A model generated the notes under the pieces. It saw nothing but the letters and a program-made list of their open reading frames with translations. It had not been told where the DNA came from and made no database searches. 64,000 nucleotides of DNA from a virus (Duplodnaviria; Caudoviricetes), in the IMG/VR virus record IMGVR_UViG_3300020037_003306, positions 14,690 through 78,689 of that record, one strand, 5' to 3'. Of this stretch, positions 1 to 64,000 are shown in pieces (positions within the stretch are counted from its first letter, which is position 1; the number at the start of each line of letters is the position of its first letter). Both the position numbers and the translations under genes were made by a program.

Positions 1-761
1 GTTGGGTTTGCAGCATATTGGCTGTAATTCGCAGCAGGAGCTTTAGTAATACGGTCTTTCTTTCCAAGTTGAAGAAGCGTAGGCTTACCGGCAACCCAAA
101 GTTCAAGGAAATTACCAAACTTAGGAAGTTGGTAATAATCACCTTTATTATCAAGCACTAATTTGATACGAACAACAACAGGAACAGCTTTACCATCTTT
201 AGTAGTTTGATAGATTGGTTTACCTGCACGACCAGTGTTAAATTGGTCAGCAACACGGTAAAAGAAAGCATACCAATCAACTCTAGCAGCGAGGTCTTCT
301 TCGTCTTCAGTTTCATTGATTTCTTCGGGAATCTCAATAGCGTTGAAATAATCATCAGTCATTGCACCTAATTGTGCTTTAGCGTGAGAACCAACTCCCA
401 TGAACGTATCCCAAATATGAGCAATAAAATCATTCTGCCAAGTAATTTGCTCTGCAACAGTGAATTTATCACTATCTTTAAGCAAACACCATTCAGTATG
501 ATAATGTTGACGTTCTTTTGCGCCATCAGCAAAGTGGAAAACAAGAACAGGTTTTGCACCATCATTCTCTGTTTTACGGAAACTAGCACTAACAGATACT
601 AATTGACCAATAGGGAACTTTTCAGTTTCCGTAGGTTGCAAAGGAACAACACTTGTTGATTTGGCTTCTGTAATAGCACCTCTTGTACTTTTACGTGTAG
701 TAGGCTTTACAGCTTCTTTTTCTTCTCCTTCTTTTTCAGGAAGATTATCTTTTTTTGCCAT
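1..761 (-). CDS. Partial CDS (runs off left edge), putative crAss-type single-stranded DNA-binding protein
   Basis: Hand translation from ATG at 761: MAKKDNLPEKEGEEKE...VRIKLVLDNKGDYYQLPKFGNFLELW...KAPAANYSQYAANP, no stop before base 1. Absent from the ORF track. The YxxLPKF/Y..F.E motif and position downstream of a RecT-like gene resemble crAss-like SSBs (inference). Confidence 0.5.
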   Translation of the reverse strand, partial: MAKKDNLPEKEGEEKEAVKPTTRKSTRGAITEAKSTSVVPLQPTETEKFPIGQLVSVSASFRKTENDGAKPVLVFHFADGAKERQHYHTEWCLLKDSDKFTVAEQITWQNDFIAHIWDTFMGVGSHAKAQLGAMTDDYFNAIEIPEEINETEDEEDLAARVDWYAFFYRVADQFNTGRAGKPIYQTTKDGKAVPVVVRIKLVLDNKGDYYQLPKFGNFLELWVAGKPTLLQLGKKDRITKAPAANYSQYAANP

Positions 762-794
762 GTTATTTTTAACAGTTTAAATTTTAAACAAATA

Positions 795-824
795 AAAGCC
801 TAGCATACAAGTACGCTAGGCTTT
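795..824 (-). terminator. Intrinsic terminator
   Basis: Perfect 10-bp stem AAAGCCTAGC/GCTAGGCTTT in the intergenic gap after the 849..1529 gene, with a T-rich tail on the minus strand. Confidence 0.75.
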
Positions 825-848
825 ATTTAATCGAGCAAGAATTTCAAA

Positions 849-1529
849 TTACGCTTCTACGTCGTCAGCTTTTACGTCGTCAGCTTTTTTGTTTTTACCT
901 TTACCTTTTCCTTTTGTAGGAACTTCTTCTTCAGACTCTTCATCGTCAGAAGCATCACCAGCATCACCTTTTGCACGAACTTTACGTTCAGGTTTTGGTT
1001 CAGTACTGATAAATTCCATGATAAACCAAACAACAGCTTTTTCTCCAGCAACTTCGCCTTCTTCTTCGTTGTCATTAACAAAGCATCCGTCTTCGTCAAG
1101 GTAGCCACTTTCAATAGCGGCTTCGTAAGAAACAAAATTACCGTCCTCATCATGAGTTACAACGTTTTTCTCTGCTTCAATGAGATAGTTAGTATTAGTT
1201 TCAGTAGTACCACCAATCTCACTCCAGATGTTTGCGTTATTAAACTGGAGAGTACCAGCTTTTTTCAAACTAGGTTGAGCAAGTTTAGAACCTTCGCCTT
1301 CAACAGTGCAAAGAGAAATACCGTAGATATGTTTGCCATTTTCGCCAACACCAATAGCAGCAATTTCGCATCTTTGACCAGCCCCTGAAAGGACTTGATT
1401 ATAGTTAGCGCCAATCATTTCAACGGCAATAGCATTAATACGAACAGTTCCTTCAGTAGGAGTTGTGGTAATAAGTGCATCAGATGTTTTAAGTTTTCTA
1501 ACACCTGCTAATTTTTTTACTAGTTTCAT
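849..1529 (-). CDS. Hypothetical protein with acidic/basic low-complexity C-terminus
   Basis: 226-aa ORF in the replication operon; C-tail DASDDEESEEE...KGKGKGKNKKADDVKADDVEA. Confidence 0.65.
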   Translation of the reverse strand: MKLVKKLAGVRKLKTSDALITTTPTEGTVRINAIAVEMIGANYNQVLSGAGQRCEIAAIGVGENGKHIYGISLCTVEGEGSKLAQPSLKKAGTLQFNNANIWSEIGGTTETNTNYLIEAEKNVVTHDEDGNFVSYEAAIESGYLDEDGCFVNDNEEEGEVAGEKAVVWFIMEFISTEPKPERKVRAKGDAGDASDDEESEEEVPTKGKGKGKNKKADDVKADDVEA

Positions 1530-1613
1530 AAATATTAAAATTGTAAGATTAAAAAAATAAATTTGTTCAGAAATAATAATAACAGTTTTTCAAGGTTTAG
1601 TTTCAAGGTTGTT

Positions 1614-2432
1614 TTACTCTTCATCCATAACTTCAGCATCAACCTCTTCTGCATCAGTCTTTTTAACCATTTTTCCTTTGTTAGTTTTAATAGTAATCTT
1701 ACCGTCAGCATCAGCTTCATAAGGTATATCATACGTATCGCAAAGGATACTCGTTTCACCCATACCAAGAAGAATGTCATCACCGATTTTATGTGCGCCA
1801 TCTGTAAATGCACGAGTATAAACCATAGCTCTTAGGAACTTTCCCCAAGTATCAGGTTTACTAGCAATCAGACCAGCAGTCATAGCTTCAGTAACTGCAA
1901 ATCGACCAGTAGCTTTCATTTTAACAAATTCACCATTAGGTTGTTTAACCCAACGAGTAAAAATGATAACTGTTCTACGGTCAATTTCCTTTTGACGAAT
2001 GACATTCAATTTAGTAGGATGATAATCGGCAGGTTCAGTTTTTAATCCAATTAAATGATACTCATCACGATTATTAACAAATTCATCGTGAGTAATATTA
2101 ATGCCACCTTTTGCAGCATATTCATAAACAGGAGCAAAATCTTCTGTAACCTCATAAGTAACTCCTGCTTTAAGCAATTGAGCAGCAATCAAATGTACTC
2201 CAGCACTAGCCCGACCTTGTATCGGATGTATATTTGCAAGAGCAAAAGTGATTGGAATTTTGAAATCTTTAGCAGCTTGAAGTACAATAAGAACATCGCC
2301 AGCTTGTTTGAATGGAACTAACTTAGAATCCATTTTAACAAGTTTAGTAGCAAGACTCATCATAGAATCAAAACCGCCTAAATTCTCATAACTCTTTTCC
2401 TCATTAAGCAAGGCTATCTCTTTTTTATCCAT
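1614..2432 (-). CDS. RecT/ERF/Rad52-like single-strand annealing protein
   Basis: 272 aa; segment VLIVLQAAKDFKIPITFALANIHPIQGRASAGVHLIAAQLLKAG and ...FLRAMVYTRAFTDGA match the pattern of phage RecT-like proteins; acidic tail. Confidence 0.7.
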   Translation of the reverse strand: MDKKEIALLNEEKSYENLGGFDSMMSLATKLVKMDSKLVPFKQAGDVLIVLQAAKDFKIPITFALANIHPIQGRASAGVHLIAAQLLKAGVTYEVTEDFAPVYEYAAKGGINITHDEFVNNRDEYHLIGLKTEPADYHPTKLNVIRQKEIDRRTVIIFTRWVKQPNGEFVKMKATGRFAVTEAMTAGLIASKPDTWGKFLRAMVYTRAFTDGAHKIGDDILLGMGETSILCDTYDIPYEADADGKITIKTNKGKMVKKTDAEEVDAEVMDEE

Positions 2433-2491
2433 GATATAAAGATAGTAAACTTTGTTTTAAAATTCTAACAAACTAACAATTATTTTCAGGA

Positions 2492-3655
2492 TTATTTTAT
2501 TATAAATTGTTGCTGTGTTGCTTGGTGTATTCTACCGTGAGCAAAATCCTCACGAAGAAAAATATCACCGGTAACACCATCACGATTTTTAATAATTGCA
2601 CCATGAATAAGATTATCAGTTCTTAGCTTATTCGGACCGTACTCTTTAATACCAAGAACAATAGGACGATGTGCAGCAATAACTGTATCACAAGCCCACC
2701 AAATCTGAGCACCAAGATGGATGTCTTTTTTAGTAGGATAATGACCAGATTTACTATTGATACGGTCATCAGCTTCAATATTCTGATTCATCTGATTAAC
2801 AAGAATTACAAGTGCATTCAAACGTTGCTTTAATTCAATAGCCATAAGTGCAATAGCTTTCTGCAATGATGCTTCATCACGCTCTTTCAAATAAAGAGAT
2901 AAAAGCGTATGGTCAAGACTAATACCAATTTTGCACGTAGGATTATCAGCAGCTATCTTATAGCAAGTTGCTTTCATTTGTTCAACATTACCAGATACAG
3001 GAACATAATATTCCTTACGACCTGCAAACGCATTAAGAACACTTTTTACTTCAGCAAACTCACTTTCATTTAGCCTACGATAATCATTGATTTTTGCATC
3101 GTATTCAGAACTCATAAGAAAACCATAACTAGTACCCATAACATTAGCAGCACTTCGGATAAGTTCAGACTCACCGTCCATCTCAAATCCAAAGTGAATC
3201 CAAACAACATCATGGATACAATTGCGGTTTAATCCTTGCCAAATAGTTTGACCATCATTATTGACAATAAGACCACTTTCAATGTATAACTGTCCAGCAC
3301 TCTCATAATCGGTCTTAGTGGGTAAACGATAAATACCATCAATTAATTCAAGGTCAATTACTTGATTACCATGATAGAAATTAGTTCTACCAAAATTTAC
3401 ATTTTGATGAGAAAGAAAATCATTTCGCAGCATATTAATAAGATAAGATTTACCACTACCTGACATACCAAAGAGCATAACAACTTTACCAAATCGGAAA
3501 TACTTAAGCATAGCACGATTGAGATTAGAAAACCTCGAAAGTACGCCAAATTGTTCAGTAGTTCTTTCATCAGATAGACGCTCAATAGCGCTAGTAATAA
3601 GGTCTTTAGTTTTAACATACCTAAGACCATCATAATCAGTTTTCTTAAAACTCAT
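2492..3655 (-). CDS. dnaB: DnaB-like (SF4) replicative helicase
   Basis: Walker A GMSGSGKS, FGFEM, Walker B ISLDH, LVNQMNQ, WACDTVI, KNRDG (arginine finger). Start placed at ATG 3655 (MSFKK) rather than 3670. Confidence 0.85.
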   Translation of the reverse strand: MSFKKTDYDGLRYVKTKDLITSAIERLSDERTTEQFGVLSRFSNLNRAMLKYFRFGKVVMLFGMSGSGKSYLINMLRNDFLSHQNVNFGRTNFYHGNQVIDLELIDGIYRLPTKTDYESAGQLYIESGLIVNNDGQTIWQGLNRNCIHDVVWIHFGFEMDGESELIRSAANVMGTSYGFLMSSEYDAKINDYRRLNESEFAEVKSVLNAFAGRKEYYVPVSGNVEQMKATCYKIAADNPTCKIGISLDHTLLSLYLKERDEASLQKAIALMAIELKQRLNALVILVNQMNQNIEADDRINSKSGHYPTKKDIHLGAQIWWACDTVIAAHRPIVLGIKEYGPNKLRTDNLIHGAIIKNRDGVTGDIFLREDFAHGRIHQATQQQFIIK

Positions 3656-4223
3656 GGATATCCCTAGCATTTGTTACAGGCGTATGAGAAGTCGCAGTCT
3701 TATCTCCAAGTCTAATAGGACGGATTTTAGACCAAAACTCACTACGAACATAATCAACAATTTTAATACTAATCATATTGTTGTCAATACCAAATTTAGT
3801 ATCAAGAATCACTTCTTCATGTTCGCTTTTCAATCCACCAATAATGTTAAAATATTGTCCTCTAAGTCCAGCTTTATCAGCTTTCATAAGCGGAGCATTT
3901 TTTCCATCAATCTTAACAAAAGCAGGGTACAAATCCCATAGTTCATTCCCGCAAGTATATTCATCAACATAGAAGTTGAGAAACTTAGGAGTAAGGAAAT
4001 AAGCATCGTGTTCAACAGAGTCATCTTTTTTCATATAACCCAATTCAATAACACGTTGCCTTTGTACATTCGTAAGTACGCCTTTTTCTTCTCTACGAAA
4101 AGTGTTCTTATACAATCGCATAAGACCTTTCTCATTGAGATACTTAAGGTGTAGTATTAAAAACTCATCGGCTGTCAACTGCATCTTTACCAGATGCGGT
4201 ATCAACCTCTTTACATCAATCAT
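3645..4223 (-). CDS. Hypothetical protein, possible replication initiator/helicase loader
   Basis: 192 aa, overlaps the dnaB start; ELWDLYP resembles the FxxFWxxYP motif of phage replisome organisers (inference). Confidence 0.4.
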   Translation of the reverse strand: MIDVKRLIPHLVKMQLTADEFLILHLKYLNEKGLMRLYKNTFRREEKGVLTNVQRQRVIELGYMKKDDSVEHDAYFLTPKFLNFYVDEYTCGNELWDLYPAFVKIDGKNAPLMKADKAGLRGQYFNIIGGLKSEHEEVILDTKFGIDNNMISIKIVDYVRSEFWSKIRPIRLGDKTATSHTPVTNARDIHEF

Positions 4224-4236
4224 AAGCAGTTATTTT

Positions 4237-5700
4237 TTAAATGTCATCAAAACTTTCTTCATTCCTCGGATTAAATTCTATTTTATCAACAGAATCTATC
4301 CAATGTATTTTATTACTACTCTTAGATTGAGCTTCACGAAGAGTGTCATAATCACTTGTACCTTTAACAAAAACGTTTACAATTAGCATTGTGCTATTAG
4401 GACGACTAGGAATAACCCTTTTGACACGTCCAGTACGTTGTGTTTGTTGATTAAAGTTACGTGTACGACTACTAATAATGCCAACCTCAATATCTTCGCA
4501 GTCAAAACCTTCATCAAGGGCTTTTGCGGTACTAAGTACTTTAACTAGTGAATTAATAAACTTTTCAGTAAAAACTTTCTTAAGAGTTTTCAAACCGAAT
4601 AACTTACGTTGTCCTGCTTTTGCAGAAGTTTTACCATAAGTCATCCAATTACCATTTTTATCTTTAAGTGGTTGTTTACTAATCTTGCTATGATAAACCA
4701 CACAAGAATCTTCTTTCTCTTTATTAAGAGTATTAAAGACTTTATCAGCAAACGTAATACTTTCACTAAAAGACATAATTTTATAGCCTTCAAATTTTCT
4801 AATCACAGCTAAAACTGCATTGAACTTACTATCACAAGTAGCAAGGAATTGATTTTTAGCATTAACACCTTTTAAAGCATTTTTAGCGTATCCCATTACT
4901 ACATTAGGATTCCACATACTATTAATTTCAAGTTGCTTATCTGTAAGAGTAGTCTTAGAGTAGGGGTCAACCCAACCATTTTGAATAGCCCACATTTTAG
5001 CAAATTGAAAAGCAGTAAAATGAGAATCACCACTTATGCATTTTTTGGCAGCATCGTAGCCATGTTTACCAAACATAGAAAGATTGGTATCCGTAAATTC
5101 ACATAGTTCATTATACCGTTTAATTTCTTTATCAGTAAGTTCAACACAAAGATTGTATTCAACGTATTTACTAATCCAGCCATTAGCGGTAGCATCTTGT
5201 TCTGTAATAATATCAACAGGCGGCGCAAAAGCTTGTAATTTCTCATGACGACCTTGAGGGTCAAGGAAAGTAGCTGTTAAACAAAGAAGATATTTACGAA
5301 GTATTTTAGTTCCATCAACATATTGAAACCAATCATCTCCATAGAATTTATGAACTTCATCAACAACTAATAATCCGCAAGTAGGTACAATCTTATTGTC
5401 CAAATAGTATTGAACAGTTTGAATGGTAATTTGTCCATGATGTCTAGCGTCAACAAATTGTTCAACTCGGTCTTTCCATTGCTTACGAAGTTCATCTCGA
5501 TGTACAAGAATAATTACAGTTTCATGTATGTTCTTATCAAGATAAGGTGTAACAGCAAAATTGAGAGTTGAATAAGTTTTACCCATAGCAGTAATCCACC
5601 AAAGAGTACCAATGCCATTGGCGGCACCATATTTAGAGCCATAACGCCAATGATTAATACCGATTCGTTGTCTATCTTCCTTTTTAACATCTACTTGCAT
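4237..5700 (-). CDS. Superfamily 2 helicase
   Basis: Motifs TAMGKT (I), VVDEVH (II), LTAT (III), ALDEGFD (V), QRTGRVKR (VI). Confidence 0.85.
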   Translation of the reverse strand: MQVDVKKEDRQRIGINHWRYGSKYGAANGIGTLWWITAMGKTYSTLNFAVTPYLDKNIHETVIILVHRDELRKQWKDRVEQFVDARHHGQITIQTVQYYLDNKIVPTCGLLVVDEVHKFYGDDWFQYVDGTKILRKYLLCLTATFLDPQGRHEKLQAFAPPVDIITEQDATANGWISKYVEYNLCVELTDKEIKRYNELCEFTDTNLSMFGKHGYDAAKKCISGDSHFTAFQFAKMWAIQNGWVDPYSKTTLTDKQLEINSMWNPNVVMGYAKNALKGVNAKNQFLATCDSKFNAVLAVIRKFEGYKIMSFSESITFADKVFNTLNKEKEDSCVVYHSKISKQPLKDKNGNWMTYGKTSAKAGQRKLFGLKTLKKVFTEKFINSLVKVLSTAKALDEGFDCEDIEVGIISSRTRNFNQQTQRTGRVKRVIPSRPNSTMLIVNVFVKGTSDYDTLREAQSKSSNKIHWIDSVDKIEFNPRNEESFDDI

Positions 5701-5701
5701 T

Positions 5702-6043
5702 TTACTTTGGTTTTGAGAATTGTGAAGCTATTTCCCATTTACGAGGAGGGTCGCCTTCAAAGTGGTACATAAGCGTTTTCTCACAAGCAGTTCCAAGATT
5801 GACAACTTTTGTATCATCAATTACTAAAGCTTTCTTTTCAGGATTAAGAGGTAAAGTCCAGTAATCTTTTGAATTAGGAGTTACAGTTAATCCAATTATC
5901 GTAATAGGAAGAACAGCCTCAGCAATAGATTTCTTAGTGACATCTTTTGTAGGAGTAACAATTAAAACATTAGGAAGATTATCAACTATTGCTTTAATGG
6001 CTTTAGGCATTGGAGAATCTCCAGTAATAATAACTTTTTTCAT
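5702..6043 (-). CDS. Hypothetical protein
   Basis: 113-aa ORF tightly packed between polA and the SF2 helicase. Confidence 0.6.
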   Translation of the reverse strand: MKKVIITGDSPMPKAIKAIVDNLPNVLIVTPTKDVTKKSIAEAVLPITIIGLTVTPNSKDYWTLPLNPEKKALVIDDTKVVNLGTACEKTLMYHFEGDPPRKWEIASQFSKPK

Positions 6044-6049
6044 AACATT

Positions 6050-8686
6050 TTATTTAGTCCATGTATCTCCAACATGAAAATCAGCTTTCATTTCAAACTT
6101 AGTAAGAAAGCGATTAGCACATTGAATCATAGACAGTTTAGCAAAATAACTAAATGAGCAGTCAACAGCAATAACGTTACCAGCTTTATCACAATGTACT
6201 TCAGTACAATGCAATTCATCATGATATTTATCATTGTAATCCGCTTTACTACGAGGTTTATCAAATTTAAAAAGACAAACTTTCCTTTTTTCACTGTTCC
6301 ATTCATCACTAATTCCGTCCATATATTTAGGAACACGATAAACAAGTTCGTCATGTATCTGTGCTAAAAGCACGCAATCCCATTTATTAGCACGAATAGC
6401 TTTAGCAATTTCAACCATCGCCTCTTTAAGGCAATCGGCTTGAGTACCGCTAATAGGAACATTACGGAGTTGTCCTTCATAATCTCTTTTAAACCTAAAA
6501 TCAATATCATATGATTCTCCTGTATTTTGAGCAGTCCATCCATAAAAACCATTATAAGTAACAACATCAGGTTGTAAGCCCTGTTTAATTGCATCTTCAT
6601 TAATAGATTTTCTAAGACGAATAATTTCAGGAAGCCAAATACGACTAAAACTTCTTTGGTTAAGAACGATAAAACCAGCAAGCATACCTTTTTTAACATT
6701 AGCTTCTACCATAGCATACGTTTTAGGAATAGCTTTTCTTTGTGCAAATAGAATAACTTTACCTTCTTCTTGTGTAACATTAACAGGTTCATAAGGTTCA
6801 CCAGTCTTAGCTAATTCAGAATCAGTATTGTTAAAAGTTTCTTGAGCTTTTTTATCCTTCATACCATACACACCGCCAAAAGTACCATTCTTACCTGCAA
6901 CACGAAACGGAGCATTAATTTTTTTTGTAACGATAAAAGTTTCAGATAAATCAAACCATTTTTTAACAGTTTTATTAGTAGATTCTTTAATCGCTTTCAA
7001 ACAAGCACTACTTTTGTGCCTATTTTTAAAAGACATAAAATCGCTCCATTGTTTAGCTGCAAGTCCAGCACGGAATAGGTAAATATGACGCCAAACATTC
7101 TGAGTCATAGGGCTATGACTATCGTCATTAACAACAGCCCATTGAAACAATTTATCATCTTGCGCCATATCACACATAAAGGTAACTTCAGCACCAGTCA
7201 AATCCCCAGTAAATATAGAATAATCTTTTCCGCCATGAAAACATTCTCTAAACTTTTTATCACGAGGGATATTTTGACTGTTATAACGCATAGCAATTTC
7301 AGGAGTTTTATTACCACCGCCAGACTGTAATCTTCCATTAACAGCTTCTACAAGTCTATAAATAGTATGCAAACGATTTGTTTTAGGATTAACTTTATCA
7401 AGGTAGTTTTGACCGAAGTTAGTAAGTTCAGTAGTAATTTTACTCAATTTAACAAGTAGTTCAACGAAACTTCTTATAGGCGAAGCAGGAAAATCAACAA
7501 GATACTTTTGCCATGCTTTTTGTCCAACAGTCCAACCTTCATTTTGAAGATTATATTTAGGTACATATTCAATAGTATTAGTACTAGGATTGATTCCTAC
7601 ATCTTTTCGCACTTTACCTTTTTTGCTAAGAACAGGAATAAGATATTGAAATTTAGTATAAGCTTCTCCTTGAAGCGGAGCGGGAAGTTTTAATGCAGCA
7701 AGAACAGTTAAAACAGTATCAGACGAAGCCCAATTGATATTGGCTTTTATGTCTTTACTATTATAACCTTTTGCTTTCATAAAGTCTTCTTTATTCATAG
7801 CTCCAAAGAGTCCTTCATACTTAATCTCTTCTTTAATGTTTCTAGGTCTATCCCAAATACCACCAAGTAGCAAATGCTCCTCGCCCGTACTAAATTGCTT
7901 TCGGAGTTTACGGAACTCAATATCAACAAGACAAGCAGCCTCATGTTGAAGCTTCTTATTAACGTTAATATTATCAAGCCATTTAGCTTGATTAAAATCA
8001 AACCCCGTAATCTCACATTCAGCAATAACACTAATCAATGGCATTTCAACATTATGAAGCCACCAATCAAGATTGTATCGTTTAGCAAGTATCATTTGCG
8101 CATTATAAATATCTTCAAGATACCTAACATCTCCCGCTGCATACAAAATATGTTTGTTGTTATAAACAGCATACTTAGGATGTTTAACAGTAGGGAAGTA
8201 TTCTCGAATACCTTTATCACTCGCAGGCGGAATAAAACCAAGATGTCTTTGCATTAAAGCAATAAGACCATAAAGAAAACCTTGAGGGTTCTCCTTACTC
8301 CTAACATTATTTTGGTAAAGCTTTCTATCAATCGTTTCAGTACAAATAAGATTAGTAGGAAAAGATTTAAAATGATACATACTAAAACCAACATCAAATT
8401 TGATTTTATGTCCTATATACGTTAAATCATCATAATCTTTAAGCCAATCCATACTTACAGTATAACAATCAACAACATACTGCATTTCAGCATCTCCAAG
8501 AATAAGAAGAAGCGGAGTATTAAGAATACAACATAAACCATTAGTTTCATAATCATAACCTACAACCCTTTTACTTCTTCTTTTTTCTTTAAGAAATGCG
8601 TGTAGTTTTTGCATACCAACAGCTTCGGTATAAATCAACCCAGCTGTAAACTCATGCTTATTGGAGTTTGTTATCAGGATTACCAT
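6050..8686 (-). CDS. polA: Family A DNA polymerase with 3'-5' exonuclease domain
   Basis: Exo I DYETNG, Exo III YAAGDV, NGRLQS...NSQNIPR, motif A DLTGAEV, motif B KNGTFGGVYG, RNVPISGTQAD, motif C QIHDELV. Start moved to ATG 8686 to limit overlap with the upstream gene. Confidence 0.92.
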   Translation of the reverse strand: MVILITNSNKHEFTAGLIYTEAVGMQKLHAFLKEKRRSKRVVGYDYETNGLCCILNTPLLLILGDAEMQYVVDCYTVSMDWLKDYDDLTYIGHKIKFDVGFSMYHFKSFPTNLICTETIDRKLYQNNVRSKENPQGFLYGLIALMQRHLGFIPPASDKGIREYFPTVKHPKYAVYNNKHILYAAGDVRYLEDIYNAQMILAKRYNLDWWLHNVEMPLISVIAECEITGFDFNQAKWLDNINVNKKLQHEAACLVDIEFRKLRKQFSTGEEHLLLGGIWDRPRNIKEEIKYEGLFGAMNKEDFMKAKGYNSKDIKANINWASSDTVLTVLAALKLPAPLQGEAYTKFQYLIPVLSKKGKVRKDVGINPSTNTIEYVPKYNLQNEGWTVGQKAWQKYLVDFPASPIRSFVELLVKLSKITTELTNFGQNYLDKVNPKTNRLHTIYRLVEAVNGRLQSGGGNKTPEIAMRYNSQNIPRDKKFRECFHGGKDYSIFTGDLTGAEVTFMCDMAQDDKLFQWAVVNDDSHSPMTQNVWRHIYLFRAGLAAKQWSDFMSFKNRHKSSACLKAIKESTNKTVKKWFDLSETFIVTKKINAPFRVAGKNGTFGGVYGMKDKKAQETFNNTDSELAKTGEPYEPVNVTQEEGKVILFAQRKAIPKTYAMVEANVKKGMLAGFIVLNQRSFSRIWLPEIIRLRKSINEDAIKQGLQPDVVTYNGFYGWTAQNTGESYDIDFRFKRDYEGQLRNVPISGTQADCLKEAMVEIAKAIRANKWDCVLLAQIHDELVYRVPKYMDGISDEWNSEKRKVCLFKFDKPRSKADYNDKYHDELHCTEVHCDKAGNVIAVDCSFSYFAKLSMIQCANRFLTKFEMKADFHVGDTWTK

Positions 8687-9245
8687 CAATTCTACGGTTG
8701 TAAACTTTATTAAACTTTTTGAGATAGGGAAGCGTACTTTCTTTATGAACTTGGTTGATACTTCCATTATGCATTCTAGCTAATTCTTGAAGAGTAGGTA
8801 CACGCCCAAACTTCTTTTTAAAGTTATAAGCGTGAATGCCACTAACAGCCCAAAATACATGGTAAGCTTTGTCAGCATCAAACATCTCTTCATACTCGTA
8901 TTGTAATGCTTGAGTAAGAGGAGTGTCAAAGTAACAATGATGCATACCAAATATCCCAATCGCTCTACCGCCATCGCCAACAATCTTTCCAACTTCTTTT
9001 CCTCGTTTAATAGTGCTATAAGCACCACATTCAAGTTCAATAATAGTTTTCATAAATTGAGAATCGGCAGTATCACGGTAAACAACTTGAATAACAGTGT
9101 CAGTACGAGTTTCAACTTTAGTAGTAAATCCGCTAGTCGCAGTCTTATAGCCAAGAGCAAAAGTATATCCAATGATAAACCACATGAAAAGGAATACCAA
9201 GAGGAAAAATACTGTTTCTAAGAAATCTTTTATTAGTTGTTTCAT
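8658..9245 (-). CDS. Membrane-anchored lytic transglycosylase / i-type-lysozyme-like protein
   Basis: Start at ATG 9245 (MKQLIKD). N-terminal TM (TVFFLLVFLFMWFIIGYTFALG), then IIELEC...GDGGRAIGIFGMH...LARMHNG...STLPYLKKF, matching the lysozyme-like pattern IxxVES..GDxGxAxGxLQIH..ARxxNGG..STxxY. Confidence 0.65.
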   Translation of the reverse strand: MKQLIKDFLETVFFLLVFLFMWFIIGYTFALGYKTATSGFTTKVETRTDTVIQVVYRDTADSQFMKTIIELECGAYSTIKRGKEVGKIVGDGGRAIGIFGMHHCYFDTPLTQALQYEYEEMFDADKAYHVFWAVSGIHAYNFKKKFGRVPTLQELARMHNGSINQVHKESTLPYLKKFNKVYNRRIDGNPDNKLQ

Positions 9246-9246
9246 A

Positions 9247-9681
9247 TTATGGAAGTTCAAAAGTAACACGGGTTTCCTCAATATTGAGATACTTATTAGC
9301 ATTAACGAATTGCTCGATAGCAATACATTTTTCGCTTTTATTAAAAACAAACTCAAAGCGTCCCCATTTGTTTTTCAAATTGATAATAGTATTAGTACCA
9401 TCACCAAAAATCCCATCAAGAGAAAGCAAACCATCTTTTTCACCGTCAATAGAAAGACTAAAAAGATTAGTAATATTTTGAACTCGTTTGAACACGTAAG
9501 TAATATTAGGTCGTTTCGGAGTATCAAAATGAATTTTAATCTCTTTTTGACCAGCAAGAAAAAGTGCGTAATCAGTATTAGGACATTTAATTGACGTATT
9601 AACATCGTCATTAAAATAACCAATACAAATGATAGCAAGAATACCGATAACAATAGATAATCCAATTTTAAGATTTTCCAT
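9247..9681 (-). CDS. Hypothetical protein with N-terminal TM/signal anchor
   Basis: 144 aa, begins MENLKIGLSIVIGILAIICIGYF. Confidence 0.6.
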   Translation of the reverse strand: MENLKIGLSIVIGILAIICIGYFNDDVNTSIKCPNTDYALFLAGQKEIKIHFDTPKRPNITYVFKRVQNITNLFSLSIDGEKDGLLSLDGIFGDGTNTIINLKNKWGRFEFVFNKSEKCIAIEQFVNANKYLNIEETRVTFELP

Positions 9682-9711
9682 AATTTTATAAGTTTTTAAA
9701 AGATGAACAAA

Positions 9712-10095
9712 TTAATTTAAACTGTAAAGAGAAGGCATACTATAAAAAGCTACACGGTGCTTTTCATGTGCAGGCAAATCCTCAGCAAATTGTCGAGGGT
9801 CATAATCTCTACGATGCTTTTTAAGAAATTTCTTACCAATCTTTTGCTCAAGTTCTAAAAATTCTGTCAATGTATCGCCATCAGCAGCGAAAACATTAAA
9901 TAGAATTGGAAATAGACAAAGAGGTTTAGTAAAAGTAACTCCATAAGGGTTCACATCAGTAACATGGTCTTTGCTACTAGTAAGGTGCAAAATATGAATA
10001 CAAGTATGTCCAGCAACACTCGCATTAAATTCAGGAGCGAAGTATTGAGGAGCAGGCATAGCCGCAGGGATACCAAATAATCTTTTAGAAGCCAT
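9712..10095 (-). CDS. Hypothetical protein
   Basis: Start placed at ATG 10095 (MASKRLF), 8 nt after the helicase stop; 127 aa. Confidence 0.55.
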   Translation of the reverse strand: MASKRLFGIPAAMPAPQYFAPEFNASVAGHTCIHILHLTSSKDHVTDVNPYGVTFTKPLCLFPILFNVFAADGDTLTEFLELEQKIGKKFLKKHRRDYDPRQFAEDLPAHEKHRVAFYSMPSLYSLN

Positions 10096-10103
10096 TTTAT
10101 CAA

Positions 10104-11705
10104 TTAAATATGAATCATTGCAAAATTGCGAGCACGAGAGATAGCAACATACATAAGACGAAGACAATACTTACGTAAAGTATCAATCTCTTTAGCATTT
10201 GCTTCTCTGTGCATTTTAATAAGAATTGCGTGTTTACTAACACCAAAAGCACCGCCAATGTTTTTACCATCGACAAATACTTTATTATAAGTACTACCTT
10301 GAGATTTATGAACAGTAGAGCCAAAGATATAACTCAAATCTTTAGAAGGAAGAGTATCATCTTTGTACTTCTTATTCAAATCTTCAAGAAGAAGATGATT
10401 GTTTTTAAACTTGTAATAAGCAGGCCATTTCTTATTATGTTTACCTTCATTATGAAAAGGACGGTGCTTATAAACAAAGTTAGCTGTATCTTTAATGTCA
10501 ACAATCATTACATCTACTTCTCTACCAGAGACGAGAGCTTTAAGTGTAACACTATAACCATTAATATCTTCTTCAGACATTGTTTTTGTAACTGCGATAA
10601 CTTCATAATCCTCACTATTAATAAGAATAGGATTCAAATCAGGATAAGTAAGAATATGTTTGTAAGAAGTCATTAAATCGCCAACAACAATACATTCTCT
10701 AGTTTTGAATAATTCATTACGAATAACAAACGCATAATCATTGACTGTTACGTTATTATACGCAATAATTTTTGAATGTTGTTTATCTTCGATAAATTCA
10801 GTATCAAGAAAAGACATTGCAGCGTGCTTTTGCAAATCAAGAGCGGAATCAGTGCAAACATAACCTTTACCGTCAATAATAAATTCAGGCGCAAGCGTAC
10901 GTAACCAAAGAAAAGTACATTCTTTAGAAGCAGCTTTATACAACTCAAGGTCAATGTCAATATCTCTAAATTCTGCATCTTTAAATTGATAAAGAGCGTC
11001 TTTAAGAATATCGTAATTAAGCTGAGTTGGTTGAATATCATAACGGAGAGCTAGAAGAAGCAATGATAAAGGATTATCAGTAGCTTGACGAACGGGAGTA
11101 AGTAATTCACTCATTCCATTCAAATTCTCTTTGAGAAGAGCAGGAGATACATCTTCTCCAACAGGAGGTAATTGGAGAGCATCTCCAACAAAAAGAATTT
11201 TAACTTTGTATCTACGAGCTTGGTCTTTAAGGTAAGTAAGCAAGTCGCTGTTAAGCATACTAGCTTCATCAATAATAACAAGACTAAATTTCTGAATAAG
11301 AGGTTTACTCTTATAATCAAAAACAATCTTATTAATATTGAAGTTCTCAACTTCCAAGTCAGGTTTCAAACCAAGCAATCTTTGAACAGTTTCACTATTC
11401 AATCCAGTAGCACGGCTAATAACTTCTTTAGCTTTATGAGTAGGTGCAGAAACACAAACGCCATATTTTTGCTTAATGACATTTAACACCTCTTTCATAA
11501 CAGTAGTTTTACCAGTTCCAGCAGAACCAGTTAAACCCCAAAAGAGTTCATCAGGTCTATAAGACCAAGCAGCAATATCACTAAGAGCCATAGTTTGACA
11601 GCTACTCCAATTGAAATCATCACTTAAATCCCCTTCAATTACAGGGAAGTTTTTATTCTCTTCTGAATCAAGAAAATCATAAAAACTATCATCATTTAGT
11701 CCCAT
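10104..11705 (-). CDS. RecD/Dda-like SF1B helicase
   Basis: GSAGTGKT, SAPTHKA, IIDEASM, GDALQLPPV, TPVRQA, TVHKSQGSTY, YVAISRAR. Confidence 0.9.
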   Translation of the reverse strand: MGLNDDSFYDFLDSEENKNFPVIEGDLSDDFNWSSCQTMALSDIAAWSYRPDELFWGLTGSAGTGKTTVMKEVLNVIKQKYGVCVSAPTHKAKEVISRATGLNSETVQRLLGLKPDLEVENFNINKIVFDYKSKPLIQKFSLVIIDEASMLNSDLLTYLKDQARRYKVKILFVGDALQLPPVGEDVSPALLKENLNGMSELLTPVRQATDNPLSLLLLALRYDIQPTQLNYDILKDALYQFKDAEFRDIDIDLELYKAASKECTFLWLRTLAPEFIIDGKGYVCTDSALDLQKHAAMSFLDTEFIEDKQHSKIIAYNNVTVNDYAFVIRNELFKTRECIVVGDLMTSYKHILTYPDLNPILINSEDYEVIAVTKTMSEEDINGYSVTLKALVSGREVDVMIVDIKDTANFVYKHRPFHNEGKHNKKWPAYYKFKNNHLLLEDLNKKYKDDTLPSKDLSYIFGSTVHKSQGSTYNKVFVDGKNIGGAFGVSKHAILIKMHREANAKEIDTLRKYCLRLMYVAISRARNFAMIHI

Positions 11706-11711
11706 CTGTTT

Positions 11712-12152
11712 CTATTTAAGACTATTAATTAATCCCATTGCATCGGCAATGGCTTTTACAGTAAAATATTCAAAGCGAAGTTCATCGCTTGTATTGTATG
11801 CTTTATCAGGAGTTTTATCCCAACAACGTCGCCAGTAATAATCAACATCACTTTTACTTTCCCAAAGAAAATCAGCTGCTTTATCAGCTTCATCTATTCT
11901 ATTACTATCAAGAGCATATACATCGTATCCGTTTGGGCGTACTAATATACCTATATTATAGTGTAAGAAAAAACCTTCAAAAATGCCTTTTTGGGCTAGT
12001 GTGGAAGCCGTGAGGAACGTATTTATTAGTGGGTAAGGTTTTTGTACTAATCCGTTATAATACGCTGAAAATCGGGCATTTGAATGCTTTGTTTTAGCGA
12101 GTGCATCAATTATTCTCATCAGTAACAGCATTATCAGGATTAGCAATAGCAT
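11712..12152 (-). CDS. Hypothetical protein
   Basis: 146-aa ORF with hydrophobic N-terminus; start uncertain. Confidence 0.55.
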   Translation of the reverse strand: MLLLILIMLLLMRIIDALAKTKHSNARFSAYYNGLVQKPYPLINTFLTASTLAQKGIFEGFFLHYNIGILVRPNGYDVYALDSNRIDEADKAADFLWESKSDVDYYWRRCWDKTPDKAYNTSDELRFEYFTVKAIADAMGLINSLK

Positions 12153-12318
12153 CTTTTAAGTCTTTTTCTCGACATAGAAGCTTTTGATAGTCGGCAGTAT
12201 CTTCATTAGTAGTAATAACAACATGAAGCCCCCGAAGAGGAGTATGTTTCTTTCTCCATTTTGTCAATTGGTACTTTACCAACATTAATTGGAATCTATA
12301 CTTTAGCTTTTTTCCCAT
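12106..12318 (-). CDS. Small hypothetical protein
   Basis: 70-aa ORF filling the gap between neighbours; start uncertain. Confidence 0.4.
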   Translation of the reverse strand: MGKKLKYRFQLMLVKYQLTKWRKKHTPLRGLHVVITTNEDTADYQKLLCREKDLKDAIANPDNAVTDENN

Positions 12319-12646
12319 TGTCTTTAGTATTTAGTTCTGAAAGTTGTTCTTCAAGTTTACTTAATCGTTCTTTATACTCTTCAACTATTACTTCATAATA
12401 ACGTTGAGTTTTAGCGTTACCAGGAGTAGGATTTTGTGCATGGTTATTTTCAGCTTTAGTTAGTTGAACACTGTATGCAGTAATATTTGATTTCGTTTGC
12501 TTAATTCTATAAGCAAGAATAGATGCAGAAATGAGTCCCATAATAGTTTTATTTAGTTTATAATTAAAAGAATGAGATACCTTAACAACATTAACAGTTT
12601 TGGATTTAACTTCACTGTCACTATTTCTAGCTGTTGCCCAAGCCAC
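12296..12646 (-). CDS. Hypothetical protein with C-terminal coiled coil
   Basis: 116 aa; YKERLSKLEEQLSELNTK heptads. Confidence 0.55.
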   Translation of the reverse strand: MAWATARNSDSEVKSKTVNVVKVSHSFNYKLNKTIMGLISASILAYRIKQTKSNITAYSVQLTKAENNHAQNPTPGNAKTQRYYEVIVEEYKERLSKLEEQLSELNTKDNGKKAKV

Positions 12647-12667
12647 TCCATTAGGAGCAGCGGTTTG

Positions 12668-13039
12668 TTAATAAAATTTGATAGGCGTGATTATACGCTC
12701 TTTAACAAGAGTATCGTAAAGTTTCTTTGTAAGAAATTTCATAATCTCTATTTTAATATCAGCATTAGTAGTGTGAATTGTAATAACTTTTGTAATTCTT
12801 TTTAATTCATTTTCTTTAAAAGAAATTACAAGATTATCAAGAAAAGAAATACCATTAGGTAGTTTAACTTTTACCCACGCTTCTAGAACTGTAAGATTTA
12901 AAGTTTCTTCTTCAATATTTACACAAAAATTTATGTAACTTTGAATAGCATCAATTTTTAATTCAGTTTCTATATGTTTAAGAACTGTTACACAATCTAC
13001 AATTTTAAGAACATTGATTTTAATTCCAAGAGTTGCCAT
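12668..13039 (-). CDS. Hypothetical protein
   Basis: 123-aa ORF in operon orientation. Confidence 0.6.
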   Translation of the reverse strand: MATLGIKINVLKIVDCVTVLKHIETELKIDAIQSYINFCVNIEEETLNLTVLEAWVKVKLPNGISFLDNLVISFKENELKRITKVITIHTTNADIKIEIMKFLTKKLYDTLVKERIITPIKFY

Positions 13040-13204
13040 TTAATTTTTACGTTTACTTTCAACAGGTTTAACTAATTGTTTTACTTTAGTAATTTGCAGT
13101 CTAGTGAGATAAGCACGTGTAGTATCAGTATAACCTTTATCAGCAGGAAAATGCTCTTTAGCTTTCTCTTTAAGCCATTCGATAGATTTATTAATGATAC
13201 CCAT
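13040..13204 (-). CDS. Small hypothetical protein (54 aa, below ORF-track cutoff)
   Basis: Hand translation MGIINKSIEWLKEKAKEHFPADKGYTDTTRAYLTRLQITKVKQLVKPVESKRKN*; exactly fills the gap between 13208 and 13039. Confidence 0.6.
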   Translation of the reverse strand: MGIINKSIEWLKEKAKEHFPADKGYTDTTRAYLTRLQITKVKQLVKPVESKRKN

Positions 13205-13207
13205 ATA

Positions 13208-13684
13208 CTAAAGAGGTTTAAGTTTTTCAACTTTTCTACGCTCATCACTAGAGCAATAAAACCAATAATCAGTAGAAACATTACGAGCTTCTTTGATTCC
13301 TTTCTCGAATTGTTTTTCAAGAGCTTTTGCAGCGGCAGCAGGCATACCAATTGTATTAATTGATTTACCGTTTTTGACATAAACATTATCAGCTACTCTT
13401 TTAACAGGAGTTGCAGCAGGCGCAGAGAAACCAAAGTAATCAGCTTTATGTCCATAACGACGTTTAAAGCTAACATCTTCAATCCAACCGCTCTTTTCAC
13501 GGTCAACAAGCAATTTACCATCACGGTATTGATAATTACCGCTTTTGTCTTTCTTGAAGTGCCATACCCATTTAAAAGGACGGATAATATCAGCACAATT
13601 TAATCCATTTTTAGAAGTTACAGGATTTTTAACTTTACCAGAAACAGGAGTTTTGGTAATACGAGGTTTTTGTGATGTAGGCAT
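13208..13684 (-). CDS. Basic hypothetical protein
   Basis: 158 aa, K/R-rich. Confidence 0.6.
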   Translation of the reverse strand: MPTSQKPRITKTPVSGKVKNPVTSKNGLNCADIIRPFKWVWHFKKDKSGNYQYRDGKLLVDREKSGWIEDVSFKRRYGHKADYFGFSAPAATPVKRVADNVYVKNGKSINTIGMPAAAAKALEKQFEKGIKEARNVSTDYWFYCSSDERRKVEKLKPL

Positions 13685-13693
13685 ACGATTAAT

Positions 13694-14026
13694 TTAATAA
13701 GTGTAAGTAATATTGTTAATTCCAAGTAAAAGTTCAATCCATTCAATAATTCCTAAATCATCAGCATCTAAAAGCATTCGATTAAGAGTAATATTCTCGG
13801 AACAAGTTAGTAATTTATTTTCAGGATTAACATCAGTTTTAAATCTAATAATTTTATTATCGTTTTCAAAAACATGATTATCGAGCATCGCTAGATTCTT
13901 TGTTTCAATTAAAAATTGTTGAACATCTTTGTATTTAGTATCTTTACTAAGAGGGTCAAAACATTCTTTTATAGTAAGAAAACGAGAAACAAGTTTACCG
14001 TTAAAATAAATATTGTTTAGAAACAT
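13694..14026 (-). CDS. Hypothetical protein
   Basis: 110-aa ORF. Confidence 0.55.
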   Translation of the reverse strand: MFLNNIYFNGKLVSRFLTIKECFDPLSKDTKYKDVQQFLIETKNLAMLDNHVFENDNKIIRFKTDVNPENKLLTCSENITLNRMLLDADDLGIIEWIELLLGINNITYTY

Positions 14027-14029
14027 AGT

Positions 14030-14602
14030 TTAAAGGATTAAAAAATTTGTTTCAATAAATTCAATAGCAGCAGCTTCATCAACAAAGCCACCATAACTAT
14101 CTCCAACTTCTTCTTTTGTATGATTACAATGAGGACAAGTTTCAAGATTGATAATTTCGACACGATACATTTCTCCGTTGGAGTATGCAGCCATAACTTT
14201 ACAAGCTCTAGCAGCAGCGAAACCAGCATTGACTGTATTTTGTGTTTCATTATCACTATCAAAACTAGCTAAATTAACAAGACCGTAACCGTGTATTTCA
14301 TCAAAATTAGTAGCGTGTCTTATCTCAATTGTATCGCTACCTTTTACACTAAGAGGAAAAATGAAATACTTATCAAGATAAAAAGTGTGATATATTTCAT
14401 GAGTTTCTTTATCAGCAGTTAAAGTAGCGTTATGATTGCGAATATCTTGAAGGTTAAAATCAGGATGCTCAATTGCTCTATTCCCTCTTTTATAAATAAT
14501 GATAATCTCATCATTTATATCATTTGGATTAGTAGGATGTTCATCAAGATACACACGAGCAATTTGTGTAAGTGAGATTTGAATTTGTTTTGTATGTTTC
14601 AT
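14030..14602 (-). CDS. Hypothetical protein with CxxC
   Basis: 190 aa; YSNGEMYRVEI...TCPHCNH...GDSYGGF. Confidence 0.6.
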   Translation of the reverse strand: MKHTKQIQISLTQIARVYLDEHPTNPNDINDEIIIIYKRGNRAIEHPDFNLQDIRNHNATLTADKETHEIYHTFYLDKYFIFPLSVKGSDTIEIRHATNFDEIHGYGLVNLASFDSDNETQNTVNAGFAAARACKVMAAYSNGEMYRVEIINLETCPHCNHTKEEVGDSYGGFVDEAAAIEFIETNFLIL

Positions 14603-14644
14603 GTTATCTTCGCCTGTATTAAAGTTGTTGTGAGAAATTGATAA

Positions 14645-15058
14645 TTAGTTATCTTTATAAGCAGCTTTAAAAATTGGATTAATTTCAAAATCAAAATAAT
14701 TGATTAAATCTTGAAGAATACTTTTACCTTTAGGACTAATCCAACTACCTCTAAAAGTTATTCCGCAATCAAGACAACCATTATTATTTAATTGTGAAAG
14801 TAAAATATCAGTTAAAGGTTGACCGAAATGTTTAATTAAAGATTCATAATTACCTTCATTAAAATTAATTTGAATAGCGAGAAGGAAATTAGCGTAAGTT
14901 CCTATTGTTTCATTAGAAACATTACTATCAAGTTGAAGAATACCTTCTTTAAGGAAACTCTGTTCATCGTTCCAATGAAGACCTTGCGCATCAATATAAA
15001 CAGAGTCATAATCTTCATCAGTATTTTCAAATTGTTCAATATAAGATTCAGTGTTCAT
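14645..15058 (-). CDS. Hypothetical protein
   Basis: 137 aa; LDCGITFRGSWISPKG suggests a winged-helix tip (weak inference). Confidence 0.55.
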   Translation of the reverse strand: MNTESYIEQFENTDEDYDSVYIDAQGLHWNDEQSFLKEGILQLDSNVSNETIGTYANFLLAIQINFNEGNYESLIKHFGQPLTDILLSQLNNNGCLDCGITFRGSWISPKGKSILQDLINYFDFEINPIFKAAYKDN

Positions 15059-15061
15059 AGT

Positions 15062-15211
15062 TTATTTGAGTTTGTCCGTAAAGTTAGTATTAAAATCTTT
15101 CTTGTATTGTTCAACAGCTAGTTCAACATATTTTTGAGTAAGTTTTGTATCAAGATAATCAATTAATTCTTCAAAAGAATTAAGAATTGTAATATTAGCT
15201 TTTTGTTCCAT
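15062..15211 (-). CDS. Small hypothetical protein (49 aa, below ORF-track cutoff)
   Basis: Hand translation MEQKANITILNSFEELIDYLDTKLTQKYVELAVEQYKKDFNTNFTDKLK*; same TAAACT-ATG start context as neighbours. Confidence 0.55.
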   Translation of the reverse strand: MEQKANITILNSFEELIDYLDTKLTQKYVELAVEQYKKDFNTNFTDKLK

Positions 15212-15243
15212 AGTTTATTGAGCTAGATTAAAATGTGTGAGAA

Positions 15244-15450
15244 TTATTTAATTTTATTGTAACAATAGTCTTTAAGATTATCTCCAAAACTAATAAGACC
15301 GACACCTATAAATCCATTTAATTCAATGACAATATCAATTAATTGTTGAAGGTCTAAATTACCGTTAAGAACAAGTTGTTTAATTAACTCGTTATCTTTG
15401 ACATTAGGTGTAGTTTTATGCGTTTTACTTTTTATTTTAATTTTCTCCAT
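15244..15450 (-). CDS. Small hypothetical protein
   Basis: 68-aa ORF. Confidence 0.5.
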   Translation of the reverse strand: MEKIKIKSKTHKTTPNVKDNELIKQLVLNGNLDLQQLIDIVIELNGFIGVGLISFGDNLKDYCYNKIK

Positions 15451-15453
15451 TGG

Positions 15454-15918
15454 TTATTTACCTAGATACCACCGTTCACCTTTATAAGCAACAGCAGGGT
15501 TAATGAAATAGATTTGATTACTTGCAGTACGAGCTAAAACGTTATGCTCAATTAAGGCTGCAATTCCTTTATAAATTGGACTAGCTGTATTGTATTCAGT
15601 ATGACTTAATACTTCGTCTATAATAATAACTACTTGGTCATTACCATATCTAATTCCATGTTTACAAATAAATACAAATACAACTATTCCAGCACGGTCA
15701 ACATGAAGCAGAAAGTCAAACTCGAATAGTTTGATAAAAGGAGTACGGTCAATATTATGCTCTTTAGCGTATACAACCTTACCCTTATTATTACCTTGAG
15801 AATCCGTTATATGAAAGTCTGTATCTTGAATCTTGACTATTTTAGTCGATTCTTGAATAAACATACCTACAAGAAAGGGATTAGTTTTGTGTATAGGGTA
15901 ATCTTTAATTGCTTTCAT
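15454..15918 (-). CDS. RepL-like winged-helix replication/maintenance protein
   Basis: 154 aa; NPF near the N-terminus, YKGIAALIEHNVLART and C-terminal YFINPAVAYKGER match the plasmid RepL family YxINPxxxxxGxR signature. Confidence 0.7.
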   Translation of the reverse strand: MKAIKDYPIHKTNPFLVGMFIQESTKIVKIQDTDFHITDSQGNNKGKVVYAKEHNIDRTPFIKLFEFDFLLHVDRAGIVVFVFICKHGIRYGNDQVVIIIDEVLSHTEYNTASPIYKGIAALIEHNVLARTASNQIYFINPAVAYKGERWYLGK

Positions 15919-15921
15919 ATC

Positions 15922-16635
15922 TTAGTATTTTGGTAGTTCCATATTAACGTAATAAGGAGGCTGTCTATTTTGTTCATAAAGAGTATAACTATAAGGTTTG
16001 ACAAAGTTTCTACGAAAGTCAATCCAAATGTCTTTGTAAAGTTGAATGCCAGTAATATCAACAAGATGTTCAATGATTGTATATTCAACGATGAATTGAA
16101 CAAATTGGGCAAAGGTAAATGTGTATTGGTACTTAAAAGTATTATGAAGGAAACGATTAAAGCCAACATTAAAGAAAATGAAATTTTGCGTATTATAACG
16201 CATACGGTAATTATCATCTTCAGTAATATTAAAATTTAGAGTTTCATAACGATATTGACGTTGAAATAATTTTAAATAGTGTTGAGTAACTATTTGTAAA
16301 TCATTATTAATTTTGAAAGTGTTATCAATTTGATAATCAAATTTAACTTCAATTTCAGCAGCTATATTAATATGAGTATTTATACTTATATTAAGTGATA
16401 GTTTACCAAATTCAAAATTAAAAATGTTAATTAATTCGTCAACAGGTTCATCTTTAAATTCTCCAAGTCTTAATCCTTCGATTGTAATACATTCACTAAG
16501 TACAAGTACTAAGTCAATATTTTTATCAAATGAACCATTAGGTATTTCAGCAAATATACCTAATAAACTACTAGCAACAAGGGCTTCTTTATTGTTTAAA
16601 TTGCTAAGGGCTATTTGTTTAATTTTGTTAAGCAT
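15922..16635 (-). CDS. Hypothetical protein
   Basis: 237 aa, I/N/F-rich. Confidence 0.6.
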   Translation of the reverse strand: MLNKIKQIALSNLNNKEALVASSLLGIFAEIPNGSFDKNIDLVLVLSECITIEGLRLGEFKDEPVDELINIFNFEFGKLSLNISINTHINIAAEIEVKFDYQIDNTFKINNDLQIVTQHYLKLFQRQYRYETLNFNITEDDNYRMRYNTQNFIFFNVGFNRFLHNTFKYQYTFTFAQFVQFIVEYTIIEHLVDITGIQLYKDIWIDFRRNFVKPYSYTLYEQNRQPPYYVNMELPKY

Positions 16636-16665
16636 AGTAATATTAGGATTAAAAACTCATTATTG

Positions 16666-16697
16666 CAAATTTATGGCTGTTTTTGTTCAATTTGCAA
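16666..16697 (-). promoter_or_regulatory. Bacteroidota housekeeping-sigma-type promoter
   Basis: Minus strand reads TTG-21 nt-TAAATTTG, matching the TTG/-33 and TAnnTTTG/-7 consensus, 30 nt upstream of ATG 16635. Confidence 0.6.
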
Positions 16698-16815
16698 GCT
16701 GGGTTCTCTAAATGAAAAAATACAGGTATTGATTATCAATGAGTTATGAAGGTTTTATGACTATATCTTATGTAATGGTCAGAAGCAATTTAGTACAGGC
16801 GAAAATACCGTAATA

Positions 16816-17247
16816 TTAAGCCTCAAACTTTTGTGTAAGACTACTTTTATACGTTTTATCAAATAAAACTTGATTGAAAGTACTAATAATTTGATACTTA
16901 CGAATACCATTAGCTTTCATTTCAATAGAAATTGTAGTATATAGAGTACTTTTAAGTGTACCATATAAAGCACTTTTAAATACAATTGTAATTCCTTTTG
17001 AACTTTGAGTATAAGATTCAAGTTGTTCAATTTCATCACGCAAACTATTATCCATACCTTCCAATACTCCTTCGATAATAGAAAGATTAGTAGAATGTAT
17101 TTGACTACCATAATCATAAATATCAGATTTACGAGTAAGCCTTTTTCGCAGACTTTCACTAATAGGTAATTTATACCATTTAGCTTTAGGCACAGGAATG
17201 CCTTTTTTCCTAGGTGTTTTTGCACCAATGATTTTAGTTATTTTCAT
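16816..17247 (-). CDS. Hypothetical basic protein
   Basis: 143-aa ORF. Confidence 0.6.
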   Translation of the reverse strand: MKITKIIGAKTPRKKGIPVPKAKWYKLPISESLRKRLTRKSDIYDYGSQIHSTNLSIIEGVLEGMDNSLRDEIEQLESYTQSSKGITIVFKSALYGTLKSTLYTTISIEMKANGIRKYQIISTFNQVLFDKTYKSSLTQKFEA

Positions 17248-17263
17248 TTGTCAATGAGTTTTA
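17241..17263. repeat. 23-bp direct repeat copy 1 (TTTTCATTTGTCAATGAGTTTTA)
   Basis: Identical copy at 17589-17611; each spans a KTH-stop/ATG junction. Confidence 0.9.
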
Positions 17264-17595
17264 CCAGTTAATTTAAAGATTTTATATGTAGAAGGATTGC
17301 TAATAATAAATTCATAAACAAATGTAATAATATCAAATTTAGAAATAAATTTATTATGATTAAAACCTATTCTAAGTTCTTGAATTTCAAGGGTTTTATT
17401 TATTTCTAAAATGATTTTATGTTTATTAGCTTTAGTAATTTTTATATCAGAAAATACATCTATATATGTAAATGAATGTAATACTTCATTAATAGTTTCG
17501 TCAGAAAGTAAAATACCAAATTTACTTTGAATGTGATTAGAAACTTTAGTTAGTATTATATCAGCAATTTCAGGTAAACAGTTACGGTTTTTCAT
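17251..17595 (-). CDS. Hypothetical protein, tandem paralog A
   Basis: MKNRNCLPEIADII...FIISNPSTYKIFKLTGKTH; aligns end to end with 17599..17931. Confidence 0.7.
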   Translation of the reverse strand: MKNRNCLPEIADIILTKVSNHIQSKFGILLSDETINEVLHSFTYIDVFSDIKITKANKHKIILEINKTLEIQELRIGFNHNKFISKFDIITFVYEFIISNPSTYKIFKLTGKTH

Positions 17596-17611
17596 TTGTC
17601 AATGAGTTTTA
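17589..17611. repeat. 23-bp direct repeat copy 2
   Basis: Identical to 17241-17263. Confidence 0.9.
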
Positions 17612-17931
17612 AGAGTGAGTTTATAAATTTCATAAACAGAAGGATTTGCAATGATATAATCATAAATAGTTTTAATAATATCAATATTAGAAGTATATTC
17701 TCCATTAGTAATGGTAGAAGGTAATTCTTTTATTTTATTAAGATTATTTACTTGAGTTAATACTTTAGCTTTTAAATGAAGAATATCAGTTTCGTCCATG
17801 TAAATAAAAGATGCTAAAATACTTACTATTGTATCATTAAAAATAACTAAATTATGATGTTCACGGATTGATAAATCAATTTCAGTAATTACAATTCCAG
17901 CGATTTCTTTTAAACAATTTTGATTTTTCAT
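17599..17931 (-). CDS. Hypothetical protein, tandem paralog B
   Basis: Start at ATG 17931: MKNQNCLKEIAGIV...YIIANPSVYEIYKLTLKTH. Confidence 0.7.
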   Translation of the reverse strand: MKNQNCLKEIAGIVITEIDLSIREHHNLVIFNDTIVSILASFIYMDETDILHLKAKVLTQVNNLNKIKELPSTITNGEYTSNIDIIKTIYDYIIANPSVYEIYKLTLKTH

Positions 17932-17941
17932 TTGATTTAGA

Positions 17942-18340
17942 TTAGTAAGGATACCAAATAATATATTCAGCTCCATTTGTAATACCTTTGTCAAGGTCGG
18001 TTGGAAGAAATATTATTTGAGTGTTGAGAAATTTGAAAATAGATTCGTTAGGTTGCATTTCACGAAGATAGAAACCAAAGCCTTTAATTGAATAAATTTG
18101 AGGATTATCAACTTTAGTTTTAAAGTTATTGATATGCCAAATTTTACCGTAATCATTGAGAGCAACAGGTCCGACTCCTTTAAGAGGTTGTTGCATTCTG
18201 TGAAGGTAATCAAGTTCTGCGAATGTATTTTGATTAGTTGTGATACATTCAAGAATTTCTACAATTTCACTAAAATTAATTTTAGTTTCTGTATTTAATT
18301 GTTGCATGATATTTTGACTAAGATGATTTATTGTTGTCAT
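17942..18340 (-). CDS. Hypothetical protein
   Basis: 132-aa ORF. Confidence 0.6.
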   Translation of the reverse strand: MTTINHLSQNIMQQLNTETKINFSEIVEILECITTNQNTFAELDYLHRMQQPLKGVGPVALNDYGKIWHINNFKTKVDNPQIYSIKGFGFYLREMQPNESIFKFLNTQIIFLPTDLDKGITNGAEYIIWYPY

Positions 18341-18352
18341 GGTTGTATTTGC

Positions 18353-18880
18353 TTATGTAGTGATTTCAATAGGTTGGATAAATTCTTGTTCAACAAGGAA
18401 ATTGTAAAGTTTGATTATTAATCGACTGTGAAAGAAAGCTGCACTGTATTGACCAAGATTTTTATTATTTATATCGTCAATAGTAGTTTGCATTTCAGCT
18501 TTTGTTAATTGAACTGTAATAGTTGTATAAGAAGGTTCAATCAAGGTTATTTCGAGAGGGTCATTAGTTTCAACTTTAATTTGTAATTGTTCAAGTGTAA
18601 CCCACATTTTACAATTATCACGATGAGGAGATTTAAAAGTAAAATGAAGATTATCGTTAGTTTGAGGTTCAAATGTATGTGAAAGGATATACTCTTTCAT
18701 TTTCATTGAAGCGATTTGAAGACTAGGTTGATTGTGTTGAATAGTTGTTTGTAATTGTTTGAGTGTATCGGGATTATTTGTTAGGTAATCGAGTGTACCT
18801 TTAACAATTTTAGTATCTCTATCCTCAATAAAACCGTGTTCGCTAATTATATTGTTAGTAATTGTTTCCTTTATTGTCAT
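18353..18880 (-). CDS. Hypothetical protein
   Basis: 175-aa ORF. Confidence 0.6.
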   Translation of the reverse strand: MTIKETITNNIISEHGFIEDRDTKIVKGTLDYLTNNPDTLKQLQTTIQHNQPSLQIASMKMKEYILSHTFEPQTNDNLHFTFKSPHRDNCKMWVTLEQLQIKVETNDPLEITLIEPSYTTITVQLTKAEMQTTIDDINNKNLGQYSAAFFHSRLIIKLYNFLVEQEFIQPIEITT

Positions 18881-18904
18881 GGCTTGTTGTATGTTTTGAA
18901 ATTG

Positions 18905-19405
18905 TTAAAAAGAAGCTTGCATTATAATATTACTAAGTTTATGTAAACTGTAATCAGGAGGTTTAATGCGAAAATCATGCTTAGTCTTTTTGTGAAGTTT
19001 GCTATAAAGAGCGAGGATAAATTGAGTAGTAATGAAATCTTTAAGGAAATTTACTATGTTCAATTGATTAAGATTTACTCGATTAACTTCACAAAACTTG
19101 TCAAGATATTCTATAAATGGAACACGATAATTATCGTTATTTGTTTCAATGAAATGAACTACACTGATTTGAAAATGTAAATCTTTTAGTTCATCAATAT
19201 CCATTATATAATCGCTATTAAGACCGTTAATAAGAATAACATAATGTAAATGTTTGTTGTTATTAAGGAATTGACTAAGGCGTTTATTTTGTTTATAAGG
19301 ATATGGACATGGATTGATGTAACGATTATCACGTCCAAATGGATTGATTTTAATATCGTTAGGATATTCTATTTTGTGATTATTATGCTCGGCTTTTAGA
19401 TACAT
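18905..19405 (-). CDS. Hypothetical protein
   Basis: 166-aa ORF. Confidence 0.6.
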   Translation of the reverse strand: MYLKAEHNNHKIEYPNDIKINPFGRDNRYINPCPYPYKQNKRLSQFLNNNKHLHYVILINGLNSDYIMDIDELKDLHFQISVVHFIETNNDNYRVPFIEYLDKFCEVNRVNLNQLNIVNFLKDFITTQFILALYSKLHKKTKHDFRIKPPDYSLHKLSNIIMQASF

Positions 19406-19602
19406 GGTTGTATGTTTTGAATTGGTTTGTAAGATTGTGTTGTATGTTTAAGGTGTATAAGGTGTATATTGATGGGTAATTTTAGACCTTTAGGAGTAGT
19501 AGGAGAAATGGGAACAAGGTGGATAAAAGGGAAAAGGTTTATATTTATGGGGAAGTTGATGTGTAAGATTGTATATGAGGATTAGGAGGAAGTGGGTATA
19601 GT
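19404..19602. other. Compositionally extreme tract (C-free on +, G-free on the leftward sense strand)
   Basis: Only 3 C (19487, 19488, 19515) in 199 nt of the plus strand. Confidence 0.9.
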
Positions 19603-19622
19603 CAACGCCATACACTCCCACC

Positions 19623-19940
19623 TCAAACACCATATTCTTTCACAATATCAACTTTCATAATATTAACATCTTCTTTCCTAATCAAACCTTTCAAATCAAG
19701 TATGGTAACTTCACACTCTATTGTAAAAGGTCTAAAATCGACAGCAAGCACTTCAATTTTATTCTTAACAAGCATCTTCAAAAGTTGTTCAACAGTCCAA
19801 CCACTATTACCGTACCTTTTAACCATTTCTTTAATGAACCTTTCACCATCACGAACAGCAGAACCATAAGTTTTAAATAATTCAGCTCTAACAATAGTAA
19901 CATAATCAGCTTGTGTAACATTACAATATAGATTTAGCAT
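19623..19940 (-). CDS. Hypothetical protein
   Basis: 105-aa ORF. Confidence 0.6.
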   Translation of the reverse strand: MLNLYCNVTQADYVTIVRAELFKTYGSAVRDGERFIKEMVKRYGNSGWTVEQLLKMLVKNKIEVLAVDFRPFTIECEVTILDLKGLIRKEDVNIMKVDIVKEYGV

Positions 19941-20057
19941 AACATTAGTTTTAGTTTTTGATTTAATATTGTTTCAAATTTCAAATTTCGATTGTTCTTT
20001 AGTATAATTGTCCTTTAGGCTTTGATTATACATAGTATTACCGTTATTAGCAAGGTA

Positions 20058-20180
20058 TTACGTTACAAAGATAATAAATATTATGGACATTGCGAACATG
20101 ACGACTGTTAAATGTTTATAAAATGTTAGTAGTATTATATTTGTTGCTATCATTGCGAGCATGACGAACATTACAGACAT
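20058..20180 (-). CDS. Small two-TM membrane peptide (40 aa, below ORF-track cutoff)
   Basis: Hand translation MSVMFVMLAMIATNIILLTFYKHLTVVMFAMSIIFIIFVT*. Confidence 0.45.
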   Translation of the reverse strand: MSVMFVMLAMIATNIILLTFYKHLTVVMFAMSIIFIIFVT

Positions 20181-20279
20181 TTATCAACATTATTATTACT
20201 ATAATCATCAACGGTTGTAGCTGCCTAGCATAATTGACAACAAGCGGAGCATTTATTGCTTGCAATATTTCAGTTGCTA

Positions 20280-20298
20280 GTTTGACCGTAGGTCAAAC
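20280..20298. repeat. 8-bp hairpin with cGTAg triloop
   Basis: GTTTGACC-GTA-GGTCAAAC. Confidence 0.8.
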
Positions 20299-20312
20299 CT
20301 TAGCAGGTGGTT
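20293..20312 (-). promoter_or_regulatory. Conserved 20-nt motif copy 1 (putative phage promoter/regulatory site)
   Basis: Plus strand TCAAACCTTAGCAGGTGGTT; near-identical copies at 21233 and 22489. Confidence 0.6.
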
Positions 20313-20332
20313 CAAGTTTATGGTATTTTGTA

Positions 20333-20386
20333 GCTTAATTACCAAAGGTATATTGCCTTTCAGCAATATACCTTTGGTAATTAAGC
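20333..20386. repeat. Perfect 24-bp inverted repeat
   Basis: GCTTAATTACCAAAGGTATATTGC-CTTTCA-GCAATATACCTTTGGTAATTAAGC. Confidence 0.95.
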
Positions 20387-20574
20387 GGTATATTAAGAAC
20401 TCGGTTAATGTAGCATTTATGGTTAAGATTAAAGGGGCAATTATGGTTATACGCAACGCCTGCAACAAACACACCAAGTTGTCCTATTGTATCCAATTGG
20501 GCAGTAATTTTATTATGTAGTTGGGCAGACAATTACTTGGGTTTATCATCAAGAGTTTCAGTAAGCCGATTACC

Positions 20575-20606
20575 AAAAATCCCGCACCGCTCCTAAGAGC
20601 GGCACG
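20575..20606 (-). terminator. Intrinsic terminator of 20625..21191
   Basis: Minus strand CGTGCCGCTC-TTAG-GAGCGGTGCG followed by GGATTTTT. Confidence 0.65.
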
Positions 20607-20624
20607 AAATTCACGATATATATC

Positions 20625-21191
20625 TTACTCAAGGTCTTCATCTTCAGTTGTATCAACAACAACTTTTGGAGTTTCAACTTTTGGAGAAGGAGAGCCTTTT
20701 CTACGACCTTTTCTCGCTTCAGCAAGTTCACGTAAACCTTGCTCACGGTTTAAATCCGCAACATAAGCTTTAGCGTCTTCGCCAAGTACAAGTTCAAAAG
20801 ATAAAGTATCAGTTCTCCAATGAGCGGTAGTATGATACATTAAACCGTCATCGCTAGAAGGGTCTTCAACTTGCTCTCCTGTTTTGAAATCAATAACAGG
20901 TGCGCCTTCTTCAACCCAAACTGCATTTACGCTCAATTTGCTATCATCAAATGAAGCACTAATTGCGTCCGCAAGAATATTGACATTGGTAGCACGCAAG
21001 TTTTGAGCAAAATTGTTAAGATGGTCTTCATTGAATTGAAATACACCTTTAGGATTGCACTCGACACCTTCTTCGCATTTTACAGTAAGTTTGCCATTTT
21101 TATTGATACGAGTATCAATAGATTTGACAACAAAAGTAAAAGTAGTAGGTTTTTTAGCAACTGGTTTAGTTTTTTTAGCTGGATTAGCCAT
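20625..21191 (-). CDS. Hypothetical protein, possible nucleic-acid-binding (basic N-tail, beta-rich core, acidic C-tail)
   Basis: 188 aa; MANPAKKTKPVAKKP...TTEDEDLE; has its own upstream motif and downstream terminator. Confidence 0.65.
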   Translation of the reverse strand: MANPAKKTKPVAKKPTTFTFVVKSIDTRINKNGKLTVKCEEGVECNPKGVFQFNEDHLNNFAQNLRATNVNILADAISASFDDSKLSVNAVWVEEGAPVIDFKTGEQVEDPSSDDGLMYHTTAHWRTDTLSFELVLGEDAKAYVADLNREQGLRELAEARKGRRKGSPSPKVETPKVVVDTTEDEDLE

Positions 21192-21232
21192 AATGTTTGA
21201 AAATTTAAAAATTTAAAAATATTGTTTATTAA

Positions 21233-21252
21233 TCAAAACTTCGCAGGTGGTT
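21233..21252 (-). promoter_or_regulatory. Conserved 20-nt motif copy 2
   Basis: Plus strand TCAAAACTTCGCAGGTGGTT, 42 nt from ATG 21191. Confidence 0.6.
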
Positions 21253-21326
21253 AATTGTTTATGGTTAAAAGTATCAGTAAGGAAATATAAACTCTTGCTG
21301 TCAATGAAGACAACAAGAGTTTAATA

Positions 21327-21944
21327 TTAAAATGCAACAGACTCTTCATAGTTATGAAGTTGTACAGCAGTTGCTACATTTGCAGTAATATTTTCTGCGT
21401 GTACAATATCTTCAATATGTACAGTTTCAAGTTCTATTGTACGAGTTTTATAGTTTCGTACTTTAAAACTGACATTAATGCCATTATCAACGTAATTAAC
21501 AGTACCTACAACTATTTTATTTAAGTAGTGTAAAGATACATAATCAGCTTGTTCAAGTTGACCCCAAATTTTATCTCCGTCAATGAAAGTATCTTGTTCA
21601 GCAGGAAATGGAACATGATTATCCTTTTTTCGTAAGTCAATAGTATCCAAAGGAGTTTCAATTTTAACCCAACCATTGATAGTACTATACAAATCGCCAA
21701 GAGCTTGAGCATTGTCTTGAATTGGGTCAATGATAGTTTCAACAAGTTTAACAAAATAATCAGTATTAATATTGTTAGATAGCGTAAAACTATTACCAAG
21801 TAATATCTGTTTAATACATTCATCAACACTGCGAATCCCTGTAACTTCTTTACTTTCAAATGGAGTAAGAAACAATTTGAGAAGTGCTTTTACAACAACA
21901 TCAACACTCAATTGATAAGTAAACGTTTTATTATAATTTTTCAT
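21327..21944 (-). CDS. Hypothetical protein
   Basis: 205-aa ORF. Confidence 0.65.
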   Translation of the reverse strand: MKNYNKTFTYQLSVDVVVKALLKLFLTPFESKEVTGIRSVDECIKQILLGNSFTLSNNINTDYFVKLVETIIDPIQDNAQALGDLYSTINGWVKIETPLDTIDLRKKDNHVPFPAEQDTFIDGDKIWGQLEQADYVSLHYLNKIVVGTVNYVDNGINVSFKVRNYKTRTIELETVHIEDIVHAENITANVATAVQLHNYEESVAF

Positions 21945-22031
21945 AACAACTAGATTTTATAAATGAATAATAAGATTAGTAAGAATATCCTCTCTAGTAC
22001 ATCTACGGTGTACATTATCGAGAGGATTATA

Positions 22032-22454
22032 TTATTGAAGAATAGTAATATGTTTTGGAGCATATATAATATACTCCGTTTGAACAGTTGCTTCTTGATT
22101 ATCAACAATAATAGTTTTTACAGTTGGCGTATCAAGATGTACATTGCGAAATGCACTATCAAATGTAACAATTGTTGAAAGTGTAGAATTGCTCTCAAGT
22201 ACAGAAATAATTCTATTAGATTTATTATGAGTTACTGTAACAGTACACTCGATGATAATTCTATTAGATTTAGTTTCAACAACTTCAACTCTTCCTTTCA
22301 ATGAATGAGAAAGAGTTTCAACATTGTCAAGATTATAAGTTTTGGCGAATGTAGTTGTAGATTGAGCTTTCAAAAACATAGGTATCGAAGTAAACACCAT
22401 TACAATTATCATAATGATAATCAATTTTAAATTAGAAGGTTTTGTAACTAGCAT
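22032..22454 (-). CDS. Putative exported protein (signal peptide)
   Basis: Start at ATG 22454: MLVTKPSNLKLIIIMIIVMVFTSIPMFLKA|QSTTTFAKTY..., followed by a beta-rich mature domain. Confidence 0.6.
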   Translation of the reverse strand: MLVTKPSNLKLIIIMIIVMVFTSIPMFLKAQSTTTFAKTYNLDNVETLSHSLKGRVEVVETKSNRIIIECTVTVTHNKSNRIISVLESNSTLSTIVTFDSAFRNVHLDTPTVKTIIVDNQEATVQTEYIIYAPKHITILQ

Positions 22455-22488
22455 GATTATAAGTATTAAGAATAAGAGAATTTGTATA

Positions 22489-22508
22489 TCAAAACTTAGC
22501 AGGTGGTT
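22489..22508 (-). promoter_or_regulatory. Conserved 20-nt motif copy 3
   Basis: Plus strand TCAAAACTTAGCAGGTGGTT, 35 nt from ATG 22454. Confidence 0.6.
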
Positions 22509-22710
22509 AATGATTGTGTTCATTGTGGAATGTAATGGAACAATGAATACAATCAATATGTTTATGGTCTTCGTTCCTATTGAGTCCTACATCAACTGTA
22601 TAATATAGATTGTCATTTCGATTATGTGTAGTTCTATATCCTAGTTTGTCGTTTCAATTCTATATAATTGTACTGTTATGTTTGGATATGTTATGCACAT
22701 TAAGCGTATA

Positions 22711-22901
22711 ACTATCAAGCAGCACATCACTCCTCAAAGTAATACCATTATCTTTATGAAAGTTTAAAAGTTTATAAGCTTGAGCAATGGAAAATAATTA
22801 TTTTTAATTATTTTCTTGCGAAAGATTATATACTTTTAAACTTTCATAAAGATACCCGGGGTATTCAATTTACTTTGAGGAGGGAGGGGGTGATTGATAG
22901 T
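22711..22901. repeat. ~190-bp quasi-palindrome at the transcription strand switch (candidate origin / bidirectional control element)
   Basis: Nested inverted arms: 22730-22742/22870-22882 (13 bp perfect), 22749-22771/22832-22854 (23 bp perfect), 22790-22800/22805-22815 (11 bp perfect, TTTT loop), with partial pairing between them. Confidence 0.9.
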
Positions 22902-23099
22902 ATCACACCCACGTACCCACACTTTCTACAACTTCAACATCTTCACATTTACACACGCTAACAACTCCTATCTTATACAAATACACATTCATACCTTCTA
23001 CTTCTCAATCATTTCCACCTTCACCATCATATACACCTTAACCTTCACAACCTTCCTCAACACCTTCAACATACCTCAAATTCCATACCTTATATATAT
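22901..23099. other. G-free tract on the rightward sense strand
   Basis: Only 2 G (22913, 22957) in 199 nt; no G from 22958 to 23099. Confidence 0.9.
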
Positions 23100-23240
23100 G
23101 GTATAGCGTGGCGGAATTGCCTACCCAGTTAAACGCTATCACATTCAAATCATTCAAACAACCAAACATACGCTAAACGCTACGATACAGCCAATGCCCA
23201 TTTAAACAACACATTTAAACCTTAATAGTAAACTTAATCC

Positions 23241-23368
23241 TAACTTTGAGTATAAAGTATAGAAACCAACAAATAAGACTTATTTAAAGAAAATTACAAG
23301 CCAATGAAACTATTTTATAAAATAAACACTTATAAATTTGTAAGTGTAGTTAAGATGTTATATACTTG
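23241..23368 (+). promoter_or_regulatory. Candidate Bacteroidota-type promoters for the rightward arm
   Basis: Perfect TAnnTTTG matches at 23241-23248 (TAACTTTG) and 23333-23340 (TAAATTTG); also TTTG(23337)-20 nt-TATACTTG(23361). Confidence 0.45.
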
Positions 23369-23402
23369 TATAGTAATTGAACAACAACTAAAACAATTCA
23401 AA

Positions 23403-23819
23403 ATGACTATTGAAGACAAAGCTGCTCTTGAAGTTGAACTTCTTAAAGCTACACTTAGTAATACAATTATATCTTGGAATGAGAAATGCGCTAAGTTATC
23501 TTATGTTGCTAGATTTGGATATGCTATTGATTTTGAAGATAGTGCTTCTCGTAAATCAGATGATGCTCCTGGAATTATCACTGGTATAATTGATGTTACT
23601 TCTTTCGTACAAACTGCGGTACTAACTATATTTAGTCAAGGCGTTGGTTCTCAAAAACAAAAAGTTCTATTTAGTTATCGTCATAGTTTTAGTCCTTCTG
23701 ATGTTATGGAAGGTTTTACAGATTACGATTTCAATAAAGCTATACTTCTTCTTTTGAAAGAAGTTTTCATTGAAGCATTTGGAACATTTCTTATCACGAT
23801 TGATAAACTTGTTAAATAG
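23403..23819 (+). CDS. Hypothetical protein
   Basis: Start placed at ATG 23403 (MTIEDK), downstream of the promoter-like elements; 138 aa. Confidence 0.6.
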   Translation: MTIEDKAALEVELLKATLSNTIISWNEKCAKLSYVARFGYAIDFEDSASRKSDDAPGIITGIIDVTSFVQTAVLTIFSQGVGSQKQKVLFSYRHSFSPSDVMEGFTDYDFNKAILLLLKEVFIEAFGTFLITIDKLVK

Positions 23820-24041
23820 ATGCTTATAGATAATACAATTAAAACGGTTCTTGAAAAGATTCAATCTCAAGTTAAGAAAGAATTTGATGTTGACCTTACA
23901 CAAGAAGAATTACTTGAAATAGTGGATAGCCAATTTAAAGTTATCCCTGATGCAATTGAAAATAAAGATACAGTTAAACTTGATAAACTTGGTAAGTTCC
24001 TCATTAAAGAAATGAGAACTAAAGTTTTAAAAGATAAATAA
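23820..24041 (+). CDS. HU/IHF-like DNA-binding protein
   Basis: 73 aa; LLEIVDSQFKVIPDAIENKDTVKLDKLGKF matches the HU/IHF helix plus VxLxxFGxF pattern; DNA-binding arm truncated. Confidence 0.65.
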   Translation: MLIDNTIKTVLEKIQSQVKKEFDVDLTQEELLEIVDSQFKVIPDAIENKDTVKLDKLGKFLIKEMRTKVLKDK

Positions 24042-24314
24042 GGTAGTGTTCCTTAATTAAGAACGGCAAGTATTACACATCTAGTTAATAACGGGGATTG
24101 TGTTTAATATCTTAACCGAACAAAAATATAACTTAATGGGGATTGTGTTAATCAATTTATTCACCACACAAAACATTCTAATGATGTTTATAAAACCTTT
24201 AAGCTTTATGATGGCGATTGTGGTAAACAACAATCCTTCATTAATTAAGATAACGCCTAGTTGCTTGCTTGCCTAGTTGTTGCCCGTCATGAATAGGTTC
24301 GTGGCGGGCTTTTT
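24042..24314 (+). ncRNA. Candidate structured non-coding RNA
   Basis: 288-nt ORF-free gap with three GG(G/C)GATTGTG(T/G)T repeats, long-range complementarity and a terminator at the 3' end. Confidence 0.35.
24282..24314 (+). terminator. Intrinsic terminator
   Basis: GCCCGTCATGAA-TAGG-TTCGTGGCGGGC-TTTTT; the two G-U pairs define the plus strand. Confidence 0.8.
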
Positions 24315-24329
24315 AATTCTCATACTATT

Positions 24330-24653
24330 ATGGCTACTAAAAAAGGAAGAACTCTAAAGATTATCTTTAAAACTTTCGACCGTGAAGGTATTACTGAAAA
24401 ACATAACGGTTTACTTAAACTTAAAATTAAAGCTGTTTATATTTACAATAATATTGCAAAGACTAAAGGTGCTGTTAAATTAACTGCTCCTGAAATCGCT
24501 AGTATCATTTATAATATACTAGGTGTTAATTGTAATCTTGAATTAATTTCAATTAGACGTATGAGAATATGTGGAGGTGGAGAAGAAGGAGAGCTTAGAG
24601 AACTCTCTCAATATTTAACTGAGAAAGAAAAAACTATCATTCGCCTGTACTAA
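24330..24653 (+). CDS. Hypothetical basic protein
   Basis: 107-aa ORF. Confidence 0.6.
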   Translation: MATKKGRTLKIIFKTFDREGITEKHNGLLKLKIKAVYIYNNIAKTKGAVKLTAPEIASIIYNILGVNCNLELISIRRMRICGGGEEGELRELSQYLTEKEKTIIRLY

Positions 24654-24659
24654 ATTGCT

Positions 24660-25361
24660 ATGGAACAACAAACCACTAATGAATATTCTGAGATTTTAAA
24701 AGTTATTAACATTGTTAATGGGCTTGCTCAATTCGATAGAAAAGAACTTGAAGCTTATCCAGAGTTCAATAAAATACTTTCTCGTGTACATCCTTCTAAA
24801 GGAGATGCTGATGGTAGAAAGAAATACCTAAATAATAAAGAACTTCTTTATATTAAATTCATGTCTAATTTTGCTGGACAACATCGTGGATTTCACGGTG
24901 ATGCAAAACATGAGAAAGCTAAAATGGATGCACAGCTTCCTGATGAATGGAAACCTGATGACCATGTTCAAGCTGCAATTGCCAAGGCGATTGAAATACA
25001 AATCTATTATACTCCTACCGTCCGTCTTCTTAATGCAATTGAAAAAGGTATGATGCTTTCTGCGGAAGCTGCCGAGAGTCAACTTGACCAAGTATATACT
25101 GCAATTAAAACAGGTAAGCGATTAACTGATGAATTGAAAGATACTAAAGATTTAAGTGAAGCTCAAAAAACTATTGATGCCATGTTGAACGTAAGCGATT
25201 TGTTACAGGCGAGGGTTAATGGTTTCATGAAGAGTGCTGGTGAAGTTCCTAAAGTTCTTAAACAATTGAAAGAACTTCAAAGTCAAGTTATTCAAGAACA
25301 AAATGGCGAACGTTCTTTACGTGGTGGTCATAAAAAAGGTAATCGTGAAGACCCAAGATAA
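24660..25361 (+). CDS. Conserved crAss-like protein, possible terminase small subunit
   Basis: KELLYIKFMS...AKMDAQLPDEWKPDDHVQAAI...TPTVRLL followed by helical coiled coil; resembles the helical protein upstream of terL in crAss-like phages (inference). Confidence 0.5.
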   Translation: MEQQTTNEYSEILKVINIVNGLAQFDRKELEAYPEFNKILSRVHPSKGDADGRKKYLNNKELLYIKFMSNFAGQHRGFHGDAKHEKAKMDAQLPDEWKPDDHVQAAIAKAIEIQIYYTPTVRLLNAIEKGMMLSAEAAESQLDQVYTAIKTGKRLTDELKDTKDLSEAQKTIDAMLNVSDLLQARVNGFMKSAGEVPKVLKQLKELQSQVIQEQNGERSLRGGHKKGNREDPR

Positions 25362-25362
25362 T

Positions 25363-25533
25363 ATGAAAAAGAAAATTAAAGTTAAAATTGATACTACTAT
25401 TGCAATTAAAGATGCTACACGTTGTTTTAGTTTAGTATGGAATCCTGATGTTGAGGTTAAAATTAAACCTACTACTAAAGGTGGAATAGTAGAACAAGAT
25501 GAACCTAATTTATATGACCATTTAATTGAATAG
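25363..25533 (+). CDS. Small hypothetical protein
   Basis: Start at ATG 25363 (MKKKIKVKID), 56 aa. Confidence 0.45.
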   Translation: MKKKIKVKIDTTIAIKDATRCFSLVWNPDVEVKIKPTTKGGIVEQDEPNLYDHLIE

Positions 25534-25536
25534 AAT

Positions 25537-25725
25537 ATGCCTATTGGAAATACAAATAAAGTTGATAAAGAATCTTGGTATTCTGTTAATGCTACTGCTG
25601 TTGGAGAAGCTCTGCATTTACAAATGCAAAACGCTGTTATGAACGGCAGTCCTTTAACTAATGATAAAATAAATGCTAGTGGTATATACGATTGTATAAT
25701 TATTAATGTAAAAGAACTTGATTAA
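25537..25725 (+). CDS. Small hypothetical protein
   Basis: 62-aa ORF. Confidence 0.5.
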   Translation: MPIGNTNKVDKESWYSVNATAVGEALHLQMQNAVMNGSPLTNDKINASGIYDCIIINVKELD

Positions 25726-25728
25726 ATT

Positions 25729-26283
25729 ATGGAAAATTATTATGTTTCTGGTCTTCTTAAAGACCCTAAAGCTAGAAAATACATTGATGCTATTCCTAAA
25801 TATTATATTCCATCTATTGAGGAGTTTCATGTTGGATTTGAATGTGAAGAAATGGGATTTGGTACTATTTATGCAAATAAAATTATTAATGAGAATGATA
25901 ACTTGCAAACTCTCCGTGCTTTAGGTTCTCGTATTAGAGTAAAACATCTTGACCGTAAAGATATTGAATCTTTTGGATTTATTTGGGATAATGATGCTTA
26001 TGAAGCAGAAGATATTCATTATAGTAATTTTGATATTGAAGATGAGCAACACGTTATAATTCGTGATTTTTATAGATTTCCTTTTAAAAAGAAAGATAGA
26101 ACTAGGGAGAATGTAAAAACTAAATGTTATGGTCTTGAGCATCATTATAAAACTAATACTTATACGTTAATTAGTATTGAAAATTATTCTGATACAAAAA
26201 TAGTTTTTAAAAACTTTACAATTAAAAATAAATCTGAATTTAAAAGACTGCTTATACAAGGTGGTTTTTATCAAACTAAATAA
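25729..26283 (+). CDS. Hypothetical protein (Bacteroidota-phage YYxPxIEEFHVGFE family)
   Basis: YYIPSIEEFHVGFECE and LDRKDIESFGF segments. Confidence 0.6.
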   Translation: MENYYVSGLLKDPKARKYIDAIPKYYIPSIEEFHVGFECEEMGFGTIYANKIINENDNLQTLRALGSRIRVKHLDRKDIESFGFIWDNDAYEAEDIHYSNFDIEDEQHVIIRDFYRFPFKKKDRTRENVKTKCYGLEHHYKTNTYTLISIENYSDTKIVFKNFTIKNKSEFKRLLIQGGFYQTK

Positions 26284-26292
26284 ATTGAAACT

Positions 26293-26517
26293 ATGCAAGC
26301 TAAAATGGAACAATGGGAAGTAGATTTACGTGCTAAACTTCAAGCTGAATTGCCTGACGGTGCTTACGAGTTTGGAGGCGGAGGAGTTAAAGGTTTCACC
26401 GGAAAAGGTGGATATATTGAATTTGAAGTTGCTATGCGAAAAGAAGTTAGGGGGTTTACACGTCCTAATCTTGAGGATAATATTGTTAATAAATTACTCA
26501 AACTTAAAACTAAATAA
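26293..26517 (+). CDS. Small hypothetical protein
   Basis: 74 aa; Gly-rich GGGGVKGFTGKGG loop. Confidence 0.55.
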   Translation: MQAKMEQWEVDLRAKLQAELPDGAYEFGGGGVKGFTGKGGYIEFEVAMRKEVRGFTRPNLEDNIVNKLLKLKTK

Positions 26518-26778
26518 ATGAGATTCCTTATTCATATTCTTATTATTAATCCTATATTTTGGATTCTTAGTATCTTTACTATGGGAATGATTTATACTCC
26601 TACTGATTATAGATGGTATAGAAAATGGCATGGCGGTAAGTGGTATAATTATTCTCCCCGTATGTATCCTTATATGAGTTTTTGGACGCAAGATAAAGAT
26701 AGTCTTGCTGAGCATGAGATTCTATGTGAAGAAGAAGAATACCCTAATCCTTTTCGTGAGGATATATTAGATAACTAA
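26518..26778 (+). CDS. Small membrane protein
   Basis: N-terminal TM, W/Y-rich remainder. Confidence 0.5.
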   Translation: MRFLIHILIINPIFWILSIFTMGMIYTPTDYRWYRKWHGGKWYNYSPRMYPYMSFWTQDKDSLAEHEILCEEEEYPNPFREDILDN

Positions 26779-26793
26779 TTAAATGCTATTTGT

Positions 26794-27174
26794 ATGACTT
26801 TAGAACTTGCCTTGTATATAGGATTACTATTACATATTCTTGGTGATTATATTACACAAAATAATTGGATGGCGCAAAATAAAACTAAAAATAACTTTGT
26901 TGCTATGCTTCATGCTATGATATATAGTATTCCTTTTTATTTCCTTTTAGGTGTAACTCCTGTTTCTTCTATGATATTTCATACTCATGCTATTATTGAT
27001 AGGTTTGATTTAGCTCAATACTGGATTAAATTAGTTAATAATGGTTGGGGAGAATCTAATTACGGTTATGGAGATAATATGCCTCCTGTTTTAGCTATTA
27101 CTTTGAAAATAATTATTGATAACTTTTTCCATGTTGCAATTAATAGCGTTGTGATTTGGTATCACTTTAGTTAA
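26794..27174 (+). CDS. DUF3307-like membrane protein
   Basis: LLHILGDYITQ..WMAQNK, LHAMIY, HTHAIID, IIDNFFH: His/Asp pattern of DUF3307. Confidence 0.75.
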   Translation: MTLELALYIGLLLHILGDYITQNNWMAQNKTKNNFVAMLHAMIYSIPFYFLLGVTPVSSMIFHTHAIIDRFDLAQYWIKLVNNGWGESNYGYGDNMPPVLAITLKIIIDNFFHVAINSVVIWYHFS

Positions 27175-27187
27175 ACTATTAAATATA

Positions 27188-27823
27188 ATGCCAAAAGTAA
27201 TTTTCTTAGATGCTGGTCATGGAGGTATTAATCCTGCTATTGGTATGTACACTACTGCTCCTAGTAAATTGTTTGACCATGAGAAAGGTAACTTTCATAA
27301 TGGTAGTACTTTTTATGAAGGTGTCAAAAACCGTAAAATTTGTAAAATGCTTCAGCGTAAATTGGTTGAAGCTGGAGTAACTGTTATTCCTGTTTACCAT
27401 GATTATCTTGATACATCTTTGCAAGCTAGAGTTGATATTGCTAATGCTTATCATAAGAATATCCAAGAGGGTATTTACATTAGCGAGCATTCAAATGCTA
27501 CTCCTGAACATAAAGCTCGTGGGTTTCAAGTTTGGACCTCGCCTGGTCAGAATAGTGCTGACGGTTATGCGGATACTCTTATTGAAATTCTTACTCGGTC
27601 TGAAGTTCGTCCTGAAGCTAAGATAAAGATTCTTACTGATAAGACTGATGGAGATGGAGATTATGAAGCTCGTTTCTTTGTTCTTATGCAAACTGCTATG
27701 CCTGCTGTATTACTTGAAAATTTATTCTTTGATAATTACAGTGATGCTACGCTTCTTATGATGGATACGTATATTGAAACTTATACGGATTTACTGGTGA
27801 TGTGGATTAAAATGATTATCTAA
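27188..27823 (+). CDS. N-acetylmuramoyl-L-alanine amidase (Amidase_3) endolysin
   Basis: IFLDAGHGG, YEGVKN, SLQARVDIAN, ISEHSNA, MPAVLLENLFFDN. Confidence 0.9.
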   Translation: MPKVIFLDAGHGGINPAIGMYTTAPSKLFDHEKGNFHNGSTFYEGVKNRKICKMLQRKLVEAGVTVIPVYHDYLDTSLQARVDIANAYHKNIQEGIYISEHSNATPEHKARGFQVWTSPGQNSADGYADTLIEILTRSEVRPEAKIKILTDKTDGDGDYEARFFVLMQTAMPAVLLENLFFDNYSDATLLMMDTYIETYTDLLVMWIKMII

Positions 27824-27851
27824 TTTTTATAACCTTGTTAAAATTTTTCTT

Positions 27852-28481
27852 ATGAAAAAATTAATTGCACTTACTCTAGCTGTTAGACAGTTGGAAAATA
27901 GTATGAATGTTTGTGTGGCTTTTAAACAACCTTGTGAAGCTGATATTGTAAATGTAGTACCTTTCAAAAGTGCTGTGCTTACTGTTGCTTATAATAAATT
28001 GCGTGAGGCTAGAATGCTATGTGGTGATTTGCTTCGTCTTGTTGGTGTGGAAAATCCCTACAACAATGCTTATACGGGCGAATTGAAAGATGAGAATCCT
28101 GCTTATCTTGAGAATGGCGAATTGAAGAATGTTGATTGGAAAGCTGTTTGTTCTCCTTCTATTACTCCTGATGCTTTTGAGCAAGATGAAGATGGGAAAT
28201 TTAACGGTTCTTCTGCTATGAAAAAAGAATTTTCAGAAGAAAGTATTTGTATTGGCTATTTGAAAACTCAACTTGGTAGTATTGATAAAGGTCTTTTTTA
28301 TGAACTTGCAAGTATGAAAGAAGAAATTTATAATGCTATTGTAGCTAAGTATTCTTCTGAAAATAAACTTATGCCAACTTCAATTGATGTTGAAATGAGT
28401 GTTTACTTTCTTGGTGCTGCTACTGCTCTTAAACTTGCAAATTGCAATTTAGGTTTGCGGTTTGGGGAACTTGTGAAGTAA
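27852..28481 (+). CDS. Hypothetical protein
   Basis: 209-aa ORF. Confidence 0.6.
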   Translation: MKKLIALTLAVRQLENSMNVCVAFKQPCEADIVNVVPFKSAVLTVAYNKLREARMLCGDLLRLVGVENPYNNAYTGELKDENPAYLENGELKNVDWKAVCSPSITPDAFEQDEDGKFNGSSAMKKEFSEESICIGYLKTQLGSIDKGLFYELASMKEEIYNAIVAKYSSENKLMPTSIDVEMSVYFLGAATALKLANCNLGLRFGELVK

Positions 28482-28510
28482 TAAAGAAATTTTACCGTAT
28501 AACATCAAAT

Positions 28511-28546
28511 AGGCGTTAATTATCTTGCATAATTAACGCCTTATTT
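28511..28546 (+). terminator. Intrinsic terminator / hairpin
   Basis: Perfect 12-bp stem AGGCGTTAATTA/TAATTAACGCCT followed by TATTT. Confidence 0.7.
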
Positions 28547-28575
28547 ATATCTTGGCACTATAATACTATATTGAC

Positions 28576-29550
28576 ATGAAACAGGTAAAAATAACGTTTA
28601 ACGAGGAATTGCATAAATATACTGATGAGGAAGGTAGTGTGTACACTAGTGTTACCCAACTTATAGGTAAAGTAACTCCTGAATATCCAGCTAAGTTTTG
28701 GGCTATGTATAGAGCTTTAGACCAAACTGGTTATAAGCTTGTTCCTGATATTCCGAATGATACTATTATAGTAGCTGGTGTAAGATATTCAATTACTGAA
28801 TTGTATGCAGGGATTGTAAAAACTCTTAAAACTCCTGCGGAAATTAAGGCAGATTGGAAAGCTATAACTGACCGTTCATTAGCTAGAGGTAATAAAACTC
28901 ATAATTATCTTGAAGATTGTGTTAATGCCTTTTATAAGAAAGGTAATAATGATTTTCAATTGAGTGATATTAATGAAACAAGTTTTAGGTTTAAAATTGT
29001 TAGTGAGGAACAACTTCATAATTCTCCTTTGCAATACAGTCATAAGCTTGTTTACGATACCTTAGTTAAAATGATTACAAGTGGTTATACTATCTATGCA
29101 GAGAAACGTGTTTATAGTTATGAACATAAAGTGAGTGGAACTATTGATATACTTGCGGTAAGAGGTAGAGAGTTTTGGATTCTTGATTGGAAGACTAATA
29201 AAGATGAATTGAAATTTCTTCCTGGTTACTATAAAAAAGCTTGGAATGGTGATAGAAGTGATAAAGTTAAAACTGATAAATGGGTTGCCACTGATGAGAG
29301 ATTTGAATATCCTCTTCACAATCTTCATCTTAGTAAAGGTATGGGTTATGTATTACAACTTTCTTTGTATGCGTATCTGTGCGAAATGTGGGGATTGCAA
29401 TGTAAAGGTCTTATACTTTTTCATTTGAGAGAAGATGATGAGAAAGTTTATCCTCCACGTCCTTATACTCTTGAATATAAAAAACATGAAGTTGGGTTGC
29501 TGCTTGAGTGGCAACTTGCTAAACTTCGTATTCGTGAATCTTATAAATAA
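28576..29550 (+). CDS. PD-(D/E)XK nuclease (lambda-exo/Cas4-like)
   Basis: YTSVTQLI, RGNKTHNYLE, YAEKRVY, GTIDIL, ILDWKTNK, YVLQLSLYAY. Confidence 0.85.
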   Translation: MKQVKITFNEELHKYTDEEGSVYTSVTQLIGKVTPEYPAKFWAMYRALDQTGYKLVPDIPNDTIIVAGVRYSITELYAGIVKTLKTPAEIKADWKAITDRSLARGNKTHNYLEDCVNAFYKKGNNDFQLSDINETSFRFKIVSEEQLHNSPLQYSHKLVYDTLVKMITSGYTIYAEKRVYSYEHKVSGTIDILAVRGREFWILDWKTNKDELKFLPGYYKKAWNGDRSDKVKTDKWVATDERFEYPLHNLHLSKGMGYVLQLSLYAYLCEMWGLQCKGLILFHLREDDEKVYPPRPYTLEYKKHEVGLLLEWQLAKLRIRESYK

Positions 29551-29556
29551 AATGTT

Positions 29557-29862
29557 ATGTTACAAAAATTTAATGATGCTGAAAGTGAGCTTGACAATGT
29601 ACTTGATAAAATGCAAAAGAAAGCTAGACAACATTCTTTTGAATCTGGTACTCAAAATCCAATTGATGCAACAGAAGCAGCTCTTGTCGATTTAAAAGAA
29701 ATCCTTGCGTATTTCCGCAAAAACTTTCTTGATAAAGATGGAAAGTTTGTAAAAATCTCTGTTCTTAAATGGGTATTCGTGAAAAAGTATCGAGATAAGA
29801 TTGGTGCTGCGATTAATTTTCTTGTTGAGAAAATCAAAACTATTGCTTCTCGTTTCAAATAA
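29557..29862 (+). CDS. Hypothetical protein
   Basis: 101-aa ORF. Confidence 0.6.
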   Translation: MLQKFNDAESELDNVLDKMQKKARQHSFESGTQNPIDATEAALVDLKEILAYFRKNFLDKDGKFVKISVLKWVFVKKYRDKIGAAINFLVEKIKTIASRFK

Positions 29863-29888
29863 GTTTAAGGTTGTAAAATTGTTAATCA

Positions 29889-29922
29889 AAGGTGTAGTTT
29901 AAATACTACACCTTATTTTTTT
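29889..29922 (+). terminator. Intrinsic terminator immediately upstream of terL
   Basis: AAGGTGTAGT/ACTACACCTT 10-bp stem followed by A and 7 T. Confidence 0.7.
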
Positions 29923-29926
29923 GTTT

Positions 29927-32227
29927 ATGAAACTATACGGAAAGATTACTAATCCCGATAATGCCGCTTTATTAAATGAAACTTTTGAATACGAAAAGAA
30001 ATTTAATCAACCTCACGTTGCTTTTGAATGGGTAGCTGAAAGATATCGTAAAAATAAAGAGCTTTATGGTAAATATCTTTATGAAGCGGAAACTATTAAT
30101 TTTATTGATACAGATGTGTTTAGACAATCAGCTCTTGCCTATCTTGATACAGGCGAGTATTGTCCTTATGATTCTGAGTATAGTTCTCGTCTTTATAATT
30201 TATGGTGGGATAGAGAAGAATATCGTTGTAAATATGGTATGACTGCTTATTGTCGTATTGATGCTGATGGTAATTATGGTTTAGTACATTGCCCTGCTAG
30301 GCTTTACGGGTTTATGAATTATGCTATTATGTTTCTTCTGAAAGATGTTGATAAAGATGACCCTGATGGAGATGAAGAAATAGATTATGAATTAGTAGAA
30401 ACTGTAAGTAAAGCTAATAGTAAAAAATTGAAAGATATATTACAAGGTCTTTCTACTGTTAGAACAGGAGAAAAAGTAATAGGTCTTCCGAAATTCTTTG
30501 ATGGACAATATCATATAGCGGTTGCTAAAGAATTTGCTCGTTTAATTGGTAAGAATTTTTTTTATGGTAAAGCACGTAGAAAAGGACAAAGTTATTGGAA
30601 CGCTTGGTGTGCTTTTCATAATTATAACTTTTATCCTGAAACTAATACTATTCAAGCGGCTTACGATAAAGCCTTTCTTATTAAAGGTAAAGGGTTGTTT
30701 AAAATGGTTAAACTTTATGCTGACCATATTAATAAATCTACTGATTGGAATAAGTCCCGACTTAAAGATACAGCTGAAGAGATTTATTCAGGTTATGTTC
30801 TTGAAGGTTCTACAATTCAATATGGATATAAATCTGGAGTTATAGCTGTATCTGCACAGCATAATGAAGATGTTACAATCGGTAAAGATTGTCTTGAAGT
30901 ACAATATGAGGAGCTCGGTAAGTTTCAGAATTTTAAAGCATCGTTTGGTGTAACTACATCTACTGCTGAAGCTGGAGATTTTAAAACTGGTCAATTGACA
31001 GGTTGGGGTACTGCTGGTACTAAGGAAGCGAATTGGGAATCATTTGCTGATGTATGTTATCATCCTGAAAATTATGATTCTTTAGTTTGTAATAATGTTT
31101 GGGACGTTGGTGCAGAAGGTACTGGTTGCTGTTATTTTTATCCTCATGTGCAATCTCTTGAGGGTCATATGGATGAATATGGTAATACAAATTATGATAC
31201 TGCTTGGGCTGCGTTTCTTGAAAAGAAAGAAGAAAAACGTAAGACTATAACTGACCAGAAAGAATTTGGTACTTGGTGTGGTCAACGTGCTAATTCTCCT
31301 GAAGAAGCATTTGCTAGAAACTCTGATAACATATTTGATAGTGAAGCAATTCAAGCGCAATTGAATTATATTACTAGAAATCCTAAAGTACATCAAGCTG
31401 CACGTTATGGTATTTTTGTTAAGACTAAAGATGGAGTTAGACTAAAAACTAATGAGGAACTTATACATGAAAAGAAGAAAGCTCATAGTCCTATATTTGA
31501 TTTTCCTTTAAATGCTGGTACAGACTTTAATGGTTGTTGGGTTGAGTGGATGCCTCCATTTAGAGATACGAATGGTAAAGTGCCTAAGGATTTATACATA
31601 GCAGTTCAAGACCCTTATGCTACTGATAAAGAAGCAAAAGAGATTACTACTCGACATTCACTTGGAGCTACTTATATTTTTGAACGTACTAATAATATAA
31701 CTCCATTTGGAGGTGGGATTCCAGTCGCTGCTTATGTAGGACGTCCTCCTAAACTTGATGATTATAATACTCAAGTTATGTACGGTCTTGAATGTTACAA
31801 TGCTAAAATGTTATATGAAAATAATATAGGCGATACTTTATCTTTTATGAAGAGAATGAATCGTACTCAATATTTATATGAAGAACCTAGTTTGGATTAT
31901 GACCGTGATATAGCAGGAAAAAGTGGTAGAAGTTATGGTATATATCTTAGTGATGATAAGAAAGCGAAAGCTTCTCTATATCTTAGGGACTTTCTAGCCC
32001 AACCTATTGGTAAAAACCAAGAAACTGGAGAGATTAAAACTGTATTAAACTATATATACGACCCTGCACTTCTAAAAGAATTGCTTAAATGGCGTTTAAA
32101 GGGCAATTTTGATAGGGTAAGTGCTTGGTTTGTGTTAATGTTTATAATAAAGCAGTTGGATTTTGATGAAGTTAAACCTGGTAAAGCTACAAATACTAAT
32201 TCTTTTTTTAATAGAAATTTACATTAA
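29927..32227 (+). CDS. terL: Terminase large subunit
   Basis: Walker A KARRKGQSY, Walker B YEELGKF, GWGTAG, nuclease VQDPY...YENN...GNFDRVSA; ~770 aa as in crAss-like phages. Confidence 0.92.
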   Translation: MKLYGKITNPDNAALLNETFEYEKKFNQPHVAFEWVAERYRKNKELYGKYLYEAETINFIDTDVFRQSALAYLDTGEYCPYDSEYSSRLYNLWWDREEYRCKYGMTAYCRIDADGNYGLVHCPARLYGFMNYAIMFLLKDVDKDDPDGDEEIDYELVETVSKANSKKLKDILQGLSTVRTGEKVIGLPKFFDGQYHIAVAKEFARLIGKNFFYGKARRKGQSYWNAWCAFHNYNFYPETNTIQAAYDKAFLIKGKGLFKMVKLYADHINKSTDWNKSRLKDTAEEIYSGYVLEGSTIQYGYKSGVIAVSAQHNEDVTIGKDCLEVQYEELGKFQNFKASFGVTTSTAEAGDFKTGQLTGWGTAGTKEANWESFADVCYHPENYDSLVCNNVWDVGAEGTGCCYFYPHVQSLEGHMDEYGNTNYDTAWAAFLEKKEEKRKTITDQKEFGTWCGQRANSPEEAFARNSDNIFDSEAIQAQLNYITRNPKVHQAARYGIFVKTKDGVRLKTNEELIHEKKKAHSPIFDFPLNAGTDFNGCWVEWMPPFRDTNGKVPKDLYIAVQDPYATDKEAKEITTRHSLGATYIFERTNNITPFGGGIPVAAYVGRPPKLDDYNTQVMYGLECYNAKMLYENNIGDTLSFMKRMNRTQYLYEEPSLDYDRDIAGKSGRSYGIYLSDDKKAKASLYLRDFLAQPIGKNQETGEIKTVLNYIYDPALLKELLKWRLKGNFDRVSAWFVLMFIIKQLDFDEVKPGKATNTNSFFNRNLH

Positions 32228-32230
32228 GAT

Positions 32231-34618
32231 ATGTCTAATATAGAACCTCAACATAAGCAAAGTAAAGCTGATAAGATTAAAAATAATTTTGCAGAAAATA
32301 TTGCTATGTACTATATTCAGCAAGCTAATATCTTAGGTGCTGATAGAAAAGAATTACAAATGCTTTATGATGCGGCTGATGGATTAGTTGATGAAGCTAC
32401 TTATGCTTACGTTTTAAATCCGTATCATACTGAGAATGATAAACTTAAAAAGTTTCCTGCTCGTCTTAGAAATTATGATATTCTTTCGCCTGTACTAAAG
32501 TTGTGGATGGGTGAACAATTGCGTAAACCTAAAGGTGCAACTATTACTGCTTTTCCTGCTGACTCTGAGAATCGTAAAAAACAATTTATTGCTGAAAACG
32601 TTAACTCTGCTTTATTGCAAGACTTTATCAATAACCTTAATCAAATGGGTGTTGAAACTGAAATGGCAACAAAGCAAATTGAAGAATATCAAAAAACAGT
32701 TCAAAGAGTTGAAGCTAGTTTTAATGACATTATGTGTCAAAATGGACAAGAAGCTTTTGATTATCTTTATGCTTCGTTAAATATTGATGATAGAATCCAA
32801 GAGATGCTATTTGATTTTATTGTTGTAGGTAGATATTTTACTTTTAAAAGAGTTTATCTCGATGATGTTGATTATGAAGTTTGTGACCCTCGTGATATAT
32901 ATATTGTAGGTTGGGGAAAAAGTCCTTATGCTGAAGATGCTGATGCTGCAATTAGAGTAATGAATATGACTGCAAATAACGTTTTGGATAATTTCCAAGA
33001 TGCAATTTTTGCACATGATAAAGCTGAAGAGATTGTTCAATGGCTTAGTGATATTAAATCAAACTCTTCTGTTGCTCAAGGTACTGGTAGCTTACTTTTA
33101 AATTCTGTAGGTAATGTTAATGGTTTCAATGTTGACCACGAAGGTAGTAGAAATGCAGAAATTACAAGAGGCTTCGACGCTTCTTTAGTTACTGTTTATC
33201 ATATTACTTACAAAACTTTTACTAAAGTTGGTATTCTTAAATACTATAATCAAATTGGTGAGATTGAAAAAAAAGAAGTTGATGAAGATTATAGACTTAA
33301 TAAAACTGCTGGTGATATTTCTATTGAATGGATTTGGATTAATGAGGTTCATGAAGTTTATAGACTTGCTGATAAATACATTATTGGTGCTGGTCCTCTT
33401 CCTGTTCAACGTAATCGGATGAATAATCCTAGCGTTTGTAAACTTCCTTATAATGGTAGAATTATGGGTTATCGTAACGCTGTTGTTATGTCTCCTTATA
33501 AGTCTGGTCTTAATTATCAAGTTCTTTATAATATTTTCCATTATCGTTTTGAACTTCTTCTTGCTAAAAATAAGGATAAGATTCTAACAATGCCTTACGG
33601 TCTTATACCTGATAGTGAAGATTTTGATACTGATAAATTTTTCTATTGGATGGCTGCTGACGGTATTCTTTTTTATGATGATGCAAAACCTAGAGCTGCT
33701 GCTATGATTAGTGGTATTAAATCTGTGGATATGTCATTGGGAAATTACATGGATAAGATGTGGCAGTTTATGACCCAAATAAAAGAGGAATATTGGGATA
33801 GTATTGGTATGAATCGTCAACGTTATGGCGATAGTTATGCTAGTGATGGTAAAGCTAATACACAACAAGCTATCTTTAGAAGTGGTACAATAACCGCTGA
33901 TATGTTTCATCAACTTGATAAGGGTTTAGAAGCGGATTATAATGGTCTTATTGATTATACTAAAGTTGCTTGGTTGAAAGGTAAAAAAGGTATGTATCTT
34001 AATTCCGATAAGAAAAGAGCTTTTCTAAAGCTTACAGCTGAAGATATGCTTCGTTATATGGATACAGAATTTGGTGCATTTGCTAAGAACTCTACTGAGG
34101 AATTTGAGAAAACAGAAGAAGCTAAAAAATTGCTTTTAACAATGGGGCAAAATGGTTTAGGAGCTGACCACATGATTAGTATTTTAGCTGCTAATAATAT
34201 TAGTAAAATTGAAACACTTGCGAAAGAAGGTGTTGCTATTGAACGTGAATTTCAACAATCTCAAAATCAAGCTAATAACGAAGCTATGTTAAAGGCTGAG
34301 GAAATGCGTTCTACTAGAGAAGCTGATAAAAATCAAACTATTATTCAAGTTGCGAATATTAAAGCTGAATCTGATATTGAAGTAGCTTTGATTGGAGCTG
34401 ATGCAAGTCTTGTTGATGTGTTAAATAATACTTCTGTTATGGAAGATTCTGTTGCAGCTAATGCTGGTAATAATGCAATGGTTCGAATTGATGAACGTCA
34501 AAATGCTAGTAAACAACAAAGTGAAGTTTTAAAACAAGTTGGCGAACAAGATAAACGTAACCTTTTTCGTGAGAAAATGGTTAATGATTTAAAAATTGCT
34601 AGAACAAATAAAAACTAA
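32231..34618 (+). CDS. Portal protein
   Basis: 795 aa directly after terL; RNYDILSPVLKLWMGE, CKLPYNG, GMNRQRYG, helical C-terminal barrel. Confidence 0.88.
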   Translation: MSNIEPQHKQSKADKIKNNFAENIAMYYIQQANILGADRKELQMLYDAADGLVDEATYAYVLNPYHTENDKLKKFPARLRNYDILSPVLKLWMGEQLRKPKGATITAFPADSENRKKQFIAENVNSALLQDFINNLNQMGVETEMATKQIEEYQKTVQRVEASFNDIMCQNGQEAFDYLYASLNIDDRIQEMLFDFIVVGRYFTFKRVYLDDVDYEVCDPRDIYIVGWGKSPYAEDADAAIRVMNMTANNVLDNFQDAIFAHDKAEEIVQWLSDIKSNSSVAQGTGSLLLNSVGNVNGFNVDHEGSRNAEITRGFDASLVTVYHITYKTFTKVGILKYYNQIGEIEKKEVDEDYRLNKTAGDISIEWIWINEVHEVYRLADKYIIGAGPLPVQRNRMNNPSVCKLPYNGRIMGYRNAVVMSPYKSGLNYQVLYNIFHYRFELLLAKNKDKILTMPYGLIPDSEDFDTDKFFYWMAADGILFYDDAKPRAAAMISGIKSVDMSLGNYMDKMWQFMTQIKEEYWDSIGMNRQRYGDSYASDGKANTQQAIFRSGTITADMFHQLDKGLEADYNGLIDYTKVAWLKGKKGMYLNSDKKRAFLKLTAEDMLRYMDTEFGAFAKNSTEEFEKTEEAKKLLLTMGQNGLGADHMISILAANNISKIETLAKEGVAIEREFQQSQNQANNEAMLKAEEMRSTREADKNQTIIQVANIKAESDIEVALIGADASLVDVLNNTSVMEDSVAANAGNNAMVRIDERQNASKQQSEVLKQVGEQDKRNLFREKMVNDLKIARTNKN

Positions 34619-34654
34619 TTTAATTAAATTTTTCATTTTAATAAACCAAACATT

Positions 34655-35980
34655 ATGGTAGAGAAAAAAGGTGCAGCTGATGTCAAGATTGAGAGAGGCT
34701 CTGATATGGACAATCTAGTATTCGATGATAATAGTGATACTGGAAGTATGAACAGTGGAACAGATGCTTCTAATTTAGAAGCTACTACTCAAATTCCTGA
34801 ACAAGGAGTTGTGAAGAAAGAAGTTGCTAAAGTAGAACCAATTGCTGGTCAAGAACCAAAAGAAGAGAAAAAGGATAATCTTGAAACTCAAACAACAGAA
34901 GAACCAAAAGAAGATGATATTGTCGAAGTTAATGAAGCGGGCGACCTCGTTGATAGTACTGGTAAAGTACTCGCAGCAAAAGGTGAATTTACTGTCAATG
35001 AAGATGGAACAGTTGAACTTCTTCAAAAAGAAAGTGAAGGTATTAAAGCAGTACTCGAACAAGTTAAAAATGATTATGGTATTGAGTTGAAAGACGAACA
35101 AGGTAATCCTTTGAAATTTGAGAATACTGTTGAAGGTACTGCACAATTGATTGGTGTCGCTGCTGAGAAATTGCACGAAAAACATTTGAATGATTTATTT
35201 GAGGAATATCCTCAATTCAAACATTATTTGAATCATGTTGTTGCTGGAGGTAGCGATGAAGAGTTTTTCTCTGCTCCAACTAACTTTAGAAAAGTAAGTA
35301 TCCCTGCGGATACTGAAACTAATAAAGAAGCGAATCGCAAACTTCGTGAGAATTTGATTATTCAAAAAGAATTTATTGCTAGAGGTGGTGCTAACTTGCA
35401 AGGTGAAGCCGCCGCTAAATTGCAACAAGAAGCTGCTGATTACGCTGCTTATATTCTTGACAAAGGTCAAGAAGGTGAGAAAGCGAAAGACGCTCTTGCT
35501 TGGTTACAATCATTTGAGAAACAAGAACAAGATGCAAGAAATAAAGCCAATGAGGCTACTATTGCAGCTAATAAAGTTCAAGTTGAACAGTACTGGGAAA
35601 ATGTGCGAAATGCAGTTGTTACGGGCGAGTTGAAAGATGGAAAAGGTAATGCTACAATTGTTATCCCAAAAAATGAACGTGATGCTTTTTACAAATACCT
35701 TGCAGCTCCTGTTGGAAATACAGGTAAATCTCAAGCTCAAATTGATAGAGAAAAACAATCTCATTCAATGGGGCTTACACTTGAATATCTTCGCTATAAA
35801 GAATTTGACTTGAATAAATTTATTGAAGCTAAAGCTCAAACTAAACAGGCTGAGAAACTAGAAGTTATTGCTAATGCTGGTGCTAAAGCAAGTAAAAAAA
35901 CAACTGGTATGCGTGTTAAAACTGGGACTACAAATTTTAGTAAACTTAATTTAGGCTTTCTTACTAGTCCTAAGAGTTAA
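34655..35980 (+). CDS. Putative scaffolding/head assembly protein
   Basis: 441 aa, acidic disordered N-terminus plus helical body, located between portal and MCP. Confidence 0.55.
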   Translation: MVEKKGAADVKIERGSDMDNLVFDDNSDTGSMNSGTDASNLEATTQIPEQGVVKKEVAKVEPIAGQEPKEEKKDNLETQTTEEPKEDDIVEVNEAGDLVDSTGKVLAAKGEFTVNEDGTVELLQKESEGIKAVLEQVKNDYGIELKDEQGNPLKFENTVEGTAQLIGVAAEKLHEKHLNDLFEEYPQFKHYLNHVVAGGSDEEFFSAPTNFRKVSIPADTETNKEANRKLRENLIIQKEFIARGGANLQGEAAAKLQQEAADYAAYILDKGQEGEKAKDALAWLQSFEKQEQDARNKANEATIAANKVQVEQYWENVRNAVVTGELKDGKGNATIVIPKNERDAFYKYLAAPVGNTGKSQAQIDREKQSHSMGLTLEYLRYKEFDLNKFIEAKAQTKQAEKLEVIANAGAKASKKTTGMRVKTGTTNFSKLNLGFLTSPKS

Positions 35981-36018
35981 TAAAAATTTTTCTTAATCCT
36001 TACTAATTTAAAAAAAGT

Positions 36019-37494
36019 ATGTCCACTTATTTAGATGATGCTCGAATCGTTTATCATTCCAAATTTGACGGCAATGGTTTTACTAATGAAAACTCTCTTG
36101 CTAATCATTTGCTAACTCGTCCTGATGAAATTGACCCTGTTCTTACACATCTACTTGGACGTGAAGACCAACGGTTTCCTCTTTCTTTCCTTACTGAGGG
36201 TCAGTATGGTGGAAGTGTTGAGGTTTCTGATGTTGAATACTATTGGAATGTTATCAACAAATTGCGTAAAGTTGATTATGTTATTAGCAGCACTTACGGT
36301 GTTGGTGATAAACCTGGTCTTAACTTTCAACCTTTCTATGTTACTATGAAAAGTAACTGGCTTAAAAAAGACCATCTTGTTGAAAGCGAAGGTGGTGCTA
36401 AAGCCCGTGTTGCTGAAGACCCTGTTAGTAACGGTTTGTATTGGGTTTATACTATGCAAACGATGAGTTCTGATGCTGGTTATTTTGTTGCTCTTTCTGA
36501 GGTTGCTGCTGGTGCCAAATGGGGCATGGTTGGTGGCGCTCCTGTAACTCAATCTCGTTCTAGTGGAAATAGCTCGAATGTAGTCACTCCTGGTAAAATC
36601 AAAAATCAACTATCTCTGCTTCGTAAATCTTATGCTTTTGGTGGTAATATTGCGAACAGAACTGTTGAGTTTAAATTTAATTTGGGTAATGGTGCTTCTG
36701 ATTCTCTTTGGATGAATTGGGAACAATGGCAACATATGATTCAATGGAAAGAAGCTATTGAAGAACATTGTTGGTATTCTGAGTACAATCGTGATGACCA
36801 AGGAGTTGTGCATCAAAAAGATTTTGTTAACGGTGAACCTATCTACACTGGTGCAGGTTTGCTTGACCAAATCAGTAACCGTGATACATTTGCCGAGCTT
36901 ACTACTCGTAAATTGAAAAACATTGTACGTGATGTTTTGTTCGGTTCTACTGACGGTAAACAACGTAATATTGTATTGTACACTGGTACTGGCGGTCGTG
37001 ACGAATTTGACCAAGCTATGAAAAAAGAAGCTACTGCTCTTAGCTTTAACCAAGTTGATGGCGATAAATTCATTCGTGGTACTGGTAGTAATTTGATTCT
37101 TGGAGGTTATTTTGCCACGTATGAACACGTGGACGGTCATACTATCACGATTAAACATCTTCCTTTGTTAGATGACGGTGGTCGTGCTTTAGTATCTCGT
37201 AAACACCCTATCAGCCGTCTTCCTCTTACTTCTCATCATATGTATTTCGTTGACCAAAGTATCTACGATGGTAAACGTAATTTGACTATGGTGCATCAAA
37301 AAGGTCGTAGTATGGTAACTGGTATTGTTCGTGGTATGACTCCATTGCCTTCTAGTATGTCTTGGGCTGGTAACAATACCAATATCAATTTGGCTACTGA
37401 TATTGACATGGCTGAAACTCACTTTATGGCTAGTAAAGGTATTATGCTTAAACGTAATACTCATTGCTTCCGTCTTGAGTGTACTCTTGCCTAA
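36019..37494 (+). CDS. Major capsid protein (crAss-like)
   Basis: 491 aa; KIKNQLSLLRKSY, WKEAIEEHCWYSEYNRD, YTGAGLLDQI, YTGTGGRDEF, YEHVDGHTITIKHLPLLDD; strongly biased codon use; followed by a terminator. Confidence 0.9.
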   Translation: MSTYLDDARIVYHSKFDGNGFTNENSLANHLLTRPDEIDPVLTHLLGREDQRFPLSFLTEGQYGGSVEVSDVEYYWNVINKLRKVDYVISSTYGVGDKPGLNFQPFYVTMKSNWLKKDHLVESEGGAKARVAEDPVSNGLYWVYTMQTMSSDAGYFVALSEVAAGAKWGMVGGAPVTQSRSSGNSSNVVTPGKIKNQLSLLRKSYAFGGNIANRTVEFKFNLGNGASDSLWMNWEQWQHMIQWKEAIEEHCWYSEYNRDDQGVVHQKDFVNGEPIYTGAGLLDQISNRDTFAELTTRKLKNIVRDVLFGSTDGKQRNIVLYTGTGGRDEFDQAMKKEATALSFNQVDGDKFIRGTGSNLILGGYFATYEHVDGHTITIKHLPLLDDGGRALVSRKHPISRLPLTSHHMYFVDQSIYDGKRNLTMVHQKGRSMVTGIVRGMTPLPSSMSWAGNNTNINLATDIDMAETHFMASKGIMLKRNTHCFRLECTLA

Positions 37495-37524
37495 TTAACT
37501 ATTCTTCTTTTTTATAAAATTACG

Positions 37525-37556
37525 ATAGGGCGTGCAAGTTCTCTTGCACGTCCTAT
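37525..37556 (+). terminator. Terminator after MCP
   Basis: ATAGGGCGTGCAAG-TTCT-CTTGCACGTCCTAT, 14-bp stem with one G-U. Confidence 0.7.
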
Positions 37557-37572
37557 TATAAAATTAATTACA

Positions 37573-38739
37573 ATGATTTTTGACAATAGAGTTTGTAAAG
37601 TGTTTGTTAAGAAGTCTGCAAATAGAACTGCAAGATTAGGTACAAATGCGACCATGGATATGGTTTATGGTATTAATAGAATTGGCGGAGCGTTACGGAA
37701 TAACGATGTACTTCGTGGTCTGAATTTTGAAGAAGAGAAAATTTTGCTTGCTGATATTATCGGTATTTCTCCTTCAAGTCCTGATTGGAAAGCTGCTACC
37801 CGTGAGTATTGGTTGAATATTACTGTTGAAGTTGATGTTCAAGATACCGAAAATCGTGGCGGTTTAACTTTGGAAACGGGATTCATGTATCCTGATGAAG
37901 CGTCTGCTAAAATCGGTAGAGCTGAAGAACAAAAAGAACTTGGGTTGTTCAATAGAGCTCTTGATGCGAATAAAGAATACAATATGATTTTTGATAACCG
38001 TTTGAAATATGGTTTTCCTATCAATACTATTGATTTTATTCAATACCGTTTTATTCTTCAACATCCTATTGTTGCAAATCGTGTTGACGACTTGCATAAA
38101 AGCCCAAAGATTGAATACTATATTCACTCTCAAGATGTTGAAAATAAAATCAAACATGAAAGTCTTTCTTACCGTAGAAAAGCGTACCAAATTTTCAATA
38201 CGCTTACTGACGATAAAGTTAAAACTCGTTATATGTTGCTTTTGCTTCAACGTGATATTGAAAACATTGGTCGTGCTGAGAAGTTTACTTTTGACCTTTC
38301 TAATGAAATGGGACAAGAACTTGCTTTAGAGAAACTTGCAACTAGTGTTCCAGGTCGTTTTATTGCCGTTTATGAAGATGAGAATCTTGTTGAAAAAGCA
38401 TTTATCGAAGAGTGTATTAAACATAAATTTTTGAAACGTATTGCTAATACCGATACTATCAAATACGGTGAGAATACTCTATTAGGTTACAGTCTTGACG
38501 ACGCTATTACTTATATTCGTGACCCGAGAAATAGTGTTCTCCGTCAAGAACTTGAAGCCAAGGTTACAAATTGGGAACCTCTTCAAAGAATTGTAGATGT
38601 TGAAAATGAAGACGAAGAAATTGAATTGCCTGTGACAAAAGTTACTGAAACTGAAACGCTTGAAACTGGTTCAAGTGTGGAAGGTACTAAAACCACTTTG
38701 ACTTCTCCTAATAAAGAGAAAGTTGTTACTAAAAAATAA
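37573..38739 (+). CDS. Conserved crAss-like protein downstream of MCP
   Basis: 388 aa; LRGLNFEEEKILLADIIGISPSSPDW...REYWLNITVEV, PINTIDFIQYRF, HPIVAN. Confidence 0.65.
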   Translation: MIFDNRVCKVFVKKSANRTARLGTNATMDMVYGINRIGGALRNNDVLRGLNFEEEKILLADIIGISPSSPDWKAATREYWLNITVEVDVQDTENRGGLTLETGFMYPDEASAKIGRAEEQKELGLFNRALDANKEYNMIFDNRLKYGFPINTIDFIQYRFILQHPIVANRVDDLHKSPKIEYYIHSQDVENKIKHESLSYRRKAYQIFNTLTDDKVKTRYMLLLLQRDIENIGRAEKFTFDLSNEMGQELALEKLATSVPGRFIAVYEDENLVEKAFIEECIKHKFLKRIANTDTIKYGENTLLGYSLDDAITYIRDPRNSVLRQELEAKVTNWEPLQRIVDVENEDEEIELPVTKVTETETLETGSSVEGTKTTLTSPNKEKVVTKK

Positions 38740-38751
38740 ATTTAAAGAAGT

Positions 38752-39834
38752 ATGCTAGTACAGGAAATGCACATTGATTTTGATGTTAAAGTACAGAAAG
38801 TCAATAGTAATAATACTGACACCTTTCTTAAAGAAGAAAAAGATTGGCTTTTGAATTTAAGTCAATATCGACTACTTCGCAAGTTTGGTAGTAGAAAAAC
38901 AAATCGTCGTAATGAAGGGGGTGAAGATTCCTTTACACGTTATGCTGATTTTGAAAAACTTATTACTAGAGCGCAAATACCTATGTATATTAATACAGGT
39001 GCAGATTATGTTACTGGCGTACTTCCTTATAATTTTTTTGATTTTCGTGAAGCTAGAGCTAAAGTTTCGTATAATTGTAATGGTATTACGCCGAATATTA
39101 GTACAGTTAACCGTAATCATTTTTATGTACCATTTGTCGATAGTGCTAATACTCCTACAAAATTTGTCGGTTATACGATAAAACTTGTGCGTAATTTTTT
39201 GACTTTACCTACTTATGAAAATATTTTTGTACTTTCTGATTATCAATTAAATTTCAATATACCTATTTCTAGTAATGAACAAAAGTTTATGATTGTTAAT
39301 CATGTACTGGAAATTGTTAATAGACGTAGTGATATTGAAGTTAGATGGGAAAATTATGGAAGTATATACAAACCAAATAACTTTATCTTTATTAGTAAAG
39401 ACGCTACTGTCGAAGCAATTCGCATAACTTCTGATTCCGCTAATACAGACACTCCTCGAACTATTATCGCCAGTACTACTAATCTTGATGTTGTAAATAC
39501 AATTCAAAAAACAAGTGCTTGTCGTTTAACTGAAAATGAGGCTTTATTTGACCTATTGCAACATTCTTTTGGGCGTAGTATTTATACAAGCCCTATTATA
39601 ACGTTGTCTAATGGACAAATAAATGCTTACAATAGTGCTAAGTTTATAGTATCTAACTTGGAACTTGACTATATACGGAAACCTAGAAAGATTAATTTAA
39701 GTTTAAATCAATCTTGTGAACTAGCTGAAAGTCGTCATGAACTTGTTGTAGATGGTGCTGTTCAGCTTGCCACTGCTTATACTAATACGGAAACGTATAA
39801 AAATATTATTAACGAAAACATTTTAAACGAGTAA
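38752..39834 (+). CDS. Tail ring / head-tail adaptor protein with large insertion
   Basis: MLVQEMHIDFDVKVQKV...EKDWLLN at the N-terminus and LDYIRKPRKI...CELAESRHELVVDGAVQ at the C-terminus are typical of crAss ring proteins. Confidence 0.7.
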   Translation: MLVQEMHIDFDVKVQKVNSNNTDTFLKEEKDWLLNLSQYRLLRKFGSRKTNRRNEGGEDSFTRYADFEKLITRAQIPMYINTGADYVTGVLPYNFFDFREARAKVSYNCNGITPNISTVNRNHFYVPFVDSANTPTKFVGYTIKLVRNFLTLPTYENIFVLSDYQLNFNIPISSNEQKFMIVNHVLEIVNRRSDIEVRWENYGSIYKPNNFIFISKDATVEAIRITSDSANTDTPRTIIASTTNLDVVNTIQKTSACRLTENEALFDLLQHSFGRSIYTSPIITLSNGQINAYNSAKFIVSNLELDYIRKPRKINLSLNQSCELAESRHELVVDGAVQLATAYTNTETYKNIINENILNE

Positions 39835-39838
39835 AATT

Positions 39839-40816
39839 ATGAAAGAAATTGTAATTGCTAAAGCGGTAACTTATTCTGCTAAAGTTGGAGGTGGTACTAT
39901 ATCTGGTTACAATGAAGTAAATTTGTTGCTTCCTGGTGCAGTTGCTATTTTCACTGAAGATGAAGTATTGATAACTACTGCTACTTTACCTGCGGCTATC
40001 GCAAATGTAAAACAATTCTATATTGCTGTTGGGCAAACTGATAAAAACGGTTCTAACCGTTCTTATGTTTCTCAACTTGTAGATAGAAGTGCTTTTCATC
40101 GTAGCTTCTGTGCTTACGTCGCTCCTGTTAATCAAGCTATTTATGTTGGTTATAATGGTTCTGCTGGAACTTTGAATTTACCTGGTACTTTGATTCCTGG
40201 TACTATTGCATCTATGTCTGTTGGCGTTGAAAAAGAAGGTGTTGAAACTCACGTTATGTGGAGTTCTTATCAACATATGGTTACATCTGTTGATACTGAT
40301 ACTACAATTGTAACAGACTTGGTTGCACAAATCAATGCTGATACACGTCCTTGGGCTAAATGGACTGCCGCTGTTATCGGCGCATCTCCTAATCTTGGTA
40401 TCAGTATTACTTCTACTGAAAATGGTCAAACATTGCTTTCTTCTGTTGATGAATTATTGCAATACGCTACTAGAGGCGTTTTGACTCCTATTGTTTACGG
40501 AAAAGGTACACCTGCGCAAATTGCCGCTGAAGAACTTGAAACTTCTTCTCAAGACGGTAATACTAACCGTGTATTGTATCCTGCTCAATTTTACAGCAAG
40601 CCTAGCCAAGTTGATACGGCTGCTCAATACGCTACTTACACTTTCGAGTGGGAGCAAGAGCGCAGACAAAATCACAATGCTAAAGCTGGATTTATTAAAA
40701 AGCTTACAGTCGCTGTTCCTGCTGGAACTCAACTTACCGCTTTGACTACAATCTTTACTACTATTCTATTGCAAGCTCCTAATCAGGGTAATGGTGGTAG
40801 TAGTTCTCTTGTTTAA
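39839..40816 (+). CDS. Abundant virion protein (auxiliary capsid / tail tube-like)
   Basis: 325 aa, biased codon use, followed by its own terminator; YGKGTPAQI...YATYTFEW motif. Confidence 0.55.
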   Translation: MKEIVIAKAVTYSAKVGGGTISGYNEVNLLLPGAVAIFTEDEVLITTATLPAAIANVKQFYIAVGQTDKNGSNRSYVSQLVDRSAFHRSFCAYVAPVNQAIYVGYNGSAGTLNLPGTLIPGTIASMSVGVEKEGVETHVMWSSYQHMVTSVDTDTTIVTDLVAQINADTRPWAKWTAAVIGASPNLGISITSTENGQTLLSSVDELLQYATRGVLTPIVYGKGTPAQIAAEELETSSQDGNTNRVLYPAQFYSKPSQVDTAAQYATYTFEWEQERRQNHNAKAGFIKKLTVAVPAGTQLTALTTIFTTILLQAPNQGNGGSSSLV

Positions 40817-40850
40817 GCTGCTGCTAATTTTGTAAATATTTTTCTTGAAC

Positions 40851-40880
40851 AAGGTAAGGCTATTCGTAGCCTTACCTTTT
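40851..40880 (+). terminator. Intrinsic terminator
   Basis: AAGGTAAGGCTA-TTCG-TAGCCTTACCTT, perfect 12-bp stem plus T run. Confidence 0.8.
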
Positions 40881-40895
40881 AATGTAATTATAAAA

Positions 40896-42791
40896 ATGAA
40901 ACTAAGATTCAATATAAAACAACTAGCTTATAATTACATTGAAGATAATCTTTGTGATGGGACACTATCTAACAATTATACAAATCTTCGTGCTAGTATT
41001 TACGTTGACGACCAATTAGTTGCAAGTTCAAATAATCTTGCTCTTGGTTTTTTATTTGGAGCATTACCTATTACGACTACTCTTAATGGAATTGTTATTA
41101 GTGCTATTGCAATAGAAAATTCTATTTATTGTGCTTTTACAATTGACCTTCCTCTTATTCAAGATAAAGCTAAAGTACGTGTTGTATTTGAAAAAACTGG
41201 CTTTAATACTCTTGATAGAACTTTCTTTGTATACGGTTATGATTTAGGTATTAATCCTAATGTTGCTATTACATTAACTAATCCCAAAGTTGAATTTATT
41301 CTTTCTCCTACTTTAAGAGGTGCTACTTTTGCTACTGGTACTAGAGTTACTGGTATTGGACAATCCTTCACTGTTACTGCCGATAATCTTGGTACAATTG
41401 GTAATGCTTTTGTTATTAACTTTAATGGAGTTGATGATACGCAAACATTGATTAATAATTGGAATGTTGCTAATCCAACAAATACGGTATCCGCTGTTGA
41501 TACGGGCGGAGGATTAGCTTTTGTTATTGGAGCAGGTTCATTCACTATTGCAGGTGGAACTGATGAAGTTATTGACGACAAAACTTATGCAAGTTTTCAC
41601 GGTTGGAGAATACCTTATCGTAATGACCTTTTTCTTTATCATAATAATTCCGCTTTATACACTCGAATTGAATATTCAAATGCTGATGAAATTGTTGCTA
41701 GATTTCTCGATGCTATTTTATGCTGTAAAGGAGAAGATTTTAAACAGACAGCTGTTATATATGGACATAGCGATTGTGGTTGTGGTTCTACTCAACTGCT
41801 TGATACTTGTGAAACTGATTTTCAAAATTATCCAAGTAAAAGATTTATTCCTAATTTAGATTTTCATGTTTCTTGTGATGCAAATTGCTGTACAGATGAC
41901 TGTGTAATTTTAGGACAAGATAATGTTATCAAACCTTTAGTTGATTTTAATGTAGTTGATTTAGCTAATATTGACGATGTGTTAGATGTTCCGTTTGAAG
42001 AAATGGAAATGATTGCTGAAATATTTAATTGTGAAGGTACGTTAATTGATACTCAAGCAGTAACTATTCCTATTGCAATTCCTGTTGATGTAACTGCAAT
42101 TGAATTATCTTTTACTCCTCCTGCTCAAGGGGATTACCTAGTAAAAGTAACTTATCTTGTTGAAGGAGCTTTTCAATGTACTTACACTAAAGTAGTTAAA
42201 GTTTGTAATCCTTATACAATTAAAAAGCTTGATTGTGGTAAGTATCAAGCTTGTATTTACAAGATTGCAGAAACTCCTACAAGTGAAGTACTATATATTC
42301 AAAAGCTGAATGATGATAAAATATTCGTTCCTTTTGTTGATTATGAAATTGATTATTGTACTTGTAAAGAGATTGTACTAACTGAAGATGGTATTTATAA
42401 TTTCCAATTTCAGAATGGCGAAGAGAATAGTAATATGATTGTGATTGTAGATTGTAATTGGAAAGCTTGTATGCTTGAATATATTAAGAAATTCGCCTGT
42501 ACTAAAGTTGCTGCATGTTCTTGCGGAGGAAATTGTACGAATAATTGTACATCTGTTCCTCACGATATGTACGACTTTAATGCTTTTAGTGTACTTAGTT
42601 GGGCTTACGGTTCTCTTATTAATACTGAATATCTAAATAATTATATTTATGCAGTACTAGAGCCTAATAAACTTGATGAGCTTTTTGTACTTAGTACATT
42701 TTTAAATCGTGCAAAAGAGTATTGCGCTAAATGTGCAACTGCTACTACTGGTTCATCTTCATCATCAGGCTGCGGCTGTAAAAAAGTATAA
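40896..42791 (+). CDS. Cysteine-rich virion structural protein
   Basis: Start at ATG 40896 (MKLRFNI), after the terminator; 631 aa with 29 Cys (hand count), ends SGCGCKKV. Confidence 0.6.
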   Translation: MKLRFNIKQLAYNYIEDNLCDGTLSNNYTNLRASIYVDDQLVASSNNLALGFLFGALPITTTLNGIVISAIAIENSIYCAFTIDLPLIQDKAKVRVVFEKTGFNTLDRTFFVYGYDLGINPNVAITLTNPKVEFILSPTLRGATFATGTRVTGIGQSFTVTADNLGTIGNAFVINFNGVDDTQTLINNWNVANPTNTVSAVDTGGGLAFVIGAGSFTIAGGTDEVIDDKTYASFHGWRIPYRNDLFLYHNNSALYTRIEYSNADEIVARFLDAILCCKGEDFKQTAVIYGHSDCGCGSTQLLDTCETDFQNYPSKRFIPNLDFHVSCDANCCTDDCVILGQDNVIKPLVDFNVVDLANIDDVLDVPFEEMEMIAEIFNCEGTLIDTQAVTIPIAIPVDVTAIELSFTPPAQGDYLVKVTYLVEGAFQCTYTKVVKVCNPYTIKKLDCGKYQACIYKIAETPTSEVLYIQKLNDDKIFVPFVDYEIDYCTCKEIVLTEDGIYNFQFQNGEENSNMIVIVDCNWKACMLEYIKKFACTKVAACSCGGNCTNNCTSVPHDMYDFNAFSVLSWAYGSLINTEYLNNYIYAVLEPNKLDELFVLSTFLNRAKEYCAKCATATTGSSSSSGCGCKKV

Positions 42792-42793
42792 TA

Positions 42794-43297
42794 ATGTTAG
42801 TAATAACTTGTAATCCAAATGTTACTCCTCTTGTTAAAGTGTATGATGCAATGTTTCTTTATTATAGAGATACTATTGTTTCTTATGCTTTGAAGCAATG
42901 GAAAGAAGAGGATATTAAAGGTGAAAGTTGTTTACAGCTTCATCAATTAAAACATTTTCTCGCTTTTGCTTATGTTCTTCTTTTATCTGTTGAAGAACAA
43001 GAAGGTTTATTAACAGATAACGCTTTGATTGAGAAATATGATATTGAGCATATTAAAAAATGTTTTGCTTGTTCTGAAATAAGTATTGAGAAACTTTTTG
43101 AAATAGCTGAGATTAATTTAGTAGCTAGTACTAATTGTCCTGGTATCAATACTCATGGAGTTGAACATAATTGGGGAATTGGACAAATGCTTTGTTTGGA
43201 AAATCCTGAAGTCCCTACACTTCCCGCTTATACTATAATTCAAAATCTTCTTGCGGAAAATAATGTAAAAACTATTCTTGTACCTGCTAATTGTTAA
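42794..43297 (+). CDS. Virion structural protein (helical, Cys-containing)
   Basis: 167 aa, 7 Cys; structural gene block. Confidence 0.5.
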   Translation: MLVITCNPNVTPLVKVYDAMFLYYRDTIVSYALKQWKEEDIKGESCLQLHQLKHFLAFAYVLLLSVEEQEGLLTDNALIEKYDIEHIKKCFACSEISIEKLFEIAEINLVASTNCPGINTHGVEHNWGIGQMLCLENPEVPTLPAYTIIQNLLAENNVKTILVPANC

Positions 43298-43303
43298 AAT
43301 AAT

Positions 43304-44401
43304 ATGCCACTTAATGCTGAATATAAAGAGTTCTTCGTTCGCCAAAATACAGTTGTTACAGGCGGAGTGCCAGACCAAGAAGCATCTTTTCCTACTAAAG
43401 AACTTGTCCTCAAACCTGATGGTACAACTTCATTAGAGTATAATCGTTTTCTTAAAGGTCATTTTCCTAGTGAAAAAGTTTATAAAAAATTTATGAACTC
43501 TATTACTTTTAAATTGAATCATGAAGATACTGCTTCTCGTGATGTACAAGGACTTGTAAGAATTGCAATTGGAAAGAATATTGTCGATGGTGTCGATTTT
43601 GATAGAGATATTATCAATGGATTTAATCGTGATTTTACTACTGTTGTTGTACCTAGTACATTACCAATTGTAAGTGCTGGGGCTAATGTTACGGTTACAG
43701 CTCGTATTCGCAAAGTAAGTGATGATAGTATTGTTCTTACAATTCTCGCTGGAGATAGAGAATTGTATTATCTTGATTACGAAGTTGCTGCAAATTCCGG
43801 TAGTAATCTAGTTGAACCTTTCAGAATTAAATTAGTAAAAGGTGATACCCTTGCTGTTGATGCTAATGATGCAAGTATGTTAGTTATTGGTTCGCATCTT
43901 ATTCCAGCTAATACGCTTGTGGATGAAAATGATAGTCTTGCGTATGAACTTATTTGGAGCAATTCAAGTGCTGTTGTAAACAGTAAACAACTTGTAGTGT
44001 ATTTAGGTAATAGTAATAATATTACAAATTGTGAGAAAATTATTGATTATAATGTACAAGCTGCTGAATTAGACGCTTCTCAGCATATTATTAGTGTAGA
44101 TTTATCTATTACTAAAAATACTAATCTCGGGTGTTTTCTTATCGCTAAGTTTAGAGCTTATTTAGATAATCTAATCGGGTTTGTAACTGATGGTATTAAT
44201 TCGTTTCAAGCTGGTTTTATTCATAGTAAAATTGCTGAACCTAGAGCTGATACCGCTCAATTAGTTATGGCTAATCTAGCTGCTAGTACAAAATTAGATT
44301 GGACATTACCTGTTTATGTTCACTTTAGATATAAAGCTGTTGCTATAAATGAAGGGGCAGCTAGATTTAATATAATTGGAAAAGCACTTATCATTCAATA
44401 A
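43304..44401 (+). CDS. Putative tail fibre/hub-associated protein
   Basis: 365 aa, beta-rich C-terminal domain; structural block. Confidence 0.45.
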   Translation: MPLNAEYKEFFVRQNTVVTGGVPDQEASFPTKELVLKPDGTTSLEYNRFLKGHFPSEKVYKKFMNSITFKLNHEDTASRDVQGLVRIAIGKNIVDGVDFDRDIINGFNRDFTTVVVPSTLPIVSAGANVTVTARIRKVSDDSIVLTILAGDRELYYLDYEVAANSGSNLVEPFRIKLVKGDTLAVDANDASMLVIGSHLIPANTLVDENDSLAYELIWSNSSAVVNSKQLVVYLGNSNNITNCEKIIDYNVQAAELDASQHIISVDLSITKNTNLGCFLIAKFRAYLDNLIGFVTDGINSFQAGFIHSKIAEPRADTAQLVMANLAASTKLDWTLPVYVHFRYKAVAINEGAARFNIIGKALIIQ

Positions 44402-44413
44402 ACTTATATAAAA

Positions 44414-45103
44414 ATGTCTGAATTAAATACTGCACTTGTTACTGGGCTATCAGCTCTCGTTATTGCTATCATTGGATTTGTAATAGCTGTTATTAGAAAT
44501 GAAGGATTAAAAATTACTATTGTTCAACGTCTTATAATGGGAATTAGAGATAAGAATATTGTTAGTATTTCAGACCTTCATCGTCATGATATTCTTCTTA
44601 AAATTAAAGGTATTCTCTCAAGCGGAGAACATGAATGTACTAATGTTATTACACAACAAGAAAAGAAATATCTTTTTAAAAGGTATCTTGAAATTATTTG
44701 TACTGTATATCAAGAAAGTATTGAAGCTATGCTTAGTAAAGAATTTGCTTCTTTTGAAGAATCTGATTTGAAAATACTCATTGTCGAACAAACAGGTTGG
44801 CGTAGAAAAGAAATATCTAAAAGACTTGAAGCACTGCTATTAACTATTAATCATGATAGAAATAAAGCTGTCAATATAGTTGATAAATTAGAACAATGGC
44901 GTACTCAAGAATGTAAGATGATTTACAATAATGTTCTTAATACAATTTCAAGTGGACGTTTTATTTCTGTTGAGTATAAACTTGATATTGTACTTTATCA
45001 ATACGCTCTTGGTTTAGATTTTATTCTAAATAATGGTGCAAATTCTTTTGAAAAACTTAATGGTGAATTAAGTGATTTTTTGAATAATAATAAAACTGTA
45101 TAG
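44414..45103 (+). CDS. Single-TM membrane protein (possible holin-like)
   Basis: N-terminal TM ALVTGLSALVIAIIGFVIAVI followed by a helical cytoplasmic domain. Confidence 0.45.
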   Translation: MSELNTALVTGLSALVIAIIGFVIAVIRNEGLKITIVQRLIMGIRDKNIVSISDLHRHDILLKIKGILSSGEHECTNVITQQEKKYLFKRYLEIICTVYQESIEAMLSKEFASFEESDLKILIVEQTGWRRKEISKRLEALLLTINHDRNKAVNIVDKLEQWRTQECKMIYNNVLNTISSGRFISVEYKLDIVLYQYALGLDFILNNGANSFEKLNGELSDFLNNNKTV

Positions 45104-45105
45104 TT

Positions 45106-47190
45106 ATGACAACTGAAGAAAAACTATTGCAAGAAATTGCAAAAAGACTTGATAAAATAGAAAAAGCTATATCTACAGGTGGAGGAGGATTACCTGTTGG
45201 AGCTGCTACTGAGACTACACTTTCTTCCATTAATACTAAAGTTGCTACTGAAACTACATTACAATCAGTAGCAACGGCTCTTAGTGCTTTGAAAGATGGT
45301 GAATTTAGAGTATTATCAGACCCTAATGATAATGATAGACTTGTAGGTTTAACTGCAGATATGACAAATCCCGCTGCACCTGTTTATGTTTATCGTTATC
45401 TTGATAATAATACTCCTTATACTGGTAATATTAATGATTTAGAAGCAGGTACTGTAGGTTCTACTAATGCACTTACACTTTACAGACCTCCTGTTTATTA
45501 TCTTGCAATGGATGGTATTTTACCTAATTCGCCAACGGTTGATACAAATATTACTGTTGGGTACAACAATGGGTTAAATGGTGTTAGTGTATCTGATGAT
45601 GGAGGCGCAGTAGCGAGTTTAGGTACTCTTGCTGATTTTGCTGCATTAATTACTGGCTTAAATAGTTTTCAAACAGCATTTGAATTTTTTGAATTAACTC
45701 CTACTCAAATTGCTAAAACAGGCAAAACTGTAAGTCTAATTGGTATTAGAAGTAGAGATAATTTAATTCCAAATCAATGGGCTGATATTATGGGGCTATC
45801 TGTTGATGGTATTGGTCTAGCTCCAACACTTTACAGACTATCTGATGAAACAACTACGGCAGATGTTATTCTTGATAGAACTGAAACAATTAAAGAAGCA
45901 AGTTTAGCTTCTACTGGAAGATTAGCTGCACTTGTTGGTTTAGTAACTGCTATTTATACTTTCCTTAATATTACACTAACTGGTTGGTTTAGACCTACGA
46001 AAGCTATCATTGATGGTGCTGGTAGATGGAGAGTAAGTGAACCTGCGACTATTTTTAACAGTAAACTAATTGTTGATGCTGCACCTTTAATATGGGATGA
46101 CCAATTAGTTAGTGGTAGCGGTGGGAGTAGTACTCATTTTCCTAATAAAGCTTGTGTTACTTTATCCGTCGGTGCAGCAGCTTGTTCTCGTATTCGTCAA
46201 ACATTTATGCACTTTAATTATCAAAGTGCTAAAAGTCAACTTATTGAAATTACTGGTAAACTATCTACAACAGGAGGTTCTGCTGACATTGAAACAGGTT
46301 TTGGATATGGTAATGAAAAGAATGGTATCTTTGTTAAGCACGTTAATGGTATTACATATTTAGGTTTGCGTACTTTTGTGAGCGGTGTAGCTGTTGAAAC
46401 TTGGGAAAATTCTGCAAATTGGAATGAGTTTGCTGGAATAAATATCACTCCTGGATATTTGCAAGTACTTGTTATTGATTTCCAATGGTTAGGCGCAGGT
46501 GATGTTAGAGTTGGTTTTAAAATTGATGATAAGATTGTATATGTACACACTTTTAAAAATACCAATATTAGAGATACTGTATTTATGAGTACGCCAAATC
46601 TTCCAATAAGATATTGGATTACTAAAACAGCAGGTGTTGCAGTCGATTCTATTGATTGTGTTTGTGCTGCTGTTATTCAAGAAGGTGGTACAGAAGATAT
46701 TGGAATACTACGTTATAGTGAAGCGAATACAACTCCAATTACTTGTGCAGTTGTTGGAACAACTTATATTTTAAAAGCATTTAAACTTAAAACTACTCAT
46801 TTTAGTATGAGTGTTAAAATCGTTAATATAAGTATTACTTGTAACAGTAATGATAATTATGAATGGGAACTTGTTCGAGGAGGTACTGTAACAAATGTTG
46901 GAGCGGCTGCTCCTCTTAATTTTATTGGAGAAACTAATGGAGCTATTGAAGTTGCACAAGGTGCAACAGGTGGAGGTGCTGGTAATCATACATTAGCAGG
47001 CGATACAAAGTTAGCAGGCGGAGTTGTTAAAGCATCTGCATCTAGCGGAGATGTTACTTTAGGTATTCCTAATAGTCTATTACTCGGTTCTAATATTGCA
47101 GGTACTCCTGATGTTTTTTATCTTTGTGTACGTCCACTTACAGCAACTGCTGATTTTCATTGTAGTTTAACACGTAGAGAAATTTTTTAA
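45106..47190 (+). CDS. Putative tail fibre/spike (receptor-binding) protein
   Basis: 694 aa; N-terminal coil and ATETTL repeats, C-terminal lectin-like beta domain (GRWRVSEP...IDFQWLGAGDVRVGF...MSTPNLPIRY). Confidence 0.6.
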   Translation: MTTEEKLLQEIAKRLDKIEKAISTGGGGLPVGAATETTLSSINTKVATETTLQSVATALSALKDGEFRVLSDPNDNDRLVGLTADMTNPAAPVYVYRYLDNNTPYTGNINDLEAGTVGSTNALTLYRPPVYYLAMDGILPNSPTVDTNITVGYNNGLNGVSVSDDGGAVASLGTLADFAALITGLNSFQTAFEFFELTPTQIAKTGKTVSLIGIRSRDNLIPNQWADIMGLSVDGIGLAPTLYRLSDETTTADVILDRTETIKEASLASTGRLAALVGLVTAIYTFLNITLTGWFRPTKAIIDGAGRWRVSEPATIFNSKLIVDAAPLIWDDQLVSGSGGSSTHFPNKACVTLSVGAAACSRIRQTFMHFNYQSAKSQLIEITGKLSTTGGSADIETGFGYGNEKNGIFVKHVNGITYLGLRTFVSGVAVETWENSANWNEFAGINITPGYLQVLVIDFQWLGAGDVRVGFKIDDKIVYVHTFKNTNIRDTVFMSTPNLPIRYWITKTAGVAVDSIDCVCAAVIQEGGTEDIGILRYSEANTTPITCAVVGTTYILKAFKLKTTHFSMSVKIVNISITCNSNDNYEWELVRGGTVTNVGAAAPLNFIGETNGAIEVAQGATGGGAGNHTLAGDTKLAGGVVKASASSGDVTLGIPNSLLLGSNIAGTPDVFYLCVRPLTATADFHCSLTRREIF

Positions 47191-47191
47191 T

Positions 47192-47824
47192 ATGGCAACC
47201 CTTAATCAAATTGCTACTGCTTATGGTGATAGTGTTAATCAACACTTTAATATTATTCTTCTTGAAAGAATAAAATTTCACATTAGACATTTAAGAGCAA
47301 AATTTATTCGACAAGATTTTGAAAAGAACGGAATTAGTCGTAATGTTATAGCGTCTTACGTTGATAAGTTAATCTCTGTTGATAGACTTGATAGTTGTCT
47401 AATTGAATTAGGTTGTACTGTTCTCCGTACTGAAAAAAAAGTTCCTAAAACTGTTCAGCTTAAAGGTGCTACATTTCAGTACGTAGGTGGTCTTGATTAT
47501 ATGGATAATGGTTGGGGAGAGATTGATACATCTCAAATCGCTACTATTCAATATAGTCATTGGACTGCTAACTGTACAAGGTACTACTATTTAGATGATT
47601 ATATTTATGTCATTACAAAAGGTAAATTTAAATTTATTAGAATTGAAGCTGTGTATGAAGACCCTGAAGCTGTTGCTGCTGTGTGTAATTCTGCAGATTG
47701 TCTAACTGATGATGATGAATTTCCTATTAGTGCTCACATGATTGATTTAATTTACGATAGACTCCGAGCCATTGGAATACTTGGCAATTCTACTGACGAT
47801 AAAGAAATTGGAAATGATGATTGA
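47192..47824 (+). CDS. Tail ring protein
   Basis: 210 aa; YYYLDDYIYV...FIRIEAVYEDPE...DDDEFPISAHMID is typical of crAss ring/tail tubular proteins. Confidence 0.7.
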   Translation: MATLNQIATAYGDSVNQHFNIILLERIKFHIRHLRAKFIRQDFEKNGISRNVIASYVDKLISVDRLDSCLIELGCTVLRTEKKVPKTVQLKGATFQYVGGLDYMDNGWGEIDTSQIATIQYSHWTANCTRYYYLDDYIYVITKGKFKFIRIEAVYEDPEAVAAVCNSADCLTDDDEFPISAHMIDLIYDRLRAIGILGNSTDDKEIGNDD

Positions 47825-48617
47825 CACTAAAGAAATGTTTAAGTGTTACGTTGCAGGTTTGAAAAATAACATTGTAAATAGTAAACAAACAATTGAAAAT
47901 TGCGAATTGAATGTTAAAAACTCTACTAAGAAATTAGTAGAGTTAAAACATTTTATTGAAAAGGAACTAGAAATTAGTTTCGATGTTATTTTAAGTAATA
48001 CTTCAAAGATTGCTTTAAGTAATACTTTAAAATCTAAGAAACGTGCAATGCGTTTTGCTTTTAACCAAAAGGTTGATTATGTTAAACTACATAGTAACAT
48101 TATTGCTGAAAATAATTATATTATTAAACAATTAAAAGAAAGTGCTGCTGATAGTAAAAAAAGTGTGATTAAGTTTAAACTTTATAAATTTATTGTTAAC
48201 CTTTTTAATGAATCAATTTGTGATTATATTATTAAAGAAGGTTATACTTTACGAATGGGACATAATCTTGGTAATATTTATATTGCTAGAAAACTTCGTT
48301 CCCAACAACGTCCTATTGATTGGGGCGCATCTAATAAAATTAAAGCGTCAATTATAGCTGACGGAAAAGTTCCTTATAATAAAGAAACTGCTCCCGAAGG
48401 TGAGAAATATATTGTTTACCATGATAGTAAATACGCTAATTATTGGTTTTGGACTAAATTTGCGTGTGCTGTTAAAAATCGAGATTTCTTTTCTTTTAAT
48501 CCTACAAAAGGAGATTTCGGTAATGTTAAAAAATTGCATAAATATGCTAATAATAATCCTTCCGTTAATGTTAAATATAAATTGAAACATCATGTCAAAA
48601 TATCAAATGATTTCTAG
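47814..48617 (+). CDS. crAss-type IHF/HU-like protein with N-terminal coiled coil
   Basis: YTLRMGHNLGNIYI...IDWGASNK...GEKYIVYH...WFWTK...FSFNPT; start placed at MMIDTKE. Confidence 0.6.
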   Translation: MMIDTKEMFKCYVAGLKNNIVNSKQTIENCELNVKNSTKKLVELKHFIEKELEISFDVILSNTSKIALSNTLKSKKRAMRFAFNQKVDYVKLHSNIIAENNYIIKQLKESAADSKKSVIKFKLYKFIVNLFNESICDYIIKEGYTLRMGHNLGNIYIARKLRSQQRPIDWGASNKIKASIIADGKVPYNKETAPEGEKYIVYHDSKYANYWFWTKFACAVKNRDFFSFNPTKGDFGNVKKLHKYANNNPSVNVKYKLKHHVKISNDF

Positions 48618-49320
48618 TGGATTTATTGTTGCTAAAATTAATAGAGACCTTAAACCTGTTTATAAAGGCTGGCAAGTAGATGTTATTGATTGGATTGGAG
48701 AAGCTCTCGCTATGATGAAGATTGGTATTGCTTTAGAGAAAACTAATTGTAAAGCACAAGTTAATAATTTTAAGATTAAAATACCATGTCCTGTTGAAGC
48801 CTTGTTTGGTATTACTTTTGAAGGCTGTCCTCTTACTTGGATTAATGGTCATATACTGCCTGGAAAAGTTAGAGAACTTGTCGGCGCTTCTAAAATTACT
48901 TCTATTCATCATTATCAAATTAATGCTAACTTTATTCATTTCTCTTTTGAGAAAGGTGAAGTTGAATTATTTTATAATAAACTTCCAACCGATGAAAGAG
49001 GTTTTCCTACAATTCCTAAAGAGCAGTATGTTATTGAAGCTATTACATGGTATTGTTATCGTCAACTTCTACTTGGTGGTATGCCCCATCCTGTTATCAA
49101 TTTTCAAATGGCTGATATGAAATGGGAAGAGTATTCTGCTCGTGGTACAAATCGTATGAAACAAATGACTGTTCAAGAGAGAGAAGCTTTTGCTAAAAAT
49201 TGGATTTCTATTATACCTTCTCTTGATAGAGGTGATGATTTCTACACTGACGTTTATAAAATGATTGATGTTCCTCAAAACGGTAATATCAATGAATTTC
49301 TTGGAACTACAATTCAATAA
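48592..49320 (+). CDS. Tail ring / tail tubular protein (P22 gp4-like position)
   Basis: 242 aa; VIDWIGEAL...YQINANFIHFSFEKGEVELFY...TDERGFPTIP...EAITWY. Confidence 0.75.
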   Translation: MSKYQMISSGFIVAKINRDLKPVYKGWQVDVIDWIGEALAMMKIGIALEKTNCKAQVNNFKIKIPCPVEALFGITFEGCPLTWINGHILPGKVRELVGASKITSIHHYQINANFIHFSFEKGEVELFYNKLPTDERGFPTIPKEQYVIEAITWYCYRQLLLGGMPHPVINFQMADMKWEEYSARGTNRMKQMTVQEREAFAKNWISIIPSLDRGDDFYTDVYKMIDVPQNGNINEFLGTTIQ

Positions 49321-49323
49321 ACA

Positions 49324-52300
49324 ATGGAACTTACTAAAGGTCTATATAAAAATATTAGTAAAAGTAAAATCCCTCAAGGACATTGGAATGATGCTCGTAA
49401 TATTGTAGTATCTCAAAAAGACCGTAATGTTACTGTCGAAGAAGGTTTTAATTTATTACATACTATTAATGGAGTTTTAATTGGAAGAATTGAAACTAAT
49501 ACAAAAGTAATCTTGTTTATTCAAGATTCTACATTTGGTGAAATTTATCTTCTTAATGAATTGAATGTTCTTACTCTTATTTTAAGAAGTGATAGATTAA
49601 ATTTCAATATTGATAATCCTATTGAAGGTGTATTTACTTACAATAATAAACGTGAGTTTATCATTTCATGGTGGGACGGACTTGCTGATAGTGCTAATCC
49701 TCCACGGATTCTTAATATTGACTGTTTACCTTTTGATGTAGATGTTAATAAAGAACCTGTCAATCCTGATAATATCGCTCTTCTTCAACTTTTCCCTGAC
49801 CTTGGTTCTGCTGAATTTGAATTATTAGAAGTTGCTAATACTGGTGGTAATATATTTAGCGGAGTTTATGCTTTTGTTTATGCTTATGTATTAGAAGATG
49901 GAACAGTATCTAATTTTACAGGTTTGTCTAATTGGATTCCTATTGTTAGAGCTTACGATACTGAAACATTTATTGCTTTTGATGGCGTTAAATCTGATAC
50001 ATTTACTGGTAAATCCATTAAACTAAAACTTAAAAATTTAGATACTAATTTTAAAAGACTTCAAATTGGAGTTGTTAAAAAGAATGGCGGTATTATTTCA
50101 ACTACTACTTTAGAAACTGTTGATATTTATTCAACGGATTATGAGTTTACTTATAGTGGTTTACAACTTGAAAAAGATATTGATATTGTTTCTCTTTTAA
50201 CTCCAACTACTGCTTTTAAACGTGTTAAAACTGGAGTTGTTCTTGAAAATAGATTACATGTTGCTAACTCTAAAACACAAGAAAGATTTAATTTTCAACC
50301 TTACGCTAATAATATTAAAGTAGAGTGGGTTCGTGAAGATAATATTAATCTAGCTAAAATAGAAAATTCATATAAAGATGTAATGCTTCTTTTTGATAAA
50401 AAAGGTTTTAGTACTGATAGTGTTTATGCTCCTGTAATTGTTTTTAAATTACTTGACGGTACATTTAGTGAGGCTTTTCATATCCCTAATGTCGAGTCTA
50501 GACTTATTCCTGGATATGCACCTTTTAAATCTAATGATTTAATCAGTGCTATTAATGCTGTATATCCTGAAACTAGATTTACAGAAGCTCTTTTAGTTTC
50601 TGCTACAGGTCGTTATCATGAATTTTTTAATGATGCACTTTCTACTGGAGAAATGGGTTATTGGGAAAATCAAAATGAACTTTATCCTGATGAAGATTGT
50701 TCTGATATTAAAGATAACACTGGTACAGTTATTGATACTTTACGGAATAAGAAAATAAGACATCATAAATTTCCTGCGGTTCATCAATTACAAACTTGGG
50801 GAAATCCTTTTTATGTACCCAGTACAGGTACTCCTATAACTCGCGTTGCAAGTACTCAAGCTAGTGCCTGGGGTGTGTCTGCAACTCGACGTTTAAGTTT
50901 TGGTACAGCTACTTCTGTTAATCCTGCTTATTTTACATTAGTTACGACAACTGACCAATTTGAATTAGTTGCAGTACAAGATTTAGTTGTTAATTTGACT
51001 TTTAAAGTTAATATTACTAATGTTGTTAATCCAACTTATTGGCGCATTCTTACTAAGAAACCTGGTCAATCTGCTTTTACTGTAAGGGAAGTTTTTCTCG
51101 ATAATAACTTATTTACAAATGCTAATGAATTTATAGATATTAAAGAAAAAATAACTGTTATAGCGGGTGAAACAATTTTCTTTACTGCTGATGTACGTGA
51201 TATAATTATATCATACCCCGTTGTTACTAGTAGCGAACTTGCGATTGATGTAGATACAACTTATGAAAGTGACGGTACTTCAAAAGTATTAGGTTTTAAA
51301 CTAACAGATATTTTCATTCCTCAAGAAATTAAAGATAATATAAGCGGATTTTATGTTGGCTATCTAAAACGTACAATTGATAATATTACTAAGTTTGCAC
51401 AAACGAGATTTACAACTGTTAAAGCGCAAGCTGTTTATAATTTTGACGTTAAATTAATTGAACCGCCTGTTAGTGTTAATTACGTTAAACCTGAAATTCA
51501 TTATACAGCTGGTAACGGTAATTTATTATTTAATACTAATATTACTAGTATCTCTAATGAAATAAGAGCTGTTAATACTTTTCAATATTTTCCTAAAGAT
51601 ATTGTAGCTTTTTATAATGGTTTGAGAATTGATACAACAAAAGATAAAGCTAGTATTTTAGTTTTTGAATTAGTAAATAATCTTTCAACTGGTGCTCGTA
51701 CAACTGGTGCTGTTTATCAATATAAAACTGATTTATACCCTCGTAATAATTTACAAAAAGTAGTAATTATTCCGAAAGTACAAAATGATATAACAACTCC
51801 TGTTTTATATGGAGGTGATACTACTATCGGCGCTATACAATTTTCTTCTTTTGCTCCTGAAGGTTTTTATAGAAATTTAACATGGAATATTACTAATGGA
51901 AATGTTGATATAGATATACAAGAATCTGCATCTACTTTTGGATTTCGTTATGAAGACTTACCTGTTCAAGATTTGTATTTACCTAAAAGTAACTTTAGTG
52001 AAACAAATGAGGCTTATCTTTATAATCTCGATTATAATTCTCTTAACGAATTAATTCCAATTATAATAGCTAAATGTTTTGGCGACTGTAACCCTTTAGA
52101 ACCTACTAATACATTTCCTTTTAGAATTGCTAGAAGTCCAGTTCAATCTACTGAAGCTAATATTATTAATTGGCGAAAATTTAGAACTAATGATTATTAT
52201 GAGATGCCTGATAAAGATAAAGGTGAGATTTGGAAAATTCAAGCTTTTAATCGTACACTTCTTATTTATCAAAAGTATGCGATGTTTGTTGCTACTCCTA

Positions 52301-53307
52301 AAGATTTGTTGAGAACTGATAGTGTTACAGCTGCTTTAGGTCAAGGAGATATATTTGATAGAAAACCTGATGAATTGATTCCTGACGGAAAAGGTTATGC
52401 TGGTAATCAAAGTCAATGGGCTAGTTTTATTTGTAAATATGGTGCAATTCATGTTGACGCTCAACAAGGAAAAGTATTTCTTTTTGATAGTACTCTTAAA
52501 GAAATTTCTAATCAAGGAATGTATCACTTCTTTCAAGATTTACGTGATAAAATAGAAAAGATTGATAATCCATTTAATAGTATTGGATGGACAGCTTCGT
52601 TTGATGCTAAATATAATCGTTTACTTTTAACTAAACATATTGTAGGTGGTGCGTCTATTACTATATCTTATTCATTTGAGCATAATGCTTGGATTTGTGA
52701 ACATGATTATTTACCTAATGCTATTTTTTATACTAGAGATAGATTGTTAAGTGTGGAGAACAACCTTATTACAGGCGAATGTAAAGTATTTGAACATAAT
52801 ATTCCTACTAAATTTGGTAAATTCTATTCTGATGTTATTATATATCCTAGTTATATTGAACCAATTTTTAATCTCGGAGATGAGGCGAATGTTGCACTTC
52901 TTTGGAAAACTATTCTTTGGTTAACTACGGTAGAAAGTGCAGACGGAAATACAATTTATTATGATGAAACTTTTACATCACTTCTTGCGTATAATGATAA
53001 TCAATGTACAGGTGTGATTAATTTAGAAAAAGAATTTACACTTTCACTTATCCGTGAGAATATTCGTAATGTTGAGTATAATTGGAAGTTTAATGAACTG
53101 CGTGATATTGTTGTTGATAGAAATCTTCCAATTATTAACAAAAATGGCACTATTAATACAAGTAACTTAAATAGTGCTATACAATGGTACTCTAAGTCAA
53201 AATTTATTAGTAAATTTATAGCCGTTAGACTTGTGTATAATAATATAGCACAAAAAAGATTGAGTTTAGAATACGTTACTATAACCGCAAACAAAAGTAT
53301 AAGATAA
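49324..53307 (+). CDS. Muzzle / tail stabilisation protein
   Basis: 1327 aa; begins ELTKGLYKNISKSKIPQGHWNDARNI, beta-propeller-like repeats, WTASFD...WICEHDY, WKFNELRD. Confidence 0.8.
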   Translation: MELTKGLYKNISKSKIPQGHWNDARNIVVSQKDRNVTVEEGFNLLHTINGVLIGRIETNTKVILFIQDSTFGEIYLLNELNVLTLILRSDRLNFNIDNPIEGVFTYNNKREFIISWWDGLADSANPPRILNIDCLPFDVDVNKEPVNPDNIALLQLFPDLGSAEFELLEVANTGGNIFSGVYAFVYAYVLEDGTVSNFTGLSNWIPIVRAYDTETFIAFDGVKSDTFTGKSIKLKLKNLDTNFKRLQIGVVKKNGGIISTTTLETVDIYSTDYEFTYSGLQLEKDIDIVSLLTPTTAFKRVKTGVVLENRLHVANSKTQERFNFQPYANNIKVEWVREDNINLAKIENSYKDVMLLFDKKGFSTDSVYAPVIVFKLLDGTFSEAFHIPNVESRLIPGYAPFKSNDLISAINAVYPETRFTEALLVSATGRYHEFFNDALSTGEMGYWENQNELYPDEDCSDIKDNTGTVIDTLRNKKIRHHKFPAVHQLQTWGNPFYVPSTGTPITRVASTQASAWGVSATRRLSFGTATSVNPAYFTLVTTTDQFELVAVQDLVVNLTFKVNITNVVNPTYWRILTKKPGQSAFTVREVFLDNNLFTNANEFIDIKEKITVIAGETIFFTADVRDIIISYPVVTSSELAIDVDTTYESDGTSKVLGFKLTDIFIPQEIKDNISGFYVGYLKRTIDNITKFAQTRFTTVKAQAVYNFDVKLIEPPVSVNYVKPEIHYTAGNGNLLFNTNITSISNEIRAVNTFQYFPKDIVAFYNGLRIDTTKDKASILVFELVNNLSTGARTTGAVYQYKTDLYPRNNLQKVVIIPKVQNDITTPVLYGGDTTIGAIQFSSFAPEGFYRNLTWNITNGNVDIDIQESASTFGFRYEDLPVQDLYLPKSNFSETNEAYLYNLDYNSLNELIPIIIAKCFGDCNPLEPTNTFPFRIARSPVQSTEANIINWRKFRTNDYYEMPDKDKGEIWKIQAFNRTLLIYQKYAMFVATPKDLLRTDSVTAALGQGDIFDRKPDELIPDGKGYAGNQSQWASFICKYGAIHVDAQQGKVFLFDSTLKEISNQGMYHFFQDLRDKIEKIDNPFNSIGWTASFDAKYNRLLLTKHIVGGASITISYSFEHNAWICEHDYLPNAIFYTRDRLLSVENNLITGECKVFEHNIPTKFGKFYSDVIIYPSYIEPIFNLGDEANVALLWKTILWLTTVESADGNTIYYDETFTSLLAYNDNQCTGVINLEKEFTLSLIRENIRNVEYNWKFNELRDIVVDRNLPIINKNGTINTSNLNSAIQWYSKSKFISKFIAVRLVYNNIAQKRLSLEYVTITANKSIR

Positions 53308-55196
53308 TGAAAAAACTACTGAAAATTAAAGGTAAGAAACCAATTCTTGAAAATGGTGGATATACATTTGCTACTGCTGGCAATGCAAACGATATGACTA
53401 TTAAAGGGACTAAAAAATACTCTAAAGGTAATTATAATAATAATTATAATCCTCAAACAGTAGAAACTATAATGAATGGTGTTAATACCGGAGGTACACT
53501 TTTAAGTACTTCTGCTGAACGTCCTGATGGAACTGTTGATGCAGGCGCATTTACAGGAGGTGAAGTTTTAAAAGGAGTTAGTACTGGGTCTAATATAGGA
53601 GGTTTTCTTGGACCGATTGGTAATGTTATCGGTGGAGCTTTAGGTGCTGTCGGCGGTGCTATTTACGGCAGTGTTACTGCCGATAATAGAAATAGGCTTG
53701 CTGAGAAAACATTACATGAAGAAAATGTTAGAAAGCGAAAAGAAGAGCAAATTAGAGTTGATACTATTTTATCTGATTATCCTACACATGGCGTTGTCGG
53801 TAATGAATATTATCAAAAGTTTGGAGGTAAAATTAAATATAGCTTAGGAGGGACAGTAATGCCGCCTGTACTAAAAGGTGGTAGATTGGACGAAACAAGT
53901 AGTGATACTGCAACTGCTAAAGGACAAACTCATGCACAAGGCGGAATTGAATTACCTAACGCTGAAATTGAAAAAAATGAAGTACTTCACGATACAGGAA
54001 ATGCAATTAATGTATTTAGTGATAAACTTTTCATTAAACCTGGTGTTACATTTGCAGCACAAGCTGACATTCTTTCTAAAAAGAAAGGTAAACTTGAAGA
54101 AACTCTTGAATCATCAACATCTGTTTTTGCTAAGAACTCTGCTAAAAGAATGATGCAAAATCTTGATACTGAATTAAAAAGTTTACATCAAGCTCAAGAA
54201 GCTATGAAGCCTACTCCTCAAAATCCTCAACAACAAGTTATGGCAGGTGGAGGTATTTATAAAAAGAGTTATGCTACTAATTTTGAAAAAGCTTTACCTT
54301 ATGTTGACAATGCTGTAAATGCAATTTTAACTCAAAGAACTCCTGAGATTCCTGAGCCTGTTTATGATAAAGTTGTTCCTATGAAAACAAATTTTAATAT
54401 AAATCCGCAATTAATTGAGAATAAAAATCAATTGGCAAATCTTCAAACTACATTACAGGAGAATACTTCTGGAAGTAATGATTTTCGTAATAATGTGATT
54501 GCTGCTAATCTTGCAGCAACCGCTAATACTAATAAATTATACGGTCAAAAAGAAAATACTGAAACTCAACTAATCAATATGAATAGAATGAATACTCAGC
54601 AAGTTGGCAATGTAAATGTTGGTAAAGAAAATCAATATCGTACTAATAAGATGATGCGTATTGATGATATCCATCAACGTATTTCTATGAACGCTGCAAA
54701 CGCTTCTACCGATGCTCAAATGCAAGTTGCTCAACAAAATCAATATGAAAGAGATTTAGCTGAACTTGACCTTTTGAAAACTCGTTATAAAGAAACTGGA
54801 GTTTGGGATAGAAATGTTGAAGCTACATTTAATTCTCTATTGAAAGGGGATATTGATATGAATACATTTGGTCAAAAACTCGCAGAAGCTGGTCTTGATA
54901 TTAGTGAATTTTTCAATAAAGCAAAAAACAAAAAAGACGCTAAAGCTACTAGACTTGCAAAAGAATTTGCATCAATTGAAGCTGTTAATATTCAACCTCC
55001 TGCTGGTAAAACATATCCTACTAAAGTACCTATTACTACAAGCGTTCCTCTTAAAGATAGGAATATAGGTCGAGAAAATAATACATCACCTAATAATTTT
55101 TACGGTGAACCTGTACAATTAGGGAGTGGTGTAAATTTCGACCAACCTGATGCTCGGGGAACTAAAAAGATTAAATACAAAAAACGTAAAAAATAA
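53307..55196 (+). CDS. Cargo (ejection) protein 1-like
   Basis: 629 aa; Gly-rich TM pair IGGFLGPIGNVIGGALGAVGGAIYG, GQTHAQGGI...EIEKNEV motif, N/Q-rich coiled region; position after the muzzle gene. Confidence 0.65.
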   Translation: MKKLLKIKGKKPILENGGYTFATAGNANDMTIKGTKKYSKGNYNNNYNPQTVETIMNGVNTGGTLLSTSAERPDGTVDAGAFTGGEVLKGVSTGSNIGGFLGPIGNVIGGALGAVGGAIYGSVTADNRNRLAEKTLHEENVRKRKEEQIRVDTILSDYPTHGVVGNEYYQKFGGKIKYSLGGTVMPPVLKGGRLDETSSDTATAKGQTHAQGGIELPNAEIEKNEVLHDTGNAINVFSDKLFIKPGVTFAAQADILSKKKGKLEETLESSTSVFAKNSAKRMMQNLDTELKSLHQAQEAMKPTPQNPQQQVMAGGGIYKKSYATNFEKALPYVDNAVNAILTQRTPEIPEPVYDKVVPMKTNFNINPQLIENKNQLANLQTTLQENTSGSNDFRNNVIAANLAATANTNKLYGQKENTETQLINMNRMNTQQVGNVNVGKENQYRTNKMMRIDDIHQRISMNAANASTDAQMQVAQQNQYERDLAELDLLKTRYKETGVWDRNVEATFNSLLKGDIDMNTFGQKLAEAGLDISEFFNKAKNKKDAKATRLAKEFASIEAVNIQPPAGKTYPTKVPITTSVPLKDRNIGRENNTSPNNFYGEPVQLGSGVNFDQPDARGTKKIKYKKRKK

Positions 55197-55205
55197 CATT
55201 ATCTT

Positions 55206-55242
55206 AATCCAACTAGCTAAACTTATAAGCTAGTTGGATTTT
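55206..55242 (+). terminator. Intrinsic terminator
   Basis: AATCCAACTAGCT/AGCTAGTTGGATT perfect 13-bp stem followed by TT. Confidence 0.75.
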
Positions 55243-55265
55243 GTATATCTAAACAAAATAAAGTT

Positions 55266-57827
55266 ATGGCTAAAATATTTAATGACCTTGCTTACGGTCA
55301 ATTTGTTCCTACCTATGCTGGAATGCCTTTAGAGGCTGCTGAAAAAACTGCTGAAGTTCTTGACACTAGATTTAGAGAAAATAAAGATGTTCAAGACCAA
55401 TTAGAAATTATGATTGATAATTTGAATGTACGTGACCAAAATCGTCCTCATGTTCAAGCTGCTCTCGAAAGAGCTAAAGGTCAATTGGCAGAAATTAAAC
55501 AGAATGGTGATTGGGAAAATGCTGGATTTAAAGTCAAAGCTGCTGCAAAAGAATTTGCAATGGATAAAGGAGTTCAAGGTGCTCTTCAAGATAAAGCTCA
55601 ATACGACGCTTATTCTAAAGATTTAGATGAGCGTATGAAAACTGAAAAGATTGATGGTGTAACTTACCAAAATGCCAAAGCTTATGCTGCAAAAATGAAT
55701 CAGAAACAAGTTGAATATGACCCTGTTACTGGTTCTTATAAAAACATTTTCTCTGGTTATATTCCTCAAAATTCTCCTGATATTCAAAAAGCAATGTTTG
55801 AAATGGGCGAAAAATGGAAAGCTAGTGAAGCTCCTCTTAACATTGAATATGTTAATAAAGCAGGTGTTAAAACAAACAGTGAAGTTAAGTACGACCCTCA
55901 ATTAAAAGGTTATAAAATTGTTGGTACTAACGAAGTCATGTCTGAAAGTGAATTGCAAAGTGGTTTAAGACAAGCCGTTCTTGCGAATCCAAAATACGCT
56001 GGTTATTTACGTGAAAGTTTAATGTTTGAAAAAGGTCTTAAATTTGGTAATCCTGATGGTGGTAGTATTATCACGATAGAAGATATTTTTTCTAATGACC
56101 CTGCTAAAGGAGCTTTAATTACAATGTCAGAAGCTGATGCTCGTAAAGCTATAACTGAACTTGGTTATGATTACGATGAAGTCGCTAACGACCCTGCAAT
56201 GGTTGAAGGTTTATATAATCAAATCAGTTTAAATAAATCCATTGACGGTTACGTAAATCCTGCTGCTTCTGCGTACTCTTATTCTAAAGAAAAACATAAT
56301 TATCTTACTGACCATGTTCTTTTGCAATCAATGAAAGATGCTAATGATATACGTCTTCAAAATATGAGAGATAATGCTGCAATGGCTCGTCAACGTGATG
56401 CTCAAAGTTTTCAATTGAAAACTACTGTACCTGTAACAACAATGAATCAAAGTGCTGTTACTCCTAGCAATGGATTTAGTAGTAAAGTTATGGTTGACGC
56501 ACTTACAGATACTAAATCGAGATTAGCTAAAGCTAAAGCTGAACTTGAGAAAAACAAAGCTAGTAATGGTACAGACGGAGGAGATGCTGCTGAAATTACA
56601 AAACGTATTGCTGACCTTGAGTTTCAAGCTAAAACTCAAGAAAATACTCTTAACGGTTATAAAAAAGCTTATCTTGAAAGTCCTGAAGGACAGTCTTATT
56701 TTGATAAACATTATTCTAATTTTAAAAAAGCGCATCCTACTTCAAATATTAGTCGTGAAGCTTTTGAGAAAAAAGTTCTTGCAGGGAATAACGATATGAG
56801 TGGTCGTACTTATAAAGCAGGTACTACAAATTCTCCTTTAGGTATAAAAGGCGGTCGTAGTAGTTTTCCTACTACTACTGACACTCCTGAATCTGCCGCT
56901 AATTTTTACATGAATAATCTTAACGCTGATTTAACTTCAAATATTGATACTTACGTTAAAAATAATACACCTGCTAGTTGGACTGGACAAGTTCTTGAAA
57001 GTTCTGACCCTAAATCTATTGTTAATAGACAAAATACGACACTTACTAATCAAGTGATGGCAAATAGAACTAATTATAAAACTGGCGGTGGATTGCAACT
57101 TCAAGAACTTATTGATTCTGCGACTACAAGTGCAGGAGATGATGGTATAAGTGTTCGTGTTACTATGTCTAGTGCCGACCAAAATGGTCAATTTCCGCAT
57201 CATATTACTATTGTAAATAAAAAGACTGGTCAAACTATCAGTGAAGACCATATTTTTAGTCCTAGTAATGGAGTTGCAGAACGAAGAGCAGTTGGTATTG
57301 GTTTGATGCGTGAATATTCACATGACCCTAATAGTGCTTTTTACAAACAAGGTAATTATATGGCTGCTAGTGCAGAATATCCTGCGTGGAAGAATGATGA
57401 TATTCTTGGACAGTTATCGACTGTCACTGATAGAGATGAAGCTGGAGCTTCTGTTACGTCTGAAACTTTTCAAGCTGGAGTTAGTGCAAATGGTGTACCT
57501 CTACTTGTTAAAGCTCAAAAAAATAGAGAAAAATATACAGATAAAGATGGTGTTGTTTTAGGTACTAATACTGTAATGCGACTTATTATAGTTGACCCTG
57601 ACACTCCTACTGACCCTAATGCTCCTGGTTATATTGATTATAATAATCTAAAAGCTACTGATACTATTAGAACTTTATATCAACCTGATGGTAGTACAGA
57701 TGTTTTTAAAAGTATGGATGATATGAAGGTGGCTCTTTATAATCTACAAAATCCAAATCCTATTGCCGCTAATACTCAAGTAACAGGATACAGTCAAAGT
57801 TCTTCTAGCAGTACACCTGTTAAATAA
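55266..57827 (+). CDS. Cargo (ejection) protein 2-like
   Basis: 853 aa; FVPTYAGMPLE N-terminus and helical region; between cargo 1 and the giant ORF. Confidence 0.6.
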   Translation: MAKIFNDLAYGQFVPTYAGMPLEAAEKTAEVLDTRFRENKDVQDQLEIMIDNLNVRDQNRPHVQAALERAKGQLAEIKQNGDWENAGFKVKAAAKEFAMDKGVQGALQDKAQYDAYSKDLDERMKTEKIDGVTYQNAKAYAAKMNQKQVEYDPVTGSYKNIFSGYIPQNSPDIQKAMFEMGEKWKASEAPLNIEYVNKAGVKTNSEVKYDPQLKGYKIVGTNEVMSESELQSGLRQAVLANPKYAGYLRESLMFEKGLKFGNPDGGSIITIEDIFSNDPAKGALITMSEADARKAITELGYDYDEVANDPAMVEGLYNQISLNKSIDGYVNPAASAYSYSKEKHNYLTDHVLLQSMKDANDIRLQNMRDNAAMARQRDAQSFQLKTTVPVTTMNQSAVTPSNGFSSKVMVDALTDTKSRLAKAKAELEKNKASNGTDGGDAAEITKRIADLEFQAKTQENTLNGYKKAYLESPEGQSYFDKHYSNFKKAHPTSNISREAFEKKVLAGNNDMSGRTYKAGTTNSPLGIKGGRSSFPTTTDTPESAANFYMNNLNADLTSNIDTYVKNNTPASWTGQVLESSDPKSIVNRQNTTLTNQVMANRTNYKTGGGLQLQELIDSATTSAGDDGISVRVTMSSADQNGQFPHHITIVNKKTGQTISEDHIFSPSNGVAERRAVGIGLMREYSHDPNSAFYKQGNYMAASAEYPAWKNDDILGQLSTVTDRDEAGASVTSETFQAGVSANGVPLLVKAQKNREKYTDKDGVVLGTNTVMRLIIVDPDTPTDPNAPGYIDYNNLKATDTIRTLYQPDGSTDVFKSMDDMKVALYNLQNPNPIAANTQVTGYSQSSSSSTPVK

Positions 57828-57878
57828 CTTGTATCCGAGGATAATAACTTATTATTTAATCTCTTTAATGTTTTTCTT

Positions 57879-60800
57879 ATGTCTGGTCCAAAGCATATAC
57901 CTTTTGATAATAATCTTAAAGGTAAACAGTCTGCCAATACTACTAATTCTAAACCTGTTCATATTCCTTTAACTTCAGATTTTGCTGCAACTCCTGATGC
58001 AAATTCTGAATTTAAAATGCTACCTACGCTTGATGACAATCGTCAAAAAAGTTATGTTGACCCTACTAAATATAGTCCTTATATAAAAACAGGTGTCATG
58101 GATAATGACCTTCTTGATATTGCTCGTGCGAGGTCGCAAAGTAAAGGAGAGAAATTTCTTGGCTTTTTAAATCAATCTATTCTAGGTGAAATTATTGGAG
58201 GTTCAATTGGTGCTATTGGTGCAACTTTAGATATTCCCGATGCTATTTATTCTAAAATTACTGGAGGTAATGTCGATTTTAGTAATTGGATGACAGGACT
58301 TGGTGATAAAATTCGTGAAACTTCTGAAGAGATGACACCTATTTATGAACGTAATCCTACTGGTTCTTTTCAATTTGGAGATTTTGCTTGGTGGATGAAT
58401 AGAGGTAAATCTGTTGTTTCTACTATATCTATGTTAGTTCCTGCACTTGCAACTACGAAAGGACTTTCTATGCTTGGTAAAGCTGGAGAAGCTCTTGCAG
58501 GTACGAGTAAATTAAAAGGAACTGCTCTTGGTAAAGTACTTGGCGCACCTAATAAAATTGCAGGAGATGCTAGAGAATTAGCTAAACTTGGAGTTAATGC
58601 AACTGTAATGCGTAACGCTGAGAATATGAAAGAAGCTTTTACTACTTATCAAGAAGGGTATGGAGCTGCGCAAGAAGCTTTTCGTGATGATGCTAAATAC
58701 GAAGAATTTCTACAAACAGAACAAGGAAAAGAATTTGCTGCAAATCATGATACTTCTGATAGAGAAATGGCTGCTCAATTTCTAGCTTCTAAAGCTGGTT
58801 GGAAAACTTATCAAGTTAATAGTGCTAATATTGTATTTGATTTGATACAAGCGTCTGCACTTATGAAACCTATTTTTACTGGCGCTCACGCTACAACAAG
58901 AGGTGCAAGAAGAAATGCTGCTTTAACTAACGTTATTAAACCTACTAATAACTCCGCTATTAAAGCTTGGCGTAATACTTCTCCATTCCTCGGTGCTATT
59001 ATGCGTCAAAGCACAGAAGGTATTGAAGAAATGGTCAACCATATTGGCGGAAAAGAAGGTAGTCATTATATCAAAACAATACTTGAAGGTGATGACGGTA
59101 CTGATTTTGCAGATAGACTTGCAGAATACAGTAAAGACCCTGCTATGTGGGAGAGTGGAATGTGGGGTGTAGCTGGTGGTATGGTATTTGAAGGTGTTGG
59201 AAAACTAATGAAAGGTGATTCTGATACTAAATTAAATAGCGCATTATTACAACAAGCTGCTACTCGTAAAACACAGCTTTCTGACCATGCTAAATTTATT
59301 GCAAATACTCAAAATCTAGTAGATGCAAATAAACTTACACAAGACGAAGCTAATAGAAAGATAGGGCAAGCTAAAGCTGCTCTTGCTTCTGAAATGACTT
59401 TAAATGCTATCGCTACACAATCTGTTGACGCACTTCTTGACCAACTTGATAACGGCGATTTTGCAGAAGCTGTTAGAGCTTCAATGCCTAAAGATGAAGC
59501 AAAAGAAATGGGGGATACTGCTGTTCAAAAGGCTGTTGAAAATCTAAAGAACGATATTCTTCAAACAGAGCGTATTTACAAAGAAGCTGCTAAAAATGTT
59601 GAAAGTAGAGATATTCCTGAAGATGTAAAATTCCGTCTTGCAACTAATCAAACTACACGTCAATTTCAGATTGAAAAATTTCACGCAGCTAATCAGGAAA
59701 TTAATGCTAAAATTGCTAAAATTCAAACGCAAGATGTTAATTATATAACTAATTTATCATCTGCTTCTGATATTTATTTAGATTTGAAAGCTGCTGAGGA
59801 TTATCTTAAAGACCAACAAGAAGCTCTTGACGCTTTTAATAAAGGTCAAATTAAAGAACAATTTGATAAGAAAACTGTTGAACATTCTATCAAAGAACTT
59901 CCTGCAGCAATTCAAAAATTAAAAGACCAACTTACTGAACTTGAAACAAGTGGTGTAGGTAAAGGACTTTCTAACCCTGAACTTGACGCTGTAAATAAAG
60001 ATGCTCATACTTTACGTAAAGAATCTTGGAATAATAAATATACTATTGACCTTCAACAGAAAGAACTTTCTCATTTAAAAACTGAAGCTGGTGCAAAAGA
60101 ATATGCTGCAAAAGTTGAAGAGATTAAAACTAAAGTTGAAGAAATTGATAAACGTAATAAATTAAAAGATTACACTGATTCAATTGATAAAACTATTAGT
60201 GCAGGTAATATTGATGCTGCCATTACTGAATTGGAAAGTGAACTGAAAACTCAAACTGGAGTTGAAGAGAAAAAGTATGTTCAAAAGAAACTAAAAGAGC
60301 TTAAAGATAAGAAAGATTTTTTAGCTAAAACTCAGGTTGAAGAAGAAACTGAAACTGTAGATGGTACTGAAGAAACGGAAGGTGAAATTCCTCAAACTCC
60401 TGAAACTAAATCTACAATTCAAGTAACTGATGAACAAGTTAAAAAAGAACTTGGAGCTGCTCTTTTTAGCGCATTAGAAAAAGCTATTAATAAAATTCTA
60501 ACAAGTGGAGATTCTAAAGAGAAAATTACCAAAGATTTAGAAGCTCGTAAGAATGGTATTAAATTAAAAGATAAACCCCTTGCTCAAGCTTATATTCAAG
60601 CTAAAATTGACGCTGTTAATCAAGTATCAAATGATACTCAATTGACTGAATATCAAGGTATTAAAGTTGGCAATATCTATACACTTAAAGGTGTAACTTA
60701 CGAAGTTACTAAAATTGTCGATAATGGTACTGAAGTTAAAATCATTACTATTAAAGATGGTACTAAAAGTTCTAGTCTAAAAGCTGCCCAAGTGCTGGGC

Positions 60801-63800
60801 AAACTTAGTACGGGCGAAATGAAACTTCTTAACACTGAAACAACTACTCAAATTGATACTGATGTATTAGTAAAACATTTAGAAGATATGCAAAGTCTTC
60901 CTAATGATGCTGATTATCATTTATTCAATTTTGTAAATAATCTTGCTAATAAGTTAGGAGTCGAAGTTCCTGCTGAAATTATTGAGTTAATTAATTTGAT
61001 TGATAATACTTACGGTATTACAGTTGCAGTTAATCCTAAAGCTAATGAATTTCCAGCAGGCTTTAACCCTGCTAATAATCGCATTACGTTTTATCCTAGT
61101 GTAATTAAAGGGCTTAATCTCGATTCTGATTTCCTCTTTAGAGAAATTATTGGACATGAACTTATCCATGCTTTACTAACTAATAAATATCCTCATAATA
61201 CTGCTGAAAGAACAGCCTTTGAAAATTGGCTAAAAGGTAAAATTACTGCTAATAAAGATTTATTAACTGATAAAGTTTTTAAACCTATTCTTGACGGCAA
61301 TCCCGAAGAGTTACTTACCTACGCTTTAACTAATCCTAAAGTATGGGAACAATTACCTATTGAATTACAAACCGTAATTGAAGATTTTGTTGAAAATATC
61401 ATGCCTGAATTAGATGGACTTCTTGAGATTGTCAAAACAGCTCAATACCAAGAACAAAATCCTACTAATGAAACGCAAGAGAATACTGAATTACCTGTTA
61501 AAATTACCGACCCTGCTCGTCTTCGTGCAAAAGAATATAACCTTGATTTAGATGCAATTGAAGGTACTGGTAAAAATGGAACTATTACTTTAACCGATGT
61601 TCAAAATTTCATTAAAACTAATAATATTACTTTGCTTGACGAAATTCCAACTGAATCATTAACTTCTAACAATGAAGTTGCAGAAGGAAGTAATAATATC
61701 TTTTTAAGTTTCCTTGACTTAGGTATTAAAGATGGAGTTGTAGATGTCAATCACTATAAAGAGCAAGTTAGAAAACGTGGTTGGAGAGTACCTGATATTA
61801 CGCAAGAGGAACTCGAAGAAGCTATTATTGCAACTACTACTGGAGAAATAAATACAGGTTCAACTCTTGAGTTAGTTCCTGAAGGAAGAGGTATTGCTAT
61901 TAAAACACGTAAAGGTATTACTATTGGTTGGTTAAATGATATTGATAGATTGCGTGAAGAGTATAAATATGCACTCGCTCTTAGTAAAATGACAATGGAC
62001 GAGCTTACAGCTGAAAAGAAGAAGTACGAAAAAAGTTTTTATACTTATCATAATCGTCTTATTAAATGGAGAATGAGTGAGTTCTACGCTAATAATACTA
62101 ATAAACCTTTTGCTACTGCTATTGAAACATTAAAAAATCAAGGTGTTTCAGCGAAAGCGATTATTGAAACTATTAAGAATACACTTGCTCGTGACCCTAA
62201 TGCTAAGTTTTACACTCAAGTTACTCGTAAAACATCAGGTAATTTATTGCAAGACGATAAGCAACAAAGTTTAGATAGCGTATTTCCTGAACTTGATGAA
62301 ATATTTATAGCTCCATCAACAACTCAAGCTGGTCATAAATCTAGTATCCTTGTATCTTCTAAAGATTCTACAATAGAGTTCCAAAGAATTTCTGAGAATG
62401 AGTATATGAATCATGATAATGAATATTACGCTGGAACTGTTTATATTATGGTTCCTGGTGCAAATGCAATTGAAGGTAATATTTCAACTTATATTCCTGT
62501 ACCATGTTCTGTTAATAATGTTAATGAAGAAACTGCCAATAAAATCACTGATTTAATTGGTAAGCTTGCTAATGTTATGATGGAACTTCATGCTTCAAAA
62601 ACTGATAGTTTTAATATTCTAGTTAATGAGCGAGTGTCTGCACTTCGCAATGAGATTAACGATTATATTAACGTTACAAAAGCTAACTCTACTAATGAAG
62701 ATTATTTCAAAGTTTATAGCGATAGCATTAAATTTTCTTATGGGAAAGGTCTTGTTGCTAGCATTTACTTTAAAAATGAACAGAAAGAATCTGTTATAAA
62801 TTTAGTTCTAACTGACCCTTCTAAAAAAGATGCTAAAGGTAAAGATTTGATTATTAAACAACCTAACTTTAAAGGTGCAGAAGTAAGTGCGTTAAATGCA
62901 ATGACAGATGGTAATAAACCTGTCTTTCGTGCTAAATTGAATGAGTTGCTACAAACGAAACGTCATAATGTCAATTTTAAGAAATTAAAATCTGACGAAG
63001 AATACCGTAAGCATTTGTTTAAAAATGTTATTACTACTGATGTTAAAACTGTTAAAACTCCTGATGGTAAAGATTTAAAAAACGGAAAAAATCGTGTTCC
63101 GTCGGTAACTTCCAAAGGTGCAAAAAAAGACAAAAATAGTAGCTTGGTGCTTAGTATTTCCAGCAAATTAGGCGTGAAAAGTTCTGTGCTTACTTCTAAT
63201 ACATCTACGCAAAAACAAGGGCAGGAAACTAAAGTAAATGAGCCGAAACCAAGCCAAACAACGACAAAAGTTGAGCTTGCTAATGGTGATATGCAAATTG
63301 TTGCTGATGCTTTATTTGAAAAGGGAACTGTTACGCTTTCTACCAAAAAAGAAGCTGACGATTTGAAGAAAGCTGTTAGAAAGCAATTAGCTCAAGGTGA
63401 AGTTATTGATATTAAGAAAATTGATGATAATAATTTTGAAGTAAGTATCATTTCTAATAATAGCGGCATCGCCCGTACTAAAGTTGTTTCGGGAATTGTA
63501 CAAACTGATGAAGCTATTAACGTTGAAAATGCTAAAGCTTGGTGGGCTAAAACATTTGGAGAAAATGTTGAACTTGACATGAACGTTACAGGTATTCTAC
63601 TTATCAACGGAGTTGAAGCTTGGGGTGTTTTTCAAGATGCTATGGCTAAAATTAGTACAAGTGCTATAAAAGGAACTGAATATCACGAGGCTTTTCACGT
63701 TGTTTTTTGGTTATATAATAATGAAGAGCAGAGAGCTGCACTCCTTGAAGAAGCTAGAAGTCGCTATGGTAACATCGGTAATGTTGCTTTAGAGGAAAAT

Positions 63801-64000
63801 CTTGCTGACGAGTTTATGGATTATATGCTTAAAGGTGGTAAAACTTCTCGTGTTGAAAAAGGTTCTAAAACTGAAGGCTTCTTTGCTAAAATCTATAATT
63901 GGATTAAAAGTTTCTTTAGTAAACCTATTCCAAAGAGTTTAACTGAAGACTTGTATGATAAAATTGATAGCGGTACGTTCAATTATAAACCTGATGAAGC
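57879..64000 (+). CDS. Partial giant virion cargo polyprotein (>2040 aa; TM segments, two zincin HExxH motifs, PSBD-like domain)
   Basis: ATG 57879 (MSGPKHIPF). Not in the ORF track, which implies no in-frame stop before the window end. Gly-rich TM segments, STEGIEEMVN motif, HELIH at 61155-61169, HEAFH at 63684-63698. Confidence 0.8.
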   Translation, partial: MSGPKHIPFDNNLKGKQSANTTNSKPVHIPLTSDFAATPDANSEFKMLPTLDDNRQKSYVDPTKYSPYIKTGVMDNDLLDIARARSQSKGEKFLGFLNQSILGEIIGGSIGAIGATLDIPDAIYSKITGGNVDFSNWMTGLGDKIRETSEEMTPIYERNPTGSFQFGDFAWWMNRGKSVVSTISMLVPALATTKGLSMLGKAGEALAGTSKLKGTALGKVLGAPNKIAGDARELAKLGVNATVMRNAENMKEAFTTYQEGYGAAQEAFRDDAKYEEFLQTEQGKEFAANHDTSDREMAAQFLASKAGWKTYQVNSANIVFDLIQASALMKPIFTGAHATTRGARRNAALTNVIKPTNNSAIKAWRNTSPFLGAIMRQSTEGIEEMVNHIGGKEGSHYIKTILEGDDGTDFADRLAEYSKDPAMWESGMWGVAGGMVFEGVGKLMKGDSDTKLNSALLQQAATRKTQLSDHAKFIANTQNLVDANKLTQDEANRKIGQAKAALASEMTLNAIATQSVDALLDQLDNGDFAEAVRASMPKDEAKEMGDTAVQKAVENLKNDILQTERIYKEAAKNVESRDIPEDVKFRLATNQTTRQFQIEKFHAANQEINAKIAKIQTQDVNYITNLSSASDIYLDLKAAEDYLKDQQEALDAFNKGQIKEQFDKKTVEHSIKELPAAIQKLKDQLTELETSGVGKGLSNPELDAVNKDAHTLRKESWNNKYTIDLQQKELSHLKTEAGAKEYAAKVEEIKTKVEEIDKRNKLKDYTDSIDKTISAGNIDAAITELESELKTQTGVEEKKYVQKKLKELKDKKDFLAKTQVEEETETVDGTEETEGEIPQTPETKSTIQVTDEQVKKELGAALFSALEKAINKILTSGDSKEKITKDLEARKNGIKLKDKPLAQAYIQAKIDAVNQVSNDTQLTEYQGIKVGNIYTLKGVTYEVTKIVDNGTEVKIITIKDGTKSSSLKAAQVLGKLSTGEMKLLNTETTTQIDTDVLVKHLEDMQSLPNDADYHLFNFVNNLANKLGVEVPAEIIELINLIDNTYGITVAVNPKANEFPAGFNPANNRITFYPSVIKGLNLDSDFLFREIIGHELIHALLTNKYPHNTAERTAFENWLKGKITANKDLLTDKVFKPILDGNPEELLTYALTNPKVWEQLPIELQTVIEDFVENIMPELDGLLEIVKTAQYQEQNPTNETQENTELPVKITDPARLRAKEYNLDLDAIEGTGKNGTITLTDVQNFIKTNNITLLDEIPTESLTSNNEVAEGSNNIFLSFLDLGIKDGVVDVNHYKEQVRKRGWRVPDITQEELEEAIIATTTGEINTGSTLELVPEGRGIAIKTRKGITIGWLNDIDRLREEYKYALALSKMTMDELTAEKKKYEKSFYTYHNRLIKWRMSEFYANNTNKPFATAIETLKNQGVSAKAIIETIKNTLARDPNAKFYTQVTRKTSGNLLQDDKQQSLDSVFPELDEIFIAPSTTQAGHKSSILVSSKDSTIEFQRISENEYMNHDNEYYAGTVYIMVPGANAIEGNISTYIPVPCSVNNVNEETANKITDLIGKLANVMMELHASKTDSFNILVNERVSALRNEINDYINVTKANSTNEDYFKVYSDSIKFSYGKGLVASIYFKNEQKESVINLVLTDPSKKDAKGKDLIIKQPNFKGAEVSALNAMTDGNKPVFRAKLNELLQTKRHNVNFKKLKSDEEYRKHLFKNVITTDVKTVKTPDGKDLKNGKNRVPSVTSKGAKKDKNSSLVLSISSKLGVKSSVLTSNTSTQKQGQETKVNEPKPSQTTTKVELANGDMQIVADALFEKGTVTLSTKKEADDLKKAVRKQLAQGEVIDIKKIDDNNFEVSIISNNSGIARTKVVSGIVQTDEAINVENAKAWWAKTFGENVELDMNVTGILLINGVEAWGVFQDAMAKISTSAIKGTEYHEAFHVVFWLYNNEEQRAALLEEARSRYGNIGNVALEENLADEFMDYMLKGGKTSRVEKGSKTEGFFAKIYNWIKSFFSKPIPKSLTEDLYDKIDSGTFNYKPDE

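Follow-up and report, generated by a model that had tools for sequence, protein, structure and literature searches.

The crAss-like phages are among the most abundant phages known. Two other groups offer described parallels to the locus analysed here: coliphage N4, whose virion RNA polymerase (RNAP) uses early promoters P1-P3 with 5-7-bp hairpins and a 3-nt loop at a fixed position upstream of the start, and the T4-type phages, whose numerous PeSL (promoter-early stem-loop) cassettes carry host sigma-70 early promoters. The injected crAss-like polymerase has been studied in a single phage, phi14:2; for this enzyme, gp66, transcription in vitro proceeds on single-stranded DNA only. In phi14:2 the replication arm is the rifampicin-resistant early arm transcribed by gp66, with abundant early non-coding RNAs close to its head, and its authors detected no common motif upstream of the gp66-made early transcripts (bioRxiv 10.1101/2020.03.07.982082). 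The literature consulted yields no crAss-like early promoter consensus for comparison, in agreement with the premise of the original prediction that this sequence is undefined. The Bacteroidetes sigma-A promoter combines a -33 TTTG with a -7 TAnnTTTG (PMC9723704); in F. psychrophilum the -7 box extends from -12 to -5, and Flavobacterium has a spacing variant, SM5, that is one base shorter.

We analysed a 64,000-nt window (positions 14,690-78,689 of IMGVR_UViG_3300020037_003306, the record of an uncultured crAss-like phage, itself 78,689 nt in full), to which all coordinates refer. A pattern scan with the 20-mer TCAAAMCTTMGCAGGTGGTT confirmed the three matches on which the original prediction was built (20293-20312, 21233-21252 and 22489-22508; 0.02 expected by chance), all of them on the plus strand, in line with the single orientation it had described. 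Allowing up to three mismatches added no match to these three, and a scan of the whole 78,689-nt record recovered the same three alone, in keeping with the remark that the motif had not been noticed in the late arm. The copies all fall within a 2.2-kb interval where the replication arm begins; they are all sense-oriented relative to the leftward units and match one another as closely as phage-polymerase promoters do. The 20-mer proved to belong to an element in two parts, of which it forms the 3′ half: ACCATAAAC-N3-5-AACCACCT[G/A]C[T/G][A/T]AG-NNN-TGA. A second word previously placed upstream of each copy, GTTTATGGT, occurs four times in the genome, three of these at 20316, 21257 and 22560; its association with all three copies stands, with the amendment that at copy 3 it lies 51 nt from the core and not 3-4 nt. 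The core-to-ATG distances given earlier (113 nt to 20180, 42 nt to 21191 and 35 nt to 22454) are likewise correct, but the 40-codon ORF at 20180 is unlikely to be a gene: an indel disrupts its reading frame in the related contig L009, and a corresponding ORF is missing from all relatives. In leftward order, the region contains:

22560..22568, minus strand: upstream box of copy 3, ACCATAAAC
22508..22558, minus strand: hairpin separating the copy 3 core from its upstream box, with a 16-18-bp stem and a 13-nt loop
22489..22508, minus strand: copy 3 core, sense AACCACCTGCTAAGTTTTGA, heading the leftward arm
22032..22454, minus strand: 140-aa gene that opens the arm, its product having a hydrophobic N-terminus; hypervariable among relatives
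21327..21944, minus strand: 205-aa gene that lacks its own motif copy
21288..21323, minus strand: terminator-like hairpin with a T-rich tail, closing the putative first unit and conserved in relatives
21233..21265, minus strand: copy 2, ACCATAAAC-aatt-AACCACCTGCGAAGTTTTGA
20625..21191, minus strand: 188-aa gene for an OB-fold, tentatively SSB-like protein with an acidic C-terminal tail
20575..20606, minus strand: terminator-like hairpin and T-run 3′ of the 188-aa gene, conserved in L009
20417..20449, minus strand: pair of additional AACCATAA(A/T) boxes preceding copy 1
20333..20386, no strand assigned: perfect 24-bp inverted repeat upstream of copy 1, retained in close relatives only
20293..20324, minus strand: copy 1, ACCATAAAC-ttg-AACCACCTGCTAAGGTTTGA
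20280..20298, minus strand: hairpin GTTTGACC-tac-GGTCAAAC directly after the ...TAAG of copy 1
19941..20292, minus strand: non-coding stretch downstream of copy 1, containing a conserved box, TATGCTAGGCAGC, at 20220-20232

Retrieval via the neighbouring gene gave eight related contigs, and thus nine loci with 21 element instances for comparison; searches for related loci with the 188-aa protein or the terminase as query returned no usable relatives. The element is present in the eight contigs and, across the nine loci, is kept at the same three syntenic places, namely where the replication arm begins, 42-61 nt ahead of the OB-fold SSB-like gene, and within a 300-700-nt non-coding stretch, even where the neighbouring protein is merely 31-54% identical. 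ACCACCT, C10, AG and TGA are invariant in all 21 instances. Beyond this clade, a megablast search of 19900-23400 against GenBank phages gave no match. Exact-pattern scans found no multi-copy contig in IMG/VR (one unrelated sequence was seen three times) and 22 singletons in JGI metagenomes, with L014 as the sole relative; the bipartite pattern had at least 119 singleton matches in IMG/VR, and the 3′ extension was found in none among the matches listed. In a scan of 185,579 species genomes, the motif was recurrent in none, and its 76 singletons were distributed over all phyla. Searches of the neighbouring small proteins against PHROGs (ten proteins) and Pfam (nine) produced nothing usable.

In comparison with L035, the cassettes show 93-98% nucleotide identity versus 63-65% for the genes; the 140-aa gene, for instance, is 65% identical between flanks of 93-98%. 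Contigs that are nearly identical elsewhere (L009, L012) also differ by gene replacement or truncation, as with the 205-aa gene, shortened to 125 aa in both, and a nested palindrome at the strand switch adjoins the element. The mosaicism, the gene replacements and the palindrome would all be expected if the elements were mainly recombination linkers, or sites for replication or packaging proteins, conserved for the exchange of early modules and with no direct part in transcription. Recombination, rather than selection, could indeed account for part of the high cassette identity among close relatives. The core, however, persists in the distant L014, L037, L039, L040 and L042 though the flanks are no longer alike, which argues for selection on the core itself, and a linker would not be expected to keep a strict sense orientation and a fixed placement ahead of each unit; we regard such a role as very improbable.

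The cassettes would instead start the first three leftward transcription units. The first, headed by copy 3, would comprise the gene for the hypervariable membrane protein and the 205-aa gene, the two being probably co-transcribed. The copy 3 core is identical in L009, L035, L036 and L040; conservation ends 6 nt past the core in four relatives, and the divergent region upstream is also conserved. The hairpin separating the two boxes has a DNA-fold z-score of -3.3 (-6.0 for its counterpart in L035), and in L040 a hairpin of different sequence occupies the same position between the boxes; the hairpin is kept through compensatory changes. The second unit would consist of the 188-aa gene as a monocistron; in L014, L039, L040 and L042, orthologous copy 2 sites precede the homologous gene by 42-61 nt. 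Fold searches with the 188-aa protein returned weak OB-fold matches alone (Foldseek E of at least 0.03, VIA Z of at most 5.4), and its likeness to SSB is tentative.

The third unit, starting at copy 1, would produce a non-coding RNA with a 5′-proximal hairpin. This hairpin has an 8-bp stem in five lineages, with Watson-Crick pairs in 40 of 40 cells and compensatory changes at five of the eight positions, as counted by hand; RNAalifold on a MAFFT alignment placed the stem out of register. The stretch downstream of copy 1 has no conserved ORF in any lineage, and it can be considered a candidate early non-coding RNA. An Rfam search of 19300-24400 recovered no family, only sub-threshold miRNA-hairpin noise, and the 253 nt downstream of copy 1 fold with z = 0.15, i.e., their global structure is not unusual. 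Additional upstream boxes like those at copy 1 were found in L014 and L040 too.

The covariation of the copy 1 hairpin, the precise placement of the copy 3 hairpin between the boxes in two lineages despite differing sequences, and the conserved divergent region upstream of copy 3 would each also suit a site acting at the RNA level, in processing, stabilization or antitermination, with the promoter further upstream and the hairpins joining the boxes in the transcript. Little RNA is expected at these places, however, with a terminator-like hairpin preceding copy 2 and the terminator of the 188-aa gene preceding copy 1. Moreover, no Rfam family matches, the sequences downstream of copies 2 and 3 are unconserved and share no common fold, and the sharp end of conservation is more typical of a promoter edge. 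An RNA-level role is improbable, and the element is likely to be a promoter.

As to the polymerase, the resemblance to the Bacteroidetes -7 box, which had been described as loose, is borne out: the 3′ part, AAG[G/T]TTTGA, is one base off. TAnnTTTG as such was not found in the copies, which read TAAGTTTTG, GAAGTTTTG or TAAGGTTTG, corresponding to TA-N3-TTTG or AAnnTTTG. TTTG is kept in all copy 2 and copy 3 instances and lost in three of the five copy 1 lineages, the copy 1 orthologues having CTATG, CCTTG or TCTTG at this point. A -33 TTTG or TTG about 19-21 nt upstream of the -7-like part is absent from all 21 instances, its expected position being occupied by ACCATAAAC or a hairpin. In sequence, the element falls outside the canonical Bacteroidetes sigma-A promoters: the -33 TTTG is lacking, the -7-like part is one base off and the spacer is invariant. 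By comparison with that promoter class, it has the wrong TA-TTTG spacing and about 20 additional invariant upstream positions. Compared by eye only, the sigma-54 and ECF-type consensuses do not fit. Canonical TAnnTTTG boxes are present, and conserved, elsewhere in the genome, with no intergenic enrichment (8 sense matches in 5.8 kb vs 74 in 72.9 kb of coding sequence).

These observations bear on the most serious rival reading, in which host RNAP, with sigma-A or an alternative sigma factor, would recognize AAG[G/T]TTTG as a -7-like box, and the invariant AACCACCT and ACCATAAAC would be operators through which a regulator, of phage or host origin, turns the units on or off. If the box occupies -12 to -5, the start would fall at ...GATAT|A, about where copy 3 conservation ends, a coincidence that counts against the reading we prefer; the ATG distances fit a start 4-5 nt after TGA, and the implied 5′UTRs of ~30-55 nt are typical of the phylum. 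The several ACCATAAA boxes upstream of copy 1 resemble regulator sites, the TTTG of every copy 2 and copy 3 would fall in the box, and the SM5 variant offers a precedent for altered spacing. This reading has to contend with the missing -33 element, the copy 1 lineages without TTTG, a spacer that stays invariant despite deep divergence, unlike those of host promoters, and the failure of the motif to recur in any representative prokaryote genome; further, a phage regulator would be absent at the onset of infection unless injected. We consider host recognition of this kind unlikely, but a contender to be taken seriously; were it correct, the element would represent an extended promoter/operator architecture that is unusual among Bacteroidetes-type phages.

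In the alternative that we prefer, the host sigma-A holoenzyme does not act alone, and recognition would fall to dedicated machinery of high sequence specificity, most likely an injected gp66-type virion RNAP. That the lineage encodes such an enzyme, as the original prediction presupposed, is shown by relatives of the giant virion protein, in which DFD[IV]D is present and which match gp66. The present record is broken inside the virion RNAP gene, with the catalytic part missing, which weighs against the preferred reading; for this reason no DFDxD was found in its giant ORFs. Further, phmmer searches of both giant-ORF pieces against PDB gave no gp66 match. Like phi14:2, this phage has an arm that would be read from its head, with small genes followed by a long non-coding stretch, and a virion RNAP of the same family; by this analogy, the timing of the units would be early. 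The two differ in that no common early motif was detected in phi14:2, a point against our reading, whereas the motif here is high in information and clade-conserved. Within the first 9 kb of phi14:2, we found neither the present motif nor any obvious shared repeat.

From what the sequences display directly, i.e., the position, orientation and conservation of the element, its covarying hairpins and non-canonical architecture, and a virion-RNAP gene in the lineage, we infer both promoter function and the identity of the polymerase. The three copies would be the core part of an early-promoter cassette that is bipartite and conserved across the clade (ACCATAAAC, 3-5 nt, AACCACCT[G/A]C[T/G][A/T]AG, 3 nt, TGA) for dedicated machinery, most likely the gp66-type enzyme, an overall account to which we give slightly less than an even chance; reading of the element by the virion polymerase, taken by itself, we likewise hold to fall just short of evenly balanced. 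The proposal of virion-RNAP promoters or operator sites is thus upheld as regards an oriented, phage-specific and conserved element at unit starts, with host RNAP plus operators still in contention as the reader. Since there are only three copies for a 29-kb arm, the remainder must rely on read-through or on other promoters. On its sequence features, the cassette is a strong candidate for the undefined early promoter of crAss-like phages. A cassette read by the virion RNAP would be new, phi14:2 having shown no common early motif; being compact, clade-conserved and high in information, the element furnishes a defined template on which promoter recognition can be probed biochemically, and it marks a probable abundant early non-coding RNA.

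The arrangement recalls N4 in its few near-identical, clustered and oriented copies at the head of a region that would be early by analogy with phi14:2, in the phage injecting an RNAP, and in the associated DNA hairpins. Hairpins precede copies 1 and 2, with the one at copy 2 alone being terminator-like with a T-rich tail. Unlike in N4, there is no hairpin at a fixed distance in every promoter, which also weighs against our preferred reading: at copy 1 the hairpin follows the core, at copy 3 it separates the two boxes, and copy 2 has none adjacent; in addition, the N4 polymerase is T7-like and the one here two-barrel and gp66-type. Local hairpins might be extruded in the template DNA during recognition. 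In a more specific and rather doubtful version of the account, ACCATAAAC / AACCACCTRCTWAG..TGA would be the first promoter to be defined in sequence for a virion RNAP of the crAss-like (gp66-type, two-barrel) kind, read on unwound or hairpin-extruded DNA, with the cassettes doubling as recombination joints. Such reading would explain both the tolerance of the boxes for an intervening 42-51-nt hairpin at copy 3 and the dependence of gp66 on single-stranded templates in vitro, and the joints would serve to shuffle early genes.

The locus also parallels the PeSL cassettes, in that modules of a stem-loop and a candidate early promoter flank small variable early ORFs and outdo these genes in conservation, which points to modular exchange. 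It differs from them in that a crAss-like phage is involved, the copies number three, and their bipartite core is not host-like. In both settings the regulatory cassettes would outlast, in conservation, the early genes that they drive.

A scan with the degenerate 20-mer (up to 3 mismatches allowed) recovered only three matches, at 20293, 21233 and 22489, all on the + strand, against a chance expectation of 0.02 from shuffles. They are also the sole copies in the entire 78,689-nt IMG/VR virus record, of which the window represents bases 14690-78689. This bears out the original prediction of a 20-nt motif occurring thrice in a single orientation and going unnoticed in the late arm. Read on the minus strand, which is the local gene sense, the copies conform to AACCACCTGC[T/G]AAG[G/T]TTTGA, and the predicted distances of 113, 42 and 35 nt from the copy ends to the ATGs at 20180, 21191 and 22454, respectively, were reproduced. 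A second word, GTTTATGGT (sense ACCATAAAC), predicted to lie upstream of each copy in the sense direction, occurs four times genome-wide, with three of these occurrences adjoining motif copies. One copy stands at the head of each of the three units that open the leftward arm.

Transcription units headed by the motif copies
Unit 1, minus strand: copy 3 (22489-22508), followed by a 140-aa gene (hydrophobic N-terminus) and a 205-aa gene, after which a terminator-like hairpin (21288-21323) closes the unit
Unit 2, minus strand: copy 2 (21233-21252), followed by the 188-aa gene (20625-21191) with its own terminator
Unit 3, minus strand: copy 1 (20293-20312), followed by the stretch 19941-20292, devoid of a conserved ORF

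In the related contig locus L009 the 40-codon ORF at 20180 is not kept in frame, and the other relatives compared have no counterpart of it. The non-coding stretch 3′ of copy 1 also contains two copies of a direct repeat, GTCATG[C/T]TCGCAATG (20090-20170), kept in close relatives.

The genome matches crAss-type PHROGs for the terminase (6681), portal (6547) and major capsid protein (11589), and its closest GenBank terminases are from Crassvirales, at <30% identity. Its genes diverge from 22455-23303: the leftward arm, extending from 22454 to genome position 7985, encodes the DNA polymerase, helicases and primase, and the rightward arm carries structural genes and giant virion proteins. At the strand switch (22711-22901) are nested inverted repeats, with 39-nt arms within 32-nt arms, that are ~95% conserved in L009. 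Tracts of ~200 nt nearly lacking G on the locally transcribed strand (22901-23100, plus; 19406-19622, minus) flank both sides of the three-cassette block, with similar ones in L040; they look rut-like.

DNA and pattern searches for relatives had a low yield, with L014 found as a single metagenome pattern match. The others were reached via the 188-aa protein: a word-indexed search and a profile search covering 1.84 billion representatives led to homologues, whose encoding contigs were then looked up. In all, 21 instances of the element were assembled across nine loci (the window, L009, L035, L036, L014, L037, L039, L040 and L042); L035 comes from a 76-kb contig and L040 from an 86-kb contig that shares the synteny. 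L010-L012 hardly differ from the window. All loci spanning the place have the element at the same three positions.

Conserved positions of the element
At the arm head
42-61 nt ahead of the gene homologous to the 188-aa one
Within a non-coding stretch of 300-700 nt

The element is bipartite, with ACCATAAA[C/T] separated by 3-5 nt from the 20-mer core, in which positions 2-8 (ACCACCT), 10 (C), 13-14 (AG) and 18-20 (TGA) are invariant among 10 distinct versions. In the more distant loci the neighboring protein is just 31-54% identical to that of the window, yet these core positions are kept. Relative to L035, nucleotide identity is 63-65% in the three genes versus 93-98% in the inter-gene cassettes. 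Identity at copy 3 extends through ...TTTTGATATACA in four relatives, which diverge abruptly beyond it. Among relatives the first leftward gene (140 aa; 22032-22454) is strongly diverged between a near-identical promoter cassette and downstream hairpin, and the 205-aa gene product is reduced to 125 aa in L009 and L012; together these suggest cassette-mediated exchange of early genes. A role of the element in recombination only is less likely than one as a promoter.

The simplest account, which we hold to be probable from these sequence features, is that the element is a promoter; this explains why it is strictly oriented and lies behind terminators and ahead of unit starts, why conservation stops sharply on its downstream side, and why the core persists where the flanks have diverged. 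Its high information content, near-identical copies and non-host-like architecture point to a dedicated reader. A less probable but real rival is that the host RNAP reads it, together with an added operator. The sigma-A −7 box of Flavobacterium psychrophilum, TAnnTTTG, occupies positions −12 to −5, and a form with one base fewer between TA and TTG also exists (PMC9723704). Taking the 3′ part of the element as such a box places the start 4-5 nt after TGA, exactly where copy-3 conservation ends, and TTTG is retained at every copy 2 and copy 3, which keeps this rival in play. However, the closest readings are TA-N3-TTTG or AAnnTTTG, TTG is absent at −33, and what would be the spacer does not vary. 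Three of the five copy-1 lineages have TATG or CTTG in place of TTTG, and none of the 185,579 species genomes scanned has the core as a recurrent motif. Canonical boxes are present elsewhere in the genome.

Canonical TAnnTTTG boxes
16666-16673, minus strand: TTG 21 nt upstream; promoter-like position
23241-23248 and about 23332, plus strand: promoter-like position ahead of the first rightward gene; also retained by L035 and L040

The 171-aa ORF at 23304 may have its true start at a later Met.

A candidate for the dedicated reader is the virion RNA polymerase. The giant ORFs of the record lack a DFDxD motif; the record ends within a giant virion-protein gene (locus L044), leaving two open pieces, a 2040-codon ORF running past the 3′ end and, from base 1, one of 792 codons, which a simple circular join places out of frame.

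Pieces of the giant virion-protein gene
Window 57879-63998: 2040-codon piece
Whole record 1-2379: 792-codon piece

DFDID or DMDVD is present in P0049, a relative 98% identical to the 792-aa piece, and in more distant full-length proteins (3233-3853 aa); these match gp66 of phage phi14:2 around the catalytic motif (blastp 8e-13 to 9e-50). Since their termini match the two ORF pieces, ~1,900 residues are absent from the assembly, including, by comparison with these relatives, the gp66-type RNAP catalytic motif DFD[IV]D, and the '100% complete' estimate is too high by ~5-6 kb. The next ORF (genome 2436-7547) matches gp65. A virion RNAP of the gp66 type is thus encoded in the lineage. For phi14:2, transcription of the entire replication module is early and for the most part resists rifampicin, a pair of non-coding regions near the arm head are very abundantly transcribed from the first time point, and early transcripts had no detected common upstream motif (bioRxiv 10.1101/2020.03.07.982082); the literature searched offered no definition of a crAss early promoter. 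By position and analogy, the injected virion polymerase is the leading candidate for the reader, an assignment slightly short of even in our estimate.

Hairpins accompany two of the copies. Directly 3′ of ...TAAG at copy 1, five lineages have an 8-9-bp hairpin, with arms GTTTGACC/GGTCAAAC, CTATGAGC/GCTCATAG, CCTTGAGC/GCTCAAGG, TCTTGACC/GGTCAAGA and GTTTGAAG/CTTCAAAC; pairing is Watson-Crick in 40/40 cells, with compensatory substitutions at five of the eight stem positions. With a transcription start within ...CTAAG, it would give the RNA a 5′ stem-loop, and with a start after TGA it would straddle that start; an RNA-level role for the element itself is less likely than the promoter reading. 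The window group, like L014, has a box, TATGCTAGGCAGC, ~62-64 nt further downstream; L037 has a variant of it, and it is also found in L040. At copy 3, a hairpin lies between the ACCATAAAC box and the core; it takes up 51 nt in the window group and, with a different sequence, 42 nt in L040. Discounting it, the boxes would be ~4-6 nt apart, comparable to the 3-5 nt at copies 1 and 2. The resulting spacing differences of 38 and 47 nt are not whole helical turns, so the two boxes are unlikely to be held in one fixed geometry on the double helix.

The 188-aa protein is confidently predicted (pLDDT 86) to adopt a small β-barrel that carries a long C-terminal helix, and its C-terminal tail is acidic. 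As its structural matches are weak and mostly to OB-fold nucleic-acid binders, we label it SSB-like only tentatively; its family has ~44 representative members in public data, none annotated.

Another repeat family is formed by the 18-mer CGCC[CT]GTACTAAATTGCT, with five near-exact copies on both strands, within and between genes.

Copies of the 18-mer repeat (negative positions precede the window start)
−1705, minus strand
−888, plus strand
7882, plus strand
16801, minus strand
24642, plus strand

Further, the 288-nt gap 3′ of the HU/IHF-like gene contains two copies of GGGGATTGTGTT and one of GGCGATTGTGGT (24093-24224), and closes with a strong terminator-like hairpin just 20 nt before the ATG at 24330.

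What the first reader, a model, noticed from the sequence alone, without database searches (positions are those of the whole stretch)
22711..22901. ~190-bp nested quasi-palindrome exactly at the genome's strand switch
Seen: a central fold of 22749-22854 made of a perfect 23-bp outer stem (TATCTTTATGAAAGTTTAAAAGT / ACTTTTAAACTTTCATAAAGATA), a mostly paired middle and a perfect 11-bp inner stem (GAAAATAATTA / TAATTATTTTC) closing a TTTT loop. Outside this is a perfect 13-bp pair CTCCTCAAAGTAA (22730-42) / TTACTTTGAGGAG (22870-82). Both outward-reading arms continue TTACTTTGAGGAG..GTGAT..TGATAGT. Embedded in the right arm are the palindrome ATACCC-G-GGGTAT (22852-64) and a GGGGGTGAT/ATCACACCC hairpin. 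All genes to the left are minus strand and all to the right are plus strand. Inference: a two-fold symmetric cruciform acting as a bidirectional replication origin, as a pair of divergent ssDNA/hairpin promoters for the virion RNA polymerase, or as a telomere-like/terminus junction. Established: hairpin-telomere resolution sites (N15 telRL) are long palindromes, and supercoiling-extruded hairpins are the promoters of the N4 virion RNAP.
Basis: partly seen in the sequence, partly recalled or inferred. Interest (0 to 1): 0.82.

Follow-up and report, generated by a model that had tools for sequence, protein, structure and literature searches.

The report
Conserved palindrome at phage gene-divergence point
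A real ~190-bp DNA palindrome, kept by evolution, sits in the gene-free gap where the early/replication genes and the late genes of an uncultured crAss-like phage point away from each other. It is most likely a DNA control element such as the replication origin, but its function has not been shown.

Summary
Window 22711-22901 is a nested imperfect palindrome: DNA fold -61 kcal/mol (z -15), self-complement score 22 SD above shuffles, and the strongest fold in the surrounding 15 kb. It lies in the gene-free gap between the leftward early/replication arm and the rightward HU-like/lysis/structural arm of a 78.7-kb, deeply divergent crAss-like phage.

It is not an assembly artefact.
- An independently assembled relative carries it at 97-98% identity, while flanking non-coding DNA is 72-80% identical with 48- and 135-bp indels.
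- Two more distant relatives have a 142-145-bp palindrome at the same place, with a different interior, a homologous right arm and co-varying terminal stems.
- Still more distant relatives keep only a short hairpin plus the right arm's G-run motif.

There is no protelomerase, the element is not an N4-type hairpin promoter, and its boxes are not a recurrent promoter. The cumulative GC-skew minimum lies 8.5 kb away.

Best reading (~0.4): a cruciform-capable, dyad-symmetric DNA element acting in cis, most likely the core of the replication origin. Main rival (~0.27): phage-specific outward promoters, or the start of a G-less non-coding transcript. Function is unproven. This scan has flagged comparable junction palindromes in other phage genomes.

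The parts
22711..22901 (.). Whole nested quasi-palindrome (191 bp), single copy in the genome
   Evidence: It is 96.9-97.9% identical in relative L005 while flanking non-coding DNA is 72-80% identical.
22711..22742 (.). Left outer arm. It contains the leftward-facing copy of the perfect 13-bp box (22730-22742) and the 8-bp terminal stem (22711-22718).
   Evidence: The terminal stem co-varies with its partner in L007 and L011.
22870..22901 (.). Right outer arm. It contains the rightward-facing 13-bp box (22870-22882), a G-run (22886-22890) and the terminal stem (22894-22901).
22749..22854 (.). Central fold: 39-nt arms with a perfect 23-bp outer stem
   Evidence: It is 98.1% identical in L005. 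The only internal substitution (22831) falls on a position that was already mismatched.
22790..22815 (.). A+T-rich centre: perfect 11-bp stem with a 4-nt loop, the likely nucleation point for cruciform extrusion or melting
   Evidence: I11. The 50-bp window starting at 22790 is among the 0.25% least stable duplex windows of the genome, but is not the minimum.
22855..22915 (+). Asymmetric, sequence-conserved right-arm motif: first G-run, a T-rich spacer, second G-run, then a -10-like hexamer followed by a C/A-rich word. It is the oldest part of the element.
   Evidence: It aligns across window, L005, L007 and L011 and is recognisable in L008 and L015. G5+ runs are rare in these genomes and concentrate here.
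22489..22568 (-). Neighbouring element, not part of the palindrome: copy 1 of a thrice-repeated early-promoter-like motif, split by a 51-nt hairpin, in front of the first leftward gene
   Evidence: (I3). It is conserved in L005, L007, L011 and L015, with the hairpin stem sequence changed but pairing kept.
22902..23099 (+). Neighbouring G-free tract that begins where the right arm ends
   Evidence: Its length and polarity vary between relatives.
23320..23343 (+). Conserved Bacteroidota-type (TAnnTTTG-like) promoter candidate for the rightward operon, about 430 nt right of the palindrome
   Evidence: A related word is present in L005, L007, L011, L013 and L015.
23820..24041 (+). HU/IHF-like DNA-binding protein gene, second gene of the rightward arm. 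It is a candidate architectural partner, by inference only.
   Evidence: PF00216 at 1.2e-6; phrog_379. The same gene holds the same position in L005, L008, L013 and L014. HU is also in the corresponding arm of crAss001.

Best explanation
The palindrome is a selected, single-copy DNA element acting in cis within the divergent control region. It is most likely the core of the phage's replication origin.

Proposed mechanism:
- The A+T-rich centre, with its perfect 11-bp hairpin nucleus, melts or extrudes as a cruciform under negative supercoiling.
- The inverted boxes on either side place two copies of an origin-binding or priming factor head to head, so that synthesis leaves in both directions.
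- The strand-specific G-run motif on the right arm acts in factor binding or primer formation.
- The HU-like protein encoded next door may stabilise the bent or four-way DNA.

Shown: the element exists, is single-copy, sits between the two outward promoter candidates, is an island of conservation, and keeps its dyad symmetry while the interior sequence is replaced.

Inferred: action at the DNA level, cruciform formation, origin function, and any role for HU.
For: (1) The palindrome is real and extreme: z -15.5, z 22, and the top fold in 15 kb.

(2) It is under selection. It is 96.9-97.9% identical between the window and the independently assembled L005. The adjoining non-coding DNA is 80.5% and 72.1% identical with 48- and 135-bp indels.

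(3) Symmetry is kept while sequence is not. L007 and L011, whose neighbouring protein is 48-50% identical, have 142-145-bp palindromes (z 16.5 and 19.4) at the homologous place. Their interior cannot be aligned to the window's. Between L007 and L011 the palindrome is 73-90% identical inside DNA that is otherwise 42-44% identical.

(4) The 8-12-bp terminal stem shows two double (compensatory) changes among three lineages and no broken pair.

(5) It is single-copy and its boxes are unique in the genome.

(6) It lies between, not downstream of, the leftward early-promoter-like motif and the conserved rightward host-type promoter candidate. An ordinary mRNA leader is therefore unlikely.

(7) The centre is among the least stable 0.25-0.8% of duplex windows.

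(8) There is precedent in the order.
- The homologous junction of Carjivirus communis has been proposed as an origin from OriFinder, skew and nanopore coverage (bioRxiv 10.1101/2024.03.20.585998). It holds a 137-bp A+T-rich segment bounded by perfect 17-bp inverted repeats.
- Phage cr11_1 has a 135-bp palindrome (z 6.4) in its junction.

(9) From established knowledge: long palindromes between divergent transcription units are the origin cores of HSV-1 (oriL) and SV40. Long palindromes are also selected against in bacteria unless they are functional.
Against: - The cumulative GC-skew minimum is at window 14349, 8.5 kb away. Skew here follows sense-strand composition, so it gives no support.
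- No initiator gene adjoins the element. No RepL was found. The flanking genes have no family, or look like a beta-rich Bacteroidota protein.
- I recognised no iteron array that is shared across relatives (one search was a negative trial).
- The centre is not the genome's stability minimum.
- The right arm is better conserved than the left (85.5-95% against 73%). The plus strand also folds 7-11 kcal/mol better than the minus strand in all four lineages. Both point to a strand-specific, possibly transcriptional, role.
- The box at 22874 recurs in front of the second, leftward G-free tract at about 19627.
- Covariation statistics are weak. L007 against L011 shows 2 compensated pairs and 9 broken pairs, and 114 of 500 shuffles do as well.
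- Template switching within quasi-palindromes can produce apparent compensation without selection.
- Relatives at 39% neighbour identity or less, and crAss001, lack a long palindrome. The long dyad is therefore not essential to the wider family.
Confidence: 0.38

Rival explanations
1. Transcription-control element. The two outward-facing arms are phage-specific promoters or regulator sites. In particular, the conserved right-arm G-run motif would be the start signal of a non-coding, G-less transcript (22902-23099 and beyond). This would be analogous to the abundant early non-coding RNAs transcribed from long intergenic regions of phage phi14:2. The left arm would be a mirror copy that drives or blocks leftward transcription.
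For: - The right arm and its flanking word are the most conserved part of the element, and the only part kept in distant relatives L008 and L015.
- The same box followed by a similar C/A-rich word precedes both G-free tracts, in opposite orientations (22874 on plus, 19627 on minus).
- A -35-like hexamer, a 17-nt spacer and a -10-like hexamer can be read on the right arm of the window.
- Phage phi14:2 makes highly abundant early non-coding RNAs from long intergenic regions. Its early polymerase needs single-stranded or denatured DNA in vitro.
- The plus strand folds better than the minus strand.
Against: - The boxes are not a recurrent promoter motif. The 13-mer occurs only in the palindrome.
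- The consensus promoter scan does not call the arms.
- In L007 and L011 the -35-like word sits only 13 nt from the -10-like hexamer, so the spacing is not conserved.
- The G-free tract is absent in L007 and is C-free, the opposite polarity, in L011.
- This reading does not explain why 140-190 bp of dyad symmetry is maintained.
Confidence: 0.27
2. RNA-level hairpin. The region is transcribed, most likely rightward, and the long stem-loop acts in the RNA as a processing site (RNase III type), a 5' stabiliser or an attenuator.
For: The plus-strand RNA fold is very stable (-84 kcal/mol) and is consistently more stable than the minus strand, with a few G-U pairs. Pairing is maintained across lineages.
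Against: - Mismatches in the outer arms are purine-purine, not wobble.
- Both promoter candidates point away from the palindrome and lie outside it.
- No Rfam family reaches threshold. Only generic hairpin matches to miRNA precursor models appear, far below gathering score.
Confidence: 0.1
3. Packaging or terminus-related site. The palindrome lies at or next to the physical ends (direct terminal repeat, pac site or concatemer junction), and acts in concatemer processing by hairpin formation. Both arms would then be transcribed inward from the ends of the virion DNA.
For: - The longest non-coding region of a compact genome is a usual place for such sites.
- The contig has no terminal repeats and is cut inside an ORF, so the true ends are unknown.
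- Linear forms with terminal repeats have been reported for Carjivirus communis.
Against: Three independent contigs of 76-83 kb and the IMG/VR contig all run through the site without a break. No repeat of the junction occurs elsewhere in the contig. No read-level data could be obtained.
Confidence: 0.08
4. Neutral or selfish palindrome (a MITE-like insertion or a self-propagating inverted duplication), or an assembly fold-back artefact.
For: Quasi-palindromes can homogenise themselves by intrastrand template switching. The left arm looks like a decaying mirror copy of the right arm.
Against: - Artefact: the palindrome is imperfect, internal and flanked by unique syntenic genes. It is reproduced in independent assemblies from other samples and by other assemblers.
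- Mobile element: single copy, no target-site duplication at 22710/22902, and no match in viral, metagenome or genome collections outside the lineage.
- Neutrality: it is far better conserved than its flanks.
Confidence: 0.05
5. Hairpin-telomere resolution site of the N15 telRL type.
For: Only the general resemblance: a long internal palindrome.
Against: No protelomerase (PF16684) match anywhere in the 78.7-kb contig, even at E <= 1. The central 4 nt are not self-complementary, and the arms are 84-90% complementary rather than perfect.
Confidence: 0.01

Closest known systems
Proposed origins in the gp87/RepL divergent junction of Carjivirus communis (prototypic crAssphage; Schmidtke et al., bioRxiv 10.1101/2024.03.20.585998)
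   Same: It occupies the same genomic place. This is the gene-free gap between the arm carrying small genes, lysis genes, terminase, portal and capsid, and the replication arm. That gap also holds an A+T-rich segment of about 137 bp bounded by perfect 17-bp inverted repeats. Phage cr11_1 of the same subfamily has a related inverted repeat plus a 135-bp palindrome.
   Different: - A RepL initiator gene adjoins the junction there. None is present here.
- The interior of the C. communis element is not palindromic (z about 1.7).
- There is no sequence similarity between the two.
- The origin there is a prediction from OriFinder, skew and coverage, not a mapped origin.
- crAss001 has no palindrome in its junction.
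HSV-1 oriL (144-bp palindrome between the divergent UL29 and UL30 genes) and the SV40 core origin between the divergent early and late units (own knowledge, not tested here)
   Same: Both have long dyad symmetry with an A+T-rich centre flanked by inverted recognition boxes. Both sit between divergently transcribed early/replication and other genes, and both are single-copy cis elements.
   Different: Those are eukaryotic viruses with dedicated origin-binding helicases (UL9, large T antigen), and no such gene is identified here. HSV oriL is a perfect palindrome, whereas this one is 84-90% complementary with asymmetric bulges.
RSF1010 oriV, with ssiA and ssiB priming signals on opposite strands of a large inverted repeat (own knowledge, not tested here)
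   Same: Outward-facing, strand-specific signals are arranged as a palindrome, so that element-encoded primase and helicase could start synthesis in both directions. This phage encodes primase/helicase-like proteins.
   Different: No iterons or RepC-like initiator were found. No similarity to ssi hairpins was tested or seen.
Coliphage N4 virion-RNA-polymerase hairpin promoters
   Same: The idea that supercoiling extrudes a hairpin that a virion polymerase preferring single-stranded DNA recognises. The phi14:2 virion polymerase does need single-stranded or denatured DNA in vitro.
   Different: - N4 promoters are short hairpins (5-7-bp stem, 3-nt loop) present in several copies upstream of early genes.
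- This element is 191 bp and single-copy.
- The crAss polymerase is unrelated to N4's.
- A different thrice-repeated motif is the better early-promoter candidate here.
N15 telRL / protelomerase telomere resolution sites
   Same: A long internal palindrome in a phage genome.
   Different: No protelomerase gene, an imperfect dyad, and a centre that is not self-complementary.

Membership tests
Replication origin (bidirectional, dyad type) | Replication initiates at the site (marker frequency, nascent strands, autonomous replication) | not testable with these tools
Replication origin (bidirectional, dyad type) | The switch of cumulative strand-composition skew coincides with the site | tested here: not met
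   The global minimum is at window 14349 and only a local minimum lies at 23329. Skew tracks sense-strand composition.
Replication origin (bidirectional, dyad type) | An easily unwound A+T-rich element within or beside the dyad | tested here: inconclusive
   The centre is in the least stable 0.25-0.8% of 50-100-bp windows. Several coding regions at 16-18 kb are less stable.
Replication origin (bidirectional, dyad type) | An adjacent initiator gene and repeated initiator-binding sites | tested here: not met
   No RepL was found. The neighbours have no family or no DNA-binding fold. Only the two inverted 13-bp boxes are repeated. A candidate direct repeat was not enriched across relatives.
Replication origin (bidirectional, dyad type) | Positional conservation and purifying selection on the element in relatives | tested here: met
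N4-type hairpin promoter for a virion RNA polymerase | Short hairpin (5-7-bp stem, 3-nt loop) with conserved sequence | tested here: not met
   A 191-bp nested fold. The inner stem is 11 bp with a 4-nt loop.
N4-type hairpin promoter for a virion RNA polymerase | Several copies upstream of early genes | tested here: not met
   Single copy. A different motif occurs three times upstream of the leftward early genes.
N4-type hairpin promoter for a virion RNA polymerase | The genome encodes a virion RNA polymerase | tested here: inconclusive
   No PHROG or Pfam polymerase match was found, and no DxDxD catalytic word occurs in the three open stretches of 900 aa or more. The contig is cut inside the largest of them.
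Protelomerase telomere-resolution site (telRL) | Protelomerase gene in the genome | tested here: not met
   PF16684 search of the whole contig gave no candidate at E <= 1.
Protelomerase telomere-resolution site (telRL) | Perfect dyad through the centre | tested here: not met
   The 4-nt centre is not self-complementary and the arms are 84-90% complementary.
Assembly fold-back chimera | Perfect inverted duplication of adjacent sequence, not reproduced in independent assemblies | tested here: not met
   The arms are imperfect. The same element is present in a Logan contig from another run (L005) and, in diverged form, in two ENA assemblies.
MITE-like mobile element | Terminal inverted repeats with a target-site duplication, and multiple copies | tested here: not met
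   No duplication at the borders. Single copy. No hits in viral, metagenome or genome collections.
Crassvirales (genome context) | crAss-type capsid, portal and terminase, with two divergent gene arms | tested here: met
   phrog_11589, phrog_6547 and phrog_6681. The capsid protein is 34-38% identical to classified Crassvirales. PF23898 is present on relatives.

The most novel reading that the evidence does not exclude
The palindrome is a supercoil-extruded cruciform. Its unpaired bulge displays the deeply conserved G-run motif (22855-22869 and 22883-22890) as single-stranded DNA, giving the entry site for the ssDNA-dependent crAss-type virion RNA polymerase. The resulting G-rich-start, G-less transcript would also prime rightward DNA synthesis. 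That would make it a transcription-primed origin combining N4-like promoter logic with mitochondrial-CSBII/ColE1-like primer formation, and would explain why no linear consensus was found for crAss early promoters.
Probability: 0.08. Interest if true: 0.85.

Novelty: new member of a known kind. Interest (0 to 1): 0.42.

Why it matters
No replication origin, packaging site or early promoter has been mapped experimentally for any crAss-like phage. In this environmental lineage the element defines a compact, conserved, testable cis-acting candidate of 190 bp, with a separable ancient right-arm motif.

Together with the inverted-repeat elements in the same junction of the prototypic crAssphage and cr11_1, it suggests that dyad elements at the divergence point recur in the order but are not universal. 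A defined origin or control element would help in building replicons and reporter systems for these largely uncultured phages.

Tried and rejected
No read-level test of termini, coverage or expression was possible.
- Close relatives through the two flanking ORFs in IMG/VR: none found. The terminase search gave only two contigs that stop before the junction.
- Pattern scans for the 13-bp box pair and for the right-arm motif in viral, metagenome and genome collections: no hits. GenBank phages show no DNA match and no homologue of the 233-aa neighbour.
- Rfam: only sub-threshold generic hairpin matches.
- Reading the 13-bp box as an exact Bacteroidota -7 box: one spacer base short. Genuine matches to that motif lie elsewhere, at 23241 and 23333.
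- Sigma-70-type scan: the arms are not called.
- A 7-mer direct repeat that looked iteron-like in L007: not enriched across relatives.
- phi14:2 early non-coding region: no G-free tract or comparable element.
- Initiator search: RepL absent. Atlas look-ups of both flanking proteins gave no DNA-binding lead. The homologue search with the 140-aa leftward protein found nothing.
- Circular joining of the contig ends does not restore the giant ORF, so the contig is probably not quite complete.

Full report
OBSERVATION

- Outer arms 22711-22742 / 22870-22901: 32 nt, 84% complementary. They contain the perfect 13-bp pair at 22730-22742 / 22870-22882, which is also seen as the only two genomic copies of that word.
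- A central fold with 39-nt arms at 90% complementarity, whose outer 23 bp are perfect.
- A perfect 11-bp inner stem around a 4-nt loop.

As single-stranded DNA the 216-nt region folds at -61.1 kcal/mol against -14.3 +/- 3.0 for shuffles (z -15.5). A self reverse-complement alignment scores 22 SD above composition-matched shuffles. It is the best of 743 sliding folds over window 15001-30000.

All mismatches in the outer arms are purine-purine. Read outward, the two arms therefore carry the same box, an 11-nt spacer that differs, and the same 8-nt terminal word.

CONTEXT

The window is bases 14690-78689 of a 78,689-bp IMG/VR contig without terminal repeats.
- The left arm (minus strand) carries PolA, three helicase/primase-like genes and many small ORFs without family.
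- The right arm (plus strand) carries small ORFs, an HU-like gene, an amidase, then crAss-type terminase, portal and capsid.
- The capsid protein is only 34-38% identical to classified Crassvirales, so this is a deep, uncultured branch.

The palindrome lies in the gene-free gap between the first leftward gene (probable start 22454) and the first rightward gene. That gap also holds the following elements, from left to right.
- A thrice-repeated early-promoter-like motif, whose first copy is split by a 51-nt hairpin (22489-22568).
- A variable spacer.
- The palindrome.
- A 199-nt G-free tract.
- About 430 nt to the right, a conserved Bacteroidota-type promoter word (23320-23343).

That promoter word lies inside the ORF as called from 23304. 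The real start is therefore probably the ATG at 23355, as in relative L005.

The palindrome thus sits between two outward-pointing promoter candidates rather than in an ordinary leader.

NOT AN ARTEFACT, AND UNDER SELECTION

The protein encoded just to the right has one close homologue (92% identity), found on Logan contigs of 76-83 kb from another run.

That relative (L005) has the same gene order and the same palindrome. The 191 bp are 96.9-97.9% identical. The spacer to the left is 80.5% identical with a 48-bp deletion. The G-free tract to the right is 72.1% identical with a 135-bp insertion.

The one substitution inside the central fold hits a position that was already a mismatch. The other differences destroy the small 13-nt mini-palindrome at 22852-22864, which is therefore not a conserved feature.

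Homologues of the 233-aa protein two genes further right led to more distant junctions. L007 and L011 (ENA assemblies, neighbouring protein 48-50% identical) have 142- and 145-bp palindromes at the homologous place, with z 16.5 and 19.4 and DNA folds of z -8.0 and -7.4.
- Their interior cannot be aligned with the window's.
- Their right arm and the word just beyond it can be aligned.
- The terminal stems differ by two double changes among the three lineages, with no broken pair.

Between L007 and L011 the palindrome is an island of conservation: left arm 73%, centre 90%, right arm 85.5%, flanking word 95%. The surrounding DNA is 42-44% identical.

The formal covariation count between these two is weak: 2 compensated and 9 broken pairs, with 114 of 500 shuffles as good. 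The main argument is therefore maintenance of dyad symmetry across a turnover of sequence, not pair statistics.

LIMITS OF CONSERVATION

Junctions of relatives at 39% neighbour identity or less (L008/L010, L015, L016, L017) have no significant long palindrome (z <= 3.2).

L008 and L015 do keep a short hairpin followed, 34-38 nt later, by the right-arm motif with its G-runs.

Runs of five or more G are rare in these A+T-rich genomes and concentrate in the junction, on the rightward strand. Both runs in L005, all three in L011, the only one in L008 and both in L016 are there. The spacing is a fixed 29 nt in L005, L007 and L011.

The ancient element is therefore the strand-specific right-arm motif plus a hairpin. 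The long palindrome is an elaboration in one clade, in which a left arm mirrors the right arm.

Telomere site:
- There is no protelomerase match.
- The dyad is imperfect and its centre is not self-complementary.

N4-type promoters:
- The size and copy number are wrong, and the boxes are unique.
- I could not confirm a crAss-type polymerase motif in the long ORFs, one of which is cut by the contig end.
- According to the phi14:2 study, early transcripts of the virion polymerase showed no common upstream motif. Middle promoters were host-type and lay upstream of the IHF-like gene.

Origin:
- The cumulative GC skew has its global minimum at window 14349, 8.5 kb to the left, and only a local dip ending at 23329, caused by the G-free tract.
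- The early genes between 14.3 and 19.6 kb have a C-rich sense strand. Skew here reflects sense-strand composition and is uninformative.
- The centre of the palindrome is among the least stable 0.25-0.8% of duplex windows but is not the minimum.
- No initiator gene is evident.

EVIDENCE FOR A STRAND-SPECIFIC OR TRANSCRIPTIONAL SIDE

- The plus strand folds 7-11 kcal/mol better than the minus strand in all four lineages.
- The right arm is better conserved than the left.
- The box at 22874-22886 recurs, 15 of 17 identical, at about 19627 on the minus strand. There it is again followed some 25 nt later by a similar C/A-rich word and by the second, leftward G-free tract.
- The -35-like to -10-like spacing readable in the window is not kept in L007/L011.
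- The G-free tract itself is absent in L007 and of opposite polarity in L011.
- The consensus scan does not call the arms.

COMPARISON WITH KNOWN CRASSVIRALES

- The homologous junction of Carjivirus communis (gp87/RepL) holds a 137-bp A+T-rich segment bounded by perfect 17-bp inverted repeats. It has been proposed as an origin from OriFinder, skew and nanopore coverage.
- Phage cr11_1 has a related inverted repeat, a 135-bp A+T-rich palindrome (z 6.4) and, interestingly, two G-run words like those here followed by a G-poor stretch of about 400 nt.
- crAss001 has none of this in its 320-bp junction.

Dyad elements at the divergence point therefore recur in the order but are not universal.

VERDICT

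The element is real, selected and acts in cis. I cannot decide its function from sequence alone. My rough odds are:
- About 0.4 for a dyad-type origin core.
- About 0.27 for a phage-specific promoter or regulator pair tied to the G-less tracts.
- About 0.1 for an RNA hairpin.
- About 0.08 for a packaging or terminus role.
- About 0.05 for a neutral or selfish palindrome.

A combined, transcription-activated origin would reconcile most observations but is speculation.

Unverified notes from this scan on the same genome led me to the G-free tracts, the repeated early motif and the HU-like gene. Notes on other genomes show that similar junction palindromes have been flagged before as candidate origins.

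Noticed in passing
window 22489-22568, 21233-21264, 20293-20323 (minus strand); L007:2586-2700; L011:3530-3627; L015:510-580: A two-part motif occurs three times upstream of leftward early genes. In copy 1 the two parts are separated by a 51-nt hairpin. The motif is 92-100% conserved in relatives. The hairpin stem is only 60% identical between L007 and L011, yet stays 89-90% complementary in each. That makes a better covariation case than the big palindrome, and a candidate early (virion polymerase?) promoter.
   Followed up: partly
window 22902-23099; L005:9406-9740; L007:2936-3060; L011:3940-4060: The G-free tract right of the palindrome is highly plastic. It is 199 nt here and about 335 nt in L005 (135-bp insertion). 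It is absent in L007 and is replaced by a C-free tract of opposite polarity in L011. A conserved alternating T/A word followed by a short G-containing word marks its right end in the window, L005 and L011.
   Followed up: partly
window 19615-19627 (minus) and 22874-22886 (plus): The same 13-17-nt G-rich box, 15 of 17 identical, precedes both G-free tracts. The tracts face in opposite directions, 3.3 kb apart. The left copy overlaps the stop codon of gene 19623-19940.
   Followed up: partly
window 14349-19601: The early small genes on the minus strand have a C-rich sense strand, with positive GC skew on the plus strand. This is the opposite of every other gene block. The global cumulative GC-skew minimum (14349) therefore lies inside the leftward arm, not at the strand switch.
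   Followed up: partly
window 23304-23355: The ORF called from the ATG at 23304 reads through a promoter-like word that is conserved in five relatives. The true start is probably the ATG at 23355, which gives the 154-aa form found in L005.
   Followed up: partly
L022:2990-3035 and 3040-3450; L022:3899-4037; L020:7743-7879: Gut phage cr11_1 has two G-run words resembling those of the right arm here, followed by a G-poor stretch of about 400 nt. cr11_1 and the prototypic crAssphage share a GC-rich inverted repeat around about 100 bp, differing by a compensated change. Together these hint at deeply shared junction elements in Crassvirales.
   Followed up: no
contig ends (window 57879-63998 and genome 1-229): The contig is cut inside a >2,040-aa ORF. 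Joining the ends directly gives a stop after 3 codons, so some sequence is probably missing despite the 100% completeness estimate. No DxDxD polymerase word and no polymerase family match occur in any open stretch of 900 aa or more. The 1,719-aa ORF at genome 2388-7544 has a PD-(D/E)XK domain.
   Followed up: partly
window 20241-20400; L005:6541-6700: The second-strongest local DNA fold of the region (z -5.8) is the 24-bp perfect hairpin in the early intergenic gap. It is kept in L005, where it is the strongest fold.
   Followed up: no
window 22032-22454 (minus): The first leftward gene product (140 aa) resembles, by language-model features (0.94) and predicted structure (TM 0.72-0.76), small beta-rich hypothetical proteins of Bacteroidota related to DUF4097. 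This fits a Bacteroidota host.
   Followed up: no

What the first reader, a model, noticed from the sequence alone, without database searches (positions are those of the whole stretch)
61503..61616. E3-binding (PSBD)-like domain of 2-oxoacid dehydrogenase E2 embedded in the giant injected protein
Seen, in frame with ATG 57879: ITDPARLRAKEYNLDLDAIEGTGKNGTITLTDVQNFIK, flanked by E/T/P-rich linkers. Established: the peripheral subunit-binding domain of dihydrolipoamide acyltransferases has the pattern SPxARxLAxExxIDLxxVxGTGxxGRITxxDV and binds E3/E1. This segment keeps P-R-A-E-LD-L-I-GTG-G-IT-DV. Inference: a virion cargo protein delivered at infection could dock onto or decoy host pyruvate/2-oxoglutarate dehydrogenase subunits, or the fold could have been repurposed as a nucleic-acid or protein-binding module. 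I am not aware of this domain being described in crAss-like cargo proteins.
Basis: partly seen in the sequence, partly recalled or inferred. Interest (0 to 1): 0.72.

Follow-up and report, generated by a model that had tools for sequence, protein, structure and literature searches.

The report
PDH docking domain in phage polymerase
A small clade of crAss-like phages carries, inside its roughly 5,000-residue virion RNA polymerase polyprotein, a genuine copy of the 40-residue domain that bacterial pyruvate/2-oxoacid dehydrogenase cores use to hold their E3 and E1 enzymes; what it binds in the phage is unknown.

Summary
Window 61503-61616 (+) encodes residues 1209-1246 of the 3'-open ORF 57879..63998. 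This stretch matches Pfam PF02817 (E3_binding) above the curated cut-off. Its best sequence matches among solved structures are all PSBDs of E2 chains. AlphaFold2 folds it into a PSBD, about 1 A rmsd to solved PSBDs by two independent aligners.

It is a bead between two roughly 20-residue disordered linkers. Upstream lies a minimal zincin-like domain and downstream an alpha/beta domain.

The host protein is the crAss gp45-like "RNAP-associated/zincin" protein. In full-length relatives (4,456-5,073 aa) it is fused to the virion RNA polymerase. This record breaks inside the gene and lacks about 2,100 residues.

The PSBD sits at the same place in 7 relatives (27-50% identity). It is absent from 9 other crAss-like records, including p-crAssphage.

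Only one of the three classical E3-gripping arginines is conserved, net charge is about 0, and clade-specific residues are conserved instead.

Best reading: a flexibly tethered protein-docking bead with an unresolved partner (host E3/E1 about 0.25; phage or other partner about 0.35). A stoichiometric decoy of host PDH is unlikely. The scan noted a similar case in another crAss-like genome. I found no published description.

The parts
57879..63998 (+). 5' part (2040 codons) of the giant gp45-like / virion RNA polymerase polyprotein gene. The ORF runs off the end of the record.
   Evidence: ORF list. Collinear with residues 86-2060 of the 4981-aa relative P0003, while the record's first ORF (L002:1-2379) matches P0003 4276-4981. 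Residues 40-690 match crAssphage gp45 at 25-30% identity. Same gene order as relatives.
60858..61442 (+). Minimal zincin-like metallopeptidase domain 1 (residues ~994-1188; HELIH at 61155-61169).
   Evidence: HExxH at residue 1093, invariant H/E/H in relatives. Weak Pfam SprT-like hit. AF2 pLDDT ~80. Weak fold matches to selecase, minigluzincins, PPEP and the lethal-factor-type zincin fold.
61443..61493 (+). N-side flexible linker (residues ~1189-1205), Q/E/N/T-rich.
   Evidence: pLDDT below 50 in both AF2 models. Length and sequence vary among relatives.
61494..61622 (+). PSBD (E3_binding) domain, residues ~1206-1248. The finding's 61503-61616 is its core.
   Evidence: PF02817 31-37 bits against a 23.7 cut-off. 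PDB sequence hits are all PSBDs. AF2 pLDDT 86-91. Foldseek ranks 1-15 are all PSBD chains, several at rmsd 0.9-1.2 A, and only two integrative E2-E3 models interrupt the PSBD run down to rank 35. VIA-align Z ~7, rmsd 1.1-1.6 A over 42-43 residues.
61629..61694 (+). C-side flexible linker (residues ~1251-1272). It begins with a clade-conserved NN[IL] motif.
   Evidence: pLDDT below 50. The first Asn is kept in at least 6 of 8 copies and the NN[IL] triplet in 5 of 8.
61695..62231 (+). Next folded alpha/beta domain (residues ~1273-1451) of unknown function.
   Evidence: AF2 pLDDT 65-85. Only weak fold matches (3k2y Z 6.5, HIRAN Z 4.5). Conserved in the clade.
63684..63698 (+). HEAFH motif of the second zincin-like module (residue 1936).
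   Evidence: Motif scan. Query positions ~1040-1200 (protein residues ~1880-2040) are matched by most of the 307 hits in the representative search.

Best explanation
The segment is a true homologue of the peripheral subunit-binding domain (PSBD) of 2-oxoacid dehydrogenase E2 chains. It has been inserted as a 40-residue two-helix bead on two roughly 20-residue disordered tethers. It lies between a minimal zincin-like domain and an alpha/beta domain, in the N-terminal half of a roughly 5,000-residue crAss-type virion RNA polymerase polyprotein.

Shown: the domain identity, the predicted fold, the beads-on-a-string layout, and positional conservation in a small phage clade.

Inferred: as in E2 chains, it acts as a flexibly tethered protein-docking site. 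It would act either after the polyprotein is ejected into the host and refolds, or during its loading into the capsid. The partner is unresolved. I put about 0.25 on host E3 (Lpd) or E1, the only known ligand class. I put about 0.35 on a phage-specific or other partner, for example another part of the ejected polymerase machinery or an internal virion component. The second is favoured because the clade conserves its own surface residues rather than the classical Arg triad.
For: Domain identity.

Fold: AF2 pLDDT 86-91. Foldseek ranks 1-15 are all PSBD chains, with TM-score normalised to the target of about 0.8-0.9 for most. VIA-align found the same without relying on Foldseek.

Tethers: pLDDT below 50 on both sides, 17 and 22 residues. 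This matches the 25-30-residue linkers of E2 chains (PMC6270654).

Conservation: the domain sits at the same position in P0003, P0004, P0005, P0007, P0008, L017 and L021 despite 27-50% identity. Six of the 24 invariant columns of the 516-residue region lie within the 40-residue PSBD. Conserved positions are T, A, R/K, Y, N, I, GTG, NG, T, DV and N, meaning the fold core plus clade-specific residues.

No E3-like dimerisation domain is encoded by the phage record, so a canonical partner would have to come from the host. A Bacteroides control genome has both E3_binding and Pyr_redox_dim.
Against: No binding data of any kind. The partner cannot be inferred from presence/absence, because relatives lacking the PSBD also lack the whole middle region by BLAST. 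The basic patch said to drive E3/E1 binding (PMC6270654) is mostly gone: net charge is 0 here and -2 to +4 in the clade. A conserved core with a variable surface would also fit a purely structural spacer.
Confidence: 0.6

Rival explanations
1. Metabolic decoy. The injected PSBD competes with host E2 for E3/E1 and so shuts down or rewires host pyruvate/2-oxoglutarate dehydrogenase.
For: The only experimentally known ligands of this fold are E3 and E1. The first Arg position is basic in 7 of 8 phage copies, and GR is kept in 3 of 8. Genuine E2 PSBDs also lack the GR arginine in some cases, for example 1w4i has V there.
Against: Stoichiometry. RNAP-associated cargo proteins were estimated at about 6 copies per crAss001 virion (PMC10172136), far too few to titrate an abundant enzyme. 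Two of the three Arg positions are not conserved and the domain is not basic. The domain is missing from most crAss-like phages.
Confidence: 0.07
2. Nucleic-acid recognition module. The PSBD contacts RNA or DNA for the polymerase.
For: Precedent: the E3-binding domain of Chlamydomonas DLA2 confers specificity for the psbA 5'UTR A-stretch and competes with E3 (bioRxiv 10.1101/831339). The domain sits in a transcription machine.
Against: Net charge of the phage PSBD is 0, against a basic canonical PSBD. The helix-1 basic cluster is lost. There is no Pfam hit to SAP, HeH or Rho_N-type modules.
Confidence: 0.12
3. Passive structural unit. The PSBD is a small, autonomous, very fast-folding spacer that separates domains or helps the ejected chain refold, with no specific ligand.
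For: PSBDs are among the fastest-folding domains known (titles of 1w4e-1w4k and 2wxc). crAss cargo proteins are thought to pass through the tail at least partly unfolded and refold in the cytoplasm (PMC10172136). What is conserved is mostly the fold core.
Against: The clade also conserves exposed-looking residues not typical of PSBDs (Y, N, NG, NN[IL]) and one basic helix-1 position. Most crAss-like giant proteins manage without it.
Confidence: 0.18

Closest known systems
Peripheral subunit-binding domain (PSBD; Pfam PF02817 E3_binding) of E2 chains and E3BP of pyruvate, 2-oxoglutarate and branched-chain 2-oxoacid dehydrogenase complexes
   Same: Sequence signature (A-R/K ... GTG-x-x-G-x-IT-x-x-DV), about 40 residues, two helices with a 3-10 turn between them, and about 1 A rmsd to solved PSBDs. 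Flanked by flexible linkers like the beads of an E2 swinging arm.
   Different: No lipoyl domain before it and no acyltransferase core after it. It is embedded in a phage virion polymerase polyprotein. Two of the three classical Arg contacts are not conserved, net charge is about 0, and there are clade-specific conserved residues. The ligand is unknown.
crAssphage gp45-type 'RNAP-associated protein fused to zincin protease' and the crAss virion RNA polymerase (p-crAssphage gp44/gp45; RNAP-associated virion proteins gp47/gp49/gp50 of crAss001)
   Same: Homologous N-terminal ~600 residues, HExxH modules, and a position right after the ring/muzzle/cargo genes. Relatives carry the DFDVD polymerase module.
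   Different: In this clade everything is fused into one chain of 4,456-5,073 aa in the complete relatives. The middle region (zincin 1, PSBD, alpha/beta domain) has no BLAST counterpart in p-crAssphage or the other crAss-like records, and those lack any PF02817 hit.
Cellular multi-PSBD proteins without an acyltransferase core (found here as P0077, P0108, P0116, P0123 and P0117, P0137)
   Same: They show that PSBD modules are reused outside standard E2 chains, as strings of beads on linkers.
   Different: They hold 3-4 canonical copies, mostly with the AARR and GR motifs. They combine with phasin/CsbD-like helices or a lipoyl domain, and have no link to phage virions.

Membership tests
PSBD / E3_binding (PF02817) | Profile match above Pfam's gathering score | tested here: met
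   31.2 bits (whole protein), 36.4 bits (segment) and 37.1 bits (six-frame search of the record), against a cut-off of 23.7.
PSBD / E3_binding (PF02817) | Fold of about 35-40 residues: two helices joined by a loop with a 3-10 turn | tested here: met
   AF2 gives helices at 23-31 and 50-60 of the 78-aa segment with pLDDT 86-91. Foldseek top hits are all PSBDs at rmsd 0.9-1.2 A. VIA-align Z ~7 over 42-43 of 43 residues. This is a prediction, not a solved structure.
PSBD / E3_binding (PF02817) | Independent bead between long flexible linkers | tested here: met
   pLDDT below 50 for 17 residues before and 22 residues after it in the 516-residue model. The linkers vary among relatives.
PSBD / E3_binding (PF02817) | Basic surface and Arg contacts that grip E3/E1 (R135, R139, R156 in Bacillus numbering, recalled from memory; basic patch per PMC6270654) | tested here: inconclusive
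   The window has R, K and T at these positions. Across 8 phage copies the positions are basic in 7/8, 2/8 and 3/8. Net charge is 0. Some genuine E2 PSBDs also lack the third Arg (1w4i).
PSBD / E3_binding (PF02817) | Lies in an E2/E3BP chain (lipoyl domain upstream, acyltransferase core downstream) | tested here: not met
   No Biotin_lipoyl or 2-oxoacid_dh hit in the 2040-aa product. The flanking domains are a zincin-like domain and an unknown alpha/beta domain.
PSBD / E3_binding (PF02817) | Binds E3 and/or E1 | not testable with these tools
   No multimer prediction or binding assay is available, and the host is unknown.
crAss-like virion RNAP polyprotein (gp45-like + RNAP) | Homology to the crAssphage gp45 N-terminal region, and synteny after the ring/muzzle/cargo genes | tested here: met
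   25-30% identity over residues 40-690 to 68 crAss-like records. The gene order 1327 aa / 629 aa / 853 aa / giant gene / 1703-aa PD-(D/E)XK protein matches the relatives.
crAss-like virion RNAP polyprotein (gp45-like + RNAP) | Catalytic DxDxD polymerase module | tested here: inconclusive
   Present in relatives (DFDVD at P0003 residue 3569; that region matches annotated crAss RNAP genes in 134 records). The corresponding ~2,100 residues are missing from this record.
crAss-like virion RNAP polyprotein (gp45-like + RNAP) | Packaged in the virion and ejected into the host | not testable with these tools
   Known only for cultured relatives (PMC10172136).

The most novel reading that the evidence does not exclude
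An injected phage transcription machine carries a working E3/E1-docking domain. On entry it would latch onto the host's dihydrolipoamide dehydrogenase or the PDH/OGDH complex, as a landing platform, cofactor or metabolic sensor. That would physically link the first round of phage transcription to a central metabolic complex.
Probability: 0.22. Interest if true: 0.8.

Novelty: new variant of a known kind. Interest (0 to 1): 0.5.

Why it matters
PSBDs are textbook parts of 2-oxoacid dehydrogenase cores and have essentially one known job. A conserved copy inside the ejected RNA polymerase polyprotein of crAss-like phages points to one of two things. Either there is a previously unknown contact between a phage early-infection machine and host central metabolism, or this mini-domain has been reused as a general tethered docking bead in virion cargo. 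Both are directly testable with a 40-residue peptide. The domain also marks a distinct clade of crAss-like phages with 80-85 kb genomes and a single fused polymerase chain of 4,456-5,073 residues in the complete relatives.

Tried and rejected
Searches that found nothing:
- Megablast of the gene against deposited phages gave no match.
- The word-indexed protein search with residues 1000-1500 gave none. With the PSBD alone against longer proteins it also gave none.
- The single-protein scan of viral contigs gave none.
- The genome-contig scan for the nearest cellular PSBD gave none, so the donor lineage could not be traced.
- tblastn of the PSBD against deposited phages returned only weak hits (E 0.09-0.9) in short unannotated Listeria and Staphylococcus 'phage' records, which I take to be host E2 DNA.
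- PHROGs has no family for the giant protein. The PSBD segment gave only a marginal hit (phrog_29451, E 0.0024). Canonical multi-PSBD proteins hit no PHROG.

Literature searches for PSBD with phage, PF02817, and Arg135 found no description of a phage PSBD.

Ideas rejected:
- A SAP/HeH/Rho_N-type DNA-binding hairpin misread as a PSBD. Only PF02817 scores, and the GTG..G.IT..DV loop is specific to PSBDs.
- A natural gene split at the PSBD in relative L009. The frame break lies inside zincin domain 1, just before the EELLTY motif, and looks like a 1-nt indel.
- A phage-encoded E3-like partner. No Pyr_redox_dim domain is present.

Full report
**1. The observation**

The peptide occupies 61503-61616 and is in frame with the ATG at 57879. 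That ATG opens a 2040-codon ORF that runs off the end of the window.

Pfam PF02817 (E3_binding) matches at 31.2 bits in the whole protein and 36.4 bits in the segment alone, against a curated cut-off of 23.7. A six-frame search of the whole 78.7-kb record finds this site only, at 37.1 bits. A sequence search of the PDB returns PSBDs of E2 chains as the top 22 hits (best 1w4i, E 3.4e-4).

**2. Fold and local anatomy**

I built a six-sequence alignment of the segment and its relatives (A3). AlphaFold2 on that alignment gives pLDDT 86-91 for the core, with two helices and 3-10 turns between them, and flanks below 50-65.

Foldseek against the PDB lists PSBD chains at ranks 1-15, several at 0.9-1.2 A rmsd, and only two integrative E2-E3 models interrupt the PSBD run down to rank 35. 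All E-values are above 0.001 because the domain is so short, but probabilities are 1.00. VIA-align, which does not depend on Foldseek, independently puts 2f5z_K, 1w85_I, 3rnm_F and 4qoy_F on top (Z about 7, rmsd 1.1-1.6 A, 42-43 of 43 residues).

A 516-residue model of residues 985-1500 (A5) shows this layout:
- a zincin-like domain (residues ~994-1188, HELIH at 1093);
- a 17-residue linker with pLDDT below 50;
- the PSBD (~1206-1248);
- a 22-residue linker with pLDDT below 50;
- an alpha/beta domain (~1273-1451).

The zincin-like domain has weak fold matches to selecase, minigluzincins, PPEP and the lethal-factor-type zincin fold. The overall layout is the same beads-on-flexible-linkers design as in E2 chains (PMC6270654).

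**3. What protein this is**

The phage is crAss-like:
- The major capsid protein is 36-38% identical to Crassvirales capsid proteins.
- Terminase and portal hit the matching PHROGs.
- Residues 40-690 of the giant ORF match p-crAssphage gp45, 'putative RNAP associated protein fused to zincin protease', and its homologues at 25-30% identity.

An exhaustive HMMER search with residues 841-2040 found relatives of 3,233-5,073 aa. The window ORF is collinear with residues 86-2060 of P0003 (4,981 aa). The 5'-open ORF at the start of the record (L002:1-2379) matches P0003 4276-4981. So the record is broken inside this gene and lacks roughly 2,100 residues, even though it is rated 100% complete.

In the relatives the missing part contains a DFDVD motif. 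The region around it matches annotated RNA polymerase genes of 134 crAss-like, Cellulophaga and Flavobacterium phage records. Gene order around the giant gene is the same in the relatives: ring protein, a ~1,300-aa protein, two mid-size proteins, the giant gene, then a ~1,700-aa PD-(D/E)XK protein.

In crAss001 the RNAP-associated proteins were detected in virions by mass spectrometry and are thought to be ejected, partly unfolded, ahead of the DNA (PMC10172136). 'Giant injected protein' is therefore a fair description by homology, though it is not shown for this phage.

**4. Distribution**

The PSBD lies at the same position, after zincin 1 and before the alpha/beta domain, in seven relatives: P0003/L005, P0005, P0007/L007, P0008/L008, P0004/L009, L017 and L021. 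These share only 27-50% identity with the window protein in this region. L017 reaches only 18.9 bits with Pfam. For P0004's gene the collection already lists PF02817.

The domain is absent from nine other records:
- By six-frame Pfam search it is absent from seven further records checked: four complete and two partial IMG/VR crAss-like records, p-crAssphage and isolate ctcc615. A local PSBD profile agrees.
- By the local profile alone it is also absent from L012 (nearly identical to L011) and from a Tara Oceans relative that shares the zincin 1 module (L023).

In the more distant relatives only the N-terminal ~600 residues are alignable. The PSBD therefore belongs to a clade-specific middle region. 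Only one other IMG/VR record carries it, so the clade looks rare.

**5. Is it built to bind E3/E1?**

From memory, the Bacillus PSBD grips E3 and E1 through R135, R139 and R156. A review states that a cluster of basic residues around helix 1 is needed for binding (PMC6270654).

| Position (Bacillus numbering) | This window | Basic in the 8 phage copies |
|---|---|---|
| R135 | R | 7 of 8 |
| R139 | K | 2 of 8 |
| R156 | T | 3 of 8 (Arg) |

Net charge of the core is 0 here and -2 to +4 across the clade. What the clade conserves is the fold core (T, A, I, GTG, G, T, DV) plus residues not typical of E2 PSBDs: Y-N at the end of helix 1, N before the second G, and NN[IL] after helix 2.

Six of the 24 invariant columns of the 516-residue region fall within the 40-residue PSBD, so the domain is under constraint.

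Loss of the third Arg is not disqualifying, since the genuine E2 PSBD 1w4i has Val there. The phage record encodes no E3-like dimerisation domain, so a canonical partner would have to be host-encoded. A Bacteroides control genome has both domain families.

**6. Mechanism**

I commit to a flexibly tethered protein-docking bead, with confidence 0.6. Within that, I put host E3/E1 at about 0.25 and a phage-specific or other partner at about 0.35. The second is favoured because the conserved surface is clade-specific. One attractive sub-idea is that the bead helps load or position the polyprotein inside the capsid, or holds pieces of the polymerase machinery together after ejection. This is inference only.

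- **Stoichiometric decoy of PDH/OGDH: unlikely (0.07).** Only a handful of copies would be injected per virion (about 6 in crAss001).
- **Nucleic-acid binding: 0.12.** It has one precedent, the Chlamydomonas DLA2 E3-binding domain (bioRxiv 10.1101/831339). It fits poorly with a neutral domain.
- **Passive, very fast-folding spacer: 0.18.** It fits the known folding behaviour of PSBDs (PDB entry titles) and the need to refold after ejection. It does not explain the conserved non-core residues.

**7. Novelty**

I found no paper describing a PSBD in a phage protein. PHROGs holds no such family by my tests.

The scan's own notes record a similar case in another crAss-like genome (e1-5361362) and PSBD-like modules in phage head-module genes (e1-5176553, e1-3291022). 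I did not test those. A sequence look-up with a clade relative's PSBD region (L005, the P0003 locus) found no look-alike stretch in any other scanned window; the window's own region matched only this window.

This is a known domain in a new context, so I class it as a new variant of a known kind. Interest is moderate. The identity is solid and the context is striking, but the function rests on inference.

Noticed in passing
window 63999-64000 / L002:1-2379 (record start): The viral record is rated 100% complete but is broken inside the giant gene. The two ends match P0003 residues up to 2060 and from 4276 onward, so about 2,100 codons (about 6.3 kb, including the DFDVD polymerase motif) are missing. 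The two ORF pieces are not in frame across a direct join.
   Followed up: yes
P0077, P0108, P0116, P0123 (233-564 aa) and P0117, P0137 (808-1103 aa): Cellular proteins with 3-4 tandem canonical PSBDs and no acyltransferase core. One acidic group is combined with phasin/CsbD/ApoLp-III-like helices. Another has a lipoyl domain plus four PSBDs.
   Followed up: partly
L009:1680-1700: In relative P0004's contig the giant gene is interrupted by a frame break just before the EELLTY motif of zincin domain 1. It is probably a 1-nt indel (assembly error or real). The called 3983-aa product therefore starts 40 residues before the PSBD.
   Followed up: partly
L004:8641-16239 (crAssphage isolate ctcc615, MH552500.1): The homologous giant protein of this mouse crAss-like phage ends in an ART-PolyVal ADP-ribosyltransferase domain (54.6 bits). 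This shows that the variable part of these cargo proteins collects different effector-like modules.
   Followed up: no
L002:190-384 (residues 64-128 of the C-terminal piece): A LytR_C domain hit (24.1 bits, cut-off 22.2) in the C-terminal part of the same giant protein.
   Followed up: no
window 61695-62231: The alpha/beta domain after the PSBD has weak fold matches to lp_0118 (3k2y, Z 6.5) and to the HIRAN DNA 3'-end-binding domain (4xzg, Z 4.5). These are too weak to name the fold.
   Followed up: no
L002:2436-7547 and homologues in L005, L007, L008, L009: A conserved ~1,700-aa protein with a PD-(D/E)XK nuclease domain follows the giant gene in every member of the clade except L008, where a 153-aa DUF5675 gene intervenes.
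   Followed up: no
L023 (TARA_R110000824_G_scaffold37525_3): A Tara Oceans contig encodes a relative that shares zincin domain 1 (HELLH and the KELLTYALTNP motif) but has no PSBD after it. This places part of the wider group in marine samples.
   Followed up: partly
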